Virus record (IMG/VR): IMGVR_UViG_3300028595_000010
Length of the DNA stretch: 64,000 bases
From: an uncultured virus (IMG/VR IMGVR_UViG_3300028595_000010)
Taxonomy: Duplodnaviria > Heunggongvirae > Uroviricota > Caudoviricetes
Strand: one strand, 5' to 3'
Shown here: piece by piece, positions 1 to 64,000 of the stretch
Layout: the number at the start of each line of letters is the position of its first letter
Numbering within the stretch: the stretch's first letter is position 1
Made by a program: the position numbers and the translations under genes
Notes under the pieces: model-generated
Told to the model about the DNA's origin: nothing
The model's input: the letters and a program-made list of their open reading frames with translations, nothing else
Databases searched by the model: none

Positions 1-538
1 CCATTTGAATAAGAAATGGAAGAGATTCTTTGGTTACAGTAATTTCTGCCACCACATCTTCTGCGATTCCATCATTTTTCATAACAGTCAAATTTTCAAG
101 TCCTGCTCGTGACTTCAAAACTATATCGTCTGTACGATCGGGCATAAAAGCAATAGGGTCCACCGAAGAAGTAAAACCTCTAAATGGTCCAATTTTTTCA
201 TATATTTCGTATATCTTCTTTTTTGCCATATCCGTATTATTAGATATGACTGTATATGCCACATTATTATCGTTGCAATATTTTAATATCTTCGCAAGAG
301 GTTTGAATAAGGTTGGCTCACCTCCATATAAAATAAAAAAGCACTGAGGATTATTGGCCATAATTCGACCAATCAAATCAATCCACTCTGATGCATTCAT
401 CTCGTTGAGGTGATAATGAGACATCTTAGGGTAGTCAACAGGCATATCCGCATAATTTCTAACTATATTACAATAAGAACATGCAAGATTACATTTTCTT
501 GTTAGTAAGATATTAGCTACCCATATCTGATTGATCAT
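1..538 (-). CDS. radical SAM protein, truncated by window edge
   Basis: Not in ORF track. Manual translation from ATG at 538: MINQIWVANILLTRKCNLACSYCNIV... has CxxxCxxC and a downstream YGGEPTL motif; start overlaps the stop of the upstream ORF (ATGA). Confidence 0.85.
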   Translation of the reverse strand, partial: MINQIWVANILLTRKCNLACSYCNIVRNYADMPVDYPKMSHYHLNEMNASEWIDLIGRIMANNPQCFFILYGGEPTLFKPLAKILKYCNDNNVAYTVISNNTDMAKKKIYEIYEKIGPFRGFTSSVDPIAFMPDRTDDIVLKSRAGLENLTVMKNDGIAEDVVAEITVTKESLPFLIQM

Positions 539-960
539 ACAACCACCTTATTTTTAATTGCATTATTATATTTAATAATTTCTTTGGCTAGTTGTTTAGC
601 ATTATATAATGACCAGTCATCTATAACTGACATTATACCTCCGAGTATACAATCTATATATTTTTCATTTAATACATTCATAAAAATTACAACATTTCTA
701 TCATGCCTCGAATAATCACTTAATTTGGAGGAAAGAATTCCTCCAGCGCAATACAAAAAGTGTGACAATAATTTATGTTCAACACTATTGTGTGGGGTTA
801 TAAGAAAACCAGGTTTATAATTTAAAGTTCTAATCGACATACTAAGTTGATGGAGTCTATCACTAGTTAGTTCATATTCTCCATTTGCTTGATTATAAAT
901 TTTTTCTATTTGGGATTCGTTCAGATTTTTTGGAAAATTGCATAAAATCAATCGAGACAT
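535..960 (-). CDS. hypothetical protein
   Basis: 141 aa ORF with AGGAG RBS; no recognised motif. Confidence 0.65.
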   Translation of the reverse strand: MSRLILCNFPKNLNESQIEKIYNQANGEYELTSDRLHQLSMSIRTLNYKPGFLITPHNSVEHKLLSHFLYCAGGILSSKLSDYSRHDRNVVIFMNVLNEKYIDCILGGIMSVIDDWSLYNAKQLAKEIIKYNNAIKNKVVV

Positions 961-979
961 AATTAAACTCCTTAAAAAT

Positions 980-1010
980 TAGACGCTGATAAACTTAATA
1001 TCAGCGTCTA
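980..1010 (-). terminator. intrinsic terminator-like hairpin
   Basis: TAGACGCTGATA / TATCAGCGTCTA perfect inverted repeat just after the stop at 1028, with a short U-tract on the minus strand. Confidence 0.6.
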
Positions 1011-1027
1011 GATGAATCTATCTATTC

Positions 1028-1909
1028 TTAAATTCCGAGGTCGAGTTCTTCTTCCGGAATTCCGTCTGCAACGTTTTCAATGGAATTGGACCCAGAATCT
1101 TCTCCAACAGAGTCAAAGGTAACGTTTTCTTTTTCCGAAGAAGAAATCGCATCTCTGCCTCCTGTACTGTTGAAATTACTGTTCACTGAAGATAGATCAA
1201 ATTGAGTTTTAAATGGTTCCCACCATTTCTGGCATCTGTCCATCAACTGCTCAACTGTATTGTCCGGGAGTTGAGAACCTACTTCGAAATCGTGTAAGTA
1301 TGGGCGATTCCCATAGGAATTTACATCGCCGATTTTAACCTTGACGTTGCAGATGAAACGACGAGGAAGAACAATTGCCTTCTCAAAATTTGGATCATCC
1401 GACAGAGGCTCAAGATTTTCTCCCTGTTTATTCAGAGAGTTCACATAGTCTATAGCAGGACCAAATTTGGAACCGTTACATTTGAAAAAGATAAATGCAG
1501 TTCTTTCTGGTTCCAATTTATCCGGAATTGGTTTCATATTTTTATCAAGAAGAACACCGGCAAAAAGATATACCATCTTAGCACCATCAGGAGTATTCTC
1601 TTCTTTTTCTGGATTGAAAGAAAACCAAGTCAGATTACTCCTCTGAGTCTGTGGATCTTTTTCGTACTTTTCCCGAACTTTCTTGATGAACATGGGAATG
1701 AATTTGACCTCTGTCGCATTGTGGATAAGGTATTTTTCATCCCCCGCCTCATCCCATTTCTGAGAATAGATTGCACTCATTGTTCCTGGTGTTTGCCCTT
1801 CACGGGGAGTTCCAGTAATAAATACTTTGACGAAAGGTCCCTTCTCTCGAGAACCTCCAACGTCAGATCCTTCATACAAATCGCCGTACTGTTTTGAGCT
1901 AATAGCCAT
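1028..1909 (-). CDS. putative single-stranded DNA-binding protein
   Basis: 293 aa, aromatic-rich core with a strongly acidic tail ending EEELDLGI, typical of phage SSBs; function inferred. Confidence 0.45.
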   Translation of the reverse strand: MAISSKQYGDLYEGSDVGGSREKGPFVKVFITGTPREGQTPGTMSAIYSQKWDEAGDEKYLIHNATEVKFIPMFIKKVREKYEKDPQTQRSNLTWFSFNPEKEENTPDGAKMVYLFAGVLLDKNMKPIPDKLEPERTAFIFFKCNGSKFGPAIDYVNSLNKQGENLEPLSDDPNFEKAIVLPRRFICNVKVKIGDVNSYGNRPYLHDFEVGSQLPDNTVEQLMDRCQKWWEPFKTQFDLSSVNSNFNSTGGRDAISSSEKENVTFDSVGEDSGSNSIENVADGIPEEELDLGI

Positions 1910-2114
1910 GGATTTTACCTATTGTTGGGGGGTTTACTTTTCCATAGAAAAAAGATGGAATAAAAAACAACTAAGATACTTAAAGATTTCCTACGAAACA
2001 CTCTCACCTACAGATCTTTAAGTTTGAAATGAATCTTACTTAAAAATCATGTAGGTGATGAATATCTCTATCACAAATAAATATATTTAGACAACCAGAT
2101 CTATAAATACTTCA

Positions 2115-2345
2115 TTATACAAACGAAACAGGAGCTTTAGGATTAGTAAGATCCAAAGTCAGATTTGGTGCTTGTGCAGTATGAATCAAATTCAAACTTG
2201 CAGTCAATTGTGGCGTCAGTTTACAAGGAATAATAATCTCTGTGCCGTCAGCCATTTTAATGTAGATTTGATCCATTGCTGGTGTTACACTTGCAGGTCT
2301 CTTTTCAGATTCCATTTTCATGTTCATTGTGATGAGTTTAAACAT
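2115..2345 (-). CDS. hypothetical protein
   Basis: 76 aa ORF overlapping the stop of the upstream gene. Confidence 0.55.
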   Translation of the reverse strand: MFKLITMNMKMESEKRPASVTPAMDQIYIKMADGTEIIIPCKLTPQLTASLNLIHTAQAPNLTLDLTNPKAPVSFV

Positions 2346-2961
2346 CGCTCAATCCTTCATTTTTGAGATAATAATCGGTTACAACTGCATTTTTATCTTT
2401 CAATATCAGATACATTAAAGTCCCTATCATATCTTCTCTAGAAGCAAGATGGAACCACTTTTTCAATAAATATGGGAGTGCTTCTTGGTCGTCATCTAAC
2501 AACCGTTTCACAAACGTTCTAAGATTCAATATGAGATAATCTCTAAACCTCTGTTCGTCAAAAACTATTTCAGGATCCTCTACCGGCAAATACTTTACTA
2601 GATACTCTCTCCATTTGTTTTGCTCAAAAAACATGAGCATCTTTTTCAGTTCAGTCTCAACTGGAAAATTTGGAAATGGGTCTTCTTGATTATCTAACAA
2701 ATAATCCAAATCATATATGTCAATCATTCGTTGAAGACATGATCTATATAAATTAGACTTTTGAGTTTCATCTAGTTCGAGCATAAGCTCATTGTAGAAA
2801 AGGTCAATATTCCTTCCGCATTCTTCAGTCCCAATAGTTTCAAGTATAGAATCATACTTGAATTGAACTTGGGCTCTCTCATTTATATCATCCTGTGAAT
2901 TCCAATTGTCCTCTGTCCAAGGATTGGCAGGAATTGAGAGATAGTAATCGAGACTTTTCAT
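2338..2961 (-). CDS. hypothetical protein
   Basis: 207 aa acidic ORF preceded by an AGAACAAAT motif. Confidence 0.7.
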   Translation of the reverse strand: MKSLDYYLSIPANPWTEDNWNSQDDINERAQVQFKYDSILETIGTEECGRNIDLFYNELMLELDETQKSNLYRSCLQRMIDIYDLDYLLDNQEDPFPNFPVETELKKMLMFFEQNKWREYLVKYLPVEDPEIVFDEQRFRDYLILNLRTFVKRLLDDDQEALPYLLKKWFHLASREDMIGTLMYLILKDKNAVVTDYYLKNEGLSDV

Positions 2962-2993
2962 AAATGCTTCTTTTAAGTATTTGTTCTAAAGTT

Positions 2994-4982
2994 TTACATA
3001 TCGGGCTCCAGCATAAGCCCATACATGTAAACATTAAACAAATCTCTTGTAGGAGAAGTTTTTGGTATCTGATAATCAGATCCGCCCGTCTGAACAATGT
3101 CTGAAATAATTCTATCTTTAGTCACATGATCATCTGATAATGGGCCAAAGAATTCTCTCAAGACATTCGTTGCGCCATGATTAATCAGAGCATAACTATC
3201 AAGCTCTCCGATTCTTTGTCCACCGCCTGCTTTCTTTCCGGCGGTTGCTTGGCGAGTAATCTGATTAACCATCCCTGTAGATCTAGCTGACATCTTTATA
3301 CCGCTCTGCTGTTCAAGCTTTTTGTAATAAAGATATCCAACTGCAATAGGTCGAATGGTTTTTGTTCCAAACTCTTTCAAATGAAGATTATATGCAGGTT
3401 TTGCTCCAACCAATGCCATAGCTCTCTTTATATCTGCTATTGTAGGATTTTTAAATGGAGGAATGATGATTGGAAACAGATAGTTTTTATCCACTATAGA
3501 CTGAATATATTGAGCATACTGTCTATCTGACATATTTCTCATTGCTGCTGTCATCGATCTAGCAATCTTATTATCTGGCGTTCCATCCAATGCAGATAGT
3601 ACCTCTTCCACCAATTTAATTGCTTTAGCATTTTTCTTTGATCCAAATGCTACTATCTTCTTAGCAAGAAATTTGGATACCAAAGATGTATGAAGCTCCA
3701 ATAAAGTGGACGGATTCATTCTATTGACAATTGCAATAGGATTCAAGATAACATCGACATGTTCTCCCCAAGGAGTCAGTGGCATATTCTCTTCTTTTTC
3801 AATCAAAGCAATACACCCTTTTCCTCCGTAATGGTTTGTAATCTTGTCTCCTAACTCACAAGTCTGCATTTCTTCCATCTTAAATCTAATAAGGACTCCG
3901 CTAAATTGTTCCTTAGAAGATCCAATTTTAGATGTGAATTTTGATGGGAAGGATTTTCCATGTGTCTCTTTATATTTGTCTCTGAACTTGTGGAACGGTT
4001 CAACAAGGACAGGAAATTTAGTTATCTTAACATTTGGATAGATTTCAAGAGATACAATTTTTCCTCCTGGAGATTTCGTCAAAATCTGACCAGCTTGAAT
4101 TTCATCAATATCTAATCCAACTAACTGTTCAATCTCTTTGGATGTTCTGATCAATAGAGGTTCCCCTCTCTTTGTCATTGCACCCTCTTTTGCGATTTGT
4201 AGGACGTTGTCAGCAGATCTTACCAACACTTCAATTTCGTGGTAGGCGGGCGATGTTAACTTCTCCCTAGCTATCCTATCTGAGATTATATAACCGTCCT
4301 CGTATGAATATCCCTTCCAGTTCATAACTGCACAGAGCAAATTGGTGCCTGTAGAGATCATTCCATCCTTAACGTGCTTTCCTTCAGCAACAATCTGATT
4401 CTTCTTAACAGATTGTCCTTCTTTGACAATAGGCTTGAAGTAGTTAAGGGAACTCTGTCCTTGTCCAGCTCTCAATAATTGAGGCTCAAGTGAAATCTTT
4501 TGGAGCCTGCCTGACTTCAGTTTGATCGTAATCACATTCTCGGTTATTGATACGATCTTCCCATCATTGATCGCCTTCTTGATATATGAGTCCGATAGAA
4601 TAGATGTGAGGACTGATTCATATCCTGTTTGAACAATAGGAGGCTCTGCTCCGTTAATAGGAATTGCCTGACGACCTTGAGATCCAGAAAACATTACTCG
4701 AGCGCCATCACATGATCCAATAAATGGAATCATTACGGAGTTAACACCCAATGCACTCCCTTTAAGATCTTTTTCGTCAGACTTATCAATAAAAGAACCA
4801 CGTCCTGATGTAATAGATGCATCCACACTAAGTTGATTGATGATTCCAACATTAGAATTATGTGTAGCTATTCCATTGGCCAATAAAAATGTGTTATCAG
4901 GAGTGTCTACCTGAATATCTACCATCTCAACTATTTCATCAGTTTCTACAATAGACTCTATATCCACATATGTCTTCTTCAT
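2994..4982 (-). CDS. rpoB: split-intein C fragment fused to the C-terminal part of RNA polymerase beta subunit
   Basis: First 42 aa end in FLLANGIATHN/S (intein blocks F/G); then beta motifs GDKITNHYGGKG, DVILNPIAIVNRMN, GGQRIGELD. Confidence 0.92.
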   Translation of the reverse strand: MKKTYVDIESIVETDEIVEMVDIQVDTPDNTFLLANGIATHNSNVGIINQLSVDASITSGRGSFIDKSDEKDLKGSALGVNSVMIPFIGSCDGARVMFSGSQGRQAIPINGAEPPIVQTGYESVLTSILSDSYIKKAINDGKIVSITENVITIKLKSGRLQKISLEPQLLRAGQGQSSLNYFKPIVKEGQSVKKNQIVAEGKHVKDGMISTGTNLLCAVMNWKGYSYEDGYIISDRIAREKLTSPAYHEIEVLVRSADNVLQIAKEGAMTKRGEPLLIRTSKEIEQLVGLDIDEIQAGQILTKSPGGKIVSLEIYPNVKITKFPVLVEPFHKFRDKYKETHGKSFPSKFTSKIGSSKEQFSGVLIRFKMEEMQTCELGDKITNHYGGKGCIALIEKEENMPLTPWGEHVDVILNPIAIVNRMNPSTLLELHTSLVSKFLAKKIVAFGSKKNAKAIKLVEEVLSALDGTPDNKIARSMTAAMRNMSDRQYAQYIQSIVDKNYLFPIIIPPFKNPTIADIKRAMALVGAKPAYNLHLKEFGTKTIRPIAVGYLYYKKLEQQSGIKMSARSTGMVNQITRQATAGKKAGGGQRIGELDSYALINHGATNVLREFFGPLSDDHVTKDRIISDIVQTGGSDYQIPKTSPTRDLFNVYMYGLMLEPDM
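4857..4982 (-). mobile_element. split intein IntC (42 aa)
   Basis: MKKTYVDIESI...VDIQV...NTFLLANGIATHN followed by +1 Ser (SNVGIINQL). Confidence 0.9.
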
Positions 4983-6520
4983 TATTCTCGTTCCAGAAAT
5001 TCAATACATTGTTTTAGTATTTGTTCCGGATTAGCAATGTAATCTTGTTCCCAAATAATTAGTACATCAATTCCCCTAAACTTAATGTACTCTAATCGGT
5101 CTTTATCATTTTGCCAAATATCTTTGGCTGTTAGATTATTATGAACTACATCATCTGAAAAAAATTTAATATGATTAGCATGCCAAAAATCTCCGTTAAA
5201 TTCAATGCATCTGTTAGTGTGGGTATCAAAAAAATCTAAACAATAATATGTATCCAATTTTACCAATACATATTCAAAATTTAATGTTGCGAAATTAAAA
5301 GTATCTCTTTTAATAGTTGATCTAATCTTATTAAATAATTCTTGAGATATTAAAGAATATCCTTTTCTAAATTTAGATATATTCTTTACAAATTCCAAAT
5401 ATCTTTTAGTTCCTTCTTCTTCCCCATATTTTCTAATACTAACTTCTAAATTATATTTAGACTTCTCACAAAATTCACTATGCTTAATAGGTCCTTCAAC
5501 TTCCCCATACTTATCAATAAACCAACCTAGTGTACATTTTCCTTTAAGTTTATCCAAATATTCTTTATATTTTTTAGGCCCCTCTTCTTCTCCATAACGA
5601 TCAATCATATTTTCTAGAGTTTGTTTACTAGAATCTCTAAATTTATCCCATTTCTCTTTTCCTATCGTTTTCCCATGTCTTTTTATAAGATTTTCTAAAG
5701 TAATAGTTTTTCTTTGATTATAATCTTCATACTTCCTAATCCCTTCCTCTTTTCCATATTTTTTAATAAAATTAGATTTAGTACATTTTCGACTATCTAT
5801 AATTTCTTGAGCTCTTTCTTCTCCATATCTTTCAATTAAATAATCGAAATTGTTCATTCCTTGTCTATACTTATCATATTTTTCAAATATTTTAGTCCCT
5901 TCTTCTTTCCCATGTTTATCTATATAATATTGCCTATCTTCCCTAACACATTGTTTAGAAATAAATGAATCCCATCTTTTAGTCCCTTCTTCTTTCCCAT
6001 ATTTTTCTAAAAATCCTTCTTTTGTAGACATTTTAGATAGTTTAATAGATCTTTCTTTATATTTGATCAATCCATCATTTTCTCCATACTTTTCAATAAA
6101 CCACTGCTTAGTATATCTCCCCTTACCAACATTAGACATTTCAGAAAGTTTATTTGTTGCAACCTCTTGCCCATAAACCTTAATCATATATTCTTTAGAT
6201 TTTTTATTCATACTATGTTTAGGGCAATTTTTATTAATTCCATCAAAACATATTCTAGATTCTGTATGATAACTCTTTACTTCAAATTTAACAACATTTT
6301 CTTCAATATGTATAACTACCTCCCCTATTCTCCTAAGCCATCCACAAAATACACATTTATCTACATCATCCGCAGACAACATTAGTTTAATTAAAATTTC
6401 CTCAATCTGTGCACCCTTAATAAGATGCTCTTTCTTTAACAAAAATCTTATACTTCGTCTTTTAGTATTTTGAGTTTCTTTTATTTTATCTAAAAAAACA
6501 TCTATTGGAAATGTAATCAT
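4982..6520 (-). CDS. free-standing homing endonuclease (Vsr/DUF559-like PD-(D/E)xK C-terminal domain with KYGxEEG repeats)
   Basis: About 10 copies of a (K/R)(Y/H)G(E/K)EEG repeat; C-terminal LDFF...IEFNGDFWHAN...IIWE motif; very AT-rich; sits between the two intein halves. Confidence 0.8.
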   Translation of the reverse strand: MITFPIDVFLDKIKETQNTKRRSIRFLLKKEHLIKGAQIEEILIKLMLSADDVDKCVFCGWLRRIGEVVIHIEENVVKFEVKSYHTESRICFDGINKNCPKHSMNKKSKEYMIKVYGQEVATNKLSEMSNVGKGRYTKQWFIEKYGENDGLIKYKERSIKLSKMSTKEGFLEKYGKEEGTKRWDSFISKQCVREDRQYYIDKHGKEEGTKIFEKYDKYRQGMNNFDYLIERYGEERAQEIIDSRKCTKSNFIKKYGKEEGIRKYEDYNQRKTITLENLIKRHGKTIGKEKWDKFRDSSKQTLENMIDRYGEEEGPKKYKEYLDKLKGKCTLGWFIDKYGEVEGPIKHSEFCEKSKYNLEVSIRKYGEEEGTKRYLEFVKNISKFRKGYSLISQELFNKIRSTIKRDTFNFATLNFEYVLVKLDTYYCLDFFDTHTNRCIEFNGDFWHANHIKFFSDDVVHNNLTAKDIWQNDKDRLEYIKFRGIDVLIIWEQDYIANPEQILKQCIEFLERE

Positions 6521-6628
6521 TTTTAAAAAATTCCTTTAACAGATATTAGCAGAATAGGATCCTAAAGCCTCTGCTAAAAACTAAAGGACCCATTTACGTA
6601 AAATTTTTATTTATTCTTTTAAAATTAT

Positions 6629-6928
6629 TTAGTCTTCCTGTGAGAACTTTATTAGTTTATAACGAGTTGGATCTTTTAATAACTCGGAAGTTCTCACAAT
6701 AACTTCTTTTTCTAACATAGTATCATATACTGGCCATCTATGTTGAGGGCTACATTCAATTCTTTCAGATTCTGTTGTAACAATCATTTTTTGTTTTGGA
6801 TGATCCTTACGACATATGACAGCATATTTATTACCGTCTGACCATAGTATCGAATCGCCTGGAAAAACGTCGCCTATACGCTTTATTTTACCCTTATCAA
6901 CCAAAATTTCAGAGTTTGATAAAATTGA
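6629..6928 (-). mobile_element. split intein IntN (99 aa, Ser1)
   Basis: Starts SILSNSEILV directly after TPEG; has KRIGDV.PGD and SPQHRW motifs; ORF stops without block G. Confidence 0.85.
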
Positions 6929-9274
6929 TCCTTCCGGTGTATCCATGGAATCGATATTTCCGTAATAAGTCTTATGAATGTTTCTTCCGCCTTTTGTAAT
7001 GGCATTCGCATCTGGGACACCACCTTCTCCAACTGGAGTCAATCGGGTCAAACATGACAACTCTTCAGTCGGATTGATGTTTTCTAGGTCCCTGACTAGC
7101 TTCGAGTTGATTACCTCTTTGACTGCCTGAGTAACATCCAATACATAGTCTGCATCATCATCGCCAGAAACTCTCTTGAATCTATAATTGTTGTATGCTC
7201 CAAGAATAAGCTTCTGAATTTGATGTGCGAAGATTTCAGAGGATCTAATACGTTGATGCGAAATATCATTACGGTCATCAACTCTACCTTTCATAAGTTC
7301 TTCACAGATATACAATAGAACTTGAGGAAGGGTGAATGGGAGAAGTTTGGTTTTCAAGATCTGAACAGAAACTGGTTCCATGATATTTTCAAGGACCATA
7401 TTGATTTTAAACATACAGTTTCTGTTGCCTGTAATCTTCACAATAGCTTTCTGGAAACTATCTCTATTCAATATTTCCTGAGGACTGAATGTTACAGGAA
7501 TCTGCCACAATGAATTGAATAAAACTTCTGATGCAGGAGTTCCTTGCTCATGAATTAAGAATGTTCCATCAGCTAGAGGATAAGAAAGTTTCTCAGGATT
7601 AGCTTGTGGTTGGAATGAATACTTGAATTTGAATAGCTTAGCTACTTCATTGAATCCAAGATAGTATCCGAATAAAGCCATTAATGGAAGTTTATATCCA
7701 CCTATACGAATATGGAAGTAATCCTTGGCCTTTGTAATCTTTCTATTGATCGCTACTGGCGCATATAATGTCTCTAGTTTAGCTTGTCCTTCCTTAATAA
7801 AGAAGATAGGATCAAGAATAATCTGATAGATTAAATACTTCTTCTTCCCATTGATTGTAAATGATCCGTCGTCCATCAATCTAGGCACAGTAATCTGTAC
7901 AGGATGTTTCTTTGATTTTCTTCTTGGATCCTGGAGAACAATATCGTAAGTGTCATAATATGTAGGATTGAGATCTCCTGAATCAGGATCTTCTACAGAT
8001 TTCTTCAATTTGATTAATTTGAGCGGATAGTCTTTATTCTCCAATAAAAGGAATGCTGCTCTTAAATCTCTTTCAAATGAAGAAGAGAAATCTTGCTTTC
8101 TCTTATTGAGGATATGACTGGGTTCCTTGTGATCAAGAACATCTGGGAGATTGACTGCAGATATAAGAGGATCTCTAGAGTTGTTTTGAGATTTATCATG
8201 TTGAACTACATCATTCAACAACTCTTCCTTTACTCTCTTGAACATGTATTTACGCTGCTCAACTGGAGTATCATCTACAAGTTTAGTTGATTTGAGCAAA
8301 TCTCCCGATACACTATAAAGGATAGACTTTGTAGCAAGTGAGTATGCAGAGTCTTTATCTATACCTCTAGCTAATACAGTCTTTCTGTATTTCTCAGGAA
8401 GTCTTTTAAGATAACCAGCTATTGCTCCAGTTATCGTAGATTCCTCTTCGGCCTTCTTTTGATAGTAAGGATCCGCTTCAGTGGCCCCAGGAGGAGTGAT
8501 AATTGTCTCGTCAGGATCTGATTTCTTTTCAATTACATTATCTTCTTCATTCGGATCAAAATCTAACTTGTCTGTAACTTTTGATGCCGCTGCTTCTGAT
8601 TCATCATCAAGGACATAATCTGGCTTCTTTGATTGAAGTTGAGATAAAACCACTCTCACTCTGGAATATTGAAGTTCATCTCCTGGTTTACCCAGACATT
8701 GATAATGGCTTACTCCATCTCTGATTATGTTTATGAGGAAGTAGTCAAAAGGATTGGTTCTCTCATTTGCCCACATTTCCCATACAGGAAGAATGCGTCT
8801 AAACCAGAATGCTCTAGGTACTGGTTTATCCAAATCAATTGTATAGAGGAATACTTTTTGTACTCCTTCAAGACTGCCTCTTAATCCACTAAGATACGAC
8901 TGAATCCTAGAGTTTACTATACCTCTTCTGTAACTTCCTTTCTTGAATCTTGAATCAATCGCATCAATGAAATGGGATAAATCAATATAGAAGTTATCTC
9001 TAAGCTTCTTAGGATCCCGAACTGGAATGATGCCTATCTGTCTGTAGATTTTCATCATATCCGCAGTAACTAATAATTTGGGATATTTGGATCCAACTAC
9101 ATATGCTTTACGGACATCTGTCCGTTTGATATCCATTGAACCATAACTGTCAATGAAAGTAGTATTTTCTGGATAATAAATGATGGCGTATTGCTCGCCG
9201 CCGTGTCGATTAGGAACTCTTATGTTCCTAGCTGTAAACGGATACAGCGGAATATTGTTTAGTATAATTGCCAT
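6629..9274 (-). CDS. rpoB: N-terminal part of RNA polymerase beta subunit fused to split-intein N fragment
   Basis: GSFTINGKK, DDRNDISHQRIRS, INPTEELSCLTR, HKTYYGNIDSMDTPEG (bacterial HYGRxCPIETPEG); then a 99 aa Hint N-fragment with CSPQHRW (block B-like). Confidence 0.9.
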   Translation of the reverse strand: MAIILNNIPLYPFTARNIRVPNRHGGEQYAIIYYPENTTFIDSYGSMDIKRTDVRKAYVVGSKYPKLLVTADMMKIYRQIGIIPVRDPKKLRDNFYIDLSHFIDAIDSRFKKGSYRRGIVNSRIQSYLSGLRGSLEGVQKVFLYTIDLDKPVPRAFWFRRILPVWEMWANERTNPFDYFLINIIRDGVSHYQCLGKPGDELQYSRVRVVLSQLQSKKPDYVLDDESEAAASKVTDKLDFDPNEEDNVIEKKSDPDETIITPPGATEADPYYQKKAEEESTITGAIAGYLKRLPEKYRKTVLARGIDKDSAYSLATKSILYSVSGDLLKSTKLVDDTPVEQRKYMFKRVKEELLNDVVQHDKSQNNSRDPLISAVNLPDVLDHKEPSHILNKRKQDFSSSFERDLRAAFLLLENKDYPLKLIKLKKSVEDPDSGDLNPTYYDTYDIVLQDPRRKSKKHPVQITVPRLMDDGSFTINGKKKYLIYQIILDPIFFIKEGQAKLETLYAPVAINRKITKAKDYFHIRIGGYKLPLMALFGYYLGFNEVAKLFKFKYSFQPQANPEKLSYPLADGTFLIHEQGTPASEVLFNSLWQIPVTFSPQEILNRDSFQKAIVKITGNRNCMFKINMVLENIMEPVSVQILKTKLLPFTLPQVLLYICEELMKGRVDDRNDISHQRIRSSEIFAHQIQKLILGAYNNYRFKRVSGDDDADYVLDVTQAVKEVINSKLVRDLENINPTEELSCLTRLTPVGEGGVPDANAITKGGRNIHKTYYGNIDSMDTPEGSILSNSEILVDKGKIKRIGDVFPGDSILWSDGNKYAVICRKDHPKQKMIVTTESERIECSPQHRWPVYDTMLEKEVIVRTSELLKDPTRYKLIKFSQED

Positions 9275-9275
9275 A

Positions 9276-9734
9276 TTACTTCTTTCTCAACAGCCAAACT
9301 CGTTCAATTTTCTTAGGAGATCTTTCATCTCGAATAATCGCCCAGGTACCAGGTAAAAGTTTTGTTGAAAATACAAAAGGGAGATCTGATTCTTGTGAAT
9401 CTCTCAATGAATTATATTTACTCTCCTCCGCATTTTGCAATCCATGAATCACATCTGAAAAAGACTTAGTTTGCCCTAGGATGATTCGTCTTCCCATTAT
9501 TCGCTCACCCTTAGTGCTCTTCTTCGGGTCTCTATTAGCAAGAAATGCAAAAGCTGTCCATCCGTCCATAAGTCTGGATCCATTAGTTCGTTCCTTTGAA
9601 AATCCAAAATATATCATGAAGTCGGTGTTATCTTGACCATAACTAATCACGATAGGTTTTTGTTTGATCCGTAGATTCTCCTCCATAGCTTCAGAAACAT
9701 ATGATTCTAGGAGTTCAAACCGTGGATCGGACAT
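9276..9734 (-). CDS. hypothetical protein
   Basis: 152 aa ORF abutting the beta gene. Confidence 0.7.
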   Translation of the reverse strand: MSDPRFELLESYVSEAMEENLRIKQKPIVISYGQDNTDFMIYFGFSKERTNGSRLMDGWTAFAFLANRDPKKSTKGERIMGRRIILGQTKSFSDVIHGLQNAEESKYNSLRDSQESDLPFVFSTKLLPGTWAIIRDERSPKKIERVWLLRKK

Positions 9735-9782
9735 ACATAACAGTTCCTTTTAAATTTATTCCCTTTCCCATATAACGTATCG

Positions 9783-9814
9783 AAAAGGGCGAGCACAGTC
9801 AAATGCTCGCCCTT
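9783..9814 (-). terminator. intrinsic terminator
   Basis: AAGGGCGAGCA / TGCTCGCCCTT hairpin with U-tract on the minus strand, just after the stop at 9829. Confidence 0.7.
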
Positions 9815-9828
9815 GAGAATTAATTAGC

Positions 9829-11124
9829 TTAGTGCTGATAGGCTCTTTCAACCCACTTCTTAGCTTCTTTAAGTGCTAAAATATGGTCATCAAAAAGTCC
9901 TCTCTGGAGACACATTTCTGAAACAGCTTCCATTGTTGCAGCGGCGGCAAGCATTGCCTGTTGCTTTTTCTTATCTCTTCTCTTCTTAGCGAGATAAGCT
10001 GCTGTTGCTACACCACCAAGAGCTGCTGCTCCGATTCCATATTTGCCTGCATTACGACCAACATGAGCTACTGTTCTTTCTCCGCCAGACGCTCCTATAG
10101 ATTTAAGTGCTGCATCTGATCCGCCACTTCTACCGAATTTCCAAGCAGCCCCCATTCCTGGGGTATTAGGCTCCGCTTTCTTTGGAGCTGCGGCTGGTGC
10201 TTCTACAGGTTTTGCCTTAGGCACAGGAGCTTGAGCGGCCTTAGCGTCTCTTTTTGCCTGAAGATCAGATTTTACTCTATCTGCCTTATTTCTAATCTGA
10301 GCCTTTTTATATTTCTCGGATCTAATTTCATCCGAAGTTTTCAACCTTTCGTCAACATTTTCAACTGAGGCATTCGGACGTCTATTAGTTTTGAGAGTTT
10401 GATCAAATGTAGCAGAACTTTGCTCTTCTACATTTTCTGTATATCCTTGAGATGCAGCTCTGCGACGGGCTTCTTCTTCTTTTCTCTTTCTTCTGCGATA
10501 GAGTGCATACAATCCAGCACCAGCAACACCTGCACCAATACCTCTCTTAATATTCGTGCCGTGTTTGCCCATAAACTGATCAACTTTCTCAGAGTCAACA
10601 CCCATAGCTTTAGCACCAGCTGCGCCAAATTCAGCAGGTATAGCTCCTGCTGCTCTCAATCCCAAATCTCCGGCTTTTGTTGCTCCTTTAATTCCTGCAT
10701 ACATAGCAGATCTCATGGGATTATTTACAGTTCTTCCAACTGTACTTTGGTTCAGGGCGTCTCTACCTTTCTGAACTGTATCTTTAACTCTCTGAATTCT
10801 TGATGGATCATCATCTTCAAACAGAGTTTGTTGTTCACGAAGAGTAGCGACCAAAGATCTTCTTTTACCACAATTGTGCTCAAGAAGAGTTACTCTTGCT
10901 TCTTCTATATCCTTAACAAATTCATAGAAAACTTTTTCCAGTTCTGGGGCAGGAATAAATTTTTCAGCCATAGGATTCATAACCATATTGAGTGCCTGTT
11001 CATAGGACATCTCTTTAAGGATATAATCCTTCATTTTTAAACCCTTTTCAGGATTTTTCTCAATTGCCTGCTCGAGAAGAGAGATTCTCATAGCTTGGCT
11101 TACATCATTTCTTGTTAGAAACAT
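9829..11124 (-). CDS. putative virion (internal head) protein
   Basis: Two Gly/Ala-rich hydrophobic helices each followed by a basic patch; multiple (I/L)xE sites; function inferred. Confidence 0.45.
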   Translation of the reverse strand: MFLTRNDVSQAMRISLLEQAIEKNPEKGLKMKDYILKEMSYEQALNMVMNPMAEKFIPAPELEKVFYEFVKDIEEARVTLLEHNCGKRRSLVATLREQQTLFEDDDPSRIQRVKDTVQKGRDALNQSTVGRTVNNPMRSAMYAGIKGATKAGDLGLRAAGAIPAEFGAAGAKAMGVDSEKVDQFMGKHGTNIKRGIGAGVAGAGLYALYRRRKRKEEEARRRAASQGYTENVEEQSSATFDQTLKTNRRPNASVENVDERLKTSDEIRSEKYKKAQIRNKADRVKSDLQAKRDAKAAQAPVPKAKPVEAPAAAPKKAEPNTPGMGAAWKFGRSGGSDAALKSIGASGGERTVAHVGRNAGKYGIGAAALGGVATAAYLAKKRRDKKKQQAMLAAAATMEAVSEMCLQRGLFDDHILALKEAKKWVERAYQH

Positions 11125-11141
11125 AATTGTTGCTCCTAGGA

Positions 11142-12986
11142 TTAATATGATCGTTTATTGTTTGTTCCTTTGTATTTGTTAATTGTTTCAAATTTAAGAT
11201 TTCCACAATCATATAATCTAGGTATCCCTTCTAATAGCATAATTTCTCTTTCTGATAACTCATCAGAGAAATTTTCCATTTCTGTCAATGTACTTTTTCT
11301 AAAATTAAATCTATGTACTCTATTTTGCCCTAACACATACCAGTAATTAGGTTTAGATACTGATATCAAGGAAAATCCTAAATTTTGATATACTTTTCCT
11401 TGAGACCATCTAAGATCAGCATAAGAAAATATTTTGTTCCATTTATATTTTTTCTTAAAATGAGTCAACATTTTAGAAGCAATTCCTGGCGAATGTATAT
11501 CACGTTTTGTACAAAATCTATTAAGTTCCCATACACCTTCTAATGATTTAGACCCTTTAGATATATTACCTTTAGAAAATGTCATTACAGAAATTAATTC
11601 ATCATCATGAAATGCTCCCAATTTCACTTTCGAATTATCTTTCCCTTGTATATGATAATTTTCTAAGAAATCATTCTTCTTTTTAGAATCTATTTCTCTT
11701 ATTATACATTTACGGGCATGAACTCTCTTAGATTTACATTTATCAAGTATATGAAGAATACGAGATTTAACTATCTCTTTTTTATTAATCCATTCATCTT
11801 CAAAAATCTGAATTAATCTAATTCCTTTCTTATAACACATTTTGAATTTTTCAACATGATAATTGTCATCCACATATATTTCAGAATGCCAATATATGCC
11901 ATTTAATTCAATTGCTGTATTACATGATGGTATATAAATATCTAATTCCTTTGGAGAAATAATAGATCTATTATTAGTTTCATATTCAATATCATTATCA
12001 TCAAAAAATTGTCTACATTCTAACTCTAATGACGATGTATGATTTTTCAAAGGTTCACATATAGGACAAGAATTTATATCTCTAAAGATACGCATATTTA
12101 TTGTGTATAGGTTATCTATGATAAATTCATTGTTACAATCTGAACATTTAAATTTAAATTTGAATTTATCCATTCTTTCTATAAAACTAACATTAGATGA
12201 TAAATTATTATTTATTTTATCTATATATTTTATAGACTGATTTTGTATTCTACTTTCTATTGCCTTAAGATGAATATCTTCAATTAATAAATTAGTTTTC
12301 AATCCAAATTTATTCATACACGACTGTTTTATCTTGTCTCTAATACTATCATTTTTATTCGGATTGTCTACACCATAATTTTTAAGAAAAGTCTTTTTCA
12401 CTTTTCTTTTTACTTCTTCGGATTGTGTAGGATGATCCGTGCCATAATTCTTTCTTGATGTTTCTTTTACTTTATCTCGATAATCTTTAGTTCTTGTATA
12501 TACTTCTTCCCCATATCTTTCACTCATAGTTTGTTTTCGTTTAGATATGACAGATTCTAGATGTGCAACATTTTCAACTCCATACTTTTCCTTAATTGAT
12601 TCTTTCATTTTTGTTTTTATTGAATCAATCTTCATTGGATTATCTACACCATGTTTATCTAGATAATTTTTCTTATATACTTTTGCTGCATTTGTATGTT
12701 TACATGGACATTTCTTACTACAATGTTTAAAATATTTACCTTCCGCAAAATTTAAAGGTTTCCCACATTCACATAATTGAATAGATTCTAACGAATTCAA
12801 TGAAACATACACTCGCTCATTAAATGTCACTTTTCTAGTATGCTCGTCTAAAAACTGACTAACTTCAAAAATCCAATCATAAACTTCCTTATCCAATTTC
12901 TTAAATTTAAACACCCAAGAACTTTTATGAGGGTTTTCATTTATTAATTTTTTCAATCTAACAACCATTTCATCTTTTTTGAGCAT
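11142..12986 (-). CDS. free-standing homing endonuclease (KYGVxN repeats, Vsr-like nuclease domain, GNAT-like C-terminal domain)
   Basis: Repeated (K/N)YGV(D/E)N units; ELDIYIP...AIELNGIYWHSE; C-terminal WELNRFC...GIASKML...SYADLRWS.G.VY.NLGF. Confidence 0.8.
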   Translation of the reverse strand: MLKKDEMVVRLKKLINENPHKSSWVFKFKKLDKEVYDWIFEVSQFLDEHTRKVTFNERVYVSLNSLESIQLCECGKPLNFAEGKYFKHCSKKCPCKHTNAAKVYKKNYLDKHGVDNPMKIDSIKTKMKESIKEKYGVENVAHLESVISKRKQTMSERYGEEVYTRTKDYRDKVKETSRKNYGTDHPTQSEEVKRKVKKTFLKNYGVDNPNKNDSIRDKIKQSCMNKFGLKTNLLIEDIHLKAIESRIQNQSIKYIDKINNNLSSNVSFIERMDKFKFKFKCSDCNNEFIIDNLYTINMRIFRDINSCPICEPLKNHTSSLELECRQFFDDNDIEYETNNRSIISPKELDIYIPSCNTAIELNGIYWHSEIYVDDNYHVEKFKMCYKKGIRLIQIFEDEWINKKEIVKSRILHILDKCKSKRVHARKCIIREIDSKKKNDFLENYHIQGKDNSKVKLGAFHDDELISVMTFSKGNISKGSKSLEGVWELNRFCTKRDIHSPGIASKMLTHFKKKYKWNKIFSYADLRWSQGKVYQNLGFSLISVSKPNYWYVLGQNRVHRFNFRKSTLTEMENFSDELSEREIMLLEGIPRLYDCGNLKFETINKYKGTNNKRSY

Positions 12987-13090
12987 AAAAACTCCTTTTA
13001 ATTGTGAATTTTAAATAATTTAATATACTAAAATTATTGATTTAAAATAAAAAATCAATAATCTTAGGCTTCACAATATTATGTATTTAG

Positions 13091-16000
13091 TTATAGGTTG
13101 CCATTCACAATTCTTTCAAGTATAGATTCTGTATTATCTCTATCGTAAGTTAATCCCATTGTGATAGATTCATTCGGATTTTCAAATGATAAAGCACTAA
13201 GCCAAGATTCTAATGCAGGAATTTGTTTTATATTCACAATAATTGCTTTGTAGTTATTATTCAATCTAGCAGGATATGACGGATTATCAGCATCCCTAAG
13301 AAGATTTGATGAAAGAACTTCAAAATGAACCATATCTGCATTCTTAGTATCTTTGGCATATTGATCATATACCTTCATACAGAAATGATCTCCTGATCTC
13401 CATGGTTTCTTCCCAGATAATAAATGAGCAACTTGTTTCATTTTGTCGCTGAAACTATCAGTAACTGGAGGAACTGAAAATATTTTAGAATTAGCATTAA
13501 ATTTGATTACTATTGTTTTATCAGTAATTTCTATGTTATTATCACTATAGTTTACAATAGTTTTAGCATCTATAGTTATTGGAAAATTTCCATGTGTGGC
13601 ATCTATTGTAAAATAACCATACGCTAAGTCAACAACACCTTTTCCAATTTTTATATCTTTCTTTTGATCTAAATATTCTAATTTATTTATTACTATAGTG
13701 CCATTTACTGATGCTATAATATCATTTTCTACTTGTTTGAATAATTTATTATATTTAGACATTTCAGAATCCGAATATGTATCAGATAGGACTTTAGCCA
13801 CATCTATTTTATTAACTGATACTGCTCCACCTGTGTGAAACGTATTATGATTTTGCATCATATTCATCATAAATTCGGATGTAGACGTCTGAATATCATA
13901 TACAGGATATTCCCATTTATCTAATTTCTTTATACTGCTTACTATATCAAATCCTCTAATTGCCATTTCTTTTCTATATCTAACATACTTAATCTCTTCA
14001 ATCGAATTTAACTTTACAGAATTTAATTTAGGATCTTCTATAAAACTTATATCAATTGAAAATGCAGGACGTTTTCCTTCTATAGATTTCTTTCCTGGTC
14101 TTTCTAATTTAGATACATTTGTATTACACTTATAGTTGAGTTTAATACAAATCGCTTTAAGTTGTTGTACTAAATAATGACTAGTAGTGGATATTCTACA
14201 GACTGTAGAAGATTTTGTAAATACTGTACCATCTGTATCAATTAACCCAGAAATAAATTCTTTTAACCATTTTTTGTCGTAATCTATGAAATTATGAGAA
14301 AGTCGTTTTTCCCATGCATAATTTCCAAGAACTATATTAGATATTTCCTGATCATTATCGTACATTGAAATATAATCTCTACATTCAGATACTCTTTCAT
14401 ACTGAGTTTTTGCTTCAAGTATTATTTTACTTCTAACATCACACTCTTTAGTTTGAGATATTGCATTACCTTTTATATTTCTATCTTTTCCAAATTTAAA
14501 TCCATCTCCACAATATGCTCCACATATATATCCAGATTTAGAAGGAATTATAGATTTTTCATTATTGTATGCAATAGTTGAATCTATCCATATTGCGTCA
14601 TGTTTTGAAAGATCTTTAGCTTGAACTTCGATTAACTCATCGTCAATATCGTCAAAAATATTTCTTGATCCAGCGTATTCTTTATATTCATTATTACCTA
14701 TCAATCTACATTTTCCATTTGGATATTTAGAATGTATAGAATTTTTCTTAATCCATAACGGATGATTCGCTTGAACTATAATATTATGACCTTCCTTGGT
14801 AGAAATGAATAATAAATCGTCAGTTGGATTATGTTTTTGAATTTTTAATGCTGGTACAGCAGCATCTTTACCATCAACATATACATCAGTCAAATATTTA
14901 GTTTCTTTACCATCAACAATTTTAACTTCTTCATCTATTTCATTCCATAAATCTTCAAATGCCCATAATTGATTTTTATAATGAACTATCCCAGATGAAC
15001 ATTTCATAATCATTTGGGTTCCACGCTCACCTATTATTTGTGCAGCAAGAACTCCAACAAACAATGTTCGGTTTCTATCAAGAAGTTTTCCATAGCACGT
15101 CTTACATAATTTAGGATTTTTACAATACAATGGGGATTTTAAAGGAATTACTTTACCAATCAATTTATCAGGATCTGTTATTTCTGTCGGTTTTCCTTGA
15201 AGTAATAAATAACGTCCTTTAAGTCTTGGAGCTATATCCTTAGTCACTTTCAACTTAAAGAATTTTTTAGTCCCACAATCATATCTAGATGGATCAGCTT
15301 CTACTCGTTGTAATGCATAAACGAGTTGTCTACTTAAGTAACCTGTATCCGCAGTATTCAAAACTCTATCGGAGATACCTTTTCGAGTTCCTGCACCAGT
15401 CTGAAAAAATTCTTTACTATTAAATCCTTCGGTATATGATTCAGGAACGGCAGGAAGAACATTTCCTTCATTATCCTGAATAAGCCCTTTAGATACTAAA
15501 ATTTGTCTTGTTTGGCCCCATCCTTTAAGTCCTCCGGCTTCTCCAATTACTCCTAAATTAGTTCCTCTTTCTGTAAAGTCTTCTTCTAATCTCTTTTCAG
15601 CATGATTTAAAAGATCAGTCACTTTTTCTGGTGACTGCCCAACAATCTTATTTTTAATCCGCTTAACATCAGCAGGAATATCAAAATCTTGAATACTAAA
15701 TGAAGGAGATGCTAATGTTCCATATTTAAAAGCAATCTTTAGCAATCTACTTGTATACTCAACATACTCTTTCTGCCCATACTTGTTGTGTATAATAGTT
15801 GCTAATTTTCCAAGCATCTTTTTATCAATTGGGTTATTAATAAACTTCATTTGGGGAGGAAGAACCTGATTAAAGATAACTCTTCCTGCCGTTGTTGTCA
15901 TTCCCCCAAATCTTACTTTATCATAGATATTCAAATTAAATGCATCATCTGGTGATTTAATTTGTTTGATAGATCTACTTGGTTTCGGTGGATCTTGTGT

Positions 16001-17266
16001 AAGGACATATATACCTATCGCTATATCTTTTTCAAATCCGTCAGCAACTTTTCCTTCACCGTCTTTAGACATTGAGATCATCAATTTATCTTTTGCCTCT
16101 TCTATTGCCTGTTTGGTGATAGGCACGTATAAAGCCATTTGATCTCCATCAAAATCAGCATTAAATGCAGGACACTTAACTGGACATACCTTAATAGTAT
16201 TCCCCTCAACTAACTTTGGATAGAATGCCTGAACTGATTCGGCATGAAGAGCTGGATCTCGTTTTGCAATGACAACTTTGTCTTTGATTGCTCGTTCAAC
16301 AGAATCTCTAAGTATTTGTTCAAGACGCTCAGGAATTTCATCGTGCTTATAAATGCCGATGAATAATTTTTTCAATGAAAGAGCACTGAGCTTACTTCCA
16401 TTGAATTTCTCAAGTTCTGCGGACATTTCGTCTCTGGGAGCTATTCCGCTATTGAGCAGATCATGTAAAACAAACGGTTCATATAGTTTTACTAATAACT
16501 TGAATGGAACACCTAATTCATTAGGCTTAAGTTCAGCAGCTGCCCCAACAATCACTGCACGAGCAGAAAAGTCCACACGTTTACCTAACATGTGTCCTCT
16601 CAAAAGACCTGTTTTCTTTGCCATCTTTGATATGATATAATCATACAAATCTTTAACTAAATTAAACATTCTGTATGACAAAAGATCATACACAGTCCCA
16701 CCACTGATTGATCTTAGCTGCAATGATAATCTGATGATATTCAGATAATAATCATTCATTGGCTGAACAGTAATTTCGCCACTATCGTGAATTGTGATAT
16801 CTCTATATACTGGAGGTATTACAAGAGATTTATCTACAAAGACAAGTCCCTTCTTCTTATATCCTTCCACCAGATGTATCAAATCATCTCTCTTAGTTGT
16901 GCCGCCTCTAAATTTGATTTTATCAAAATTTTCAACGACCGCAGACATTCCATATATCTTCCCATTATCATCCGGTTCAAGTATTCCCTCATCATTAATT
17001 GTATACTTCTTTTCTCCCGACATAGCAACTAATAGTTTCTGTTCTAATCTTCTAATTACTGGAAATAGTGCTGGATGTAATACTTTCGTGTTCAATTCGA
17101 TGAATGAATAAGTCTTCTTTCTGTCAGGAGAATCTACAGGCCCAAATATTCTTTCAGAAAACAAACCGTCCGGATGGAATGATTGTGTTTTCCCAACAAA
17201 GAACTCCGTAGATGTAACAGGGACAAGATTCTTAGTCACATCGCTCAGATCCATTAACTTCAACAC
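13091..17266 (-). CDS. rpoC: RNA polymerase beta' subunit with cis intein
   Basis: DGLFSERIFGP, GKRVDFSARAVI, catalytic NADFDGD, TADTGYLSRQL, GERGTQMIMK|intein|TFHTGG; GTG start with AGGAG RBS. Confidence 0.95.
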   Translation of the reverse strand: MLKLMDLSDVTKNLVPVTSTEFFVGKTQSFHPDGLFSERIFGPVDSPDRKKTYSFIELNTKVLHPALFPVIRRLEQKLLVAMSGEKKYTINDEGILEPDDNGKIYGMSAVVENFDKIKFRGGTTKRDDLIHLVEGYKKKGLVFVDKSLVIPPVYRDITIHDSGEITVQPMNDYYLNIIRLSLQLRSISGGTVYDLLSYRMFNLVKDLYDYIISKMAKKTGLLRGHMLGKRVDFSARAVIVGAAAELKPNELGVPFKLLVKLYEPFVLHDLLNSGIAPRDEMSAELEKFNGSKLSALSLKKLFIGIYKHDEIPERLEQILRDSVERAIKDKVVIAKRDPALHAESVQAFYPKLVEGNTIKVCPVKCPAFNADFDGDQMALYVPITKQAIEEAKDKLMISMSKDGEGKVADGFEKDIAIGIYVLTQDPPKPSRSIKQIKSPDDAFNLNIYDKVRFGGMTTTAGRVIFNQVLPPQMKFINNPIDKKMLGKLATIIHNKYGQKEYVEYTSRLLKIAFKYGTLASPSFSIQDFDIPADVKRIKNKIVGQSPEKVTDLLNHAEKRLEEDFTERGTNLGVIGEAGGLKGWGQTRQILVSKGLIQDNEGNVLPAVPESYTEGFNSKEFFQTGAGTRKGISDRVLNTADTGYLSRQLVYALQRVEADPSRYDCGTKKFFKLKVTKDIAPRLKGRYLLLQGKPTEITDPDKLIGKVIPLKSPLYCKNPKLCKTCYGKLLDRNRTLFVGVLAAQIIGERGTQMIMKCSSGIVHYKNQLWAFEDLWNEIDEEVKIVDGKETKYLTDVYVDGKDAAVPALKIQKHNPTDDLLFISTKEGHNIIVQANHPLWIKKNSIHSKYPNGKCRLIGNNEYKEYAGSRNIFDDIDDELIEVQAKDLSKHDAIWIDSTIAYNNEKSIIPSKSGYICGAYCGDGFKFGKDRNIKGNAISQTKECDVRSKIILEAKTQYERVSECRDYISMYDNDQEISNIVLGNYAWEKRLSHNFIDYDKKWLKEFISGLIDTDGTVFTKSSTVCRISTTSHYLVQQLKAICIKLNYKCNTNVSKLERPGKKSIEGKRPAFSIDISFIEDPKLNSVKLNSIEEIKYVRYRKEMAIRGFDIVSSIKKLDKWEYPVYDIQTSTSEFMMNMMQNHNTFHTGGAVSVNKIDVAKVLSDTYSDSEMSKYNKLFKQVENDIIASVNGTIVINKLEYLDQKKDIKIGKGVVDLAYGYFTIDATHGNFPITIDAKTIVNYSDNNIEITDKTIVIKFNANSKIFSVPPVTDSFSDKMKQVAHLLSGKKPWRSGDHFCMKVYDQYAKDTKNADMVHFEVLSSNLLRDADNPSYPARLNNNYKAIIVNIKQIPALESWLSALSFENPNESITMGLTYDRDNTESILERIVNGNL
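13844..15001 (-). mobile_element. intein (386 aa) with LAGLIDADG endonuclease domain
   Basis: Starts Cys (CSSGIV), ends QNHN before Thr; internal GAYCGDG and ISGLIDTDG motifs. Confidence 0.92.
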
Positions 17267-17277
17267 AATATTGCTCC

Positions 17278-18456
17278 TTATAAGATATCGTCGGCCTGCT
17301 GTTCAACTTCCTCTTCTTGCATCTTTTCAAGCTTCTTAATTTGGAATCTGTCAAGCAATTCAGAAAACAGAAAAAGAACTATTGCTAAAGATATTACCGG
17401 AAATACTATATACGCAATCATTCTTCCAAATTTCTCTGAAATATCTGATGCTAGTTTTTGTGAATTCTCTACTGAAGATAAATCGCCTTGACCAACTTTA
17501 CCCCACCACCCAGAGATTTTATCTTTGGTTTGTTGGGAAACAGCTCTATCAGCTACACTTCCAGGTTCTCCAAACAATGCAATTACAAGTTCTCTTTTTC
17601 TGAAATAGTCCCAAAGTCTTCCGCCAACTCGAGTTACAATATTTCCAACATAAAACAATCCTTTACCGATCATATCGCCGGCACCAGAAAAGAGTTGTTT
17701 CCATACTAACTCAAATGTAAACGCAAAGAACATGCTTAGAGGAACAATGATTGATGTGACCTTAATTAATGCTCCAGCTTGAGGATCAGTCTTTCTTCCT
17801 GAGAAGATATTCTTAAATCCTTCAATTACATTTCTCCATGCTTGTTGATAATTGATTACCGGATTGCCGTCATCTGAAATATCCGAGCTTTTCTGAACTC
17901 CATTGACAACGCTAAGGACAACAATAATTAAAGCTAAGATTGACACAATTGCTCCGCCAGCTACAGCTCCAGAAACTCTATCTTCCCTGTAAGACCCAAT
18001 CCCAGCACCAACAAGAGATCCAGCACTAAGAATACCAGCAGAAACAAGAACATTTCTAACAACAGTCTTAGAATTAATGTATGATCTAGCGAGATCTCTC
18101 CATTCTACACCAGATACTCTATTTTTGGTATAATTAAAATAAGTCCTAAGATATGTATCTCCAGATTTTTCATTATCAATAGGTTTATTAGGGGTAGGAA
18201 GAGGAGTCTTCTTTTTTCCATTATATGCCAAAGAGTCAATATCCTGAATAGTCTTGGTTGTTGCAGCTTTAATAGCTCGAGTTTTACCAGATATTTGCTT
18301 TACATTATTTGAATTTCTAATTGACCCTACAGCTTTAACTGCCGCTCTTAAAGGACCAAGATTTACCTTAGGTTCCGTGCTTCCTTCTTCCAAGAATACA
18401 TTCTCTAGAAGAATGTCTCCCTTAAGATATCCATCAATAAACTTTTCTGCTGACAT
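17278..18456 (-). CDS. multi-pass hydrophobic protein, possibly virion-associated
   Basis: Four hydrophobic segments; ILLE/FLEE near the N-terminus. Confidence 0.55.
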   Translation of the reverse strand: MSAEKFIDGYLKGDILLENVFLEEGSTEPKVNLGPLRAAVKAVGSIRNSNNVKQISGKTRAIKAATTKTIQDIDSLAYNGKKKTPLPTPNKPIDNEKSGDTYLRTYFNYTKNRVSGVEWRDLARSYINSKTVVRNVLVSAGILSAGSLVGAGIGSYREDRVSGAVAGGAIVSILALIIVVLSVVNGVQKSSDISDDGNPVINYQQAWRNVIEGFKNIFSGRKTDPQAGALIKVTSIIVPLSMFFAFTFELVWKQLFSGAGDMIGKGLFYVGNIVTRVGGRLWDYFRKRELVIALFGEPGSVADRAVSQQTKDKISGWWGKVGQGDLSSVENSQKLASDISEKFGRMIAYIVFPVISLAIVLFLFSELLDRFQIKKLEKMQEEEVEQQADDIL

Positions 18457-18461
18457 CAGTA

Positions 18462-19256
18462 TTATGCTCCTTGATTCGCTTGAGGGGGTTTAACTCCACC
18501 TGTTTGTCTCTCAATAGATGTTTTCTGTGTTAACTGAGCTGCGTAGGATTTCAGCTTTCCCCGTTCCTCAGCGATCATATCATTATACTTGCCTATGATC
18601 TTAACTAAATTTGTTTGGCACTTCTCTGGATTTGGAGTGTTATTACATTGAGCTACTTGACCTCTTAAATAGGCAACTGTGTTAGTAAGACCTTGAAGTT
18701 TACATTCAGCTGCGCATCCATTAACCAACAATCTATAGTTAGGTTGTTGAGGGTTAAATTTCTTCTTACATGTAACTCTACATACACTCTTAGTCTTCTC
18801 AATTGTGACCATGAGAAATTTTACTAGAATTCCTGCTGCTGCACTTATCGCTGAAAATGCCAGCATACCACCCATTCCTCTTACGAAGCCACTCATCATT
18901 CCACCTTTTGCTCCACCGAGAGCTTTAGCTGCTGGCTCAATAAGTTTTTTATCTACTGATCCTGATGCTAAAAAGGCTGCTCCAGTTCCAATAATTGGTT
19001 TTAAAAGTTTTTCAATCTGACTCAAACGTCGTGCTCTTTCAATGTCAGTATCTAAATATTGGCCGTCATATGTTCCAGCCTGTTCATGAAGAGTCTTTTT
19101 ATCAAATACATTAAGAACAATATCCTCATAACTGGCTTCATGGATGATATATTCCATCATATCATAGTAATCACCTTTTCCAGTTTGGTCCAATGATTCA
19201 AGAGCAATTGCTCTTGCAAGTGTGTCAATAAATTCTTTTTGGTTAGATGTAAGCAT
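18462..19256 (-). CDS. hypothetical protein with hydrophobic helices and Cys-rich C-terminus
   Basis: 264 aa; CxxxC...CxxxC followed by coiled coil. Confidence 0.65.
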   Translation of the reverse strand: MLTSNQKEFIDTLARAIALESLDQTGKGDYYDMMEYIIHEASYEDIVLNVFDKKTLHEQAGTYDGQYLDTDIERARRLSQIEKLLKPIIGTGAAFLASGSVDKKLIEPAAKALGGAKGGMMSGFVRGMGGMLAFSAISAAAGILVKFLMVTIEKTKSVCRVTCKKKFNPQQPNYRLLVNGCAAECKLQGLTNTVAYLRGQVAQCNNTPNPEKCQTNLVKIIGKYNDMIAEERGKLKSYAAQLTQKTSIERQTGGVKPPQANQGA

Positions 19257-19402
19257 AATAGATAATCCTTAGATCGCTTTTATTTTTGTTCTTTAATTAA
19301 AATAGATACATTTAGGAAAAAATCTTGAATATATCGACCTACTAAATATATTACTTTACCCTTTTACATTAGTATAACCAAGTCTACAAAGGAAATTCAT
19401 TT

Positions 19403-20809
19403 ATGATCAAATTCAAAGAAACTGGAAAGAGACAATATGATATCGTTTCAATTGAAGACAAGAATGAAACAGTACTTGTTTCTCTAAACCTAATCTTTAC
19501 TCCAGCGATTAATAAATACGACAAAATTTATACATTCGTTGAGAATTGTTCTGCTACATTAGGAAAAGAATTTGATGACTGGTTTGTCCAATATATCACT
19601 GAATTTGTAAAGTCAAATTTTGATTACATCGTAATCAAAAAGAATATCAATAAGATGAAAGAGATGACATCTAAATATATTGATAGTCTAGGAATCAATT
19701 TTGATGACTACATCAATCGTGATAAAATTTCTAAACATTCAATATTTTTTGATGCAGAAGAAATAAAGAAAATTGTACTCGTGTCTAATTATCTGAAATT
19801 CTATTTCACAATTTCACACGATAACAAAATGAGACTGCCTACTAAATTCCATAAAGAAATCTTTAAAGAGCTTGTTGCTCCTATATCTGAATGTGACATT
19901 CTGTTCAAACTATTCAAAATTGTGTCTTCAAAGATTTATAGATATAATATATCAGATTCTTACATGTGGGATTATATTAAGATGATTCTTTGTAAGACTA
20001 CAGATATCTATATTGTTTCAACATTCAACTTCATTGTAAATAACATATTGGTTGCATGTAAACCGGAAACAAATCCAATCCCATTCTTGATTTCGGTTAT
20101 TGATGAATCAATCCAATGGATGCTTAGAGGCGTCTACAAAGATGCTGTCATTTATTCAGATGCAATCAATACAGAAGATGTATATTCTCTACAAGGCAAA
20201 GATAATTTAAAATCATATGCATATAATGATTCTATCGGCCGGATTGTGTTAAAAACATATAATGCACTTGAAGGTGAAGGAATTTCAGATGTTAAATTTA
20301 ATGATGCAGTCAAGTATAAAACTGAGCCATCATTGTTCTCCACATATATCACATATCCAATTCTTTGTAAAGTATTAGAAATTCCATATCGTCATTTTGT
20401 GACAATCCCAGTAGAACATGGGCATTTGCTAAATCTTATGCTTCATCAAATTTTGCCTAATAGCTTTAAAGATAAATATCCGATAATCCACAACATGCTA
20501 GTCCATTACAATAAAGAAAAATCTATTGTTAAAACCACATACAAAATCAAAAACATCTCTCATTTTACAAAGACTCTTGGAACCTTTATGGGTTTCAAAA
20601 ATATGACTTTTGTGTACAACTTCTACTCTTCAATTGTAGGCAAGTTAGCAAGAAATACATATGTAAATTTTAAATCAGGCAAAGAGATTACTAATTTTCC
20701 TCTAGCACGACTAGAACAAGATATAATCTCTTTCTATAATGATTACTTTGATGGACGTCTGAATCCTATATTTGAAGAAATCAGAAATAAAATCGACGAA
20801 ATATTATAA
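19403..20809 (+). CDS. hypothetical protein (468 aa), oppositely oriented
   Basis: Long ORF with AAGGA RBS and its own terminator. Confidence 0.8.
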   Translation: MIKFKETGKRQYDIVSIEDKNETVLVSLNLIFTPAINKYDKIYTFVENCSATLGKEFDDWFVQYITEFVKSNFDYIVIKKNINKMKEMTSKYIDSLGINFDDYINRDKISKHSIFFDAEEIKKIVLVSNYLKFYFTISHDNKMRLPTKFHKEIFKELVAPISECDILFKLFKIVSSKIYRYNISDSYMWDYIKMILCKTTDIYIVSTFNFIVNNILVACKPETNPIPFLISVIDESIQWMLRGVYKDAVIYSDAINTEDVYSLQGKDNLKSYAYNDSIGRIVLKTYNALEGEGISDVKFNDAVKYKTEPSLFSTYITYPILCKVLEIPYRHFVTIPVEHGHLLNLMLHQILPNSFKDKYPIIHNMLVHYNKEKSIVKTTYKIKNISHFTKTLGTFMGFKNMTFVYNFYSSIVGKLARNTYVNFKSGKEITNFPLARLEQDIISFYNDYFDGRLNPIFEEIRNKIDEIL

Positions 20810-20815
20810 CCTCCT

Positions 20816-20852
20816 AAGCCGAGTGATTGCTTTTGTAATCGCTCGGCTTTTT
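20816..20852. terminator. terminator hairpin between convergent genes
   Basis: AAGCCGAGTGATTGC / GTAATCGCTCGGCTTTTT. Confidence 0.75.
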
Positions 20853-21304
20853 CACGCCCCATTTGTCAAGTTCTGTTTTTTACGAACGTAAATTCTCATT
20901 TGATTTTGTAATTTTATTTGAAGTCTTGTTCGTACCGCTTTATCTTTAACTGACGCAACAGCAGCCATGTCATGATTTATTCTTGCAATCATTCCATCTA
21001 TAACCCTAGCATAACATCCTTTAAGACATCTTTCGTCATTACATCTAATTTTACATCGCTGCTTGTTTAATTTGTACATCTTATACAAAAATACCCCAAT
21101 CGGAACCCCTACACTAGTAGCAAATGATTTCTTCCAAGGTCCTTTCTTCCCAGCATACTGCCCATATGATTGAGCATTAACTGGACGAAGAACTGCAGCC
21201 AATCCGCCTTTGACATATCTCTGCCAAGATGGATCTTCATCTGACCAGGAATTTGCTTCAAGCAATAATGATAATTCTTTGTACATTAATTTGTAACCTT
21301 CCAA
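20852..21304 (-). CDS. hypothetical protein with Cys-rich C-terminus
   Basis: Hydrophobic helix, then CKIRC....CLKGC and coiled coil; resembles the ORF at 18462. Confidence 0.6.
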   Translation of the reverse strand: MEGYKLMYKELSLLLEANSWSDEDPSWQRYVKGGLAAVLRPVNAQSYGQYAGKKGPWKKSFATSVGVPIGVFLYKMYKLNKQRCKIRCNDERCLKGCYARVIDGMIARINHDMAAVASVKDKAVRTRLQIKLQNQMRIYVRKKQNLTNGA

Positions 21305-21804
21305 GATTTTACATAAGACATCAACAAATCTCGTCTAAAATAAGGACCAGGACACAATTCTTCGGCTTCAGATATTTCGTGATGTAATACAATATTACTA
21401 GGAGGTATGAAAAACGTCCTCATCATAGGTATTACTACACGGTACGCCAACTGCTGATAATAGCGTTCTCCTGGGTTTTCATTATGAAAGTCACCTACAG
21501 TACCAATGTGAATTGCGTGGTCATAGGGCGGCTTAATATCGTCATATTCACACCTTGCAAAAAGAGGTCTTGCTACAAGAGTTGCATAATCGTCGCCTAT
21601 TTTGTCAATGACAAAATGATATGGAAGTTCATATTCAGCGTTCAAAATAAAATTAGACGATTTCATTTTGTCTATTTGATATTTTGAACTATCCGTTAAA
21701 AGCTCATGGATACCATCAAATTGACAAACTACATCATGAATTATAATGTATCGAAATCTTCTCCTTGCTACAGGAAGAAGTTTGGGGCGAAATGGTAATC
21801 TCAT
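21286..21804 (-). CDS. N-acetylmuramoyl-L-alanine amidase (Amidase_2 fold)
   Basis: YIIIHD, YHFVID, VLHHEI and CPG zinc-amidase motifs. Confidence 0.75.
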   Translation of the reverse strand: MRLPFRPKLLPVARRRFRYIIIHDVVCQFDGIHELLTDSSKYQIDKMKSSNFILNAEYELPYHFVIDKIGDDYATLVARPLFARCEYDDIKPPYDHAIHIGTVGDFHNENPGERYYQQLAYRVVIPMMRTFFIPPSNIVLHHEISEAEELCPGPYFRRDLLMSYVKSWKVTN

Positions 21805-21822
21805 ATGCTTTTAATTTTTGTT

Positions 21823-23034
21823 CTATCGATCTGAACCGCTAACATTAGGTGGCGGCTGAGTATATCGTTTTGTTTCTAATGGAGGAATTTGAATTGTTCC
21901 GCCTCTTTTGTCGTCTTCTGGCTCAATCTCATCTATGCCTGCCTGACCAGATGGACCTCCTCGATCTCCATTTGGAGTTGCTTCAGTTGCTTCAGTTGCC
22001 GATCCAGCTTGTCCAGCACTACCTGGTGGCTGAGATGCTCCTTGTTGTAATGCCAATGAAGATCCATCTATTGCTACTACTCCACTAGCATTAACATTTG
22101 CAATTGCTCCACCTATAGATGCAGACATACTTCCTTTAACATTCGCTTGAGCACCTTCAATATTAGCATTTCCAGTAGCTTTTATGTTCGCATCTTTGAT
22201 TGATTCAATATTAGTATTGCCTAAAGATTTCACATTTGCATCCCCACCAGATTCAATATTAATTTTCTCTTTTGCTTTTAGATTTATGTTTTTTGCTTTC
22301 ACATTTACATCAGCAGACGAAGTCAACTCTATGTTTTGTTGTGCTGTAATTTTTATAGTCTTAGCAGCTTTAACATTTATCTCACCATCAGGAACCTCAA
22401 TATCAATCTTTCCATTTGTAGTATTGATATTTATGTAGTTTCCCCGATGATCCTTAATGAGAATCTTCTCTTTCCCATCTCTTTCATCAATAAGGATAGT
22501 AGATTGATTTCCATCTATATCATATACAGAAGATGGAGATCCTGATTGGGTTGCTCCGTCAGCAATCTTTCTTTTCTTTCCAGTAATCTCTACTCGTGCA
22601 TCATTAGTATCATCCGATACAATAATAATTCTGCCTTGATGACTTTTGAATATTGTCCACTTTTTTTCGTAATCGTACTGCTGATTTTCTATCGGAGCAT
22701 TCTGTTGGCCAAAATCAGCGCCAGCAATATACCTAGGAGTATTAGGATTACCAGCCTCGAAAAATACATATACATAACTTCCTAAAGAAGGGACCATCCA
22801 CATCCCTTGATATACTTGATCAGCGCCATCAGTCTCTTCTAGAGTATTAGCACCACCTATTACATTATTCGCTGGACGTGCCCAGATACCAAAATCATCA
22901 TCAATTTCGGGCATAAGATCTGGTATCCATATCTTGACCTTGCCTTGCTTATCGGGATCTTTAGCATCGATTACTTTTGCCCTATAAATACCAAGCCAAG
23001 TGAACTCAGGATCATATTCATTAGCATTGGGCAT
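21823..23034 (-). CDS. baseplate hub/spike protein (T4 gp5/VgrG-like)
   Basis: GIYRAKVIDAKDPDKQGKVKIWIP OB-fold motif, VYVFFEAGNPNTP, then beta-helix repeats. Confidence 0.85.
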   Translation of the reverse strand: MPNANEYDPEFTWLGIYRAKVIDAKDPDKQGKVKIWIPDLMPEIDDDFGIWARPANNVIGGANTLEETDGADQVYQGMWMVPSLGSYVYVFFEAGNPNTPRYIAGADFGQQNAPIENQQYDYEKKWTIFKSHQGRIIIVSDDTNDARVEITGKKRKIADGATQSGSPSSVYDIDGNQSTILIDERDGKEKILIKDHRGNYININTTNGKIDIEVPDGEINVKAAKTIKITAQQNIELTSSADVNVKAKNINLKAKEKINIESGGDANVKSLGNTNIESIKDANIKATGNANIEGAQANVKGSMSASIGGAIANVNASGVVAIDGSSLALQQGASQPPGSAGQAGSATEATEATPNGDRGGPSGQAGIDEIEPEDDKRGGTIQIPPLETKRYTQPPPNVSGSDR

Positions 23035-23043
23035 TTAAAACTC

Positions 23044-23919
23044 CTAAATGCGTTCGAAAATATTTTCAATTTTACTAAATAGTTTCAAATGAAATCTCTC
23101 TAGTCCTTGTGGGAATATAGTGGTAGCGCTAATCGTTGATGCACCTGCAGTAGCCATGAATCTCATTCCATCTTCAAACGCTGCTAATGAAATGGGGCCA
23201 TTGAATATTCTAATTATTGTAGCCGCAAACTCATGAACACTAATTCCGTGCAGTACTCCACTATCAGACATACACTTAATAAATTGCCTAACATCATTGA
23301 AGTCATAATCTTCAAGATCTACCTCAAAAGCATCTTTTCTTACTTTAGACATAGTTCCTGATTTAAGGTATGCCTGCTTCTGTTTCATTCCAAAAAATGA
23401 AACGAATGTATATAAACTAACTAGAAATCTTAATTTTGGTATCTCGCTAACATAGCTACCAATTAATCCATAACGCTTTGCAAAAATCTTAATGTAAATC
23501 GAAGACATAAAATCTGCTAATGTATCAGCCATCTTCGATGGAATAGGTTTTATTGTAAAGTAGGTTACTAGATATGAATATAGAATTATTGCGTAAATAT
23601 CTCTTGGATCAACATTAAGAATTGATCTTCTACCAAACACATTTGTATTTACAACAATTCTATGTTCTTTTTTATTATATACCCCAGGAAGTGGGTATCG
23701 TGGCAATACAGTAAAATCAAAATTCTTAAACCCATTTGCAATCTGCTTCTCAATAATCTTCTTTGACCAATGAGATCCGACTTTTCTCAAATACAACTTA
23801 GTCGTATCAATGATCTGCATTACATCCTCTTCTGAAATTTTATGAGCATCAATCGCAGCTTGTGGAAAATCAAGAATATTGCTTGTTCCCGCAAGAAGAC
23901 TAAGTTTTTCTTTTATCAT
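23044..23919 (-). CDS. hypothetical protein
   Basis: 291 aa ORF within the baseplate cluster. Confidence 0.7.
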   Translation of the reverse strand: MIKEKLSLLAGTSNILDFPQAAIDAHKISEEDVMQIIDTTKLYLRKVGSHWSKKIIEKQIANGFKNFDFTVLPRYPLPGVYNKKEHRIVVNTNVFGRRSILNVDPRDIYAIILYSYLVTYFTIKPIPSKMADTLADFMSSIYIKIFAKRYGLIGSYVSEIPKLRFLVSLYTFVSFFGMKQKQAYLKSGTMSKVRKDAFEVDLEDYDFNDVRQFIKCMSDSGVLHGISVHEFAATIIRIFNGPISLAAFEDGMRFMATAGASTISATTIFPQGLERFHLKLFSKIENIFERI

Positions 23920-23920
23920 A

Positions 23921-24682
23921 TCATGAAATCTTTATTACTGTTATATTTTCATTTTCCTCTCGGCCATCAATGAATTGTATAGAATTCGTACTGGCCTCAA
24001 CATAATCAATTCCTCTAATCATTAACATTTGATTAGAATAAACCAAAAGCTGATTAGATGCTTGAATATATGTAAATGATAAATTGAATTCGATTTGTCC
24101 AGACGTAGCAATAAATTCTTGCCTATTCACTGTTGCTCCGCCTCCACCAGTTCCAGATGAGGATGAAGATGATGATGGACTAACTCCAGACGATGATGAT
24201 GAAGATGAACTCTCATCTGGATCCTTCTTAGATTCCAATTTGCTTGAATATAAACTTTTAAGTCTTTTATAAGATGGAACTTTATTGAGTTCTTCTACAT
24301 CTAGTGCTTTTAAAGCCGAATCATTATACTTTGCAATTTCTGATATTGCATCATAATCGGGAACTAAAACTTCAGGACCTGTAAACAATTCAATAGATGG
24401 AATATCATTTACATACATCAGTATAGGCCATAACACCGTTGTCCCATATACATCAAATGATAAGTAATCTGGCCTATAAAAATACTTTTCCTCAAGCTCA
24501 ATAAGAGTAGATCTACTGATTAAAGTGAATCTATATCTATTCAGAATAGTTAAAGAAGGACCGACAAAGAAGACGTCAATATCAGAATCTTTAGTTTTAT
24601 ATTGACGTCTGAAGTTATCAATATCTACAGCTAATGATGCTTGTAGTTTTGCTTCTTCATCTATTGTGGTAGATTGTGGCAT
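23921..24682 (-). CDS. baseplate wedge protein (T4 gp53-like) with poly-Ser linker and extra C-terminal domain
   Basis: YRPDYLSFDVYGTTVLWPILMYVN gp53/LysM-like motif. Confidence 0.7.
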   Translation of the reverse strand: MPQSTTIDEEAKLQASLAVDIDNFRRQYKTKDSDIDVFFVGPSLTILNRYRFTLISRSTLIELEEKYFYRPDYLSFDVYGTTVLWPILMYVNDIPSIELFTGPEVLVPDYDAISEIAKYNDSALKALDVEELNKVPSYKRLKSLYSSKLESKKDPDESSSSSSSSGVSPSSSSSSSGTGGGGATVNRQEFIATSGQIEFNLSFTYIQASNQLLVYSNQMLMIRGIDYVEASTNSIQFIDGREENENITVIKIS

Positions 24683-25356
24683 TAAAGAATCTGTCCATTG
24701 CCTGTATCATTTACAATACCGGGATAATTGCCATTAGACCAACTAAGATTTTTACAATCCTTCATTTTGACCTGACAAAGAGCAATAATCCTGTCTTTTT
24801 CAGTATCATCAATTGGGAATTCTTTAAGGAGTGACATATAATCTCCGTGAACCAACTCAATAGGAAGATCAAGATATCCATTATGATACTTCTCATGAAG
24901 ATTGCTCAAAAGAGGCATATATCCAACTTTATTCTTAAAGTGTAACTCAATTACATCTGTAGCAACATCAAATGTGCAGAACTCTTGGTCATTAGAGAGT
25001 TTCTTATTTACAAGTGCCTTGCAAATAGTGTATAAAGAAATTGGATGATGATGTATTTCAACCTTAGTCTCATTCATAGTTTCTTCAGTTAACGCGCATG
25101 CATCATGACCAAGGTTTTCGGTTATATATCCGTGCCAGAGTTTATACTCCACACTTCTTCTAACTTGATATTCTACACACTTAATAAATTTATCTAACTC
25201 TTTTTCAGAATTAAATGATTTAACTCTAAGAGACAATGAAAATGGACTGTCCTTTGTGTGTAAAGTAAGACTATCTTCATCGCTATCTATGACAGCTACT
25301 ACAGGTTCATTCTTTTCTTCTTCCCCGATGATTTCAGCTTCAAGTCTTAAATCCAT
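24682..25356 (-). CDS. hypothetical protein with HNH-like metal-binding motif
   Basis: C...EIHHHP...LHEKYH. Confidence 0.55.
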   Translation of the reverse strand: MDLRLEAEIIGEEEKNEPVVAVIDSDEDSLTLHTKDSPFSLSLRVKSFNSEKELDKFIKCVEYQVRRSVEYKLWHGYITENLGHDACALTEETMNETKVEIHHHPISLYTICKALVNKKLSNDQEFCTFDVATDVIELHFKNKVGYMPLLSNLHEKYHNGYLDLPIELVHGDYMSLLKEFPIDDTEKDRIIALCQVKMKDCKNLSWSNGNYPGIVNDTGNGQIL

Positions 25357-26789
25357 TATTGCTTACCTCCATATTTTTCAAACAATGTCTGTACTTTTTG
25401 CGCGGTAAGCATCTTAACTGCTGCGGCTTCAGATGTCAAATTGCGGAAATTGATTTTCTTGAACTTTCCAATAACTCTAGAAGTAAATCTAGATAATTGG
25501 TCTGCATCCTTATAGAGATCAGATGCTTGCAAACTTTTATATACGTGAGAATATGGAATTTTAGTACACATTCCTCCTTCAACGCCAGTACAAAATGTAA
25601 ATTCTTGATCCTTATCATCAGCAATACCAATACTATTCCATCCTAATTGATATAGATGTTGCAATTTGTTAGGATCATTAAAAATTCTTGAATGGGGATT
25701 TCGTATATCATCTGAACTGAATACAACAATTGCAGAAGAATATCTTCTAGATTTCCCTTTACTTCTACCACCTCTTTGGAATGTACTGGAATTGATAATT
25801 CCTTGTTTATTGAGGATGATATCTTTGTATACGCTAACATTCTCTTTAGATCTAGTAAGTCTAAATAATGCCTTTGCTACAGGACTGAGATATCTAGCTA
25901 ATCCACTAACAATTCCCCTAGATGCTGATTTGAACATAGCAGAGAATTTATTTGAGAAATAGTCCTGCATCATTGCATCATAGATATCCCCGAAATTTTC
26001 AGCAACAATTGGGACAATCTTAACACTGATAGGAATTTCTCTTTCAGCAATATCCACATCTGGAAAAGGATCCACACTCATCCTTTCTGGTTTTCTTACT
26101 TCTACAAAAGCTTTTACTGTTGTAGATGTGGGGCGAAGATCCAAAGCCGCGGTTGTATCAATCTTGAGAGATCCTGCGCCTCCAACCATTCCGACACCGC
26201 GTTTCTTTTCAGCTTCTTTTTCTCTCTTTTCTCTTTCAACTTCTTCCTCGTATTTAGCACGAGTCTGCATCATAATCCTTCGATATTCGTCTATTTTCCT
26301 CTCCATTTGTTTTATAATATCACGCTCAGAATATAATTCTTCTTCAAGCTTTGATATTTCTCTCTTTAAAAATAAACAGTCGGAATGATTACGAGTTTTA
26401 TTTTTAATACATATATCGTAATCATTTTTAAATCCGTCTATAGCACTTGCTTTAACTCTTTCAAATTGTTTGCACTTGCCTACATCATGTTCTAGCTCTT
26501 TTATTTTTGCATCAAGATCTTTTACTATTGGAAGATTATAAGAATCCAAAGTTTGCTCTTTAAGGAACTTAAGATCTAATCCAAGATCTTCAGGTTCATA
26601 TGCAGATTCCATACGAATCTCAGAATACTTACCAGATATTCTACTTCTAGAAATGACTAAATTGACTTCCTGTGTAGCAATATCTGAAACTATCTTTTGC
26701 AAAAAGAATAGCTCCATTGATTTGATAATGCCAGGTAGATATTTTCGATCTACCTTATCTGAAATTACTGCGGGATATACAAAAAGCAT
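25356..26789 (-). CDS. hypothetical protein, possibly virion
   Basis: 477 aa with a central coiled coil. Confidence 0.65.
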   Translation of the reverse strand: MLFVYPAVISDKVDRKYLPGIIKSMELFFLQKIVSDIATQEVNLVISRSRISGKYSEIRMESAYEPEDLGLDLKFLKEQTLDSYNLPIVKDLDAKIKELEHDVGKCKQFERVKASAIDGFKNDYDICIKNKTRNHSDCLFLKREISKLEEELYSERDIIKQMERKIDEYRRIMMQTRAKYEEEVEREKREKEAEKKRGVGMVGGAGSLKIDTTAALDLRPTSTTVKAFVEVRKPERMSVDPFPDVDIAEREIPISVKIVPIVAENFGDIYDAMMQDYFSNKFSAMFKSASRGIVSGLARYLSPVAKALFRLTRSKENVSVYKDIILNKQGIINSSTFQRGGRSKGKSRRYSSAIVVFSSDDIRNPHSRIFNDPNKLQHLYQLGWNSIGIADDKDQEFTFCTGVEGGMCTKIPYSHVYKSLQASDLYKDADQLSRFTSRVIGKFKKINFRNLTSEAAAVKMLTAQKVQTLFEKYGGKQ

Positions 26790-26805
26790 AAGTTCTATCC
26801 TTCAC

Positions 26806-27087
26806 TTACCAGAGTTCTACTATATTTTTTTGACCCAATTGTTTCTTCTTTAACTTATTCTTCTTAAGTAGAGAAGATATGTTTCTGATTTTATTTGTTT
26901 TGTTAACCACAGAATTCTTAATTGGGTCAGATTCCTCCCCACATAATTCCTGCTGATGTGCAGTTATTTTATCTTCAATCTCAGATTGAGATTTTACAGT
27001 TTGATTTTTAGCTGCTGGTGGAGGAACAGTAGGGGACGGATTAGAAACTTTTTCTCGAGAGATTTTTTGAATTAACCTCTCGTACAT
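26806..27087 (-). CDS. hypothetical protein
   Basis: 93 aa ORF in operon. Confidence 0.55.
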   Translation of the reverse strand: MYERLIQKISREKVSNPSPTVPPPAAKNQTVKSQSEIEDKITAHQQELCGEESDPIKNSVVNKTNKIRNISSLLKKNKLKKKQLGQKNIVELW

Positions 27088-27089
27088 TA

Positions 27090-27641
27090 TTATATCTTCT
27101 TAGCAGACAAAGCAATCCGTACAAGAGAAGATCTCATCATTCTGTGAGCATCTTCAAGAATCTTACAATCAACATCACATTTAGATGTGGCCTTTTTACT
27201 CTCAAGAACAGGAATGCCGATCATTAGATTATCAAGAGCTAGTTCAAGAAACTTCTCCTGTATTACCTTATCTCCAAACTCATTTATGTCATCAATACCA
27301 TACTTGGTAGCTTCGGTCATCACAATGCCTTTAAGCTTCTTCTTGACAGATTCTTTTATCAAAAGTTTTCCAGCAAGTTTCTTAGACTTAATAGCATCCT
27401 GTTTCGCACTTTCTTGAAGTGCCTTAATTTCCGAAGGAACATCTTCAGTAGGAACGTATTGAACTTTTTGCCAGTATTCAAAGAGGTTGCTTAGAACACT
27501 TGCCTTGAGGGCAGTGTACTCTTTAAATGCCTTTCCTTCCTTAATAACTGACCTTGCATGTCCATTCAGTAAAACTGAATCAATCGCATACCAGTTTTCT
27601 AGGAGTTTAGAGATAACTTTCTTTCTTGTGGACTTGTTCAT
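27090..27641 (-). CDS. hypothetical protein, possibly prohead core/scaffold
   Basis: Many (I/L/M/V)xE sites in 183 aa. Confidence 0.55.
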   Translation of the reverse strand: MNKSTRKKVISKLLENWYAIDSVLLNGHARSVIKEGKAFKEYTALKASVLSNLFEYWQKVQYVPTEDVPSEIKALQESAKQDAIKSKKLAGKLLIKESVKKKLKGIVMTEATKYGIDDINEFGDKVIQEKFLELALDNLMIGIPVLESKKATSKCDVDCKILEDAHRMMRSSLVRIALSAKKI

Positions 27642-27707
27642 AATCTTAGAACCCTTTAGACGTGATTAGCGTATCGTTTATATTTTGTTCTTTAATACAA
27701 TGAGACG

Positions 27708-29012
27708 CTATTCCGCAGTTTCTAGATCATCTGGTATCGATACGGTCTTGTATTGATCGATGATTAATTTCTGAATGGAAGCCTGTGCAACCTTATCATA
27801 TGCTTCTTTGAACTTAGGATCAGATTCATATTTCTTAAGACATCCTTTAGTGCCTTGCCATTTCATGTCTGGATATTCAACTAAATGTTGCCAAGCAGTT
27901 CCAGTGATGATTTTGTTTTGCTTCATGAAGTTGAAATTGGTCCAGAAGTTCGAAATCCCTGTATTGAAGTCAACAATTAATTGAATAGGAATATTCGGAG
28001 TAAATAGCTTATTCTTCACACATTTAGCTTCCAGCATAACTCCACTAAATTCCCATTGTTCAGGTTTCAAATCTCCCTTAACCTTCAAAAGCAAAAGATG
28101 GAATGCATTAAACTTAATAGAATTGCCTCCGGGCATATTCTTATCGCCCATCCATCTCAAATCTGGAGCGGGAGTAAACTGTCCCATACTAATATTATCT
28201 CTGAGTTGATTCACACAAATCAAAGACATATTGTGCTCTCTCAATTTTGAGATGTATCTTGGCAGAACAACCGACAGGATTCTGGCTCTCAGCCCGATAA
28301 CACTGTTTACTCCAGTTTCAGAATCTGATCTTTCTAGCTCTGTTGTGGTATTAGCAATTGAATCCCATGCAACAATTCCTGGATATTCAGTAATACCCTT
28401 AACCGCTTTAAAGGCACAAAGCGCCTCAATGGTCTTAAATACACCTTCAACCGTAATGTCGTTATATGGGGTGATTGCAGGGCTTTTAGCACCTAATTGA
28501 TAGAGTCGCTCCTTTGTCATTGCAGACTCAGAGTCAAGATAAGCCGAAAGTAGTTTACCTTTGAATTTCTTCTGAGAATTACCTATTACTTGGCCTACCA
28601 GAGAACTCTTAAATGTTCCAGGATTTCCTGCAATAACTGACATAGTCCCTAATCCAAATCCTCCGCCAAGTACTGCATCAAGAAGATCAACTCCAGTTGG
28701 AAGAGTTTCTATTATCCCACTACTCTGCCCAATGTTGTCTCCAACCTTGGACTTAACAAAAGAAGTCAATTCTTTTGCAAGATCTAATGCGTCTGATTCT
28801 TCTTTTTTGGACAGCCCTTTATTCTTGAAATCTTTTTCTGTTTCGATCTTCTTTCCTTTAGCCTCTTTTTTGGCGACTTTAATCGCCTCTTTTTCAGCTT
28901 CAGTTAGAGTAGAATCAAGATTCTTTGACACACTATTTCTAAGTTGTGCATCCTCATTTGGTTTAGACTCTTCGTCAACAATTAGTCCGTCTTCATAAAT
29001 ATCATTACTCAT
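27708..29012 (-). CDS. uvsX: RecA/UvsX-like recombinase
   Basis: PTGVDLLDAVLGGG, Walker A GNPGTFKS, YLDSE, WDSIA, NQLR, PGG, KNK. Confidence 0.9.
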   Translation of the reverse strand: MSNDIYEDGLIVDEESKPNEDAQLRNSVSKNLDSTLTEAEKEAIKVAKKEAKGKKIETEKDFKNKGLSKKEESDALDLAKELTSFVKSKVGDNIGQSSGIIETLPTGVDLLDAVLGGGFGLGTMSVIAGNPGTFKSSLVGQVIGNSQKKFKGKLLSAYLDSESAMTKERLYQLGAKSPAITPYNDITVEGVFKTIEALCAFKAVKGITEYPGIVAWDSIANTTTELERSDSETGVNSVIGLRARILSVVLPRYISKLREHNMSLICVNQLRDNISMGQFTPAPDLRWMGDKNMPGGNSIKFNAFHLLLLKVKGDLKPEQWEFSGVMLEAKCVKNKLFTPNIPIQLIVDFNTGISNFWTNFNFMKQNKIITGTAWQHLVEYPDMKWQGTKGCLKKYESDPKFKEAYDKVAQASIQKLIIDQYKTVSIPDDLETAE

Positions 29013-29418
29013 TTGTAATCTCCAAATTCAATTCGTCTAATCCTAGTTCTTCTGCTTCTTTTTCAAGTATTGACAATGCATACCCTTGCTTATCAAGTTT
29101 GTCCACAAGTTGACGGATGTTAACTTCAGCGCCTTTAACGTCTCCATCTTTAGTGACTTTTCGTCTGATATCGATTTCACTAATAAGTAACTTATTAATC
29201 TCCTGCCTAACACTAAGTATAGTCTGATAGAAAGATGATACAACTTTAAGCTTATCATCTAAATAATGCATAGATCTAGCATCGATCTTTTTTGGAAATA
29301 CCGCACTAGCATCTTTTTGCATTTTTTCTAAATCAACTACATACCCTTCCAGACGAGTACGAGACTTACCCAGTTCTTCAATAAGAACATGGACTTGTGG
29401 ATCAACTTTCTCGAGCAT
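29005..29418 (-). CDS. hypothetical coiled-coil protein
   Basis: 137 aa ORF coupled to both neighbours. Confidence 0.65.
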   Translation of the reverse strand: MLEKVDPQVHVLIEELGKSRTRLEGYVVDLEKMQKDASAVFPKKIDARSMHYLDDKLKVVSSFYQTILSVRQEINKLLISEIDIRRKVTKDGDVKGAEVNIRQLVDKLDKQGYALSILEKEAEELGLDELNLEITNE

Positions 29419-30467
29419 TAATCTTCTCCCTCTGCAATAGCTTTAATCAAAAGACCTTCAGCCACTGCAGTTAGAGGATCATCGGCATATCTAATTTCTT
29501 TAATTTCAAATGGAATATCTTCGTCAGCCTCCACAATCCCCTTAAATAACTCTAGGAATCCTTTGGCTTTACTTGTGCCACCAGATACAATAATAGGCAC
29601 TTCATCTGGAAGATCCACATCTTCCAGCTCATCGGTAATTTTCTTCTTGATAACATCAAGAGTGTATCTGATAAGATCTGTGTAGTAATAAACAATTCCC
29701 TCACGAATCATTCGTTCTTTCTTACGGCCAATTCTGTAATTGCTCAGATCAGTATTGTTTTCTTTAATTGATGTGATTCGGTTTGGAACAGTCCCAAACT
29801 GGCGAGCTACAGAATCATCAATCCAATCTCCACCACGAGCTACCGAAAACGTCATTACAGGATTGCCTTTGTAAGCCATTGCTACATTTGACATGCCTGC
29901 ACCGTAACTAAATGCAAGACCTGTAAACTGATCTTCTGAGCATTCGGAGTAAACAATTGACATAGCTTCATTCAATGGAATAGCTGAATACCCCAACTCA
30001 GCAAAAATTCTCTTATATACATTCTGATGATAGATGATATCATTTTCCTTGTCTATAGATGCAGCCGGAACACCATATACACAAATTCCATCATCTGTTC
30101 TTCCGACCAGCTTTTCAATCATCATAGCGAGAACGTCCAACGCATCAATATCATCCATAGAGATGAGACCTTTCTGCATTGGTCGCTTTACTGGGCTTCC
30201 AAAGATGTTTGCATATCTATATGCATCTTCTCCAACAATATAAACCATATCTTCAGTCTCAACATAACTCATCTGAGTCAAATCGGTTGATCCTAAATTG
30301 GCCTTTTCAATAGGAAGATATACATTCCTCATTGTTGAGGTTTCTACTTCACCTTGATCATTTTGAATCGCCATTACCAAATTCATTGTCCCACAATCTA
30401 TGCCACACATCTTTTTGACTGGTATTGTGAGATCTATGATTGGTTCTTGATCTTTTTTAGCTGGCAT
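29418..30467 (-). CDS. actin-like ATPase (MreB/ParM/MamK superfamily)
   Basis: Phosphate 1 GIDCGT, connect 1 LNEAMS, phosphate 2 SYGAGMSNV, RGGDWID, adenosine VSGGTS, connect 2 DPLTAVAEG. Confidence 0.85.
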   Translation of the reverse strand: MPAKKDQEPIIDLTIPVKKMCGIDCGTMNLVMAIQNDQGEVETSTMRNVYLPIEKANLGSTDLTQMSYVETEDMVYIVGEDAYRYANIFGSPVKRPMQKGLISMDDIDALDVLAMMIEKLVGRTDDGICVYGVPAASIDKENDIIYHQNVYKRIFAELGYSAIPLNEAMSIVYSECSEDQFTGLAFSYGAGMSNVAMAYKGNPVMTFSVARGGDWIDDSVARQFGTVPNRITSIKENNTDLSNYRIGRKKERMIREGIVYYYTDLIRYTLDVIKKKITDELEDVDLPDEVPIIVSGGTSKAKGFLELFKGIVEADEDIPFEIKEIRYADDPLTAVAEGLLIKAIAEGED

Positions 30468-30840
30468 TTTCGTCTCCAGATTGTAGATTTTTCAATCCTT
30501 TTATATTAACTGAAATGTCTTTCTTCTTTGTCTGCTTCTGAGCAGCTGAAGTTCCTTTAGAGGTGCCTTCCTTTGCTTCGATAGTCGGAATGAAAGGCTT
30601 TGCCTCGTATTCATCAGTATTACTATTTATTATTTGTTCACTACTTTGAGCGACTTGTTGGTTAACTATTCGAATGTTTTTAATTGCTTCCTCTAGATCA
30701 TCTAGCTTATCTAATTTTTCTAGATTCTGGTTGAGTGAACGCAATTCTAATAAAATCTGATATAGAAGATTTAAATGAGGATCATCTTCATGTTTCCCAA
30801 GATGATCCTCAAGAATCTTCTGAGTCAGTTTCATACTCAT
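30457..30840 (-). CDS. small coiled-coil protein upstream of the actin-like gene
   Basis: Start moved to ATG at 30840 to avoid overlap with nrdJ; heptad-like segment and basic tail. Confidence 0.6.
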   Translation of the reverse strand: MSMKLTQKILEDHLGKHEDDPHLNLLYQILLELRSLNQNLEKLDKLDDLEEAIKNIRIVNQQVAQSSEQIINSNTDEYEAKPFIPTIEAKEGTSKGTSAAQKQTKKKDISVNIKGLKNLQSGDENAS

Positions 30841-30845
30841 AGTTT

Positions 30846-33413
30846 TTATTGACAGTAAGATTCGCCACAGGTTAAACATTTGACGCACCCCTCAAGGTAT
30901 GTCAATTTAGATCCACATTGCGAGCATTTAATAGATCCAACTGCTCCATTATTAATATACTTTTTCAATACTCTAGCTATACCTTTCTCAAAAGAATTCA
31001 TATTTGTTGGAGTAGTCTTATTTAATTGCTCACAAATAAATTGAATTGGAACACCATGTCTTAAAGATACTGATATAAATCTGGTATGAAATGCTTCAGC
31101 TGGCTCAAATTCGCCACCAAGATCTTTAATATGAGGCTTAGGTTTTTGTCTTGATTCTTCATCATAAGAGGTCGGATCATCTAAAAAGAGATTATATTTT
31201 CTGCGCCCTTTATCATCTCGACTATTCTTCTTTATAAATGCAGTTTTGTACTTGAAGGGAATAGAAACTTCTTCTCTACATCCTCCAAAAATTTCATATG
31301 GAGATCCGTGTAACAATCCTACAAAGAAAATCCACTGGCTTCCTTGTATTGTTGAATAGTGAATATCACATGGAAGAATCTGTGGACGCTTTGGTGCATT
31401 ACTAGGTTGAATTTTATCTAGCAATTCATCCATCTTACTTTTCGTAATAATTCCTTGTCTTGATCCATCACGATAAACAGTTACGCCCTTCAATCCTTCT
31501 TTCCATGCTTTCATATAGATTTTGCCAACCACTTCCTCTGAAACATCTGACGAAAGATTGATTGTGCTACTGATGCTGTGAGTTGTATATTTTTGAACAA
31601 CTCCTTGAAGTCTCACTCTATTTTCCCACTCAATTTCTTCTGCAGTAGAGCCAGCATATGGAGAATCTTCAATTTCAGTCTTTCCCGTCACTTCTTTCCA
31701 TTTTGCAAGCTGAGGATGGTCAAGTTCATACTCTTGCCATTTCTCGCCTTTTTCATCGGTGAAGTCAACTTGATCAGCATCACATTCTGTATAATTTATT
31801 CTTCTCTTTCTAATCATCGACAATGCATAAACTGGTTCAATACCAGATGATGTACGAGTAAGACTACTTACAGTACCAGTTGGCGCACATGTAGATATAG
31901 AAATATTTCTTCGGCCAAACTGCTCCATTCTTTTTGCAACCTCAGGGAGTTCTTCCCTAAGCATTTTAACAAATTCAGATTTGTTTTCGTACTCTTCTAA
32001 AAAATCTATGAACCTGCCACGAGAAATTGCCATGTCAATTGATGAATTGAATTCAGCATCACATTTTGATTTCATCACAGATTCTACAAACTCTACTGCA
32101 TCATCCGAATCATACTTCATGCCCATAGCAGCAATCATATCACCCATTGCAGTAAAACCAAGACCAGTTCGCCTACCTCTCTTGCCGTAATGCTGAAGTA
32201 GCTTCCATGTATCAATTTCTATTTGCTTTACATTTTTTGGCTCAGGATCTGATTCAATTTTTTCAAGAATTTGATCTATCCGTTCAAGTTCGAGATCAAC
32301 TAGATCATCATTGAGTTTTTGAGCAATATATGTAACTTCATAAAACTTCTCAAAATTGAATGATGCTTTTTCTGTGAATGGGTTGTCTACAAAAGAATAC
32401 AAGTTGATCGCAATAAGGCGACATGAATCTCCTCCTTGCATTGCGATCTCTCCACATGGGTTCGTACTCGCATTTTCAAATCCAGGATAAATAGATGAAG
32501 TAGAATAATGATGATGCTTATCCCAAAAAATCAAACCGGGCTCAGCGAAGTTTCTTGCTGAATAGACAATCTTGTTCCACAATTCCTTAGCATTAACAGA
32601 ACGAGTAACCTCTGCATCCTCCGGTTTACAATCTACTGGCCATCTTAAAATGTATTCTTCATCTGCCTCTACAGCATTCATAAATTCATCAGTTAGTCGT
32701 ACCGAAATATTTGCGCCCGTTACAGATGTACAATCTTGTTTAATTGTAATAAATTCTTCAATGTCTGGGTGTGCAACACACATTGTTAGCATCAAAGCCC
32801 CTCTACGCCCATTCTGTCCTACTTCTTCAGTAGTTCTTGAAAATCTATGCATAAAAGATACTGAGCCAGTCGTTGTACCAGCAGCATTTGATACATACTC
32901 TTTTTTTGGTCTCAATCTTGAAAGATCAACCCCTACACCACATCTCCTTTTAAACAGTTGGGCTAACTGCTGATCTGTGTAACAAATTCCTCCATATGAA
33001 TCAATTACATCAGGTATTACAACACAATTTGATAATGATCCTATGATTTGATCATTTCCCAGTACTGACATCACACTTCCTTGTGGAATTATATACTTAA
33101 AATTCTTAAATAATTCAAGAATTTTATCTTCAGTTACTCCAACAAATGCCTTTCCAATAGAAGTTAAATTTAAATAGTCTTCCTCATCAAGCCACTTATC
33201 ATACTTCTTTTCAATTCGAGCAAATTCTCTCGCCATTCTAATATGCATATCTTCTGGTGTAAGCTCAAGATATTCATCTTGGTCTTTATGAATTGCATAC
33301 TTATTTATCCAATTATCAGCAGCCATTTCATCGCCGCCAAAATATTCTATAGTTGCTTTTTTAACTTGGTCTCGAGTGTAGGTTGTGGCAATAATATTAG
33401 TCATAGTATTCAT
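30846..33413 (-). CDS. nrdJ: adenosylcobalamin-dependent (class II) ribonucleotide reductase
   Basis: SLSNCVV, RRGALM, TNPCGEI, CAPTGT, SISSTINL, GLKGVTVYRDGSR, C-terminal Cys pairs. Confidence 0.92.
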   Translation of the reverse strand: MNTMTNIIATTYTRDQVKKATIEYFGGDEMAADNWINKYAIHKDQDEYLELTPEDMHIRMAREFARIEKKYDKWLDEEDYLNLTSIGKAFVGVTEDKILELFKNFKYIIPQGSVMSVLGNDQIIGSLSNCVVIPDVIDSYGGICYTDQQLAQLFKRRCGVGVDLSRLRPKKEYVSNAAGTTTGSVSFMHRFSRTTEEVGQNGRRGALMLTMCVAHPDIEEFITIKQDCTSVTGANISVRLTDEFMNAVEADEEYILRWPVDCKPEDAEVTRSVNAKELWNKIVYSARNFAEPGLIFWDKHHHYSTSSIYPGFENASTNPCGEIAMQGGDSCRLIAINLYSFVDNPFTEKASFNFEKFYEVTYIAQKLNDDLVDLELERIDQILEKIESDPEPKNVKQIEIDTWKLLQHYGKRGRRTGLGFTAMGDMIAAMGMKYDSDDAVEFVESVMKSKCDAEFNSSIDMAISRGRFIDFLEEYENKSEFVKMLREELPEVAKRMEQFGRRNISISTCAPTGTVSSLTRTSSGIEPVYALSMIRKRRINYTECDADQVDFTDEKGEKWQEYELDHPQLAKWKEVTGKTEIEDSPYAGSTAEEIEWENRVRLQGVVQKYTTHSISSTINLSSDVSEEVVGKIYMKAWKEGLKGVTVYRDGSRQGIITKSKMDELLDKIQPSNAPKRPQILPCDIHYSTIQGSQWIFFVGLLHGSPYEIFGGCREEVSIPFKYKTAFIKKNSRDDKGRRKYNLFLDDPTSYDEESRQKPKPHIKDLGGEFEPAEAFHTRFISVSLRHGVPIQFICEQLNKTTPTNMNSFEKGIARVLKKYINNGAVGSIKCSQCGSKLTYLEGCVKCLTCGESYCQ

Positions 33414-33427
33414 TTGTATTTAATTCC

Positions 33428-33802
33428 TTAGGATTTTCCAACTAAAAGCCAATTCTTGTCATCTGTCTTTATTAAAACAAAGCTCCCATTCACTTTTGTC
33501 CCTTTTAGATCAAAAATAATTCGGTCTTTTATCAATTTATGAATTTTAGCTTCTCCCACATCATATAACTCAACAATGTCTCCATTCTTCAATCTTCCCT
33601 CAAAGGACATATGATAGGTAGGATGAGTGTCATCGACCCATACTGCCAAATTCCTTTTCCCTCTACTAGGAAGTGTTTGTTTCGGTATTGCCCAAGATAA
33701 TACACGCTTCTCTTTAGGCAAAAGTATTCGTAGATCCCAATGTGTTCCAGGTCCAGGTCGTTTTCCATAATGAACCTGAATTGAAAACTTTCCGTCAATC
33801 AT
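33428..33802 (-). CDS. stand-alone LigD-type 3'-phosphoesterase (PE) domain protein
   Basis: H...HWDLRI, SWAIPK, RNLAV..D.HP.Y..FEG. Confidence 0.8.
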   Translation of the reverse strand: MIDGKFSIQVHYGKRPGPGTHWDLRILLPKEKRVLSWAIPKQTLPSRGKRNLAVWVDDTHPTYHMSFEGRLKNGDIVELYDVGEAKIHKLIKDRIIFDLKGTKVNGSFVLIKTDDKNWLLVGKS

Positions 33803-34118
33803 AATGTGACTCCGGAGGCGGAGGAACTACTTTAGATGGATTTGGTGCAACTTTATCGACGTCTAATTCCTCGATCTCAGGAGAAGGTGGCTCTTGATAT
33901 CCCGGTCCAGGCATACCCATTGCTCCCATAGGATCGGGTTGCCCAGTTTGATCCATTCCCATTCCTGTTGGAGGTTGAGGCATTTGCCCCTGTTGTTCCT
34001 CTTGCTCTGGTTGTGGGGCCTGTTGTTGATCTTCAGGAACTTCTTCTGCCTGCTCACCAAGATATAGTCTAGTAACTTTCTTGATGCTTGATTCAATCAC
34101 TCTGTCTAATTCATCCAT
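33795..34118 (-). CDS. hypothetical Pro/Gln-rich protein
   Basis: Start moved to ATG 34118 (MDELDR), overlapping the ruvC stop. Confidence 0.6.
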   Translation of the reverse strand: MDELDRVIESSIKKVTRLYLGEQAEEVPEDQQQAPQPEQEEQQGQMPQPPTGMGMDQTGQPDPMGAMGMPGPGYQEPPSPEIEELDVDKVAPNPSKVVPPPPESHYD

Positions 34119-34863
34119 ATCTGTTTCCCTTATGTAAGCAATATGCAATACAGATAGAATCTGCAATATCGGGAGAGAGACCGGTTTGTGAGTAAATATC
34201 ATTTCCGATTGAAGAAAGCTCTTTTGATGCTTCCTTCTCAAGTTTTTTCAGTTCCTGTTTTGAAGTCTTATGTTCTCTCTCTAGGATTTTTATTTTGTTC
34301 TCATGATCAACCCTATCATTCCCTACAATGGGATTGCGTTTACGAGCAAGTGCAGCCTTTAATTTATCGATTTGACCCTTACGATCATGATTGCCGTTTC
34401 TTACTTTTGAGATCTTTTCTTTTACTTCTTTTTCATGAATATCCCACTTATTGAAGTCCCCAGCCACACTAAGCCCAAAATGCCTAGCAACTTCGAGCTG
34501 TATCTTCCATTTAGGAGATTGTCCATTAAGTTTGTCGAGAGAATTAGCTTTCCAAAATGTAGGTTCATATATAGTGACTCTATCCTTTAACACATTGAAT
34601 GCAGATTGAATACATACACCATTTATTCGAGCTAATTTAACTAACGTTTTTACCCCACTAAGAGCAAGAATTGCATCTTCTATTGCACAATAATCTGGTT
34701 TCAATCTTTCTACAAGCCTTTGAATTTCAATGTGATATAAATTGAGTTGTTGAGGCAATGTGAAAGATCTAGGACATACAATTTGTCCAAACTCAACTAA
34801 CTTTCCATCCTCTAATAAACTCCAGCCAGACGTTGATGCGGGATCAATTCCGATTATTCTCAT
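34111..34863 (-). CDS. ruvC: RuvC-like Holliday junction resolvase with coiled-coil insertion
   Basis: IIGIDP, AIED, C-terminal DIADSICIA. Confidence 0.8.
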   Translation of the reverse strand: MRIIGIDPASTSGWSLLEDGKLVEFGQIVCPRSFTLPQQLNLYHIEIQRLVERLKPDYCAIEDAILALSGVKTLVKLARINGVCIQSAFNVLKDRVTIYEPTFWKANSLDKLNGQSPKWKIQLEVARHFGLSVAGDFNKWDIHEKEVKEKISKVRNGNHDRKGQIDKLKAALARKRNPIVGNDRVDHENKIKILEREHKTSKQELKKLEKEASKELSSIGNDIYSQTGLSPDIADSICIAYCLHKGNRYG

Positions 34864-35311
34864 TTTTCAACTCACTTCTTATTTTTGTGAGAAGGATACC
34901 CAATCTATCCTTTCCATTATTTTGCCATCCCCAATAGATATCTGTTGGAGAATCTTCATGAATCGAAAGATTTCCTGTAGATAGAAGAAGACCTTTGCAG
35001 GTGGCGTTCTGTGTGAATTTAGCGTATAGAGCTTTATACATAATTTTCTCTTTAACTTCTTCCCAATCCTCTCTAGCCTTGAACTCATAACCCTTCTTCT
35101 TGGCTTCAGCAGGATGAGGAGTCAATCTTATATCTTCTATCATCAAAGGATCTAATGACTTGTGGGCTTGGTAATAATGCTCTACAGTAGGCCACATTTT
35201 TCCATCAATAAAAATACGAGAGGGATAAAAATTGGATAATGGCCAATACTTATTTTTCTTCCCGTAGAAAAGAATTTTATCTTCTCTACGGGATAGATTT
35301 GATTGTTTCAC
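34844..35311 (-). CDS. NADAR family protein (YbiA-like)
   Basis: LSNFY, WPTVEHYYQAHK, AKFTQN, LLSTG, EDSPTDIYWG, G.DRLG.LL. Confidence 0.9.
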   Translation of the reverse strand: MKQSNLSRREDKILFYGKKNKYWPLSNFYPSRIFIDGKMWPTVEHYYQAHKSLDPLMIEDIRLTPHPAEAKKKGYEFKAREDWEEVKEKIMYKALYAKFTQNATCKGLLLSTGNLSIHEDSPTDIYWGWQNNGKDRLGILLTKIRSELKNENNRN

Positions 35312-36264
35312 TACACTTTCCAGGAAGTGACATTGATTGCCACTAACTGTCTATTTACATCTTCTCCATCCTTAATATCCACAATATCACAAGGAACATT
35401 ATAATTATCAGAATTATCAAAAAATGCTGTGCATGGAATATTGTAGCACATTGAATATGTCATATATTTGGATGGGAATCCAAAGAATCTTTGACACCCA
35501 TGTAGATGATTAACAATATTCTGATCCAAGATATTTCGAATAGAACAGAAATTAGCTATCTTTCCTAAATCTTGTGATTCTTTATACGAATAAATGCTAT
35601 CAATATCCCCAATAGCATAAATAATCATATTTTTATGTTTACTAGTCAGAAACTTTATATAGTCAACAGAAAACTTCTGCCCATTAACTGATCTATTTAA
35701 ATCAATCAAAATAAATTTACGCTGGGACTGAATTTCTGCTGTTTTTTGCATTCTGAAAAATTCGTCTGGATGCTTTTTAGTAAAAGCCTTGTTGACTTCA
35801 TCAATTTGCTGTTTTTCCTCAATTGTAGGCATCTTCTCTTTTGGTGTGATGACTGTACGAGGATCAGCTTTCTTTTCTTCTTCTGATCTCCTATCTGCTT
35901 CTGTATAATCTTCTTCGCATTTATGATCTACATTAACATCTACAGATCCACATCTTATACACAATTGTTTTCTTCGTCTATACGAGATGATTGTTTTAAT
36001 TCTAGCGTCAAGCTCTGGCATGACGTTAGTTTCATTTTCTGCAAGTTCTTCAAGAGAAGAAACTACTTCTTCTTTTGCAACTCCATGAATTTCTACAACA
36101 TCTTCTTTTCTGAGTTCTACATCAGTCATGTCTGCTTTTACATAATTCTCGTAACAAACATGTTCTGCTCCATCCTTCACGCAACCACATAGTTCGCAAA
36201 GACCTTTCTTTTTTCTGTATCCGACTACAGATCTCTTTTTGGCTTCAGATACTTTTGCTGGCAT
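35311..36264 (-). CDS. hypothetical protein with two repeated Zn-finger-like units
   Basis: YR+KK.LC..CG....H.C.E.Y..AD repeated twice. Confidence 0.65.
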   Translation of the reverse strand: MPAKVSEAKKRSVVGYRKKKGLCELCGCVKDGAEHVCYENYVKADMTDVELRKEDVVEIHGVAKEEVVSSLEELAENETNVMPELDARIKTIISYRRRKQLCIRCGSVDVNVDHKCEEDYTEADRRSEEEKKADPRTVITPKEKMPTIEEKQQIDEVNKAFTKKHPDEFFRMQKTAEIQSQRKFILIDLNRSVNGQKFSVDYIKFLTSKHKNMIIYAIGDIDSIYSYKESQDLGKIANFCSIRNILDQNIVNHLHGCQRFFGFPSKYMTYSMCYNIPCTAFFDNSDNYNVPCDIVDIKDGEDVNRQLVAINVTSWKV

Positions 36265-36266
36265 TT

Positions 36267-37538
36267 CTAATTACTCTCCATTAGTTTTCGAATTTCTTCA
36301 ACCGCTTTATTACAATCAATTCTGTAAAAACATGGGCTAGCATTATTTATGTTATATGGACAAGGATTATGTCCATGCATAAAACATCTAGCTCCTCCAA
36401 ATTTGCATACTTGTTCATCTTTCCCTTTTGGTTGGATCCATCCACAATTCTTATACGTTGACATTCGTAATCTTGCATCGAACGGTGCATAAATTCCAAA
36501 AGTTTTTGTTCCAACTGCTGGCCCAATATGAGCCATCGATGAATCAGGGCAAATTACCATCTTAGCATATTTCACAAGACTCACCGAGTCAGATATAGAT
36601 TCAGAATGTTTGCAGAAACTAAACATATTTGCTCTCAAATCTTTCGGAATAATAGCTTTAACAAAATTATCAATTTGATCTGCAACTGATGGTCTATCTG
36701 TAACAACAATTTTTTGTCCTTCCTCTAATAAAGGACATAGAATTCTTGCCCATACATCAAGAGGAGGAGTTCGTATTGCTGAGGATGCTCTCATTTGAAA
36801 AACAATATAATCATTCTCTTTGAGATGATTATCGTTCAGAAATTTTTTTACTTTTTCATTACAAGACTTTGTAGTCTTGAGAATTGGGCGCAAAATAGAT
36901 TCAGGTAAATCTAATCCGAGTTTCATACTGAACAATTTGTACGCGTTGATTTTCTCAGCGTCCTTACAACGTTCAATAACTCCTTCGAATGTAACATGAT
37001 AATCTGCTTTTTCTACTTCTTTCAGTGAAAACGGAACAGCGTGAAGCTCATCTATCAAATCACCCCAAGTTCTCAAAAATGAAAAGTAAACTGGAGCACA
37101 TGCAAATTTCACTTTGCAATCTGGATACTTCATTTTCAAATAACGGATAGACGGCTGTATAAACAAGATGTCTCCAATTCCACCAGCTCTCCATAATAAT
37201 ACAGTCTTCCCTGTTAGATCTTCTCCATTGTATGGCTTGTAATAATCTTTGAAATCTTTTCCAGACGGTTCAAGGATTGGTTTTCCCGACTGTTGATCAA
37301 TTCTAAGTTGAACATATAGAGAGGGAATCATTACGAATTCCTCTCCCTTTCTAAATATCTTTTGATTCTTATTATCGAAAAACCAATTAAATTCCTCGAC
37401 AGATTTAACTATTCCATACACAGGAGGAGTATGTTTAGCATCTTCAATATCAACAAACATTTTTCCGCTATCTTGCGGATTAACATGTAATGATTCTAAT
37501 ACCTTGTTAAATTCTTCAAGATCCATTTTCACTCTCAA
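36267..37538 (-). CDS. glycosyltransferase family 9-like protein
   Basis: RAGGIGDIL and CPDSSMAHIGPAVGTKTFGIY motifs of heptosyltransferase-like GT-B enzymes. Confidence 0.8.
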   Translation of the reverse strand: MRVKMDLEEFNKVLESLHVNPQDSGKMFVDIEDAKHTPPVYGIVKSVEEFNWFFDNKNQKIFRKGEEFVMIPSLYVQLRIDQQSGKPILEPSGKDFKDYYKPYNGEDLTGKTVLLWRAGGIGDILFIQPSIRYLKMKYPDCKVKFACAPVYFSFLRTWGDLIDELHAVPFSLKEVEKADYHVTFEGVIERCKDAEKINAYKLFSMKLGLDLPESILRPILKTTKSCNEKVKKFLNDNHLKENDYIVFQMRASSAIRTPPLDVWARILCPLLEEGQKIVVTDRPSVADQIDNFVKAIIPKDLRANMFSFCKHSESISDSVSLVKYAKMVICPDSSMAHIGPAVGTKTFGIYAPFDARLRMSTYKNCGWIQPKGKDEQVCKFGGARCFMHGHNPCPYNINNASPCFYRIDCNKAVEEIRKLMESN

Positions 37539-37953
37539 TTGCAGTTCTCAGTTCATTTGACGAAACCGGACTATGTAGATTCTCAGTCAAATCTTTTTTG
37601 ACTTGATCTAACTTATCATCAACGGTATCGTAAAGAAGACATATTGAATGATTACCTACTGTATTTGCTCTCTGGGAGACTTTAGTCATGAAACTCTTAA
37701 GTTCTTCCAGCATTCCCAAGATATAATAGATATTACCTATCTCGTAGGTAATATCTTTATCGAGTGCCCTATCAACCAACTGAATGATTTCCTTAATGTC
37801 GGCCCTGTATTTTGCCCATTGGGTCTTGGACTTTGAAATCCTGCATTTGTATGCAAACGTTTCAAAATCATCTCGATATCGTTTCTTAAATGCTTTTCGA
37901 TTAAATTCATATCGATGTATTTTTGGGAACTGTTCAGATTCAGACATATTCAT
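37516..37953 (-). CDS. hypothetical protein
   Basis: Start moved to ATG 37953, just downstream of an AGAACAAAAAT motif. Confidence 0.6.
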   Translation of the reverse strand: MNMSESEQFPKIHRYEFNRKAFKKRYRDDFETFAYKCRISKSKTQWAKYRADIKEIIQLVDRALDKDITYEIGNIYYILGMLEELKSFMTKVSQRANTVGNHSICLLYDTVDDKLDQVKKDLTENLHSPVSSNELRTAIESENGS

Positions 37954-38071
37954 TTTCTCTTTAATTTTTGTTCTTGTGAACATCATTTCCAAAAACGACT
38001 AGAACATATATACAAGCAGGGTAGTCAAACCTTACTCAAACTAAAAGAAACATCCCAAATGGAGACCGAAA

Positions 38072-38287
38072 ATGAACGAAGAGTATGTAAAGTTCCTAGA
38101 GCAACTGAAAGAGACTTTCCAGGAATTTGTAGAAGCAGCAGAAGCAGGAAAGAAAACCAAGGCATCCGCGCTCAGAGCAAGAAAGCTTAGTCTAAAGCTA
38201 AGAACTGATCTTCAAGGATTCAGAGAGAAATCGTTATCCAACGATAAATTCTTGACAGAAAACAAGAAGGCAAAAAAAAGAAGCTGA
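38072..38287 (+). CDS. histone H1-like (Hc1-type) small basic protein
   Basis: AEAGKKTKASALRARKLSLKL; GGAG RBS. Confidence 0.7.
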   Translation: MNEEYVKFLEQLKETFQEFVEAAEAGKKTKASALRARKLSLKLRTDLQGFREKSLSNDKFLTENKKAKKRS

Positions 38288-38340
38288 ACAGGGATAAAAT
38301 CCTGAATAAGAGATCCGAGAGTGTGATCTCTCGGGACACT

Positions 38341-38370
38341 AGGCCCTAAAGCGATTAAACTTTAGGGCCT
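38341..38370. terminator. hairpin between convergent genes
   Basis: AGGCCCTAAAG / CTTTAGGGCCT perfect inverted repeat. Confidence 0.65.
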
Positions 38371-38376
38371 GATTTC

Positions 38377-38802
38377 TTAGGAGTTTGTTACTTTTGATAC
38401 TGTGTCTGGCCTATCCGAATACTCATATGGGAAATCTACCCACCAGAGATTATTAACCTTTTCACACCAGTATAGTGGCTGATAATTTGATGTAGTTCTC
38501 AAAAATATTGTTGCAACATCAGGCTTAACTACAAAGGTTTTACATCTTTCAAGAACCTTCATAATTGTTCCTCCTGAGTCACAAATATCATCCACTATAA
38601 GCGTTTTACTATGTATTTTATGTACTGATGTCAAAGGAATATCAAAGTAATAAGATAGCACTGTAGCAATAGGCAATCCACCTCTTGGAATTCCACATAT
38701 ATCAGTATATTCTTTCCCTTCTCTTTCAATCTGCATGGCCAGATCTTTAACGTATATTCCGTAGTCATTCCATGTGACTATCATTTTCTTTTTATGTGCC
38801 AT
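38377..38802 (-). CDS. type I phosphoribosyltransferase
   Basis: GIPRGG, LIVDDICDSGGT, WVDFPYE. Confidence 0.85.
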   Translation of the reverse strand: MAHKKKMIVTWNDYGIYVKDLAMQIEREGKEYTDICGIPRGGLPIATVLSYYFDIPLTSVHKIHSKTLIVDDICDSGGTIMKVLERCKTFVVKPDVATIFLRTTSNYQPLYWCEKVNNLWWVDFPYEYSDRPDTVSKVTNS

Positions 38803-38803
38803 A

Positions 38804-41800
38804 TTAGAATAGACAGATATTACTCTTCTTTGCTAGGGGTTCAAGTAAAATATCCACTCTATCATTTATTGCAAATGCAATAATTCTTTGAGTGTCAACT
38901 ATATAATATTCTGGTATCTTAGTAATTGTTTCAGGAATGACTATGACATTAAGATCTTTCTGATTCCATTTTTTAAGGAACTCTTTATGGAAGTTATCTA
39001 CAACTTTATGTGGAGCTTTATCTAGATCAATTCCCTTAATTGGAACTAGAATTCCTCTATTTCCATGCCTGAAATGATCATACTCCAAGCAGTTCCATAT
39101 TAACATACCTTTGAGATGTTGTGGAATTGTCTTGTATTGATTCAATGGTTTTGAGAAGGCAACAGTCTTGAAGATTGATGGATCTCCTTTTATAACCATA
39201 TCAATTGCTGTAGCTTTGAAATCATTTACAAGATCTAACGTTCCCTCATACGTGAAATCATCATTCTTGAGAATGTTATCAATCAATTTCTCAAGCATAT
39301 CTTTAGTTAATTGAGAAAAATCGCTTCGTTTTATTTCGAGGCCTTTGATATCTACCTCATCAGTTGCAACTCCTTCCTGACTAACAACATGTAATGCATA
39401 CTTCTTCTTGACATTCAGGCAGTAATAACGTCTTGCTATCAATTCACTCTTAATGTCAAGCATGGATTCATCTTTAGCAATATTGTGCAATTTAGCATAT
39501 CCAGTCAGTAGCATTCCATTGAGAAAATTATGAATATTCTCTGTCTCTTTTGCAATCGATTCAGGATTTGGGTCAATTCCTAATTTTTCCAAATACGGTT
39601 CCATATGGAGAAACAGAGAATCAGTATCACAATACTTCAAATATTCTTTGTATTCCTCAACATCAGTCATGTAATTTGGATTTATGTCAATTGATACAGC
39701 TTTCATATCTTTACGAGATTCAGCCATTTTTGTCATCCAGGTATCTACATGTTCTCCAGCAAACTTAATTAGGTCCTGTCCTGACAATGTAACTGTTGAA
39801 GCTAGATCCAAATTATAGAATCTGAAATGCTCCTGAGCTAGAACTCCATAAAGTGAGTTAAGCAAAATCTTATAAGCCATCTGCTTATTATTATATTGCT
39901 TCCTTTCAAGATCGTTTCCAGCTTCCTTTGCCTTGAACATCAAGCCCTTGTAGTACTTTCTCTGCTTAAAAAGCTTCTTGATGATATTATAGAATATTGA
40001 TTTCTCGATGTCATGACCTTTGTAGATACACCCGGACGGAGATACAATCGCATGATATTTTTCTAAGATCTCCGTGAATTTCTTCATCGGAACATTTGCG
40101 ACCTTAGAATTGTATATCGGATTTGGAATAAGTTTGACTGAATCTCTTTCAAGAAACTTCTTTCTATGATATGTATACTCGTGAGCATCTTCAGGAGTTA
40201 TTCTTGCTACAAATGTATTCGGTCCAATATTGTATGAGCAGATAATACTTGGGTACAGACTCGTATAGTCGAAATCGATCACCCAATCATATATTCCGCC
40301 TACTGGTTCTCTAACATACGCCCCAACTATGCCCTGTTTGGTTCTACCGTGGACAGTGTTACGCATAACCGTATTATGCGACTTCAACTCAAAGTTGAAC
40401 AGACCGTCCGCAAGACCTATTGTAGACGATGCACCATTATGAGACGTTGTTGCAGCAGCTCGCAGCTCATCCTGTAATGAAAGATGACCTAACTCACTTT
40501 CTAGACCATAAAGAAGATCTGTATCTGTAATCGAATATTCACAAAATGTAAAGATGTCGGTACGATAGAGATTCATAAGATCTCCATCGTAATTCTTCTT
40601 GCCTCGATTCAAAACCTTTTGAGAAATGTTTTCAAGAGAATAACTTGGCTCATTTGTATAAGTCAAATTCTTATATAGCCACATTTGGTCAAGAGGAATT
40701 CTCCCGTAAATCAAACATGTTGACATATTTGGATCTGCAAATGTCACACCAAAAGGAGATAAATCATTCGAATTAAGCCCTATATTATCCATTCGATTTA
40801 TAATATAAGGATTATCAAATCCAGCAGAATTCCACCCACACAAATAGTCAGGATTCAATTGTTTCGTTCTGTCAACGAATGCTTGAACCATCTTTTGTTC
40901 ACTTTTAAAAATCTTCACATGCTTGAACTTCTTATGCTCGTTCAATTGTTCCCATCTTGAATCAATCCCCTTTGTAACAAGGAGATACATCTCAACTTCA
41001 CCTTCGTCCAACTTGAACGATATAGCATTTATAGGAAACTTTGCTTCTACTGGATCTGGAAAACCTCTATAACTTCCTGTATATACCTCAATATCGTAAA
41101 ATAAAATATTGCGGTGAAGAATTGGAGCTTCTCCCTTATTCCTCATGTAGTAATCAGTAGCTTGTTTATTTGCAATCTTGATGTCAGACTCGTAGCAGTG
41201 ACCTTCTTGATTTCGACCAAAGTATTTACCAATCTTCAATTCGGTATTTTTGACATCTTCTATTAGAGACTGAGTTGTTCCCTCGTACCAATAATATTCA
41301 ACGTCTTTTGGAGGAGGAGTGTATTCTTCTCTGTTGTTGTCTTTGTCTCTGAAGATGAAAATCAGTTGTCCACTTTTGCTAATATACTGAACGTCAACTA
41401 ATCGATAGTCATCCTCATAATACTTAGTTGGAATCCTATAGGTATAGGGCTCATCCACTTTCTCGGTTTTGATTTCACCAGAGTTAGTCGTTTTACTGAC
41501 TGTTACCACTTCGTCTTCCTCTTCAGGGTTGAGAAATTCAGCAGCTTGTTTGAAACAATCTACAAACTTCTTGCCGGCTTCCGAACTAAGACCTCCATTG
41601 CGTGCCACATAACTAGGATGTGCTACCACAAGGACCTTGCTCGAAAAATCGGCAAATAGGTCTTCAGATAGTTTATCCTGATATGAGAAAAATTGACCTT
41701 GAATTTTAGTAATCCCGCTATCCTTCCCAATTAAACTACGCATGGGAGTTGTACCTAAAGAAATGATTAGTTTTGGTTTACATATCTTAATAAAATTAAG

Positions 41801-42139
41801 ATAATTAACCTCACATCTGTCTGCAACTTCTTTTGTCGGATTAACAGTCTTGCCATTCTCAATTGTTGCACACAAGACTGTATTTGTAATGAAATATTTT
41901 ATTCCGTCAATTGATTTGATGTATTTATCAAACGGTTCTCTGAATATCTTTCCCGCTTTTCCCACCAGTGGAGTTTCAGCTTTAAGCTCTTCTTTTCCAG
42001 GATTCTCTGCAACAATAACAACGTCAACTTTGGACAAATCATCCGCTGAATTAGTATCAGCGATAACCGATCCTGAACCTACTAATGGACAAGTGGAACA
42101 ATCAGCAAAACTTCCTTTAATTGTAAACACTACAAACAA
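38804..42139 (-). CDS. family B DNA polymerase with N-terminal family-4 uracil-DNA glycosylase-like domain
   Basis: N-term CSTCPL, AENPGKEE, PLVGKAG, TNTVLC, HPSY; exonuclease YDIE, GWNSAGFD; polymerase DYTSLYPS, KILLNSLYG, YCDTDS, KKKYA. Confidence 0.92.
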   Translation of the reverse strand: MFVVFTIKGSFADCSTCPLVGSGSVIADTNSADDLSKVDVVIVAENPGKEELKAETPLVGKAGKIFREPFDKYIKSIDGIKYFITNTVLCATIENGKTVNPTKEVADRCEVNYLNFIKICKPKLIISLGTTPMRSLIGKDSGITKIQGQFFSYQDKLSEDLFADFSSKVLVVAHPSYVARNGGLSSEAGKKFVDCFKQAAEFLNPEEEDEVVTVSKTTNSGEIKTEKVDEPYTYRIPTKYYEDDYRLVDVQYISKSGQLIFIFRDKDNNREEYTPPPKDVEYYWYEGTTQSLIEDVKNTELKIGKYFGRNQEGHCYESDIKIANKQATDYYMRNKGEAPILHRNILFYDIEVYTGSYRGFPDPVEAKFPINAISFKLDEGEVEMYLLVTKGIDSRWEQLNEHKKFKHVKIFKSEQKMVQAFVDRTKQLNPDYLCGWNSAGFDNPYIINRMDNIGLNSNDLSPFGVTFADPNMSTCLIYGRIPLDQMWLYKNLTYTNEPSYSLENISQKVLNRGKKNYDGDLMNLYRTDIFTFCEYSITDTDLLYGLESELGHLSLQDELRAAATTSHNGASSTIGLADGLFNFELKSHNTVMRNTVHGRTKQGIVGAYVREPVGGIYDWVIDFDYTSLYPSIICSYNIGPNTFVARITPEDAHEYTYHRKKFLERDSVKLIPNPIYNSKVANVPMKKFTEILEKYHAIVSPSGCIYKGHDIEKSIFYNIIKKLFKQRKYYKGLMFKAKEAGNDLERKQYNNKQMAYKILLNSLYGVLAQEHFRFYNLDLASTVTLSGQDLIKFAGEHVDTWMTKMAESRKDMKAVSIDINPNYMTDVEEYKEYLKYCDTDSLFLHMEPYLEKLGIDPNPESIAKETENIHNFLNGMLLTGYAKLHNIAKDESMLDIKSELIARRYYCLNVKKKYALHVVSQEGVATDEVDIKGLEIKRSDFSQLTKDMLEKLIDNILKNDDFTYEGTLDLVNDFKATAIDMVIKGDPSIFKTVAFSKPLNQYKTIPQHLKGMLIWNCLEYDHFRHGNRGILVPIKGIDLDKAPHKVVDNFHKEFLKKWNQKDLNVIVIPETITKIPEYYIVDTQRIIAFAINDRVDILLEPLAKKSNICLF

Positions 42140-42183
42140 TCTCCTTTTACCTATTTGTTCCTATACAACAATAAAAAATTCCT

Positions 42184-42222
42184 AAAAAAAGAACCGAATA
42201 GATTTTATTCTATCCGGTTCTT
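42184..42222 (-). terminator. intrinsic terminator after the Ro60 gene
   Basis: AAGAACCG(A)ATAGA / TCTATCCGGTTCTT hairpin followed by U7 on the minus strand. Confidence 0.7.
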
Positions 42223-42241
42223 CGGCGATCATTGATCGGAT

Positions 42242-43843
42242 TTAGAGTTCTACTGATTTGATCGTTTCAACCCAGTAGTTCTCCTGCTTGGCTTCGATAA
42301 AGCCAGCCATGACTTCAAAGACGAAGTCTGAGAAGCCGCCGACATTCAAGATGTCAGCACCCGCGTTCGGGATTTGAGTTGTAGAGTATGGGGCCAGGTT
42401 GATGTTAACCAACCGTGCACCCTTGTTCTTCTTGCGGAAACGCTCCCACTCCGCGAAAGTGGAAGTACCTCTGCAACCCCAACCTCTGGCAGACTTGCCA
42501 CTGGAGTCGATCCAAGACTCGTTGTCAGAGAGGTAGATCACAGCGTCACCACGACCGTTGTTGTCATTGACCATCTTCAGAGGGGCAGAACAGTTAGTTC
42601 CACCGCCACCATAACTGGCCAACTTCTTCGCGTTGGTCATGATGCTGTCAAGCGGATTGATGCTGTGCTTATGACAGGTCGTGTCGAATGGGATCAACAC
42701 TGCTCTGTCAGGATGCTTTCTCATGATTGCACATGCTGCCAAAGCGGCAACATCCACACATCTCATTGTTGTGGTTGCAGATCCGCGATGACCTGTAACA
42801 GGACATCCCATTGAACCTGATGTATCCACAAAGATGTAGATGTGATCATTTCCAGGAAATTCCGGAATGTTCTCACAAGCAATCTCTGCTGCAAATTGTA
42901 GTGAGTTCTTAATGCTTGTAGGAACGCTACCAGTGTTCAACCATGCGTTGAACAACTGATATGGGAACACCTTGGACTTGAGAATTAACTCTTTGTCCTT
43001 CAGCTTGTCCGCAATGATCTGAACTGATCGGGGATGCTTAAGAACGCCGTGACGTTCAAAAGTATTCAGATTCATCCGACATGCATGGAATGGCATGTTT
43101 TCAGCAATCTGCATCCAATGTTTCGTAGTCAGATTGAACGGAGCCAGGAACTGGAACGGAAGATCTGGTTGTGGTGCAGTTTTCGGATCCTTTTTGAAAT
43201 CCTCATACTGTTTTACTAAAGGAGGTAAGAGATCGTAATTGAACTCTCTCTTCATCAAATAGTCAATGAAGTTCTTCCGGACGTCTGTCTCAGGCTTTGG
43301 ATGGGATAGGTTGATGATATCCACTAGAGTTGGATCAGTACCAATAGATCCTCTCAAGAGCTGATGCTCATTCTTGCCGTTGATCCAATCCTGAATCAGC
43401 TTCTTCGTGAAAGTCCCGAAAGACTTACGAGTGAACTGACCGGAACGAACCATCTGGACAAAGTTTTGCAACATCTTCTGTCTGTCCATAACTCTAGGGA
43501 ATACTTTCTTCAACAGATCGGATTCCCCACGTTCATGCAAAATGGCACAGCAGACAGCAGGAGTATCTTTCATGTAACCACGCTCACGAGCCAAGACAGC
43601 CAGTTGTGCGATATATTCTGGATCTTTGATGGAACGGAGCAATTCCGTCAATTCGGACAGTTGAGTTTTCGCGGAAGCGTAGAAGCCTCCGTTCAAGCAT
43701 CCCGTGAACACCAACTGTGCGGCGGCTGCCTTTTTCTTCAGTTTGTATGCGGTTCCGCCTGCCTCGTTGACAGTAACCTTCTCCTTGGTTTTGCGGATTG
43801 TGGTTTTCTTCTTTTTGTTGCTGAACAATTCCTTGTTAGCCAT
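42242..43843 (-). CDS. Ro60/TROVE-domain RNA-binding protein (Rsr-like) with vWA domain
   Basis: VNEAGGTAY, TGCLNGGFY, RMNLNTF.RHGV, VFPYQL; vWA MIDAS DTSGSM, GGGTNC, SDNESW; AAGGAG RBS. Confidence 0.92.
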   Translation of the reverse strand: MANKELFSNKKKKTTIRKTKEKVTVNEAGGTAYKLKKKAAAAQLVFTGCLNGGFYASAKTQLSELTELLRSIKDPEYIAQLAVLARERGYMKDTPAVCCAILHERGESDLLKKVFPRVMDRQKMLQNFVQMVRSGQFTRKSFGTFTKKLIQDWINGKNEHQLLRGSIGTDPTLVDIINLSHPKPETDVRKNFIDYLMKREFNYDLLPPLVKQYEDFKKDPKTAPQPDLPFQFLAPFNLTTKHWMQIAENMPFHACRMNLNTFERHGVLKHPRSVQIIADKLKDKELILKSKVFPYQLFNAWLNTGSVPTSIKNSLQFAAEIACENIPEFPGNDHIYIFVDTSGSMGCPVTGHRGSATTTMRCVDVAALAACAIMRKHPDRAVLIPFDTTCHKHSINPLDSIMTNAKKLASYGGGGTNCSAPLKMVNDNNGRGDAVIYLSDNESWIDSSGKSARGWGCRGTSTFAEWERFRKKNKGARLVNINLAPYSTTQIPNAGADILNVGGFSDFVFEVMAGFIEAKQENYWVETIKSVEL

Positions 43844-44032
43844 GTTTGCATCTCCTTTTTGTTGGAGCAGGTCAGAAATAATACTTCCTTAGAAATAAAA
43901 AATGTAACATGAATAAGCCTATACAAGTCTCCGATTTCTCGGCTAACTCTTAGTTCATTGAACACTCTTATTCGGACACCCAATACTTTACGAGGCTCCG
44001 CAAAGTCTCTAAGGGTATCTTATGTTACATTT

Positions 44033-44423
44033 TGGTGGAGACGCCGAGAATCGAACTCGGGTCCACAACTCGTTGTCAAGACTGACGTCTACGTGTGTAG
44101 CTTAAATTTTCTTTTGCCTAAGCAGCCGCATCTGATTATTTTTACAATCTACCCAGTGAGCTGGATATCAGATAAGATGTTGCTCTATAATTCGCATATA
44201 AGTCCGAGCAAACAAATATGCTATCCTAAACGCCCAAACAGTGCAGTTGACGCCTTCTGCCATATATAGGAATATTGACAGTCCACGCGTAGCTTGCCTA
44301 AGCTGCTACGAGATCAAGTTCAGGATTGTGAACTCAAAAGTAATCGGCTTTTTAAGTGGCCAACCGATCAACCACTACACGCAATCAGACGACTCTTAGT
44401 TATGTCGAAACCATGTCGTCCCC
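44033..44423 (-). ncRNA. ssrA: tmRNA
   Basis: 5' GGGGACG...UUUCGAC and 3' GAC-CCGAG-UUCGAUU-CUCGG-CGUCUCC-ACCA; G3:U70 alanine pair; internal tag frame (44333-44298) VHNPELDLVAA-stop. Confidence 0.93.
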
Positions 44424-44430
44424 AAAAAAA

Positions 44431-44503
44431 TGGAGCCAAGGGAAGGAATTGAACCTCCATCTCCGCGATACTATCGCAGGCTCTAACATTGAGCTACCTT
44501 GGC
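44431..44503 (-). ncRNA. tRNA-like RNA with aberrant anticodon loop (Thr-AGU-like)
   Basis: GCCAAGG/CCUUGGC-U-CCA acceptor, normal D and T arms; anticodon arm UGCGA-UAGUA-UCGCG gives a 5-nt loop in canonical register. Confidence 0.7.
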
Positions 44504-44672
44504 TAAAACAAACCCCCCTTTGTACATGTATCTCGGTGCACCAAAATACAAGTGCCCTACAGAAGGGGTGCTTATATAATAATAGGTTATCGGCTCCTAC
44601 TTAATTCGGTCACCGAAAGTCTCGACTAGTTACCGGAGAGCATATCCAGTGTTCATCTCCACAAAATGAAAA

Positions 44673-44819
44673 TCCTCTGACAGAAAACGGAAAGACGTTT
44701 TTACGTTGCTCTAGCCAACTGAGCTACTTCACCGTTTTTGAAATTGGTGGTGAAGACTGGACTCGAACCAGCGACCTACGGCTTAACTTGCATGTAGTCT
44801 TTACCAGGCATTCAGAGGA
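44673..44819 (-). ncRNA. Y RNA-like (YrlA-type) RNA with circularly permuted tRNA domain, copy 1
   Basis: Terminal helix UCCUCU/AGAGGA, GAAUGCC..UACAUG / CUGUC motif; T arm, then CUUCACC-A-CCA, loop, GGUGAAG, D arm. Confidence 0.85.
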
Positions 44820-44826
44820 AAATTAA

Positions 44827-44901
44827 AATGGAGACAGGGAATGTTTGAGATGATTGGTTTGCATAATCAAAAGCATGTAATCTCAAACGGCATTCTCCAT
44901 T
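44827..44901 (-). ncRNA. minimal Y RNA-like stem, copy 2
   Basis: AAUGGA-GAAUGCC-GUUUGAGAU-UACAUG ... AUCUCAAAC-AUUCC-CUGUC-UCCAUU. Confidence 0.75.
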
Positions 44902-44903
44902 AT

Positions 44904-44981
44904 TGGTAGCGGGAGAGGGATTCGAACCCCCGTTATTCAGGTTATGAGCCTGAGCTGGAACCAACTCCAGTCCATCCCGCA
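44904..44981 (-). tRNA. tRNA-Met(CAU), initiator-like
   Basis: Anticodon arm UCAGG-CUCAUAA-CCUGA, unpaired U1/U72, encoded CCA. Confidence 0.85.
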
Positions 44982-44997
44982 ACAAGTAAGATGGAAA

Positions 44998-45065
44998 AGT
45001 CCGACAGGGTAATAGATGAGATGTATTTGATTAAAAGTCATGTAATCTCATCCGGCATTCGGACT
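44998..45065 (-). ncRNA. minimal Y RNA-like stem, copy 3
   Basis: AGUCC-GAAUGCC-GGAUGAGAU-UACAUG ... AUCUCAUCU-AUUACC-CUGUC-GGACU. Confidence 0.75.
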
Positions 45066-45069
45066 AAAT

Positions 45070-45696
45070 CTATTTAGGATATCTCTTTTTGTATATCCCT
45101 CCAAAGATCTCCGCCTTTGTTGGCGTCTTACGATCTCCATTCTTAAATCTGTATGTGTCAGTCATTGCATGACAATTGCAACATAGGATTTCTTCATTAG
45201 ATCTTGTTTTATTATTTGCGTTTCCGTCAATATGATGTAACTCATATGGGCCGCTTTCAAGATCATAAGAATCAAATCCGCAAACATTGCATTTCTGCCC
45301 TTGTTCTTCCCAGATCAATTTCCGTCTATATCTCCAGGATCTTTCCTCGTACGGAAGTTTATCAGATCTGACTTTATGCGCCAATCTTGCTGATTCTGAT
45401 AATTGAGAAGATTTACACGACGGACAAATGGGAATAAACTGACTTCTTCTGATTGTTCCGTTCTTTGCTTCATTTTTAAATGAAGAAGAACATCTTGAGC
45501 AGATTAAATTTATATCTGGTACAGCACTGAAATCTATATCCAATTTAGATTTTGATCCCTGTACTCCATTATTTCCTCTAATCTTTGCTCTGGTTGATAA
45601 TTTTTTTCTGTATCCTTCGCATGTGTAATACGACTCGCAACACCATTTTCCATATACCGCGAGTTTTCCACACCCACCTTTGCATAATTGAACCAT
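45070..45696 (-). CDS. HNH endonuclease with Zn-ribbon motifs
   Basis: CNVCG...ELHHIDGN..N....N.EILCCNCHA; start moved to ATG 45696 because the track start lies inside the tRNA 3' end. Confidence 0.85.
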   Translation of the reverse strand: MVQLCKGGCGKLAVYGKWCCESYYTCEGYRKKLSTRAKIRGNNGVQGSKSKLDIDFSAVPDINLICSRCSSSFKNEAKNGTIRRSQFIPICPSCKSSQLSESARLAHKVRSDKLPYEERSWRYRRKLIWEEQGQKCNVCGFDSYDLESGPYELHHIDGNANNKTRSNEEILCCNCHAMTDTYRFKNGDRKTPTKAEIFGGIYKKRYPK

Positions 45697-45738
45697 AGAA
45701 CAATTACCTTTTACAGTTTGTTCTCTGAGTTCAAGAAA

Positions 45739-46002
45739 TGGCATACCCTACAGGATTCGAACCTGTGACCTGCTGATTCAAGTTTGTGTTGCTTTCGCAA
45801 CTCCTTGGACTTTCTCTTCACCTTATTAAAAACTTAGGTGGCAGCCGTTAAGTCTCTACACCTTCCATATTGGCTTGGCTCGGGATTGCCTTATTTGAAA
45901 CTTAGGTTTCCCCGAATTTGACTGCTTACACTCATACTATTTCTAATATGAGGCCCAGATGTTCTAGAAGTCAGCTGCTCTATCCAGCTGAGCTAAGGGT
46001 AC
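45739..46002 (-). tRNA. tRNA-Arg(UCU) interrupted by a group I intron (exons 46002-45966 and 45778-45739)
   Basis: Joined exons give GUACCCU...GCUGA-CUUCUAA-UCAGC...GGUUCGAAUCC-UGU-AGGGUAU-G-CCA. Confidence 0.92.
45779..45965 (-). mobile_element. group I intron (IC3-like), 187 nt
   Basis: P AAAUUCGGGGAA, Q AAUCCCGAGC, R GUAGAGACU, S AAGAGAAAGUCC; P1 with U:G at the splice site; GAAA tetraloops on P2 and P9; terminal G. Confidence 0.9.
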
Positions 46003-46010
46003 AAATAAAA

Positions 46011-46157
46011 GGACTGACAGGAAGCGATGTGACGTAATGTTTTTATGCTACCATTACACCACGGTCACTTTTTGATTATTAGCGACCGTCCGGATTCGAA
46101 CCGGAACCTTTACTTTTCAAGAGTATATTTCATGTAATCACATCAGGCATTCAGTCC
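46011..46157 (-). ncRNA. Y RNA-like (YrlA-type) RNA with circularly permuted tRNA domain, copy 4
   Basis: GGACU/AGUCC terminal helix, same motif; T arm UCCGG-UUCGAAU-CCGGA, looped acceptor CGGUCGC/GUGACCG, then D arm. Confidence 0.85.
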
Positions 46158-46158
46158 A

Positions 46159-46240
46159 TGGTGGCAAAGGGTGGATTCTAACCACCGACCAGAAGAACTC
46201 TTGCGTTTCTACTAGCTCTAACACTGAGCTTTACTTCGCC
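46159..46240 (-). ncRNA. degenerate tRNA-like RNA
   Basis: GGCGAAG/CUUUGCC-A-CCA acceptor, D stem GCUC/GAGC, T loop UUAGAAU, irregular anticodon arm. Confidence 0.65.
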
Positions 46241-46246
46241 ATAAAA

Positions 46247-46339
46247 GATCCGACAGGAATGCATGAGATGTTTTAACTAGCGGGTTATAATCGCCAGTAT
46301 GCATAAATGAAGCATGTAATCTCACACGGCATTCGGATC
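46247..46339 (-). ncRNA. Y RNA-like stem, copy 5 (no tRNA domain)
   Basis: GAUCC-GAAUGCC-GUGUGAGAU-UACAUG ... AUCUCAUGC-AUUC-CUGUC-GGAUC. Confidence 0.75.
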
Positions 46340-46386
46340 AAATTTGATATCATAAATTTATTCCCTAAGGAAATTTTACGATTCTT

Positions 46387-46468
46387 TGGTGGACGTACAG
46401 GGATTTGAACCCTGTGATTAATGGGACCTCTGTGGGCTTTACCATTAATCTTTAACCGAACTACGCCC
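46387..46468 (-). ncRNA. D-armless tRNA-like RNA with alanine acceptor identity
   Basis: GGGCGUA/UACGUCC-A-CCA (G3:U70), no D stem, 9-bp helix GAUUAAUGG/CCAUUAAUC, T arm CAGGG-UUCAAAU-CCCUG. Confidence 0.7.
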
Positions 46469-46546
46469 AGTAAAAAGAGGAGGCCGTCGATAGTACCCTC
46501 ACAACGGCCTCCATGTTTCTTCATAGTATAAATTAGAATTTCATAA

Positions 46547-46798
46547 TTATGACTCAGCAGTTCCCGAAGGATTCAACCAAGACTTGTTCGACAGCATTTG
46601 TGAAACTAACGGACTCGTGTACTGCCAGTTATACGACCGGGCCATAATAAATAAAAAAGGGAAAGACCTCCAAGGTAATTCCGACCGGGATGGGGACGGG
46701 ATGGGATAGATATTGTTTGGAGGCCCAGAAGGGATTCGAACCCTTACCATAAGCGTTTTTAAGAATGCTACGTCGTATTGGTTTATCTGCAGAGTATA
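46547..46798 (-). ncRNA. large circularly permuted tRNA-like RNA on a long interrupted stem
   Basis: T arm plus CUGGGCC-U-CCA (46750-46718) precede GGCCCGG plus D arm (46643-46615); flanks pair (AGCAUU/AAUGCU, CGAC/GUCG, AACCAA/UUGGUU, GCAG/CUGC, ACUC/GAGU). Confidence 0.65.
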
Positions 46799-46830
46799 AA
46801 GCTATAGGAGCGAAACACTGACTGACGGCT

Positions 46831-46893
46831 TCATCTGGTCCACCGACTCTTCAATGCTTCCTCTACCGCAAGCACTTCGTGTAGTTTACCCAT
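46831..46893 (-). CDS. 20-aa ORF (MGKLHEVLAVEEALKSRWTR); leader peptide or truncated gene remnant
   Basis: Strong GGAGGAG RBS just upstream of the ATG. Confidence 0.4.
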   Translation of the reverse strand: MGKLHEVLAVEEALKSRWTR

Positions 46894-47065
46894 GTGCTCC
46901 TCCATTGGGATTATAAAAACTTAAACTGAAAAACAAAGAGATAGGTTTATACAGAATGTATGTTCCTTTACCAAATTGTCAGTAGCTGATAATTTGGTTC
47001 TCCATCACAATTTAATATATTTAGATAACGGTATCCTTTCCAAGGTAGAGACATACACTTTTACC

Positions 47066-47094
47066 CGTCCCTTATTATTATATAATAAGGGACG
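47066..47094. repeat. palindrome in the divergent intergenic region
   Basis: CGTCCCTTATTA / TAATAAGGGACG inverted repeat. Confidence 0.6.
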
Positions 47095-47203
47095 TTAAGA
47101 CTAGATTCTGTATCGCAATTTTTTGAATTGGTAGCATTTGAAATTCAACAAGTTATAAATTTGGTTTCTCATGACTTTTTTGAAAAAATACTTTTGAAAC
47201 ATA

Positions 47204-47212
47204 AGAACAAAT
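47204..47212 (+). promoter_or_regulatory. representative copy of recurrent RGAACAAA(A)T putative phage promoter motif
   Basis: Found on the coding strand shortly upstream of at least 13 gene starts in the window. Confidence 0.6.
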
Positions 47213-47232
47213 AACAAATTAGGAGATCGATT

Positions 47233-47784
47233 ATGTCATCTGAAATCCAAACATATACTGGTAGAGTTGTAGATCCGTTTAATCTGAAACCTGAAGACAT
47301 CGATATTGAAGACATCTGTTATTCTATTAGTAGAATTTGTAGATTTGGTGGTCACTGTTTAAGATTCTATTCAGTAGCTGAACATTCAGTATATGTAAGT
47401 GAGTTTGTCAGTGATGAAAATAAATTGTGGGGCCTTCTCCATGATGCATCTGAAGCATACTTTGGAGATCTTCCTCGTCCCATCAAAAGAGCTATACCTG
47501 GATATCAAGAAGCTGAAATGAAAGCTCAACAAGTTATAGCTGAAAAATTTGGCCTTCCATATCCTATACCTGAAGAAGTAAAAGATATTGATACAAGGCT
47601 GTTGCTCTCTGAATCATACTCGCTTATGGCCTCTCCTTTTGACTTCGGAAACGAGATTGAGCCACTTGCAATTTCCGGTATGTTAGGTGTAGATTCAGAG
47701 ACAGCCAGAAACATGTTTATCATACGGTTCAATAATTTGAAAAATAAAAAGAACAAACCTCAAATTAGTAGTCCTTTTAAGTAA
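47233..47784 (+). CDS. HD-domain phosphohydrolase (YfbR/YfdR-like 5'-deoxynucleotidase)
   Basis: RFGGH, YSVAEHSV, LLHDASEAYFGDLPRP. Confidence 0.85.
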   Translation: MSSEIQTYTGRVVDPFNLKPEDIDIEDICYSISRICRFGGHCLRFYSVAEHSVYVSEFVSDENKLWGLLHDASEAYFGDLPRPIKRAIPGYQEAEMKAQQVIAEKFGLPYPIPEEVKDIDTRLLLSESYSLMASPFDFGNEIEPLAISGMLGVDSETARNMFIIRFNNLKNKKNKPQISSPFK

Positions 47785-48393
47785 TCAGATGTAGTTTTTT
47801 CAACACGAGAACAACTTACAAATGACTCGCCTTTAATAGGATTTTAATTAAATTTTTTTCTAGAATTTTTAATTTTTCAATCCACTCAATGTGACCTTCC
47901 AGCTACCGCGCAGGTCCATCCGGCCGAAACCCTTCGGGAACTGGGTTTAAACTGAGCTCTAAGCTCACGGGGAGCAAGATGCCAAAGGCAGCTTGTGAAC
48001 GTCAAGTCCAATGGTACCGCGAAGCGGGACATTGGATGAACTTATGAATTGTGACATTATGAGAATAAAAAGATTTCGTTCTCAATTAAAATTTTATTTA
48101 CACTTCTTTGCACACTTCCGCTCCAAATCTGAGTGAGCGGAAAGTGAATAAAAATTTAATATCTTTTAATATATCTTTTAAAGTTCTTTTAAATCGGAAA
48201 TTTTTCAGAACTGGAGTTTCTTATCTTTTTGAGTCGTAGTACTGAAATTCAAAATTAAGTGACTTGTGCCCCGCTTCGCGGTATCACAAACACTTAGCGA
48301 ACCTTAGAAGGTAAGTTCCTATAAGATCGGTACCGAAGCAAAGAAATATTTCAAGGTATATGGAACAAATACTAAAAAAGGAATAATTCAAAA

Positions 48394-48786
48394 ATGACAT
48401 CTAATTACGGATTACTCAAAGAAATTGATATTGAAGTTGCAGATACTCCAGAACTTCGTCAAAAAGGTTTGATGTGGCGTGAACATCTCAATAAAGATAA
48501 TGGGATGTTATTTGATTTTGAAAAACCTATGAAACTTATGTTTTGGGGAAAAAATACAATGATGCCGCTTGATATAGCGTTCATAGATGATGATATGAAG
48601 ATAATAGATATCAATAATATCAAACCGATGTCTACATGCTCTATTATGAGTCCAAGGCCATGTAGATATGCATTAGAAGTTCCTAGAGGCTTTTTTAAAA
48701 GAAACAATATAGGTAAGAATTTTCAATGTAAACATAAAGGATCTAAACTTTCAATATATCACCCTGAAGTTGTATTTGATGTTTAA
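48394..48786 (+). CDS. DUF192 family protein
   Basis: EVADTPE.R.KGLM, GMLF.F, KNT..PLDIAF, YALEV. Confidence 0.85.
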   Translation: MTSNYGLLKEIDIEVADTPELRQKGLMWREHLNKDNGMLFDFEKPMKLMFWGKNTMMPLDIAFIDDDMKIIDINNIKPMSTCSIMSPRPCRYALEVPRGFFKRNNIGKNFQCKHKGSKLSIYHPEVVFDV

Positions 48787-48990
48787 TATTGATAAAAAGA
48801 ACATTTAATAACTATCAATATTTTATCAATTGTACTTCAAAAGAACTATAATAATCAATATTTTATCGTTACTGGGATCCTAGTACCTTTGGTTTTATTA
48901 GGTTTTAATTAGGCGCGCGCGACCGCGAGGATACCCATTAATTCATCCGAGAACTAAATGGCGATTTGAATTTGAAAGGAGTTATTTCTT

Positions 48991-49772
48991 ATGAGTAAAT
49001 ATAGTATATGGTATTATGATCTATGTGAATCTAGAAAATATAGAGATAGATGTGATAATTCAGAAATTCATCACATAACTCCTACATGTTGTGGCGGGGA
49101 AAATACAGATGATAATCTTGTCTGTCTTACATATCGAGAACATTTTATTGCACACTATCTTTTGTATAAGATGTCTATTCATGACAAATATGGAGACACA
49201 TCTAAATTAGCCTGTGCGTTCCATTTTATGAAAGAGAGAGGAAAAAATTCTAGATTCTTTTCAAATTTTGAAAAGGAATTTAAAACGATTCTCTCTAAAA
49301 GATGGAAAAATATTGGAGTAATTCTAAGAATAGAAAAGCTCAATCTCGAAGGACTAAGGCACAATGGAAAAATGACGAATATTCTAAATTCATGGAAACA
49401 GTTAGATCCGAATATTGGGAAAATGAATCTAGTAGAAGAGCCCAATCGCGCAGAGCTATACAACAATTCTCCAATCCTAAAAATGTTAAAAAACATTCAG
49501 AAATTATATCCCGGGCATGGAAAAATCCAGACAAACGACGAACTATGTTGTTATCTAAACCATATCTTAAAGTATACACAATCTATGATCCAAAACAGAA
49601 TTTTGTTGCAAGATGTTTATATAAGAAATTGTTAAAAATTTTACCAGCATCAACATCTTGTATAAATGAAGGCAGGAAAGAATTTAAATGGGGTAGGAAC
49701 AAAGGGTATATAATTGAATGCAAATTAGTAAAAAATTGTTCTGCTGAATACCTCGAAGGAGTTGAATTATGA
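48991..49772 (+). pseudogene. HNH homing endonuclease gene broken by a frameshift near 49295-49302
   Basis: Frame 1 encodes IHHITP.CCGG.N..DNLVCLTYREHFIAH; basic W-containing helical repeats continue in the -1 frame (49302-49772). Confidence 0.7.
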
Positions 49773-50761
49773 GCGATATCAATGATGAGAATATTTCAAA
49801 TTCTCTATGGGTTGAAAAATATAGACCACATAATTTAAATGATGTTGTACTGGAAGATCATCAAAAGAAATTTTTGACTGAATGTTTATCTAAACAAGAA
49901 ATTCCTCATTTGTTATTTGTTGGACCTCCAGGATCTGGAAAAACTACTACTGCCAGGATATTGGTAGATGAGTTGATTAAAGAGGAATCTGATTTAATGC
50001 CTTTGAATGGCTCATCGACGACAGGTATCGATACATTTAGAGATTTAGTTGAGCCATATTTAAAATCTCCTGCATTTATGAGCCCACACAAAATAGTTTT
50101 TGTGGACGAATTTGATTATCTTAGCCTCAATGCCCAAGCAAATCTTCGTCATATAATGGAGAAGTATGCTGAGGTAGGAAGATTCATTTGCACAGCAAAC
50201 TATAAGAGTAAGATTCTACAACCGCTTCATTCTCGTTTTCAAACATTTGAAATGAAGACTATTTCTACTGAGTATGCTGTTAAATATTGCGAGGATATTC
50301 TGAAGGCTGAAGGAGTTGAATACGATAAAAACACCGTTGAATTGGTCGTACAATCGTTGCTACCGGACGTTCGTAAGGTAGTCAATACTCTACAACGAAA
50401 CATTGTAAATGGCAAGCTGACGGGCGTTAACAAGGAAGCAATCACCTCTGTTGAAAAGAAGATTGTTGGGTTGTTTGCTCAGATTTGTGATTCTATTGGA
50501 AAGCCAGAAGCCAGAGGAGTAATCAGCAAGAATATTCCAGCAATCGAAAAAGTTTTCGGTACAGAGGGTGAGCCAGATTATCACGCAGTATATCTCGATC
50601 TGTTCAATGGCGGAATCAAGCCGTGGGCAAAAATAATTGTAAATAAGTACAACAATACCCATTCTGGTTGTGCAGTTCCGCAAATGCATTTTATGGCATG
50701 TGTATGGGAAACCATTCAGGCAGGTGTTGATTATTATAAAGCTTTTGGTAAGAAGAAATGA
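49769..50761 (+). CDS. clamp loader ATPase subunit (RFC small subunit/T4 gp44-like)
   Basis: LWVEKYRP, GPPGSGKTT, DEFD, SRF. Confidence 0.92.
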   Translation: MSDINDENISNSLWVEKYRPHNLNDVVLEDHQKKFLTECLSKQEIPHLLFVGPPGSGKTTTARILVDELIKEESDLMPLNGSSTTGIDTFRDLVEPYLKSPAFMSPHKIVFVDEFDYLSLNAQANLRHIMEKYAEVGRFICTANYKSKILQPLHSRFQTFEMKTISTEYAVKYCEDILKAEGVEYDKNTVELVVQSLLPDVRKVVNTLQRNIVNGKLTGVNKEAITSVEKKIVGLFAQICDSIGKPEARGVISKNIPAIEKVFGTEGEPDYHAVYLDLFNGGIKPWAKIIVNKYNNTHSGCAVPQMHFMACVWETIQAGVDYYKAFGKKK

Positions 50762-51156
50762 AAAGATATGTATGTGGATTTATGTTCGATTCCAAGTATA
50801 ACGAAGTTCTTCTTATCAGAAAGACTAAACCTGTATGGCAACAGGGAAAGTTGAATGGAATTGGTGGAAAAATTGAAAGTGGTGAATCTCCACATGGTGC
50901 CATGGTTCGTGAATTTAAAGAAGAGACTGGTATTGATGCTCCTGTGTGGCACCGAGTATGTGATTTAAGCGGATCAGACTGGCATGTAATATTTTACTGG
51001 TGTCATGGAGATATACATTCAGCTAAAGCCACTACTAATGAACAGCCAATTGTAGTTAGTGCTAAGGCACTTCCAGACAATATTATTCCGAATCTGTCTT
51101 GGTTAGTTCCACTAGCAAGTGATAGGACTACAGATAAGGATAAAATTTACAAATGA
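50758..51156 (+). CDS. Nudix hydrolase
   Basis: GGKIESGESPHGAMVREFKEETG Nudix box. Confidence 0.9.
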   Translation: MKRYVCGFMFDSKYNEVLLIRKTKPVWQQGKLNGIGGKIESGESPHGAMVREFKEETGIDAPVWHRVCDLSGSDWHVIFYWCHGDIHSAKATTNEQPIVVSAKALPDNIIPNLSWLVPLASDRTTDKDKIYK

Positions 51157-51590
51157 AACAAGATATCCTCTATTTAAAATCTCATGATACATTCTATCAA
51201 ATGACTAAGGTAGATGATGATTGTATTCATGCCGTAAAGATTAGAAAGGATTCTAAAGTTCGTGCTGACTATCTTATGTGGTCATTAGCAGGAGGAACTA
51301 GCAGACACTACATAGTCATTTCTGACGAAAAACATCCTGTTGTAGAATTTAGAACATGGGACAATGATACAGGAATCAAATGTAAACTTATCTCATTTAA
51401 ATTTAAACGTCGTCAATTGATCATTAAGTTTATCAAAATTAATCATGTGGTGGACGATTTTGTTAAAATAGTTATGCCGTTAACTAGACAGATGTTTCCA
51501 AGTATAATTGCGAAGGATCTAGTTGGTGTGGAATCTTTACCGCAAGGAGCTTTCGCTCTATATAACAAACTAACGGAAGATGAAGAATGA
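51153..51590 (+). CDS. hypothetical protein
   Basis: 145 aa; C-terminal MPLTRQMFPSIIAKDLVGVE segment. Confidence 0.6.
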   Translation: MKQDILYLKSHDTFYQMTKVDDDCIHAVKIRKDSKVRADYLMWSLAGGTSRHYIVISDEKHPVVEFRTWDNDTGIKCKLISFKFKRRQLIIKFIKINHVVDDFVKIVMPLTRQMFPSIIAKDLVGVESLPQGAFALYNKLTEDEE

Positions 51591-52045
51591 AGATAAAAGT
51601 AATTACCATTCAAGCTGATTTTATAACTCCTAATGGGAGAATGTACCCTAAAGCTGTATTAGAGAAAGCTATAGCTGAGTACAAGAAAAATCTGATAGAT
51701 GAGAAAAAATCATTACTTCAATTATGTGCGTCTGGTGAAAATACAGACTTTCGAATGAGTGTTGGTTTAGTAACAGACATGCATATTGACGATGAAGGAT
51801 TTATCAATGTTGAAGCTGAACCATTTGACCGAAAGGAAGTCATGTTCAATGCAATCAAAGCTTTAGACCTAGTAGGAATAGGGGAAGCTAATGGTTCAGG
51901 AGAAATTATTGATTACGAAATTCTATATCCGTATCAAGTAGATACTCCCGAAGATCTCCAACGAATAGAAGAAGAATCTCTGGCTGTGTTTGAAAAATTA
52001 GCAGCTAAAATGAAAGAGGAACAAGAAGAAGATGATGAATCCTAA
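51587..52045 (+). CDS. prohead protease (T4 gp21)-like protein, probably degenerate
   Basis: QAD..TPNGRMYPKAVLEKAI N-terminal motif; GELxHP and SSRG motifs not visible. Confidence 0.55.
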   Translation: MKIKVITIQADFITPNGRMYPKAVLEKAIAEYKKNLIDEKKSLLQLCASGENTDFRMSVGLVTDMHIDDEGFINVEAEPFDRKEVMFNAIKALDLVGIGEANGSGEIIDYEILYPYQVDTPEDLQRIEEESLAVFEKLAAKMKEEQEEDDES

Positions 52046-52571
52046 ATGGGCATTTTGCTTTTGTGATTTTGAAACAACAGGAATTGCTAAAGAATCTCTA
52101 CCAATTGAAGTTGGATGTATATGGACAGATTATACATTCGCAACTATTGAAACATATAGTCAATTAACTCCGTGGCCATCATTTAAAGAAGATGATCATT
52201 GGAAGGAAGAATTCATGTCTGCTTATGACGTTCATAAGATAAGATGGGAAGAAATGTGGAAAGAAGGAAAAGATGTTGGAGATGCGGCAATACATATCCA
52301 TGAAGTAAATCAAAGATTACTTAAAAAATATCAAAGAATAATTCTTCTATCTGACAATGCTAAGTTTGAAACTTTTCATATGGAGAAGATGTTTGAAGCT
52401 GCTGGATTGGATTGGAACTTTCATTATTGCACATGGGATTCTAGCACACTATTAGAGGCAACAGGTGTAGGAGATCCTAAACCAGAGCATAGAGCTTTTA
52501 GAGATGCTGCATTATTGCAAGTTGCAATGATCAAAGCAATGGATCGAACACGGAATTTAAGAGATGGATAA
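52032..52571 (+). CDS. DEDDh 3'-5' exonuclease
   Basis: DFETTG, NAKFE, HRAFRDA. Confidence 0.8.
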   Translation: MMNPKWAFCFCDFETTGIAKESLPIEVGCIWTDYTFATIETYSQLTPWPSFKEDDHWKEEFMSAYDVHKIRWEEMWKEGKDVGDAAIHIHEVNQRLLKKYQRIILLSDNAKFETFHMEKMFEAAGLDWNFHYCTWDSSTLLEATGVGDPKPEHRAFRDAALLQVAMIKAMDRTRNLRDG

Positions 52572-53508
52572 ACATGATAAGATAGCCGTATTAGGCTCTA
52601 ACGGAATGGTTGGATCTGCAATCGTTCGTAAGCTACTAGAAAAAGGGCATACGAACATTCTAGAGATTGATTTTGATCAATGTAACCTTCTAAGACAAGA
52701 GGATGTCGAGTCATTGTTTAAGCGGGAACGTCCAGATTATGTGATGATTGCAGCTGCTAGAGTTGGCGGAATAATTGCAAACTCGATGTATCCCGCACAA
52801 TTCATTTATGATAACTTAATGATTCAATCTAACGTAATTCATAGCGCACATCTATATGACGTTAAGAAGTTATTGTTTTTAGGATCTTCTTGTATATATC
52901 CAAAGATGGCACCTCAACCGATCAAGGAAGAATCTTTGCTGACCGGACCGTTAGAACCATCAAATGAAGCTTATGCCATAGCTAAGATTGCCGGATTGAA
53001 AATGTGTGATCATTATCGAAAGCAATATGGGGATAACTTCATTTCAGCAATGCCTACCAACTTGTATGGGTATGGAGATAACTTTAATTATAAGAATTCT
53101 CATGTCATTCCTGGTCTTATGCGTAGATTGCATGAGGCCACACTTAACAGTTACAATATTATGGAATGTTGGGGAACAGGAAAACCAACTAGAGAGTTCT
53201 TATTTGTTGATGATTTAGCAGATGCATTACTCTTTATGATGGATAACTTTGATGGTCCTGGATTCCTCAATATTGGCACCGGAGTAGAGATATCAATTAG
53301 AGATCTTGCGGAATTGATTGCTGATATTGTGGGATATGATAGGAAGATTTTATGGGATAAGAGTAAACCAGATGGTACTCCAAGAAAAGTAGTTGATACA
53401 ACAAAAATTAATGATCTCGGATGGAAACATAAAACTGATCTTAGAGTAGGACTTGAAAAAACTTATAAATGGTTCCTTGAGAATCGAGATAAGATAAGGT
53501 GGTTTTAA
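52564..53508 (+). CDS. fcl: GDP-L-fucose synthase
   Basis: [50 protein letters not shown]. Confidence 0.95.
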
Positions 53509-53510
53509 AT

Positions 53511-54596
53511 ATGAAAGTAGCATTAATCACAGGAGTTACAGGTCAGGATGGTGCATACCTATCTGAATTCCTATTGAAAAAAGGATATATAGTTCACGGC
53601 ATTAAACGTCGAGCATCATCATTTAATACTGATCGAGTTGATAAACTATATCAAGATCCTCATATAAAAGATCGAAATTTTATCCTTCATTATGGTGATC
53701 TATCAGATGCTACTAATCTGATTAGAATAATTCAAGAAACACAACCAGATGAAGTCTACAATCTTGGAGCTCAATCTCACGTCAAAGTTTCATTCGAGAC
53801 TCCTGAGTATACAGCAAATGTTGATGGATTGGGGACCATGCGCCTATTAGAAGCAATTAGAATGTGTGGACTTATTGATTCAACACGATTTTATCAAGCA
53901 TCAACTTCTGAATTGTATGGTAAAGTTCGAGAAATGCCTCAGTCAGAAACAACTCCATTTTATCCAAGATCTCCATATGCTGTAGCTAAGATGTATGCTT
54001 ACTGGATAACAGTAAATTATCGTGAAGCTTATGGTCTTTATGCATGTAATGGAATTCTATTCAATCATGAGTCTCCCATGCGCGGTGAGACCTTTGTGAC
54101 ACGAAAAATTACTAGAGGACTTGCCCGAATTAAACTTGGTATGCAAGATTGTCTATACATGGGGAATATTGATGCCAAACGAGATTGGGGTCATGCGAGA
54201 GACTACATTGAAGCAATGTGGTTAATGTTACAGCAAGAGAAAGCAGATGATTTTGTCATTGCTACCGGAGAACAACAATCAGTTCGTAAATTTATTGAAG
54301 TAGCATCTGCTAAACTTGGAATGGATATTATGTGGGGAGCAACTGGTATAGATGAAACTGGGATTGATAAAAATACTGGAAAAACAATTGTCAGAATTGA
54401 TCCTAAATATTTCAGACCGACTGAAGTGGAAACACTTTTAGGAAATCCATCAAAAGCTAAACTTAAACTTGGTTGGGAACCTAAGATAAGCTTTGATCAA
54501 TTAGTAGAAGAAATGATTCAACATGATCTTCTCTTAGCTGCAAAAGATCAAATGTGTGAGAAAGAAGGTTATCCCACATTTAAATATCATGAATAA
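53511..54596 (+). CDS. gmd: GDP-mannose 4,6-dehydratase
   Basis: [48 protein letters not shown]. Confidence 0.96.
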
Positions 54597-54666
54597 ATTA
54601 GCAGAACTAAAAAGTTTAATTAAAGAACTAATTATAAACAATATAGTCATTTAAAGGATTATCTTA

Positions 54667-55656
54667 ATGGATGTAGATCGTCTCAGACAAATTCTCAAAG
54701 ACAAAAATTTATATGTCAAAGAGAATTCAAAGAATATTATAGCGATCTGTCCAATATGTGGGGATCATCCAAATCCTGCCAAGAAAGGTCATTTGTGGAT
54801 TTCCACAGATCCATCTATTCCTGTAGCCCATTGCTTTATTGGGAATCATCCAGCAGTCACAATCAATCAATTGATTTATGATATCACGGGCGATAAGGGA
54901 ATTAGTGAAAGTATCATTTCAAAAGAAGAAATAAAGAAATCTCAAAAAGAGGCTAGCATAAAAAGGAGTAACAAACTCAAAGAGTTTGAGATTCCTGAAT
55001 TATCGGCCAAAGCTCATCAAAGAAAAGAATGGTATATCAGGAAGAGAAGTAATAATCAACTTACCTCAAAAGATATTCCTAATTTGATTTTTGATTTTAA
55101 GGAGTTTTTCAATTGTAATCACCTTCAGAATGTAGCTGAAGAAAAAGTAGGCACCTTTATTGATATTCTGCAAAAAAATTACATTGGAATTGTAACTAGA
55201 AATAATACGATGTTGTGGTGCAGAAATTGTGATTCATCTGCCATATACAAGTTCCAGAAGATTGTTCTACAAGAATCTAGTTTATCACTATTGGATTATA
55301 TTTATCTTCCTGGTGGTGATCCAGCTAGTGATAAAGTAGTATTAGCAGAAGGACCATTTGATATCATAGGAGAATATGCAACCGATTCTTTGAGGTTGAG
55401 GAGCAAGGCTAGAATATATGCGGCAGGATTATCGTTTTCATATCCAGCGCTATTGAAATCAGTTTGTTATGATGAGACATTGTTCAGATCAAGTGTGACC
55501 ATTCTGAGCGATGATAATAAGAAACCATATCTGTATAAAAAGCTGAAACGTCAGCATGCATATCTGATAAACAAAGTAAAGCTGTTCTACAATAATCATC
55601 CGGGCGGAGATTTTGGTTCATTTCCAGTAAAACCGTTTGAAGTTAGGATAGCATAA
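54667..55656 (+). CDS. putative DNA primase (Zn finger plus TOPRIM)
   Basis: CPICGD...H...HC Zn site; LAEGPFD and SDDN TOPRIM-like motifs. Confidence 0.7.
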   Translation: MDVDRLRQILKDKNLYVKENSKNIIAICPICGDHPNPAKKGHLWISTDPSIPVAHCFIGNHPAVTINQLIYDITGDKGISESIISKEEIKKSQKEASIKRSNKLKEFEIPELSAKAHQRKEWYIRKRSNNQLTSKDIPNLIFDFKEFFNCNHLQNVAEEKVGTFIDILQKNYIGIVTRNNTMLWCRNCDSSAIYKFQKIVLQESSLSLLDYIYLPGGDPASDKVVLAEGPFDIIGEYATDSLRLRSKARIYAAGLSFSYPALLKSVCYDETLFRSSVTILSDDNKKPYLYKKLKRQHAYLINKVKLFYNNHPGGDFGSFPVKPFEVRIA

Positions 55657-55791
55657 TGTTTGTATGGACATCAGATTTTAGAGAATATTAAAGTTAGAAT
55701 CAAGTTCACTGATTACATAGAAGGTCACTCAACAACTGACCTAATTAAAAGGATCCAGAATTTAAAATTGAGAACAAATAATAAAAAATAG
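55657..55791 (+). pseudogene. remnant of a cytidylyltransferase-family (RfaE domain II-like) C-terminus
   Basis: Open frame after the primase stop reads ...IKFTDYIEGHSTTDLIKRIQN; no ATG. Confidence 0.45.
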
Positions 55792-55798
55792 AGGTATA

Positions 55799-56164
55799 AT
55801 GATGCCTTCAACAGATAAAGTTATTGCCGACCTTTATAATGAATGTTCGAGCAATAAAGATGAGAATGTAAACATCACAAATGATATTCAAGATATACTC
55901 GAATATTGTGAAAAACATAACCGATTAACTGAACATGACGGAAATTTTTTTGCATTTGTTAAATCTATGAGTGGAAAACGACAAGCCATTCGTATGATTT
56001 ATGCAATTCGTCAAGGAAAAAAGAAAGTATTTAACGTTGAAAATATTATGAAGCTCATTCGTGAAATTGAAAGATCCCTAGTATTTGTTGACAGAACAAA
56101 AACTAAAGAGCAAGATGGATTTTTTTATCTTGACATTATTAAAGAACTACCACAAAGGAGTTAA
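55799..56164 (+). CDS. hypothetical protein
   Basis: 121 aa, GAGGT RBS, upstream AGAACAAAT. Confidence 0.65.
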   Translation: MMPSTDKVIADLYNECSSNKDENVNITNDIQDILEYCEKHNRLTEHDGNFFAFVKSMSGKRQAIRMIYAIRQGKKKVFNVENIMKLIREIERSLVFVDRTKTKEQDGFFYLDIIKELPQRS

Positions 56165-56169
56165 TTGAA

Positions 56170-57090
56170 ATGGATGATCTGAATTTGGCCGATTTCGACT
56201 TGGGAGATGGTGAAAGTCTGGAAGCAGACAATCTCGCAGCTGATCTCGCAGAGGATGATTCTGTAATGGATGCAACAGTGGAAGATATGGAGGAAGATTC
56301 CTCGGACGGGCTTGAAACTGTTACCAAATCAAATTCATCTCAACTAAGCATTGAAAGAGAAGAGTTTAACAAATTCATCAACTGTGTTAAACTGATTGTT
56401 GAATCAGATTGCACAGATTGTGATATTGTCGATGGAGTTATTCGTCAATTGGCAAATAACCGTCGATCTATAATCAAAGTGAATTTGAGCGGCATTTTGG
56501 GAGATGTTAATCTTCCAATTAGCAATGCTGTTCAAAAAGTAGCTTTGCTAAAAACATTCGAACTCGATGACACCATGGAAGATGAAGGTGGTGTTGATAT
56601 TGAGGTCGAAGACAAAAAGATCAGATTCCAAGACAGCTATGGACATGTGTCCTTCAACAAGCCATTGCGCAAGATGTTGGATAACAAATTCATGGAAGAC
56701 GAAGAATTTGATAAGAAAATTGAAATTGCAGATGATAAGATGATTTTGGAATGCACCATTCCAAATTATCTTGCAAAAAGACGCATTAAGAGTATTTGCG
56801 ATGTTGTTAAGACAGACGTAATTACAGTAAAAATCAAAAAGAATAAAGCATCCATCGATATCGTAACACCTGATATCAAGTCAACGGTCGTTAAGAATTT
56901 GGATCTGGTAGAGGGCTCAAAGCTCTCAGATTGTAGCTTCGAAATGTTACTACTTCCGTTTGCTATGGATGTTTCATCAGACATTATGTTTAAGGTATAT
57001 CAGCTTTCAAAGAAGAAGTTGCTTTGTACCTTTGACCTAAATTATCTAAAAGTTCCTGTCAGCATCTATATGATCACACAGGTAAATTAA
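56170..57090 (+). CDS. putative sliding clamp with acidic N-terminal extension
   Basis: Size, alpha/beta periodicity and replication context only. Confidence 0.4.
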   Translation: MDDLNLADFDLGDGESLEADNLAADLAEDDSVMDATVEDMEEDSSDGLETVTKSNSSQLSIEREEFNKFINCVKLIVESDCTDCDIVDGVIRQLANNRRSIIKVNLSGILGDVNLPISNAVQKVALLKTFELDDTMEDEGGVDIEVEDKKIRFQDSYGHVSFNKPLRKMLDNKFMEDEEFDKKIEIADDKMILECTIPNYLAKRRIKSICDVVKTDVITVKIKKNKASIDIVTPDIKSTVVKNLDLVEGSKLSDCSFEMLLLPFAMDVSSDIMFKVYQLSKKKLLCTFDLNYLKVPVSIYMITQVN

Positions 57091-57105
57091 TCTTTGTGGT
57101 TGTTC

Positions 57106-57141
57106 AAACGCCCTTCTGGTGAAAGCTGGAAGGGCGTTTTT
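57106..57141 (+). terminator. intrinsic terminator
   Basis: AAACGCCCTTC / GAAGGGCGTTTTT. Confidence 0.75.
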
Positions 57142-57163
57142 CACGACATTTTAGGAGTTATTA

Positions 57164-58339
57164 ATGCATATCTCGCAGCTCATAAACTACTATCCTAAAT
57201 ACGAATACCTTGATAATGCTCTATCTATGTGTGGTAAAGAGAAGTTAAATATCTTTCTCGATCTCAAGGGATGTATGCAATCAATGTATCAAGAGTGGGC
57301 AATTAGATATGTGATTGAACAATCCCGAGGAAGAATGCTTGATCATTCCCTTTTTTCATCTCTACTGGAATTTATTGCATGGCATCGTAAATATAGAGGG
57401 AAAAGACATATTGAGATGAATTTCTATATCTTCTTTGAACAAGGTAAATCTCAATATCATAAGAAGATTCATAGCGAATACAAAGCTAATAGAAATTCTT
57501 GTTTCTTCGGGTTGGATGCAGAAAGTAGAGAGTTATTTTTTCAAACACTTGATAGAAATCTTGAAGTTATATGGAAAGTGTGCTCTAAACTTCCAGATGT
57601 ATCATGCACACATCTTAATTTCACGGAAGCTGATTTTGTGCCTTATTATCTTCAAGAGTATGTCATAAATTGTCATGATGCTTGCAATATCATCTATTCG
57701 GCAGATAAAGATATGTTGCAATGTTTGGCTCATGAAAATACATTTCAATATTTTAAAGTTGCCAAACAGGCAAAAATGATCAGTAGAGATACAATGTGGC
57801 AACATTTCTTTAAAACAGAAGATCATGTGCCAGTCAGTATAGATATGTTTCCAATTGCATTAGCAATCATTGGGGATGAAGGAGATGGATTCTCTGGGCC
57901 ACATATACTGAAAACAGTAAAAAGCGGAAAGCAAAGAAAACAAGGAGTTGGACCAGTAGGATTGAAAAATGTTCTTCCATTGATTGAGAAGATTACAGGC
58001 GGAGCAAATCAAATTTTCGATAACATCGAAGCGGGAAATTCAATTTGGTTAAAGAAGCCCTTAGATGGATTAGGATCTAAAGATCGAAAGATAATGAAGC
58101 TTCTTTATGATCAAGAAGATATAGTTGTAAGAAATATTCGGCTTGCGTCCTACGAGCTATTATCTAGGTATGTAAGAGAAAACTATCCGATTGACAGAAT
58201 CAAGCTTCGAGAAAGTATTGAAAGCTCTGTTATAGATCAGAACAAAATTAAAAGTGGAAGGGTTCTCCACGCTGCTTTGGATAAGGCAGGATTGATGCCT
58301 GTTGTACAAGAGCAGACGGTCTATAATCTATTTTTGTGA
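57164..58339 (+). CDS. 5'-3' exonuclease/flap endonuclease (T4 RNase H-like)
   Basis: YKANR, EADF, SADKDMLQ, IIGDEGDG. Confidence 0.8.
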   Translation: MHISQLINYYPKYEYLDNALSMCGKEKLNIFLDLKGCMQSMYQEWAIRYVIEQSRGRMLDHSLFSSLLEFIAWHRKYRGKRHIEMNFYIFFEQGKSQYHKKIHSEYKANRNSCFFGLDAESRELFFQTLDRNLEVIWKVCSKLPDVSCTHLNFTEADFVPYYLQEYVINCHDACNIIYSADKDMLQCLAHENTFQYFKVAKQAKMISRDTMWQHFFKTEDHVPVSIDMFPIALAIIGDEGDGFSGPHILKTVKSGKQRKQGVGPVGLKNVLPLIEKITGGANQIFDNIEAGNSIWLKKPLDGLGSKDRKIMKLLYDQEDIVVRNIRLASYELLSRYVRENYPIDRIKLRESIESSVIDQNKIKSGRVLHAALDKAGLMPVVQEQTVYNLFL

Positions 58340-58348
58340 GCAAACATT

Positions 58349-59059
58349 ATGATTTCATGGGATTTCGTTCTTCAAAGAATCAAGGAAGAAATCGCATGGC
58401 CGTTCCAAGTAATCGAACGTTCGGATGAGGAATGGACAGATTACCTCAAACGGAACGCCTTAAAGAAGTTTTCTAGATTCTTCCCAAGTAAAGAAAGGAT
58501 CACTCTAGATTCTGCAAATCCCGACACAAAAGTGCCAAATAGAGTTGGAGAATATTTTTTAGTTGATCCTGAAAATAGAGAAATATTGAATATCATTCAG
58601 TATTATCCATCTATGGGTCATTTATTGATTCTTGGTCATCCTTATATTGGAGTATTCCAAAACGAATCCATTCCAGACTATCAATTAGCTTCAAACAAAG
58701 CAAATGATTTGGAAAAATGGTCTCCTTATAATTACACTTATGAATTTCTTCCGCCTAATATTTTCAGAATTACTCCTGACTTTCAAGGTCGTTGGGTTGT
58801 TGAGTATGAAAGAATGATTAGTGATGAATTAGAAGATATTCGACCTGAACTAGAAGATGATTTCATTGAGTTATGTTTGGGAATGGTTATGATGAATATT
58901 GGACGAATTCGAAAACGTTATAGTCAGATTGCTACACCATTTGGCGAAATTCAACTCAATGCTGAAGACTTCTATTCCGAAGGAAAAGAGATGGTCGATA
59001 AGTTATATGAGAAATTTGATAGAATGTGCCTGACCACGGTAATATTCGATAGAGGCTAA
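58349..59059 (+). CDS. neck/head-completion protein (T4 gp13-like)
   Basis: C-terminal GRIRKRYSQIATPFGEIQLNAEDFYSEG resembles the gp13 motif. Confidence 0.55.
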   Translation: MISWDFVLQRIKEEIAWPFQVIERSDEEWTDYLKRNALKKFSRFFPSKERITLDSANPDTKVPNRVGEYFLVDPENREILNIIQYYPSMGHLLILGHPYIGVFQNESIPDYQLASNKANDLEKWSPYNYTYEFLPPNIFRITPDFQGRWVVEYERMISDELEDIRPELEDDFIELCLGMVMMNIGRIRKRYSQIATPFGEIQLNAEDFYSEGKEMVDKLYEKFDRMCLTTVIFDRG

Positions 59060-59065
59060 CTGGTA

Positions 59066-59257
59066 ATGAAGTGTAAAGTATGTGATACCGATGGACTTAT
59101 TGGATATCAGATGCTGTGCAGGCATCTTCTTGAAGCACACAATCTTACTTTTGAACAATATCACTATGCCTATATAGAAAAAGGCGAAACTAAAAAATGT
59201 AGTGGTTGTAAGCATGGATATAAGATACGAAACTTTAGCGCGCGAGATGGAAGATAA
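59066..59257 (+). CDS. small C2H2 zinc-finger protein
   Basis: CKVC...HLLEAH plus C..C. Confidence 0.5.
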   Translation: MKCKVCDTDGLIGYQMLCRHLLEAHNLTFEQYHYAYIEKGETKKCSGCKHGYKIRNFSARDGR

Positions 59258-59825
59258 CAATCCAGATCATTTAAGAAGTGATTCGGATCAGAATGTCGAC
59301 CAACTTATCGTAAAACCAAATCTGTTGGCATATATTGACAGAAACACTGCAAATATTGTCGATAAGCAGGGATTGATGTCTCCTGAATATATGTTGGCCA
59401 AGTATCCCGATCATGCTGATAAGATTAAGGAATTTTACAGTGAGCAATTGGGAGATCCTATCCTAAAAAGATCAATTGCAGCATTCTTCTGTAGAGTTCC
59501 AAGTATGTCTCCAACATGTCAACCGTTCTTACAAAAAAATGCTCCTGTAAAGATTGTGATTGATAAGCTAATCAAATCCGATGGAAAGTTTAAGATCTAC
59601 ATGATCAAACATCCACACAGAATCAATGAAGTTATTCCTATTAACAAAGATAGACTTATCAAGATGACACAACGAGAGAAAGATTGGTATCCACATTTTG
59701 ATAATAGTCAAGATCCTCATTTGAGAGATGTTCCAAGAATAGCTATTTGGTCAAAAGATGGAGTAATTCCTGCTTTTGCATGTAAGGTACTAAGAGATTC
59801 ACAGAAAAACGTAGTGAGAGATTAA
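59247..59825 (+). CDS. hypothetical protein
   Basis: ORF; start placed at ATG 59247. Confidence 0.6.
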   Translation: MEDNNPDHLRSDSDQNVDQLIVKPNLLAYIDRNTANIVDKQGLMSPEYMLAKYPDHADKIKEFYSEQLGDPILKRSIAAFFCRVPSMSPTCQPFLQKNAPVKIVIDKLIKSDGKFKIYMIKHPHRINEVIPINKDRLIKMTQREKDWYPHFDNSQDPHLRDVPRIAIWSKDGVIPAFACKVLRDSQKNVVRD

Positions 59826-59826
59826 A

Positions 59827-60024
59827 ATGGCAAATAAGAGAGTTATTGTAGTAGGACAAGGAAATATATCATTTTCTGAACTTAAAGATGAAGCTGATGT
59901 TGCAACATTTGTAACAGATGCACAAACTCTTGGTTATTTTGTAAGTACTGATTCTACTGCATATATACCATGGGAAATAGCATCTGTAAAGGTTCAAGAT
60001 CCGGACGATCCATATACGCCGTGA
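59827..60024 (+). CDS. hypothetical protein
   Basis: 65 aa ORF in operon. Confidence 0.55.
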   Translation: MANKRVIVVGQGNISFSELKDEADVATFVTDAQTLGYFVSTDSTAYIPWEIASVKVQDPDDPYTP

Positions 60025-60035
60025 GGATAATAGTT

Positions 60036-61307
60036 ATGTCATTATACAATATTCCTATAACTGCTTTATTTGAGTCTTCCTCATTATCAGAGGCCAACAT
60101 TACGAAACGAATGGTTCAAAGAGGTCAATTATCTAACACTAGTATGAATAGACTTAAATCGGCAGGAATGATAAAGCCAAAATCTCAATATATGGCGGGA
60201 TTCGATAAAGGGACTGAAAATATCTTGAAACGACAGGGAGCTTCTCATCATACATCTAAGATAGCAAAATTGGGAGGCGGCGGAATAGCTTTTAATCCGA
60301 ACCAAACAAAAAGTATAAATTCTATTAAATCACAATCTGGTATTAAAGGATCACTTGCTAGAGGTGCAGCTAATGTTGCAAAGAAAGTAGGATATGGATT
60401 GCCAGAAAATCCAGGAAAGCAAGCAATAGTTACTCACGGCCCAACGTTGCAAAAAGCCTTTAAAGCGGGCGACACAGATACTACCCATTCAATTGTTAAA
60501 AGACATGAAGCAGATGAATTAAGAGCTGGTCAAAGAAAAGCAAATATTCTTAGACGTAAAGATATAAACTATCTTAATCGGAAAGCTGCAGCAGATGAAA
60601 AAGATGGAGGAGAACCATCATTCTATAGAGATATAGCTAAAGATCTGGAAGCAAAACCTGCCGAAAATGCACCAGCGATGGCTTTTGTAAATAAAGCAAG
60701 AGGAAGAAAAGCTGAAATTCCAAAAGTAGTGCAAAAAATGAAAAAAATTCCCGGATTAAAAACAATTGGATCCAGAGCAGAAGATGTAATAAGAACTCAA
60801 AAACAAGTAGTTGGTCAGCACGAATCTCCTAGAGTTTTAAAGAAAGAAAAGGAAGAGACTGATTATATAAATAGGGCATATGGAGGAGCAGAAGGAATTG
60901 CTTCACATCGGAGAGATACTGGAGAGGCGGCTGCCGCAACACGATCTGTCTCATCTATGAGAAGAGATGAAAAACGTGGTATAAAATTTATAGGAAAAGA
61001 CGAGTTCAAGAAAGGTCAAGGTGTAACACAAAAACAGAAGGCTGCTGCAGATTCTCATATTGAAGGACTAATCAATAAATGGAAATCTCAAGGACTTTCA
61101 TCCAGTCAAATAAAAGATAAATTAAGATCATCCGGAAGTGGAAGACAAGCTTTATTAGTTAGAGCAAAAGCTAAAAGGTACGGCATAAGAGAACCTAAAA
61201 GAGCATCACAATTTACACCAGAGATAAGACAAGCTAGAATAGATGCCAAAAAAGGAAAACAGAGACTTTCTTCAATGTCTCCTGAAGAAATCAGGGATGA
61301 AAAATAA
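60036..61307 (+). CDS. highly basic hypothetical protein, possibly an internal virion protein
   Basis: Start placed at ATG 60036 after GAGGA; LFE/LSE near the N-terminus; K/R-rich. Confidence 0.6.
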   Translation: MSLYNIPITALFESSSLSEANITKRMVQRGQLSNTSMNRLKSAGMIKPKSQYMAGFDKGTENILKRQGASHHTSKIAKLGGGGIAFNPNQTKSINSIKSQSGIKGSLARGAANVAKKVGYGLPENPGKQAIVTHGPTLQKAFKAGDTDTTHSIVKRHEADELRAGQRKANILRRKDINYLNRKAAADEKDGGEPSFYRDIAKDLEAKPAENAPAMAFVNKARGRKAEIPKVVQKMKKIPGLKTIGSRAEDVIRTQKQVVGQHESPRVLKKEKEETDYINRAYGGAEGIASHRRDTGEAAAATRSVSSMRRDEKRGIKFIGKDEFKKGQGVTQKQKAAADSHIEGLINKWKSQGLSSSQIKDKLRSSGSGRQALLVRAKAKRYGIREPKRASQFTPEIRQARIDAKKGKQRLSSMSPEEIRDEK

Positions 61308-61598
61308 CTAGAGCAAAAGCTGATCCAAACTTTGCAGAAAATCAAAAAATGAGAATTCAAGGAAACTTGAAGACTGCAAACAGAAGAGCAGAAAATGGAA
61401 GAACAAAGCAGCAGAATATCAACGAATGCTTGATTCTGTGGAAACACTAGTATGAGTGCTCACCAAAACTCTGGAACCACTAACCAGAACAAATATTTGA
61501 TAAAACCGATTATAAGAATCGTATTGAGCAACGAATGCTTATTCCTAGAGAGCAAATGAAATTGAAAAAATAATCTGAATCTTAAGGAGTTTCTTTTT

Positions 61599-62321
61599 AT
61601 GATTGTCAGTGAACTATTCTATACTCTGCAAGGAGAAGGTACTTTCATTGGAAGACCTAGTGTGTTTATCCGAACTTCAACTTGCAATTTAAGGTGTCAT
61701 TTTTGTGATACTCCATACACATCATGGTGGAATGAAGGAAAGAAAAGATCAGTCGAAAAGATTGTAAACAAGGTCATGGATTCTTGGCCTAATTGTCAAC
61801 ATATCGTTATTAGTGGTGGAGAACCTATGCTTCAAAAAGATCTTCCTGATCTGGTTGATCATTTGAGGGCATTAGGTAGAATAATCACTATTGAAACAAA
61901 TGGGACAATCTTTAGAGATGATGTAATTCCCCATTTGTTCAGCGTATCTCCAAAAACTACAAACAGTTTGCCAAATGGAGATGAAATTCCTCACGGATCA
62001 CCAGAAGGAACAGATCCAGTAGAGGCAAGAAAGATTCATCTTGAAAATAATACATATGATCAGATTCCAAACTTCATTAAATGTGGAATCGATTATCAAA
62101 TCAAAATGGTAATTAAAGGAAGAGAAGATCTTTCTGAGATTAAGAAGTTTGTTGAGTTATATGGAGTTCCAAGTGAACGAGTATTTCTCATGCCTGAAGG
62201 AGTTACAAGAGAAGTCCAAAGAACTAGATCTATTGAAGTGGCAGAGATTTGTAAAGAAGAAGGTTATACTCTCTGCCCAAGATTACAAATTGAACTTTGG
62301 GGAACAATGAGAGGTGTATGA
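61599..62321 (+). CDS. queE: 7-carboxy-7-deazaguanine synthase (radical SAM)
   Basis: ELFYTLQGEG, CNLRCHFCDT, SGGEP, IETNG, SVSPK. Confidence 0.92.
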   Translation: MIVSELFYTLQGEGTFIGRPSVFIRTSTCNLRCHFCDTPYTSWWNEGKKRSVEKIVNKVMDSWPNCQHIVISGGEPMLQKDLPDLVDHLRALGRIITIETNGTIFRDDVIPHLFSVSPKTTNSLPNGDEIPHGSPEGTDPVEARKIHLENNTYDQIPNFIKCGIDYQIKMVIKGREDLSEIKKFVELYGVPSERVFLMPEGVTREVQRTRSIEVAEICKEEGYTLCPRLQIELWGTMRGV

Positions 62322-62779
62322 TGAAAACCATCTATCTAGCTGGAGCAGGATGGGAGTTTGATTATCGAAAAGATGCCATATCAAAATATGGAGAGGAATT
62401 CGAACTAATTGATCCTATTGGACACAGCAATGAGCTGTTTAAGAGTATAGGATTCAATATGACAGTTGAAGAGATATTCAGTAAACAAAATAAGACAAAA
62501 AAGAATTGTCTTCCTGCTCATATTAGAAGTGTGATAGTTCGAAATGATAAGAAACACATTTACAGATCCGATTATCTCATTGCATATGTTGAGAAAGCGA
62601 CATTTGGAACTGTAATGGAAATTCATTTTGCATATGAGAACAGAATTCCTGTGTTTGTAGTCAATCCTAATATGGATCTAACTAAGGATGTTTGGCTGTC
62701 AGTTCATACTACCGAATTCTTTAATACTGTTGATGATTGTATCGAATTCATCAGACGCTTGGAGTTGAAAAATGTCTAA
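62318..62779 (+). CDS. nucleoside 2-deoxyribosyltransferase-like protein
   Basis: IYLAG, DK..I..SD, GTVMEI.FAY. Confidence 0.7.
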   Translation: MMKTIYLAGAGWEFDYRKDAISKYGEEFELIDPIGHSNELFKSIGFNMTVEEIFSKQNKTKKNCLPAHIRSVIVRNDKKHIYRSDYLIAYVEKATFGTVMEIHFAYENRIPVFVVNPNMDLTKDVWLSVHTTEFFNTVDDCIEFIRRLELKNV

Positions 62780-63374
62780 AAAGATTGATCTTCTATTCAT
62801 GATGGGCCCAACTAACGTGGGTAAGAGTTACACAATCAATTATGCAGTTGAAAAATATGACGGATATAAAATATCTGTAGGTCAACTACTTAGAGACAAA
62901 TATGGCCCTGATTTCTTTAAGGGACAACAGGCACCAGAACACACTAGAGCAGAAGCTCTAAAGATGATGATTGAAGGCATTCAAGCAGGAATCGATGAAG
63001 GAAGATCATTGATCCTTATTGATGGTCAGCCTAGAGAACCAGGCCAAATAGATGCTATTTTCGAAAATTACATCGAAGGCCCAATGAAAGTTTTAGTTGA
63101 TGTTCATTTCTGTCTTCTTCATTGTGATGATGACTTAAGAATGGATCGTCTTAAGAAAAGAGATAAAGATCCTGCGGCTTTAGAACTATCAACAAAGCGA
63201 TTTAATAGAGACCTTGCAGAATTGCAAAAAATCTTCTATATGATTCTTGTAAGAGGGGCGGGAAATAAAGTAGTTCCTATGGATATGTTAAACTCTGAAG
63301 AATCGTTTGATGACTTTTACCGCATGTTGACCTATGACCATTATAAGCACAATACAGAGGACTTTAATGACTAG
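62772..63374 (+). CDS. nucleoside monophosphate kinase (adenylate kinase-like)
   Basis: GPTNVGKS, ISVGQLLR, LIDGQPR. Confidence 0.8.
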   Translation: MSKKIDLLFMMGPTNVGKSYTINYAVEKYDGYKISVGQLLRDKYGPDFFKGQQAPEHTRAEALKMMIEGIQAGIDEGRSLILIDGQPREPGQIDAIFENYIEGPMKVLVDVHFCLLHCDDDLRMDRLKKRDKDPAALELSTKRFNRDLAELQKIFYMILVRGAGNKVVPMDMLNSEESFDDFYRMLTYDHYKHNTEDFND

Positions 63375-64000
63375 TGTACTTCTATTCAGCCCAGGTATCG
63401 ATAGCCTTCTAGCTGTCCATTCTTTGGAAAAACAAGGTAAACCTCCAACAGTCTTGGTGTATTATGCATTAGGGACTAGGTGTACTAAAGCTGAGGTAGA
63501 TTACCTCAGGCAATTGATGCTTCCAATTCGTATTGAAACTTGCCTAAATCTTCAGGATATTGAAGACGATCATGCGTATGTGCCAAATAGAAATCTTTTG
63601 ATGGCGATGCACGCAGCCGGTAAATACAATGCGGATACCGTATATATTGGAGGAACCAAATCTGATAGAGTATCGGATAACAATATAGAGGTTATGAAAC
63701 ACCTATCCGACACTATAAGCCTATCCATGCAAAAACCTGTGCAGGTGACTTCACCTTTTTGGAATAAATATAAAATAGAGATCGCTAAGGAGTTTGTGAA
63801 GGATAAAGAGTTCGGCGGCAAATTGCTACAAGGAACATTTTCATGCTATTCGCCGTATAAAAGACCAGACGATGAAGTGTTAGTTGAATGCCAGCGATGT
63901 AATGCTTGTTTTAGAAAGAGTGTTATTTTACACGGATCAGCAGATATTAACAGAGTATTCAAGACTCCACATATCATCGACAAATACAAGAAAGAATTTG
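63367..64000 (+). CDS. queC: 7-cyano-7-deazaguanine synthase-like protein, truncated by window edge
   Basis: Not in ORF track. MTSVLLFSPGIDS, YVPNRN, SPF, TFSCY, CQRCNACFRK. Confidence 0.85.
   Translation, partial: MTSVLLFSPGIDSLLAVHSLEKQGKPPTVLVYYALGTRCTKAEVDYLRQLMLPIRIETCLNLQDIEDDHAYVPNRNLLMAMHAAGKYNADTVYIGGTKSDRVSDNNIEVMKHLSDTISLSMQKPVQVTSPFWNKYKIEIAKEFVKDKEFGGKLLQGTFSCYSPYKRPDDEVLVECQRCNACFRKSVILHGSADINRVFKTPHIIDKYKKEF

Follow-up and report, generated by a model that had tools for sequence, protein, structure and literature searches.

The locus analyzed here raises the question of whether a segment of phage DNA, in which the 3' part of a tRNA body precedes the 5' part, encodes a genuine RNA and, if so, what kind of tRNA look-alike this RNA is. 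The segment, hereinafter element C, lies on the minus strand of a stretch of 64,000 nucleotides from an uncultured virus of the class Caudoviricetes (IMG/VR IMGVR_UViG_3300028595_000010), which we denote the window. To our knowledge, a back-to-front layout of this kind has been well described for only one group of tRNA mimics, the bacterial Y RNAs, which are regarded as partners of the Ro60 protein. The Ro60-binding stem of these RNAs carries a conserved motif in its 5' strand, GNCGAAN0-1G, for which the Y-like RNAs of the phage studied here have YGAAUGCC. The initial annotation, made from the sequence alone, described C as a distinct, possibly undescribed class of two-piece tRNA mimic that lacks the Y motif shared by its neighbors.

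Genomic context of element C

The window is a jumbo-phage-like contig. Its genes encode a split multisubunit RNA polymerase (one of them contains an intein), a fusion of a family B polymerase with a UDG domain, a ribonucleotide reductase and a RecA-like protein, and the sequencing runs that hold the window sequence are marine sediment metagenomes, with no RNA run among them. Element C is the first member of an array of RNA genes on the minus strand, which extends as far as a Ro60 gene located 2.7 kb downstream of C on the same strand. After C, the array consists of a strong hairpin, a D-armless tRNA-like RNA, a YrlB-like RNA, an odd tRNA, a YrlA-like RNA, a tRNA with a group I intron, an HNH gene, a YrlB-like RNA, tRNA-Met, another YrlB-like RNA, another YrlA-like RNA, tRNA-Thr and a tmRNA, which is followed by Ro60 (Table 1). 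Five Y-like RNAs of this array share GAAUGCC; the word GAATGCC is present in five copies on the array's minus strand and is absent from C, in agreement with the initial annotation. A regular expression search for GNCGAAN0-1G in 46547-46815 found no match either, the nearest word being UACGACG, with two mismatches. Contigs from two metagenome runs cover C with zero differences and thus provide no information on variation; a third run has no cover over 46023-46928.

Architecture of the element C RNA

The core of C, read from the sequence of the minus strand at 46745-46619, consists of a T arm, an acceptor stem-loop and a D arm, in this order, the acceptor stem having 7 bp and the D stem 4 bp, and is enclosed by flanks that can pair with each other (Table 1). 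All parts of the layout that had been outlined at the outset (T arm and CUGGGCC-U-CCA, a spacer of ~75 nt, GGCCCGG and D arm) are present, and the spacer bounds are exact; the five flank helices and the UUCG side hairpin described along with them are likewise all found, each in its place, and the flank pairing exceeds the chance expectation (see below). The tRNA contact nucleotides in C include U8, A14, A15 opposite U48, G18 G19, A21, the UUCGAAU loop and G53-C61. The marks of an RNase P substrate, namely a 12-bp acceptor/T stack (7 + 5), U-CCA and a U at position -1, are found both in C and in its homolog M, which is described in the next section.

Table 1. Features of element C and of the RNA array between C and the Ro60 gene. 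Positions are those of the window, minus strand features being given from 5' to 3' within C; M is the homolog of C.
Feature	Position	Strand	Comment
h6 (outermost) ACUC / GAGU	46795-46792 / 46555-46552	-	in MFE fold
h5 GCAG / CUGC	46790-46787 / 46560-46557	-	
h4 AACCAA / UUGGUU	46783-46778 / 46580-46575	-	
h3 CGAC / GUCG	46775-46772 / 46592-46589	-	
h2 AGCAUU / AAUGCU	46769-46764 / 46598-46593	-	
h1 AACGCUU / GAG(UC)CGUU	46757-46751 / 46616-46608	-	anticodon-stem position, abuts core; 7/7 pairs canonical, bulged
Variable-loop analog AUGGU	46750-46746	-	between 5' strand of h1 and T arm
T arm AAGGG-UUCGAAU-CCCUU	46745-46729	-	stem: 3/5 pairs compensatory vs M; loop identical
Acceptor 3' strand CUGGGCC	46728-46722	-	
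U73, then CCA	46721, 46720-46718	-	M likewise U-CCA, then AA
Spacer, 74 nt, pyrimidine-rich	46717-46644	-	AU before G1; weak hairpin and U6 inside
Acceptor 5' strand GGCCCGG	46643-46637	-	7 pairs with CUGGGCC, one of them G-U
U8 C9, then D arm GUAU-AACUGGCA-GUAC	46634-46619	-	D stem identical in M
3' flank	46616-46552	-	holds 3' strands of h1-h6 and side hairpin
Side hairpin UCC-UUCG-GGA	46571-46562	-	in 3' flank
Downstream hairpin GGAGGCCGUUG-UGAGGGUACUAU-CGACGGCCUCC, then UCUUUUU	46512-46479	-	
YrlA-like RNA	46020-46155		array
YrlA-like RNA	44671-44818		clearest YrlA of the array, 44 bits, below RF02553 cut-off
tmRNA, ordinary one-piece	44033-44423		ARAGORN
Ro60 gene	42242-43843	-	TROVE and vWA domains; ~53% identical to many Ro60 proteins

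The hairpin downstream of C (-25.1 kcal/mol, z = -5.3) probably marks the 3' end of the unit. As judged from its sequence, C is a structured non-coding RNA of ~250 nt, or ~320 nt if this hairpin is included. Several competing pairings are present: an alternative to h1 (AUGG/CCGU, AAAC/GUUU) turns up in folds, a 9-bp pairing of GGCCUCCAA with UUGGAGGUC of the spacer competes against the acceptor stem, and the unconstrained minimum free energy (MFE) fold of C lacks the D arm, with another hairpin in its place.

The free energy of the whole RNA is ordinary (-59.2 vs -59.4 +/- 4.8 for shuffled sequences; z = 0.04, 102 of 200 shuffles folding as well), and the signal beyond chance is found in the arrangement of the core and in the pairing between the flanks. 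A scanner that requires a T arm, a 7-nt strand, a gap of 3-159 nt, a perfectly complementary 7-nt strand, 2 nt and a D arm with GG gives four matches in the window, compared to an average of 0.15 and at most one in 40 shuffled windows; three of the four are permuted modules of the RNA array, and the fourth, at 6445, is spurious. Pairing of the flanks of C with each other yields a gain of -15.7 kcal/mol over the separate folds, which is reached by one of 300 shuffles (-6.2 +/- 3.1 kcal/mol) and by none of 300 natural segment pairs with the same geometry.

None of the available family models recognizes C. In the Rfam search, there was no match at the gathering threshold (69 bits for RF02553, the YrlA family) and, at E <= 10, only a 17-nt noise match to RF04351 (E = 7.4); in particular, RF02553, RF00005, RF00023 and RF04321 gave no match at E <= 10, and ARAGORN made no call. 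Neither ARAGORN nor RF00005 thus identifies C as a canonical tRNA, and the place of the anticodon arm is taken by the open flank helix.

A diverged homolog in an unrelated phage

IMG/VR and 15 of the 64 parts of a genome collection were searched with a structural word composed of the T loop, 11 nt, CCA, 62-92 nt and TCGTATAA. This search yielded 171 loci, almost all of which are tandem tRNA genes; all seven acceptor pairs form in a single locus, denoted M, and at most five form in any of the others. M belongs to a 74.7 kb phage contig from IMG/VR that is 97% complete according to CheckV and in which a profile search detected no Ro60 and the YrlA model found no match. The M sequence comprises the T arm CCAGG-UUCGAAU-CCUGG, UUUCCCC-U-CCA, an AU-rich spacer of 55 nt, GGGGAAA-UC and the D arm GUAU-AAUGGCA-GUAC. 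The D-arm word occurs in 42 IMG/VR loci, 41 of which are ordinary tRNAs, among them those for Gly, Gln and Trp, M being the sole permuted case.

Additional searches brought up the same locus or nothing of this type. A broad word, GGTTCRAATCC-N10-TCCAA, matched at least 122 loci in 3 of the 64 parts of IMG/VR and, among the matches listed, only M was found again; a relaxed scanner run over the collected loci gave 53 matches that include no further member with a long spacer. An exact 26-nt word of C is found at no locus in IMG/VR, and blastn of C and M against GenBank phages produced no match. Searches with protein sequences addressed the surroundings of the two elements. The Ro60 protein alone retrieved no relatives from IMG/VR; the DNA polymerase retrieved one relative, with 50% identity, whose genome contains a tmRNA and tRNAs and lacks both Ro60 and any above-threshold match to YrlA; a metagenome scan with a two-sequence Ro60 alignment found a contig with an 85% identical Ro60 that ends at window position 45000, before C; and the peptidase gene adjoining M led only to an unrelated high-GC phage. 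The known membership of this putative family is limited to C and M.

Conservation of the fold

Corresponding pairs of C and M were assigned using the T arm and the D arm as anchors and placing the helices by hand; a MAFFT alignment, which is one column off at the T arm, was not used. Given that there are two members only, the covariation reported here rests on one pairwise comparison with hand-placed helices. In this comparison, eight of the 16 core pairs are identical, seven are compensatory, one is changed on one side and none is broken; the acceptor stem accounts for four of the compensatory changes and for the one-sided change, likewise with no pair broken.

The flanks of C and M align without gaps, with 19/44 and, for the 3' flank, 24/62 identities, values that are reached by 23 and 29 of 2000 shuffles, respectively, and the flank lengths are almost the same (45 vs 44 nt, and 38 nt in both). 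The counterpart of h1 in M, GAC(A)UUUG/CAAAGUC, occupies the same place. At the place that matches h2, M has AGAUGCA/UGCAUCU, with four of the six aligned pairs compensatory, and h4 is represented by CACCAA/UUGGUG, with one compensatory pair, a distance to the T arm of 31 nt (32 nt in C) and the same distance of 38 nt to the D arm. When the flanks of M were shuffled and examined in the register predicted from C, a run of the length of h2 appeared in 452 of 20,000 shuffles and one of the length of h4 in 1189, and both occurred together in 25. A small hairpin directly follows h4 on the 3' strand in both elements. For h3, there is only a loose match in M (UCG/CGG, in another register), and h5 and h6 are not conserved; at the place of h5, the pairing available in M is a different one of 4 bp, CGAA/UUCG, which is shifted and in competition with a local hairpin. 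The energy gain from flank pairing in M (-6.5) does not rise above that of shuffles, 102 of 300 of which reach it, because a local hairpin of 8 bp competes with h2.

Thus, the search for homologs and covariation, suggested as a check in the initial annotation, did turn up a relative in which the core and h2 have changed in a compensatory manner, no core pair is broken and the flank register is kept. For the long flank helix itself the outcome is divided: the inner helices are backed by compensatory changes, whereas the outermost two, h5 and h6, are not retained. Given that the fold is kept in a diverged copy from an unrelated phage, we conclude that C is real and is predicted to be related to the tRNA mimics of the bacterial Y-RNA type.

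The conserved 3' hairpin

A hairpin of the form GGAGG...AGGGUA...CCUCC follows the D arm by ~100 nt in both C and M and was found nowhere else in 425 sequences (1.67 Mb). The first 7 nt of this hairpin match acceptor positions 69-75 with perfect complementarity, which covaries between the two elements (GGCCUCC/GGAGGCC in C, CCCCUCC/GGAGGGG in M), in a pattern that was noticed post hoc and in which only two pairs are informative because five of the seven positions are conserved anyway. The word GGAGGCC is found three times in the 64-kb window, each time within C. Complementarity to, and covariation with, the acceptor end suggest that the hairpin may mask the CCA end or exchange with it. The 3' hairpin of M further contains GUCGAAGG, which fits the published Ro motif. 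Given this, and the proximity of C to the Ro60 gene, Ro60 could bind C via another site.

The spacer and the putative ends of the mature RNA

The spacers of C and M have little in common. They differ in length by 19 nt (74 vs 55 nt) and in composition (C-rich vs AU-rich) and cannot be aligned except for the first bases (UCCAAA...) and the final AU. Both, however, have the same ends, with U73-CCA-AA after the stem and AU before G1. The plus strand of the C spacer contains the only canonical G-quadruplex motif of the window (46687-46705; 0.02 expected in 64 kb), and the M spacer has nothing like it. A simple scan of the C spacer detected no sigma-70 promoter and no standard terminator. Pairing of the spacer with the AGGGUA loop of the 3' hairpin was considered as well and dropped, since 1981 and 893 of 2000 shuffles do as well. 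Among the permuted modules in 80 viral Ro60 loci, the acceptor loops are 3-18 nt long, and several of these modules have ACCA after the acceptor strand; the corresponding loop of C amounts to 78 nt, counting UCCA.

Fixed flank lengths combined with a spacer that is free in length and sequence fit a discarded linker, the ends of which matter and the body of which does not. The U-CCA and the AU/G1 at the ends of the spacer fit the marks of tRNA end processing. A precedent is provided by the YrlA RNA of Mycobacterium smegmatis. RNase P cleaves this RNA both in vitro and in vivo, the 5' half then carries CCA, and both halves co-precipitate with Rsr (Chen et al., 2014; PMC4201824); the authors attribute the cleavage to the 7-bp acceptor stem. 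By analogy with this RNA, we infer that cleavage of C would occur directly before G46643 and that trimming would stop at CCA46718, giving a nicked tRNA-shaped RNA, an outcome to which we assign about an even chance; excision of the spacer at 46717-46644, proposed at the outset, is plausible.

The following scheme combines these observations. The fold would comprise the T arm, the 7-bp acceptor stem and the D arm at a four-way junction, with the fourth arm, in the place of the anticodon arm, formed by a long irregular helix of C's own 5' and 3' flanks. Element C would be transcribed as the first gene of the phage RNA array; host RNase P would then cut 5' of G46643, and the spacer would be trimmed to CCA46718, such that two pieces with natural tRNA ends remain, joined by base pairing in the acceptor stem and in the flank helices h1 to h4. 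The product might serve as a tRNA mimic, a decoy or an adaptor, for enzymes that recognize the tRNA shape, with no need for Ro60. A decoy or adaptor for a tRNA-recognizing enzyme is the simplest reading of what C could target. The absence of the Ro motif from C and the presence of M in a phage that lacks Ro60 suggest that the family does not depend on Ro60. In the reading that we favor, with a confidence slightly above even, C is best described as a circularly permuted tRNA look-alike, a variant of the YrlA design with a long spacer and without the Ro handle, that would be matured by RNase P into a two-piece tRNA mimic independent of Ro60.

Alternative explanations

The main alternative, which we consider rather unlikely, is that C remains in one piece as a Y-RNA-like scaffold, in which the spacer is kept as a functional single-stranded, pyrimidine-rich loop, comparable to the effector loops by which Y RNAs tether PNPase, and Ro60, of the phage or of the host, binds at a divergent site. 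The location of C within an array of Ro60 and Y RNA genes speaks for such a scaffold, as do the GUCGAAGG in the 3' hairpin of M and the highly unusual spacer of C, with the sole G-quadruplex/C-tract motif of the window; moreover, RNase P does not cut the YrlA of S. Typhimurium or the Yrn1 of D. radiodurans (PMC4201824), and the Ro60 of Thermus phage phiLo together with Y-like RNAs binds host PNPase (PMC12135203). A retained functional loop is at odds with the divergence of the spacer in sequence, length and composition under a fixed flank register, and with the preservation of the U-CCA and AU/G1 marks in both copies, and a Ro60 partnership is at odds with the missing Ro motif of C and the Ro60-less phage of M. 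Distinctly less probable still, and best taken as a speculative extension, is that C and M represent a new Ro60-independent family of phage RNAs with a nicked two-piece tRNA body matured by the host, in which U73-CCA could be either charged or masked by the 3' hairpin, so that the RNA, not a Y RNA at all, would act as a switchable decoy or sensor against a host tRNA-directed enzyme or defense system.

The remaining readings assign C to known kinds of genes or to their debris. Decay of a tandem duplication, leaving the 3' part of one tRNA copy next to the 5' part of the next one, can imitate such an element, given that tandem identical tRNA genes mimic the permuted signature in the scanner (two such loci were found) and that ordinary phage tRNAs commonly have a D arm and a U73 of this type, as illustrated by the 41 normal tRNAs among the 42 loci with the D-arm word. 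There is, however, no tRNA body before the T arm or after the D arm of C, the flanks of C pair mutually, and M, in a very different phage, keeps all core pairs, with seven compensatory changes, as well as the flank register and the 3' hairpin; because of this covariation and the conserved register, the possibility that the halves are remnants of two decayed tRNAs, raised in the initial annotation as the outcome that would speak against a two-piece RNA, is disfavored, and we regard it as very unlikely. A two-piece (permuted) tmRNA, or a tag-less derivative thereof, would have the same gene order, in which the T arm and the CCA-bearing 3' strand of the acceptor precede its 5' strand, and a long irregular helix leaving the tRNA-like domain in the manner of P2. 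Against it stand the full D stem GUAU/GUAC, the pair 3:70, which is C-G in C and G-C in M rather than G-U, the distance from the D arm to the flank helices, which is too short to house a tag frame or pseudoknots, the absence of Rfam tmRNA and tmRNA_permuted matches on C at E <= 10, and the fact that the only tmRNA called by ARAGORN is the ordinary one at 44033-44423, the phage already possessing a one-piece tmRNA; the D stem, the missing G3-U70 and the negative models together exclude a tmRNA as far as we can judge, leaving it highly improbable and bearing out the opinion, expressed from the start, that C is not one. Even less can be said for a true permuted tRNA gene that matures via a circular intermediate as in some algae. 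The 3' half does precede the 5' half, the spacer is of similar size, and the CCA and RNase P marks are present, but the flanks cannot rebuild an anticodon stem-loop, which is the reason to exclude this option; in addition, there is no bulge-helix-bulge (3-nt / 4-bp / 3-nt), the loops beside h1 being 6 x 9 nt in C and 6 x 13 nt in M with further helices beyond, and no splicing endonuclease was found among the 30 proteins scanned. A small protein gene, finally, has a practically negligible probability. An open reading frame of 67 codons does exist on the same strand (46750-46547), and its end coincides exactly with the coordinate 46547 at which the initial annotation begins; yet it has no match to a PHROG family, the matching frames in M are broken (ORFs of at most 43 codons with unrelated products), and it would traverse the T arm, the acceptor stem and the D arm, the pairs of which covary as RNA.

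Relationship to known permuted RNAs

The closest known relative of C in design is YrlA (RF02553), which (Chen et al., 2014; PMC4201824) shares with C the permuted T arm, acceptor stem and D arm, the tRNA tertiary nucleotides, and the use of the RNA ends to form the fourth arm. A Ro60 gene, here in a phage, lies beside C as it does in the case of YrlA, though not beside M, and two clear YrlA-like copies are present in the same array as C. Unlike YrlA, C has no Ro60-binding motif and no Rfam match at E <= 10; its acceptor loop is 78 nt long, its handle is longer and contains a three-way junction, it is accompanied by the conserved 3' hairpin, and its only homolog resides in a phage without Ro60. 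The processed form of M. smegmatis YrlA, described in the same study, resembles C in its 7-bp acceptor stem; it ends in CCA and its two halves remain associated, which is the state proposed for C. The differences are that in YrlA the CA is added after the cleavage and the RNA is bound to Rsr, whereas C encodes its CCA and continues from there into a long spacer.

YrlA-like modules without the handle are also seen in three phage tRNA arrays. These modules, like C, have a permuted tRNA body within a tRNA cluster, no Ro handle and, often, no Ro60 gene, but they are 75-135 nt long with a sealed short acceptor loop, whereas C measures ~250-320 nt and combines a long spacer with a long handle that is conserved and with the 3' hairpin. 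Two-piece tmRNA (RF04321) is similar to C in the gene layout and in the excision of an intervening segment, probable for C, which results in two paired pieces; unlike this tmRNA, C has a D stem and lacks G3-U70, a tag frame, pseudoknots and a model match. In the permuted tRNA genes of the red alga Cyanidioschyzon merolae, the 3' half also comes first and the spacer is removed by RNase P and 3' processing, and the complete tRNA with its anticodon loop is rebuilt via a circular intermediate. The order of the halves is thus the same in these genes and in C, whereas the anticodon loop cannot form in C.

Among the publications on permuted tRNA and phages listed by full-text searches, no such RNA is mentioned in titles or abstracts, and the listed titles and abstracts and the consulted passages (PMC7824862 and PMC12135203) of the literature on phage Y RNAs, Ro60 and tRNA-like RNAs contain no long-spacer form without the handle; the list of phage YrlA in the supplements of PMC4201824 may bear on this point. 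The proposal of a distinct and possibly undescribed class is hence to be narrowed. The body plan is that of YrlA, and a two-piece precedent has been published (PMC4201824); what sets C apart is the missing Ro60 handle, the long spacer that starts from U-CCA, the 3' hairpin and the family member in a phage devoid of Ro60. We accordingly consider C to be a putative variant of the YrlA body plan that appears to be new in the loss of the handle, in the long spacer opening with CCA and in its own extra domains.

Implications

In C and M, the YrlA body plan occurs with no Ro60 handle, with an encoded CCA and with a spacer that seems to be disposable, and this combination is common to two very different phages. 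If confirmed, these findings would mean that the tRNA-shaped head is a module that phages use on its own. They would also add, after two-piece tmRNA and the YrlA of M. smegmatis, another natural RNA that is assembled from two pieces by tRNA-processing enzymes.

Ro60 and the Y-RNA-like genes of the array

The region 42242-46345 of the window carries, on the minus strand, a phage Ro60 gene (TROVE and vWA domains) with five Y-RNA-like genes upstream of it, among which tRNAs and a tmRNA are interspersed (see the table below). All five share the motif GAAUGCC, and none of them reaches the Rfam cut-offs. On the metagenome contig L084, whose Ro60 is 85% identical to that of the window, two neighbouring YrlA-like copies are found at 304-616, whereas the corresponding place in the window has one; in addition, about 1.1 kb (1296-2396) that is absent from the window separates the tmRNA from Ro60 on this contig.

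Features of the array and of a module in another phage (window positions unless a contig is named)
Feature	Position	Strand	Remarks
YrlA-like RNA, permuted tRNA head	44671-44818	-	GAAUGCC
YrlA-like RNA, permuted tRNA head	46020-46155	-	GAAUGCC
YrlB-like RNA	about 44830-44895	-	GAAUGCC
YrlB-like RNA	about 44993-45070	-	GAAUGCC
YrlB-like RNA	about 46262-46345	-	GAAUGCC
One-piece tmRNA	44033-44423	-	110 bits
HNH endonuclease ORF	45070-45744	-	directly after intron-split tRNA
tRNA, apparently Arg (UCU)	45740-46002	-	anticodon loop split by group I intron
Odd tRNA, 36 bits	46162-46240	-	about 22 nt in place of anticodon region
D-armless tRNA-like RNA	46386-46470	-	7-bp acceptor stem, G3-U70, A73-CCA
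Short permuted tRNA-like module	L088, about 1690-1770	-	T arm, CUGCGGC, 10-nt loop, GCCGCAG, D arm

The group I intron of the apparent tRNA-Arg occupies 45786-45977 (Rfam, 82.9 bits), and the tag predicted for the tmRNA, ANYRATSYLISSSLGRL, is unusual. Elsewhere in the window, an RNA polymerase beta'-like gene (13091-17266, minus strand) contains an intein with a LAGLIDADG domain, and a family B DNA polymerase (38804-42139, minus strand) has a domain of the uracil-DNA-glycosylase superfamily at its N-terminus.

Permuted modules in phages without Ro60

In the phage contig L088, in which Ro60 was not found, the short permuted module lies about 150 nt upstream of M, the homologue of the permuted tRNA-like element that heads the window array; the handle of this module is an 8-bp bulged helix that lacks the Ro motif (L421, where the module maps to about 9822-9902, is the same contig). 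Another permuted module, in which U-CCA lies within a 9-nt acceptor loop, reads ACCCCGC-UCCAACUAU-GUGGGGU followed by the D arm and comes from a complete megaphage (locus L356, genome G007; a 480-kb IMG/VR entry bearing terminal repeats) that yielded no Ro60 match.

Spacer and 5' flank of the element

Inside the spacer of the element, on what would be the template strand for the RNA, lies the canonical G-quadruplex motif GGGATGGGGACGGGATGGG (plus strand, 46687-46705). The 64-kb window has no other on either of its strands, and 0.02 would be expected. At the 5' flank, X1, a sequencing run that lacks coverage of 46023-46928, yields a single contig of depth 22 that connects 46758 to 46929, its shorter arm comprising 30 letters. 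Missing from this contig are the flank-helix 5' strands and the intergenic DNA upstream. This junction could represent a variant phage or else an unrelated tRNA-like match.

Unusual tRNA-like RNAs of the array

The D-armless RNA, called by neither ARAGORN nor Rfam, combines a normal T arm with a 9-bp arm bearing a large loop, has no D stem and folds with z = -3.8; it looks like a message-less, tmRNA-style alanine acceptor domain. In the odd tRNA, the replacement of the anticodon region opens with GGCGAAG, the only exact match in the array to the published Ro60 motif GNCGAAN0-1G, and this gene may be a Yrn1-style Y RNA with the normal tRNA order.
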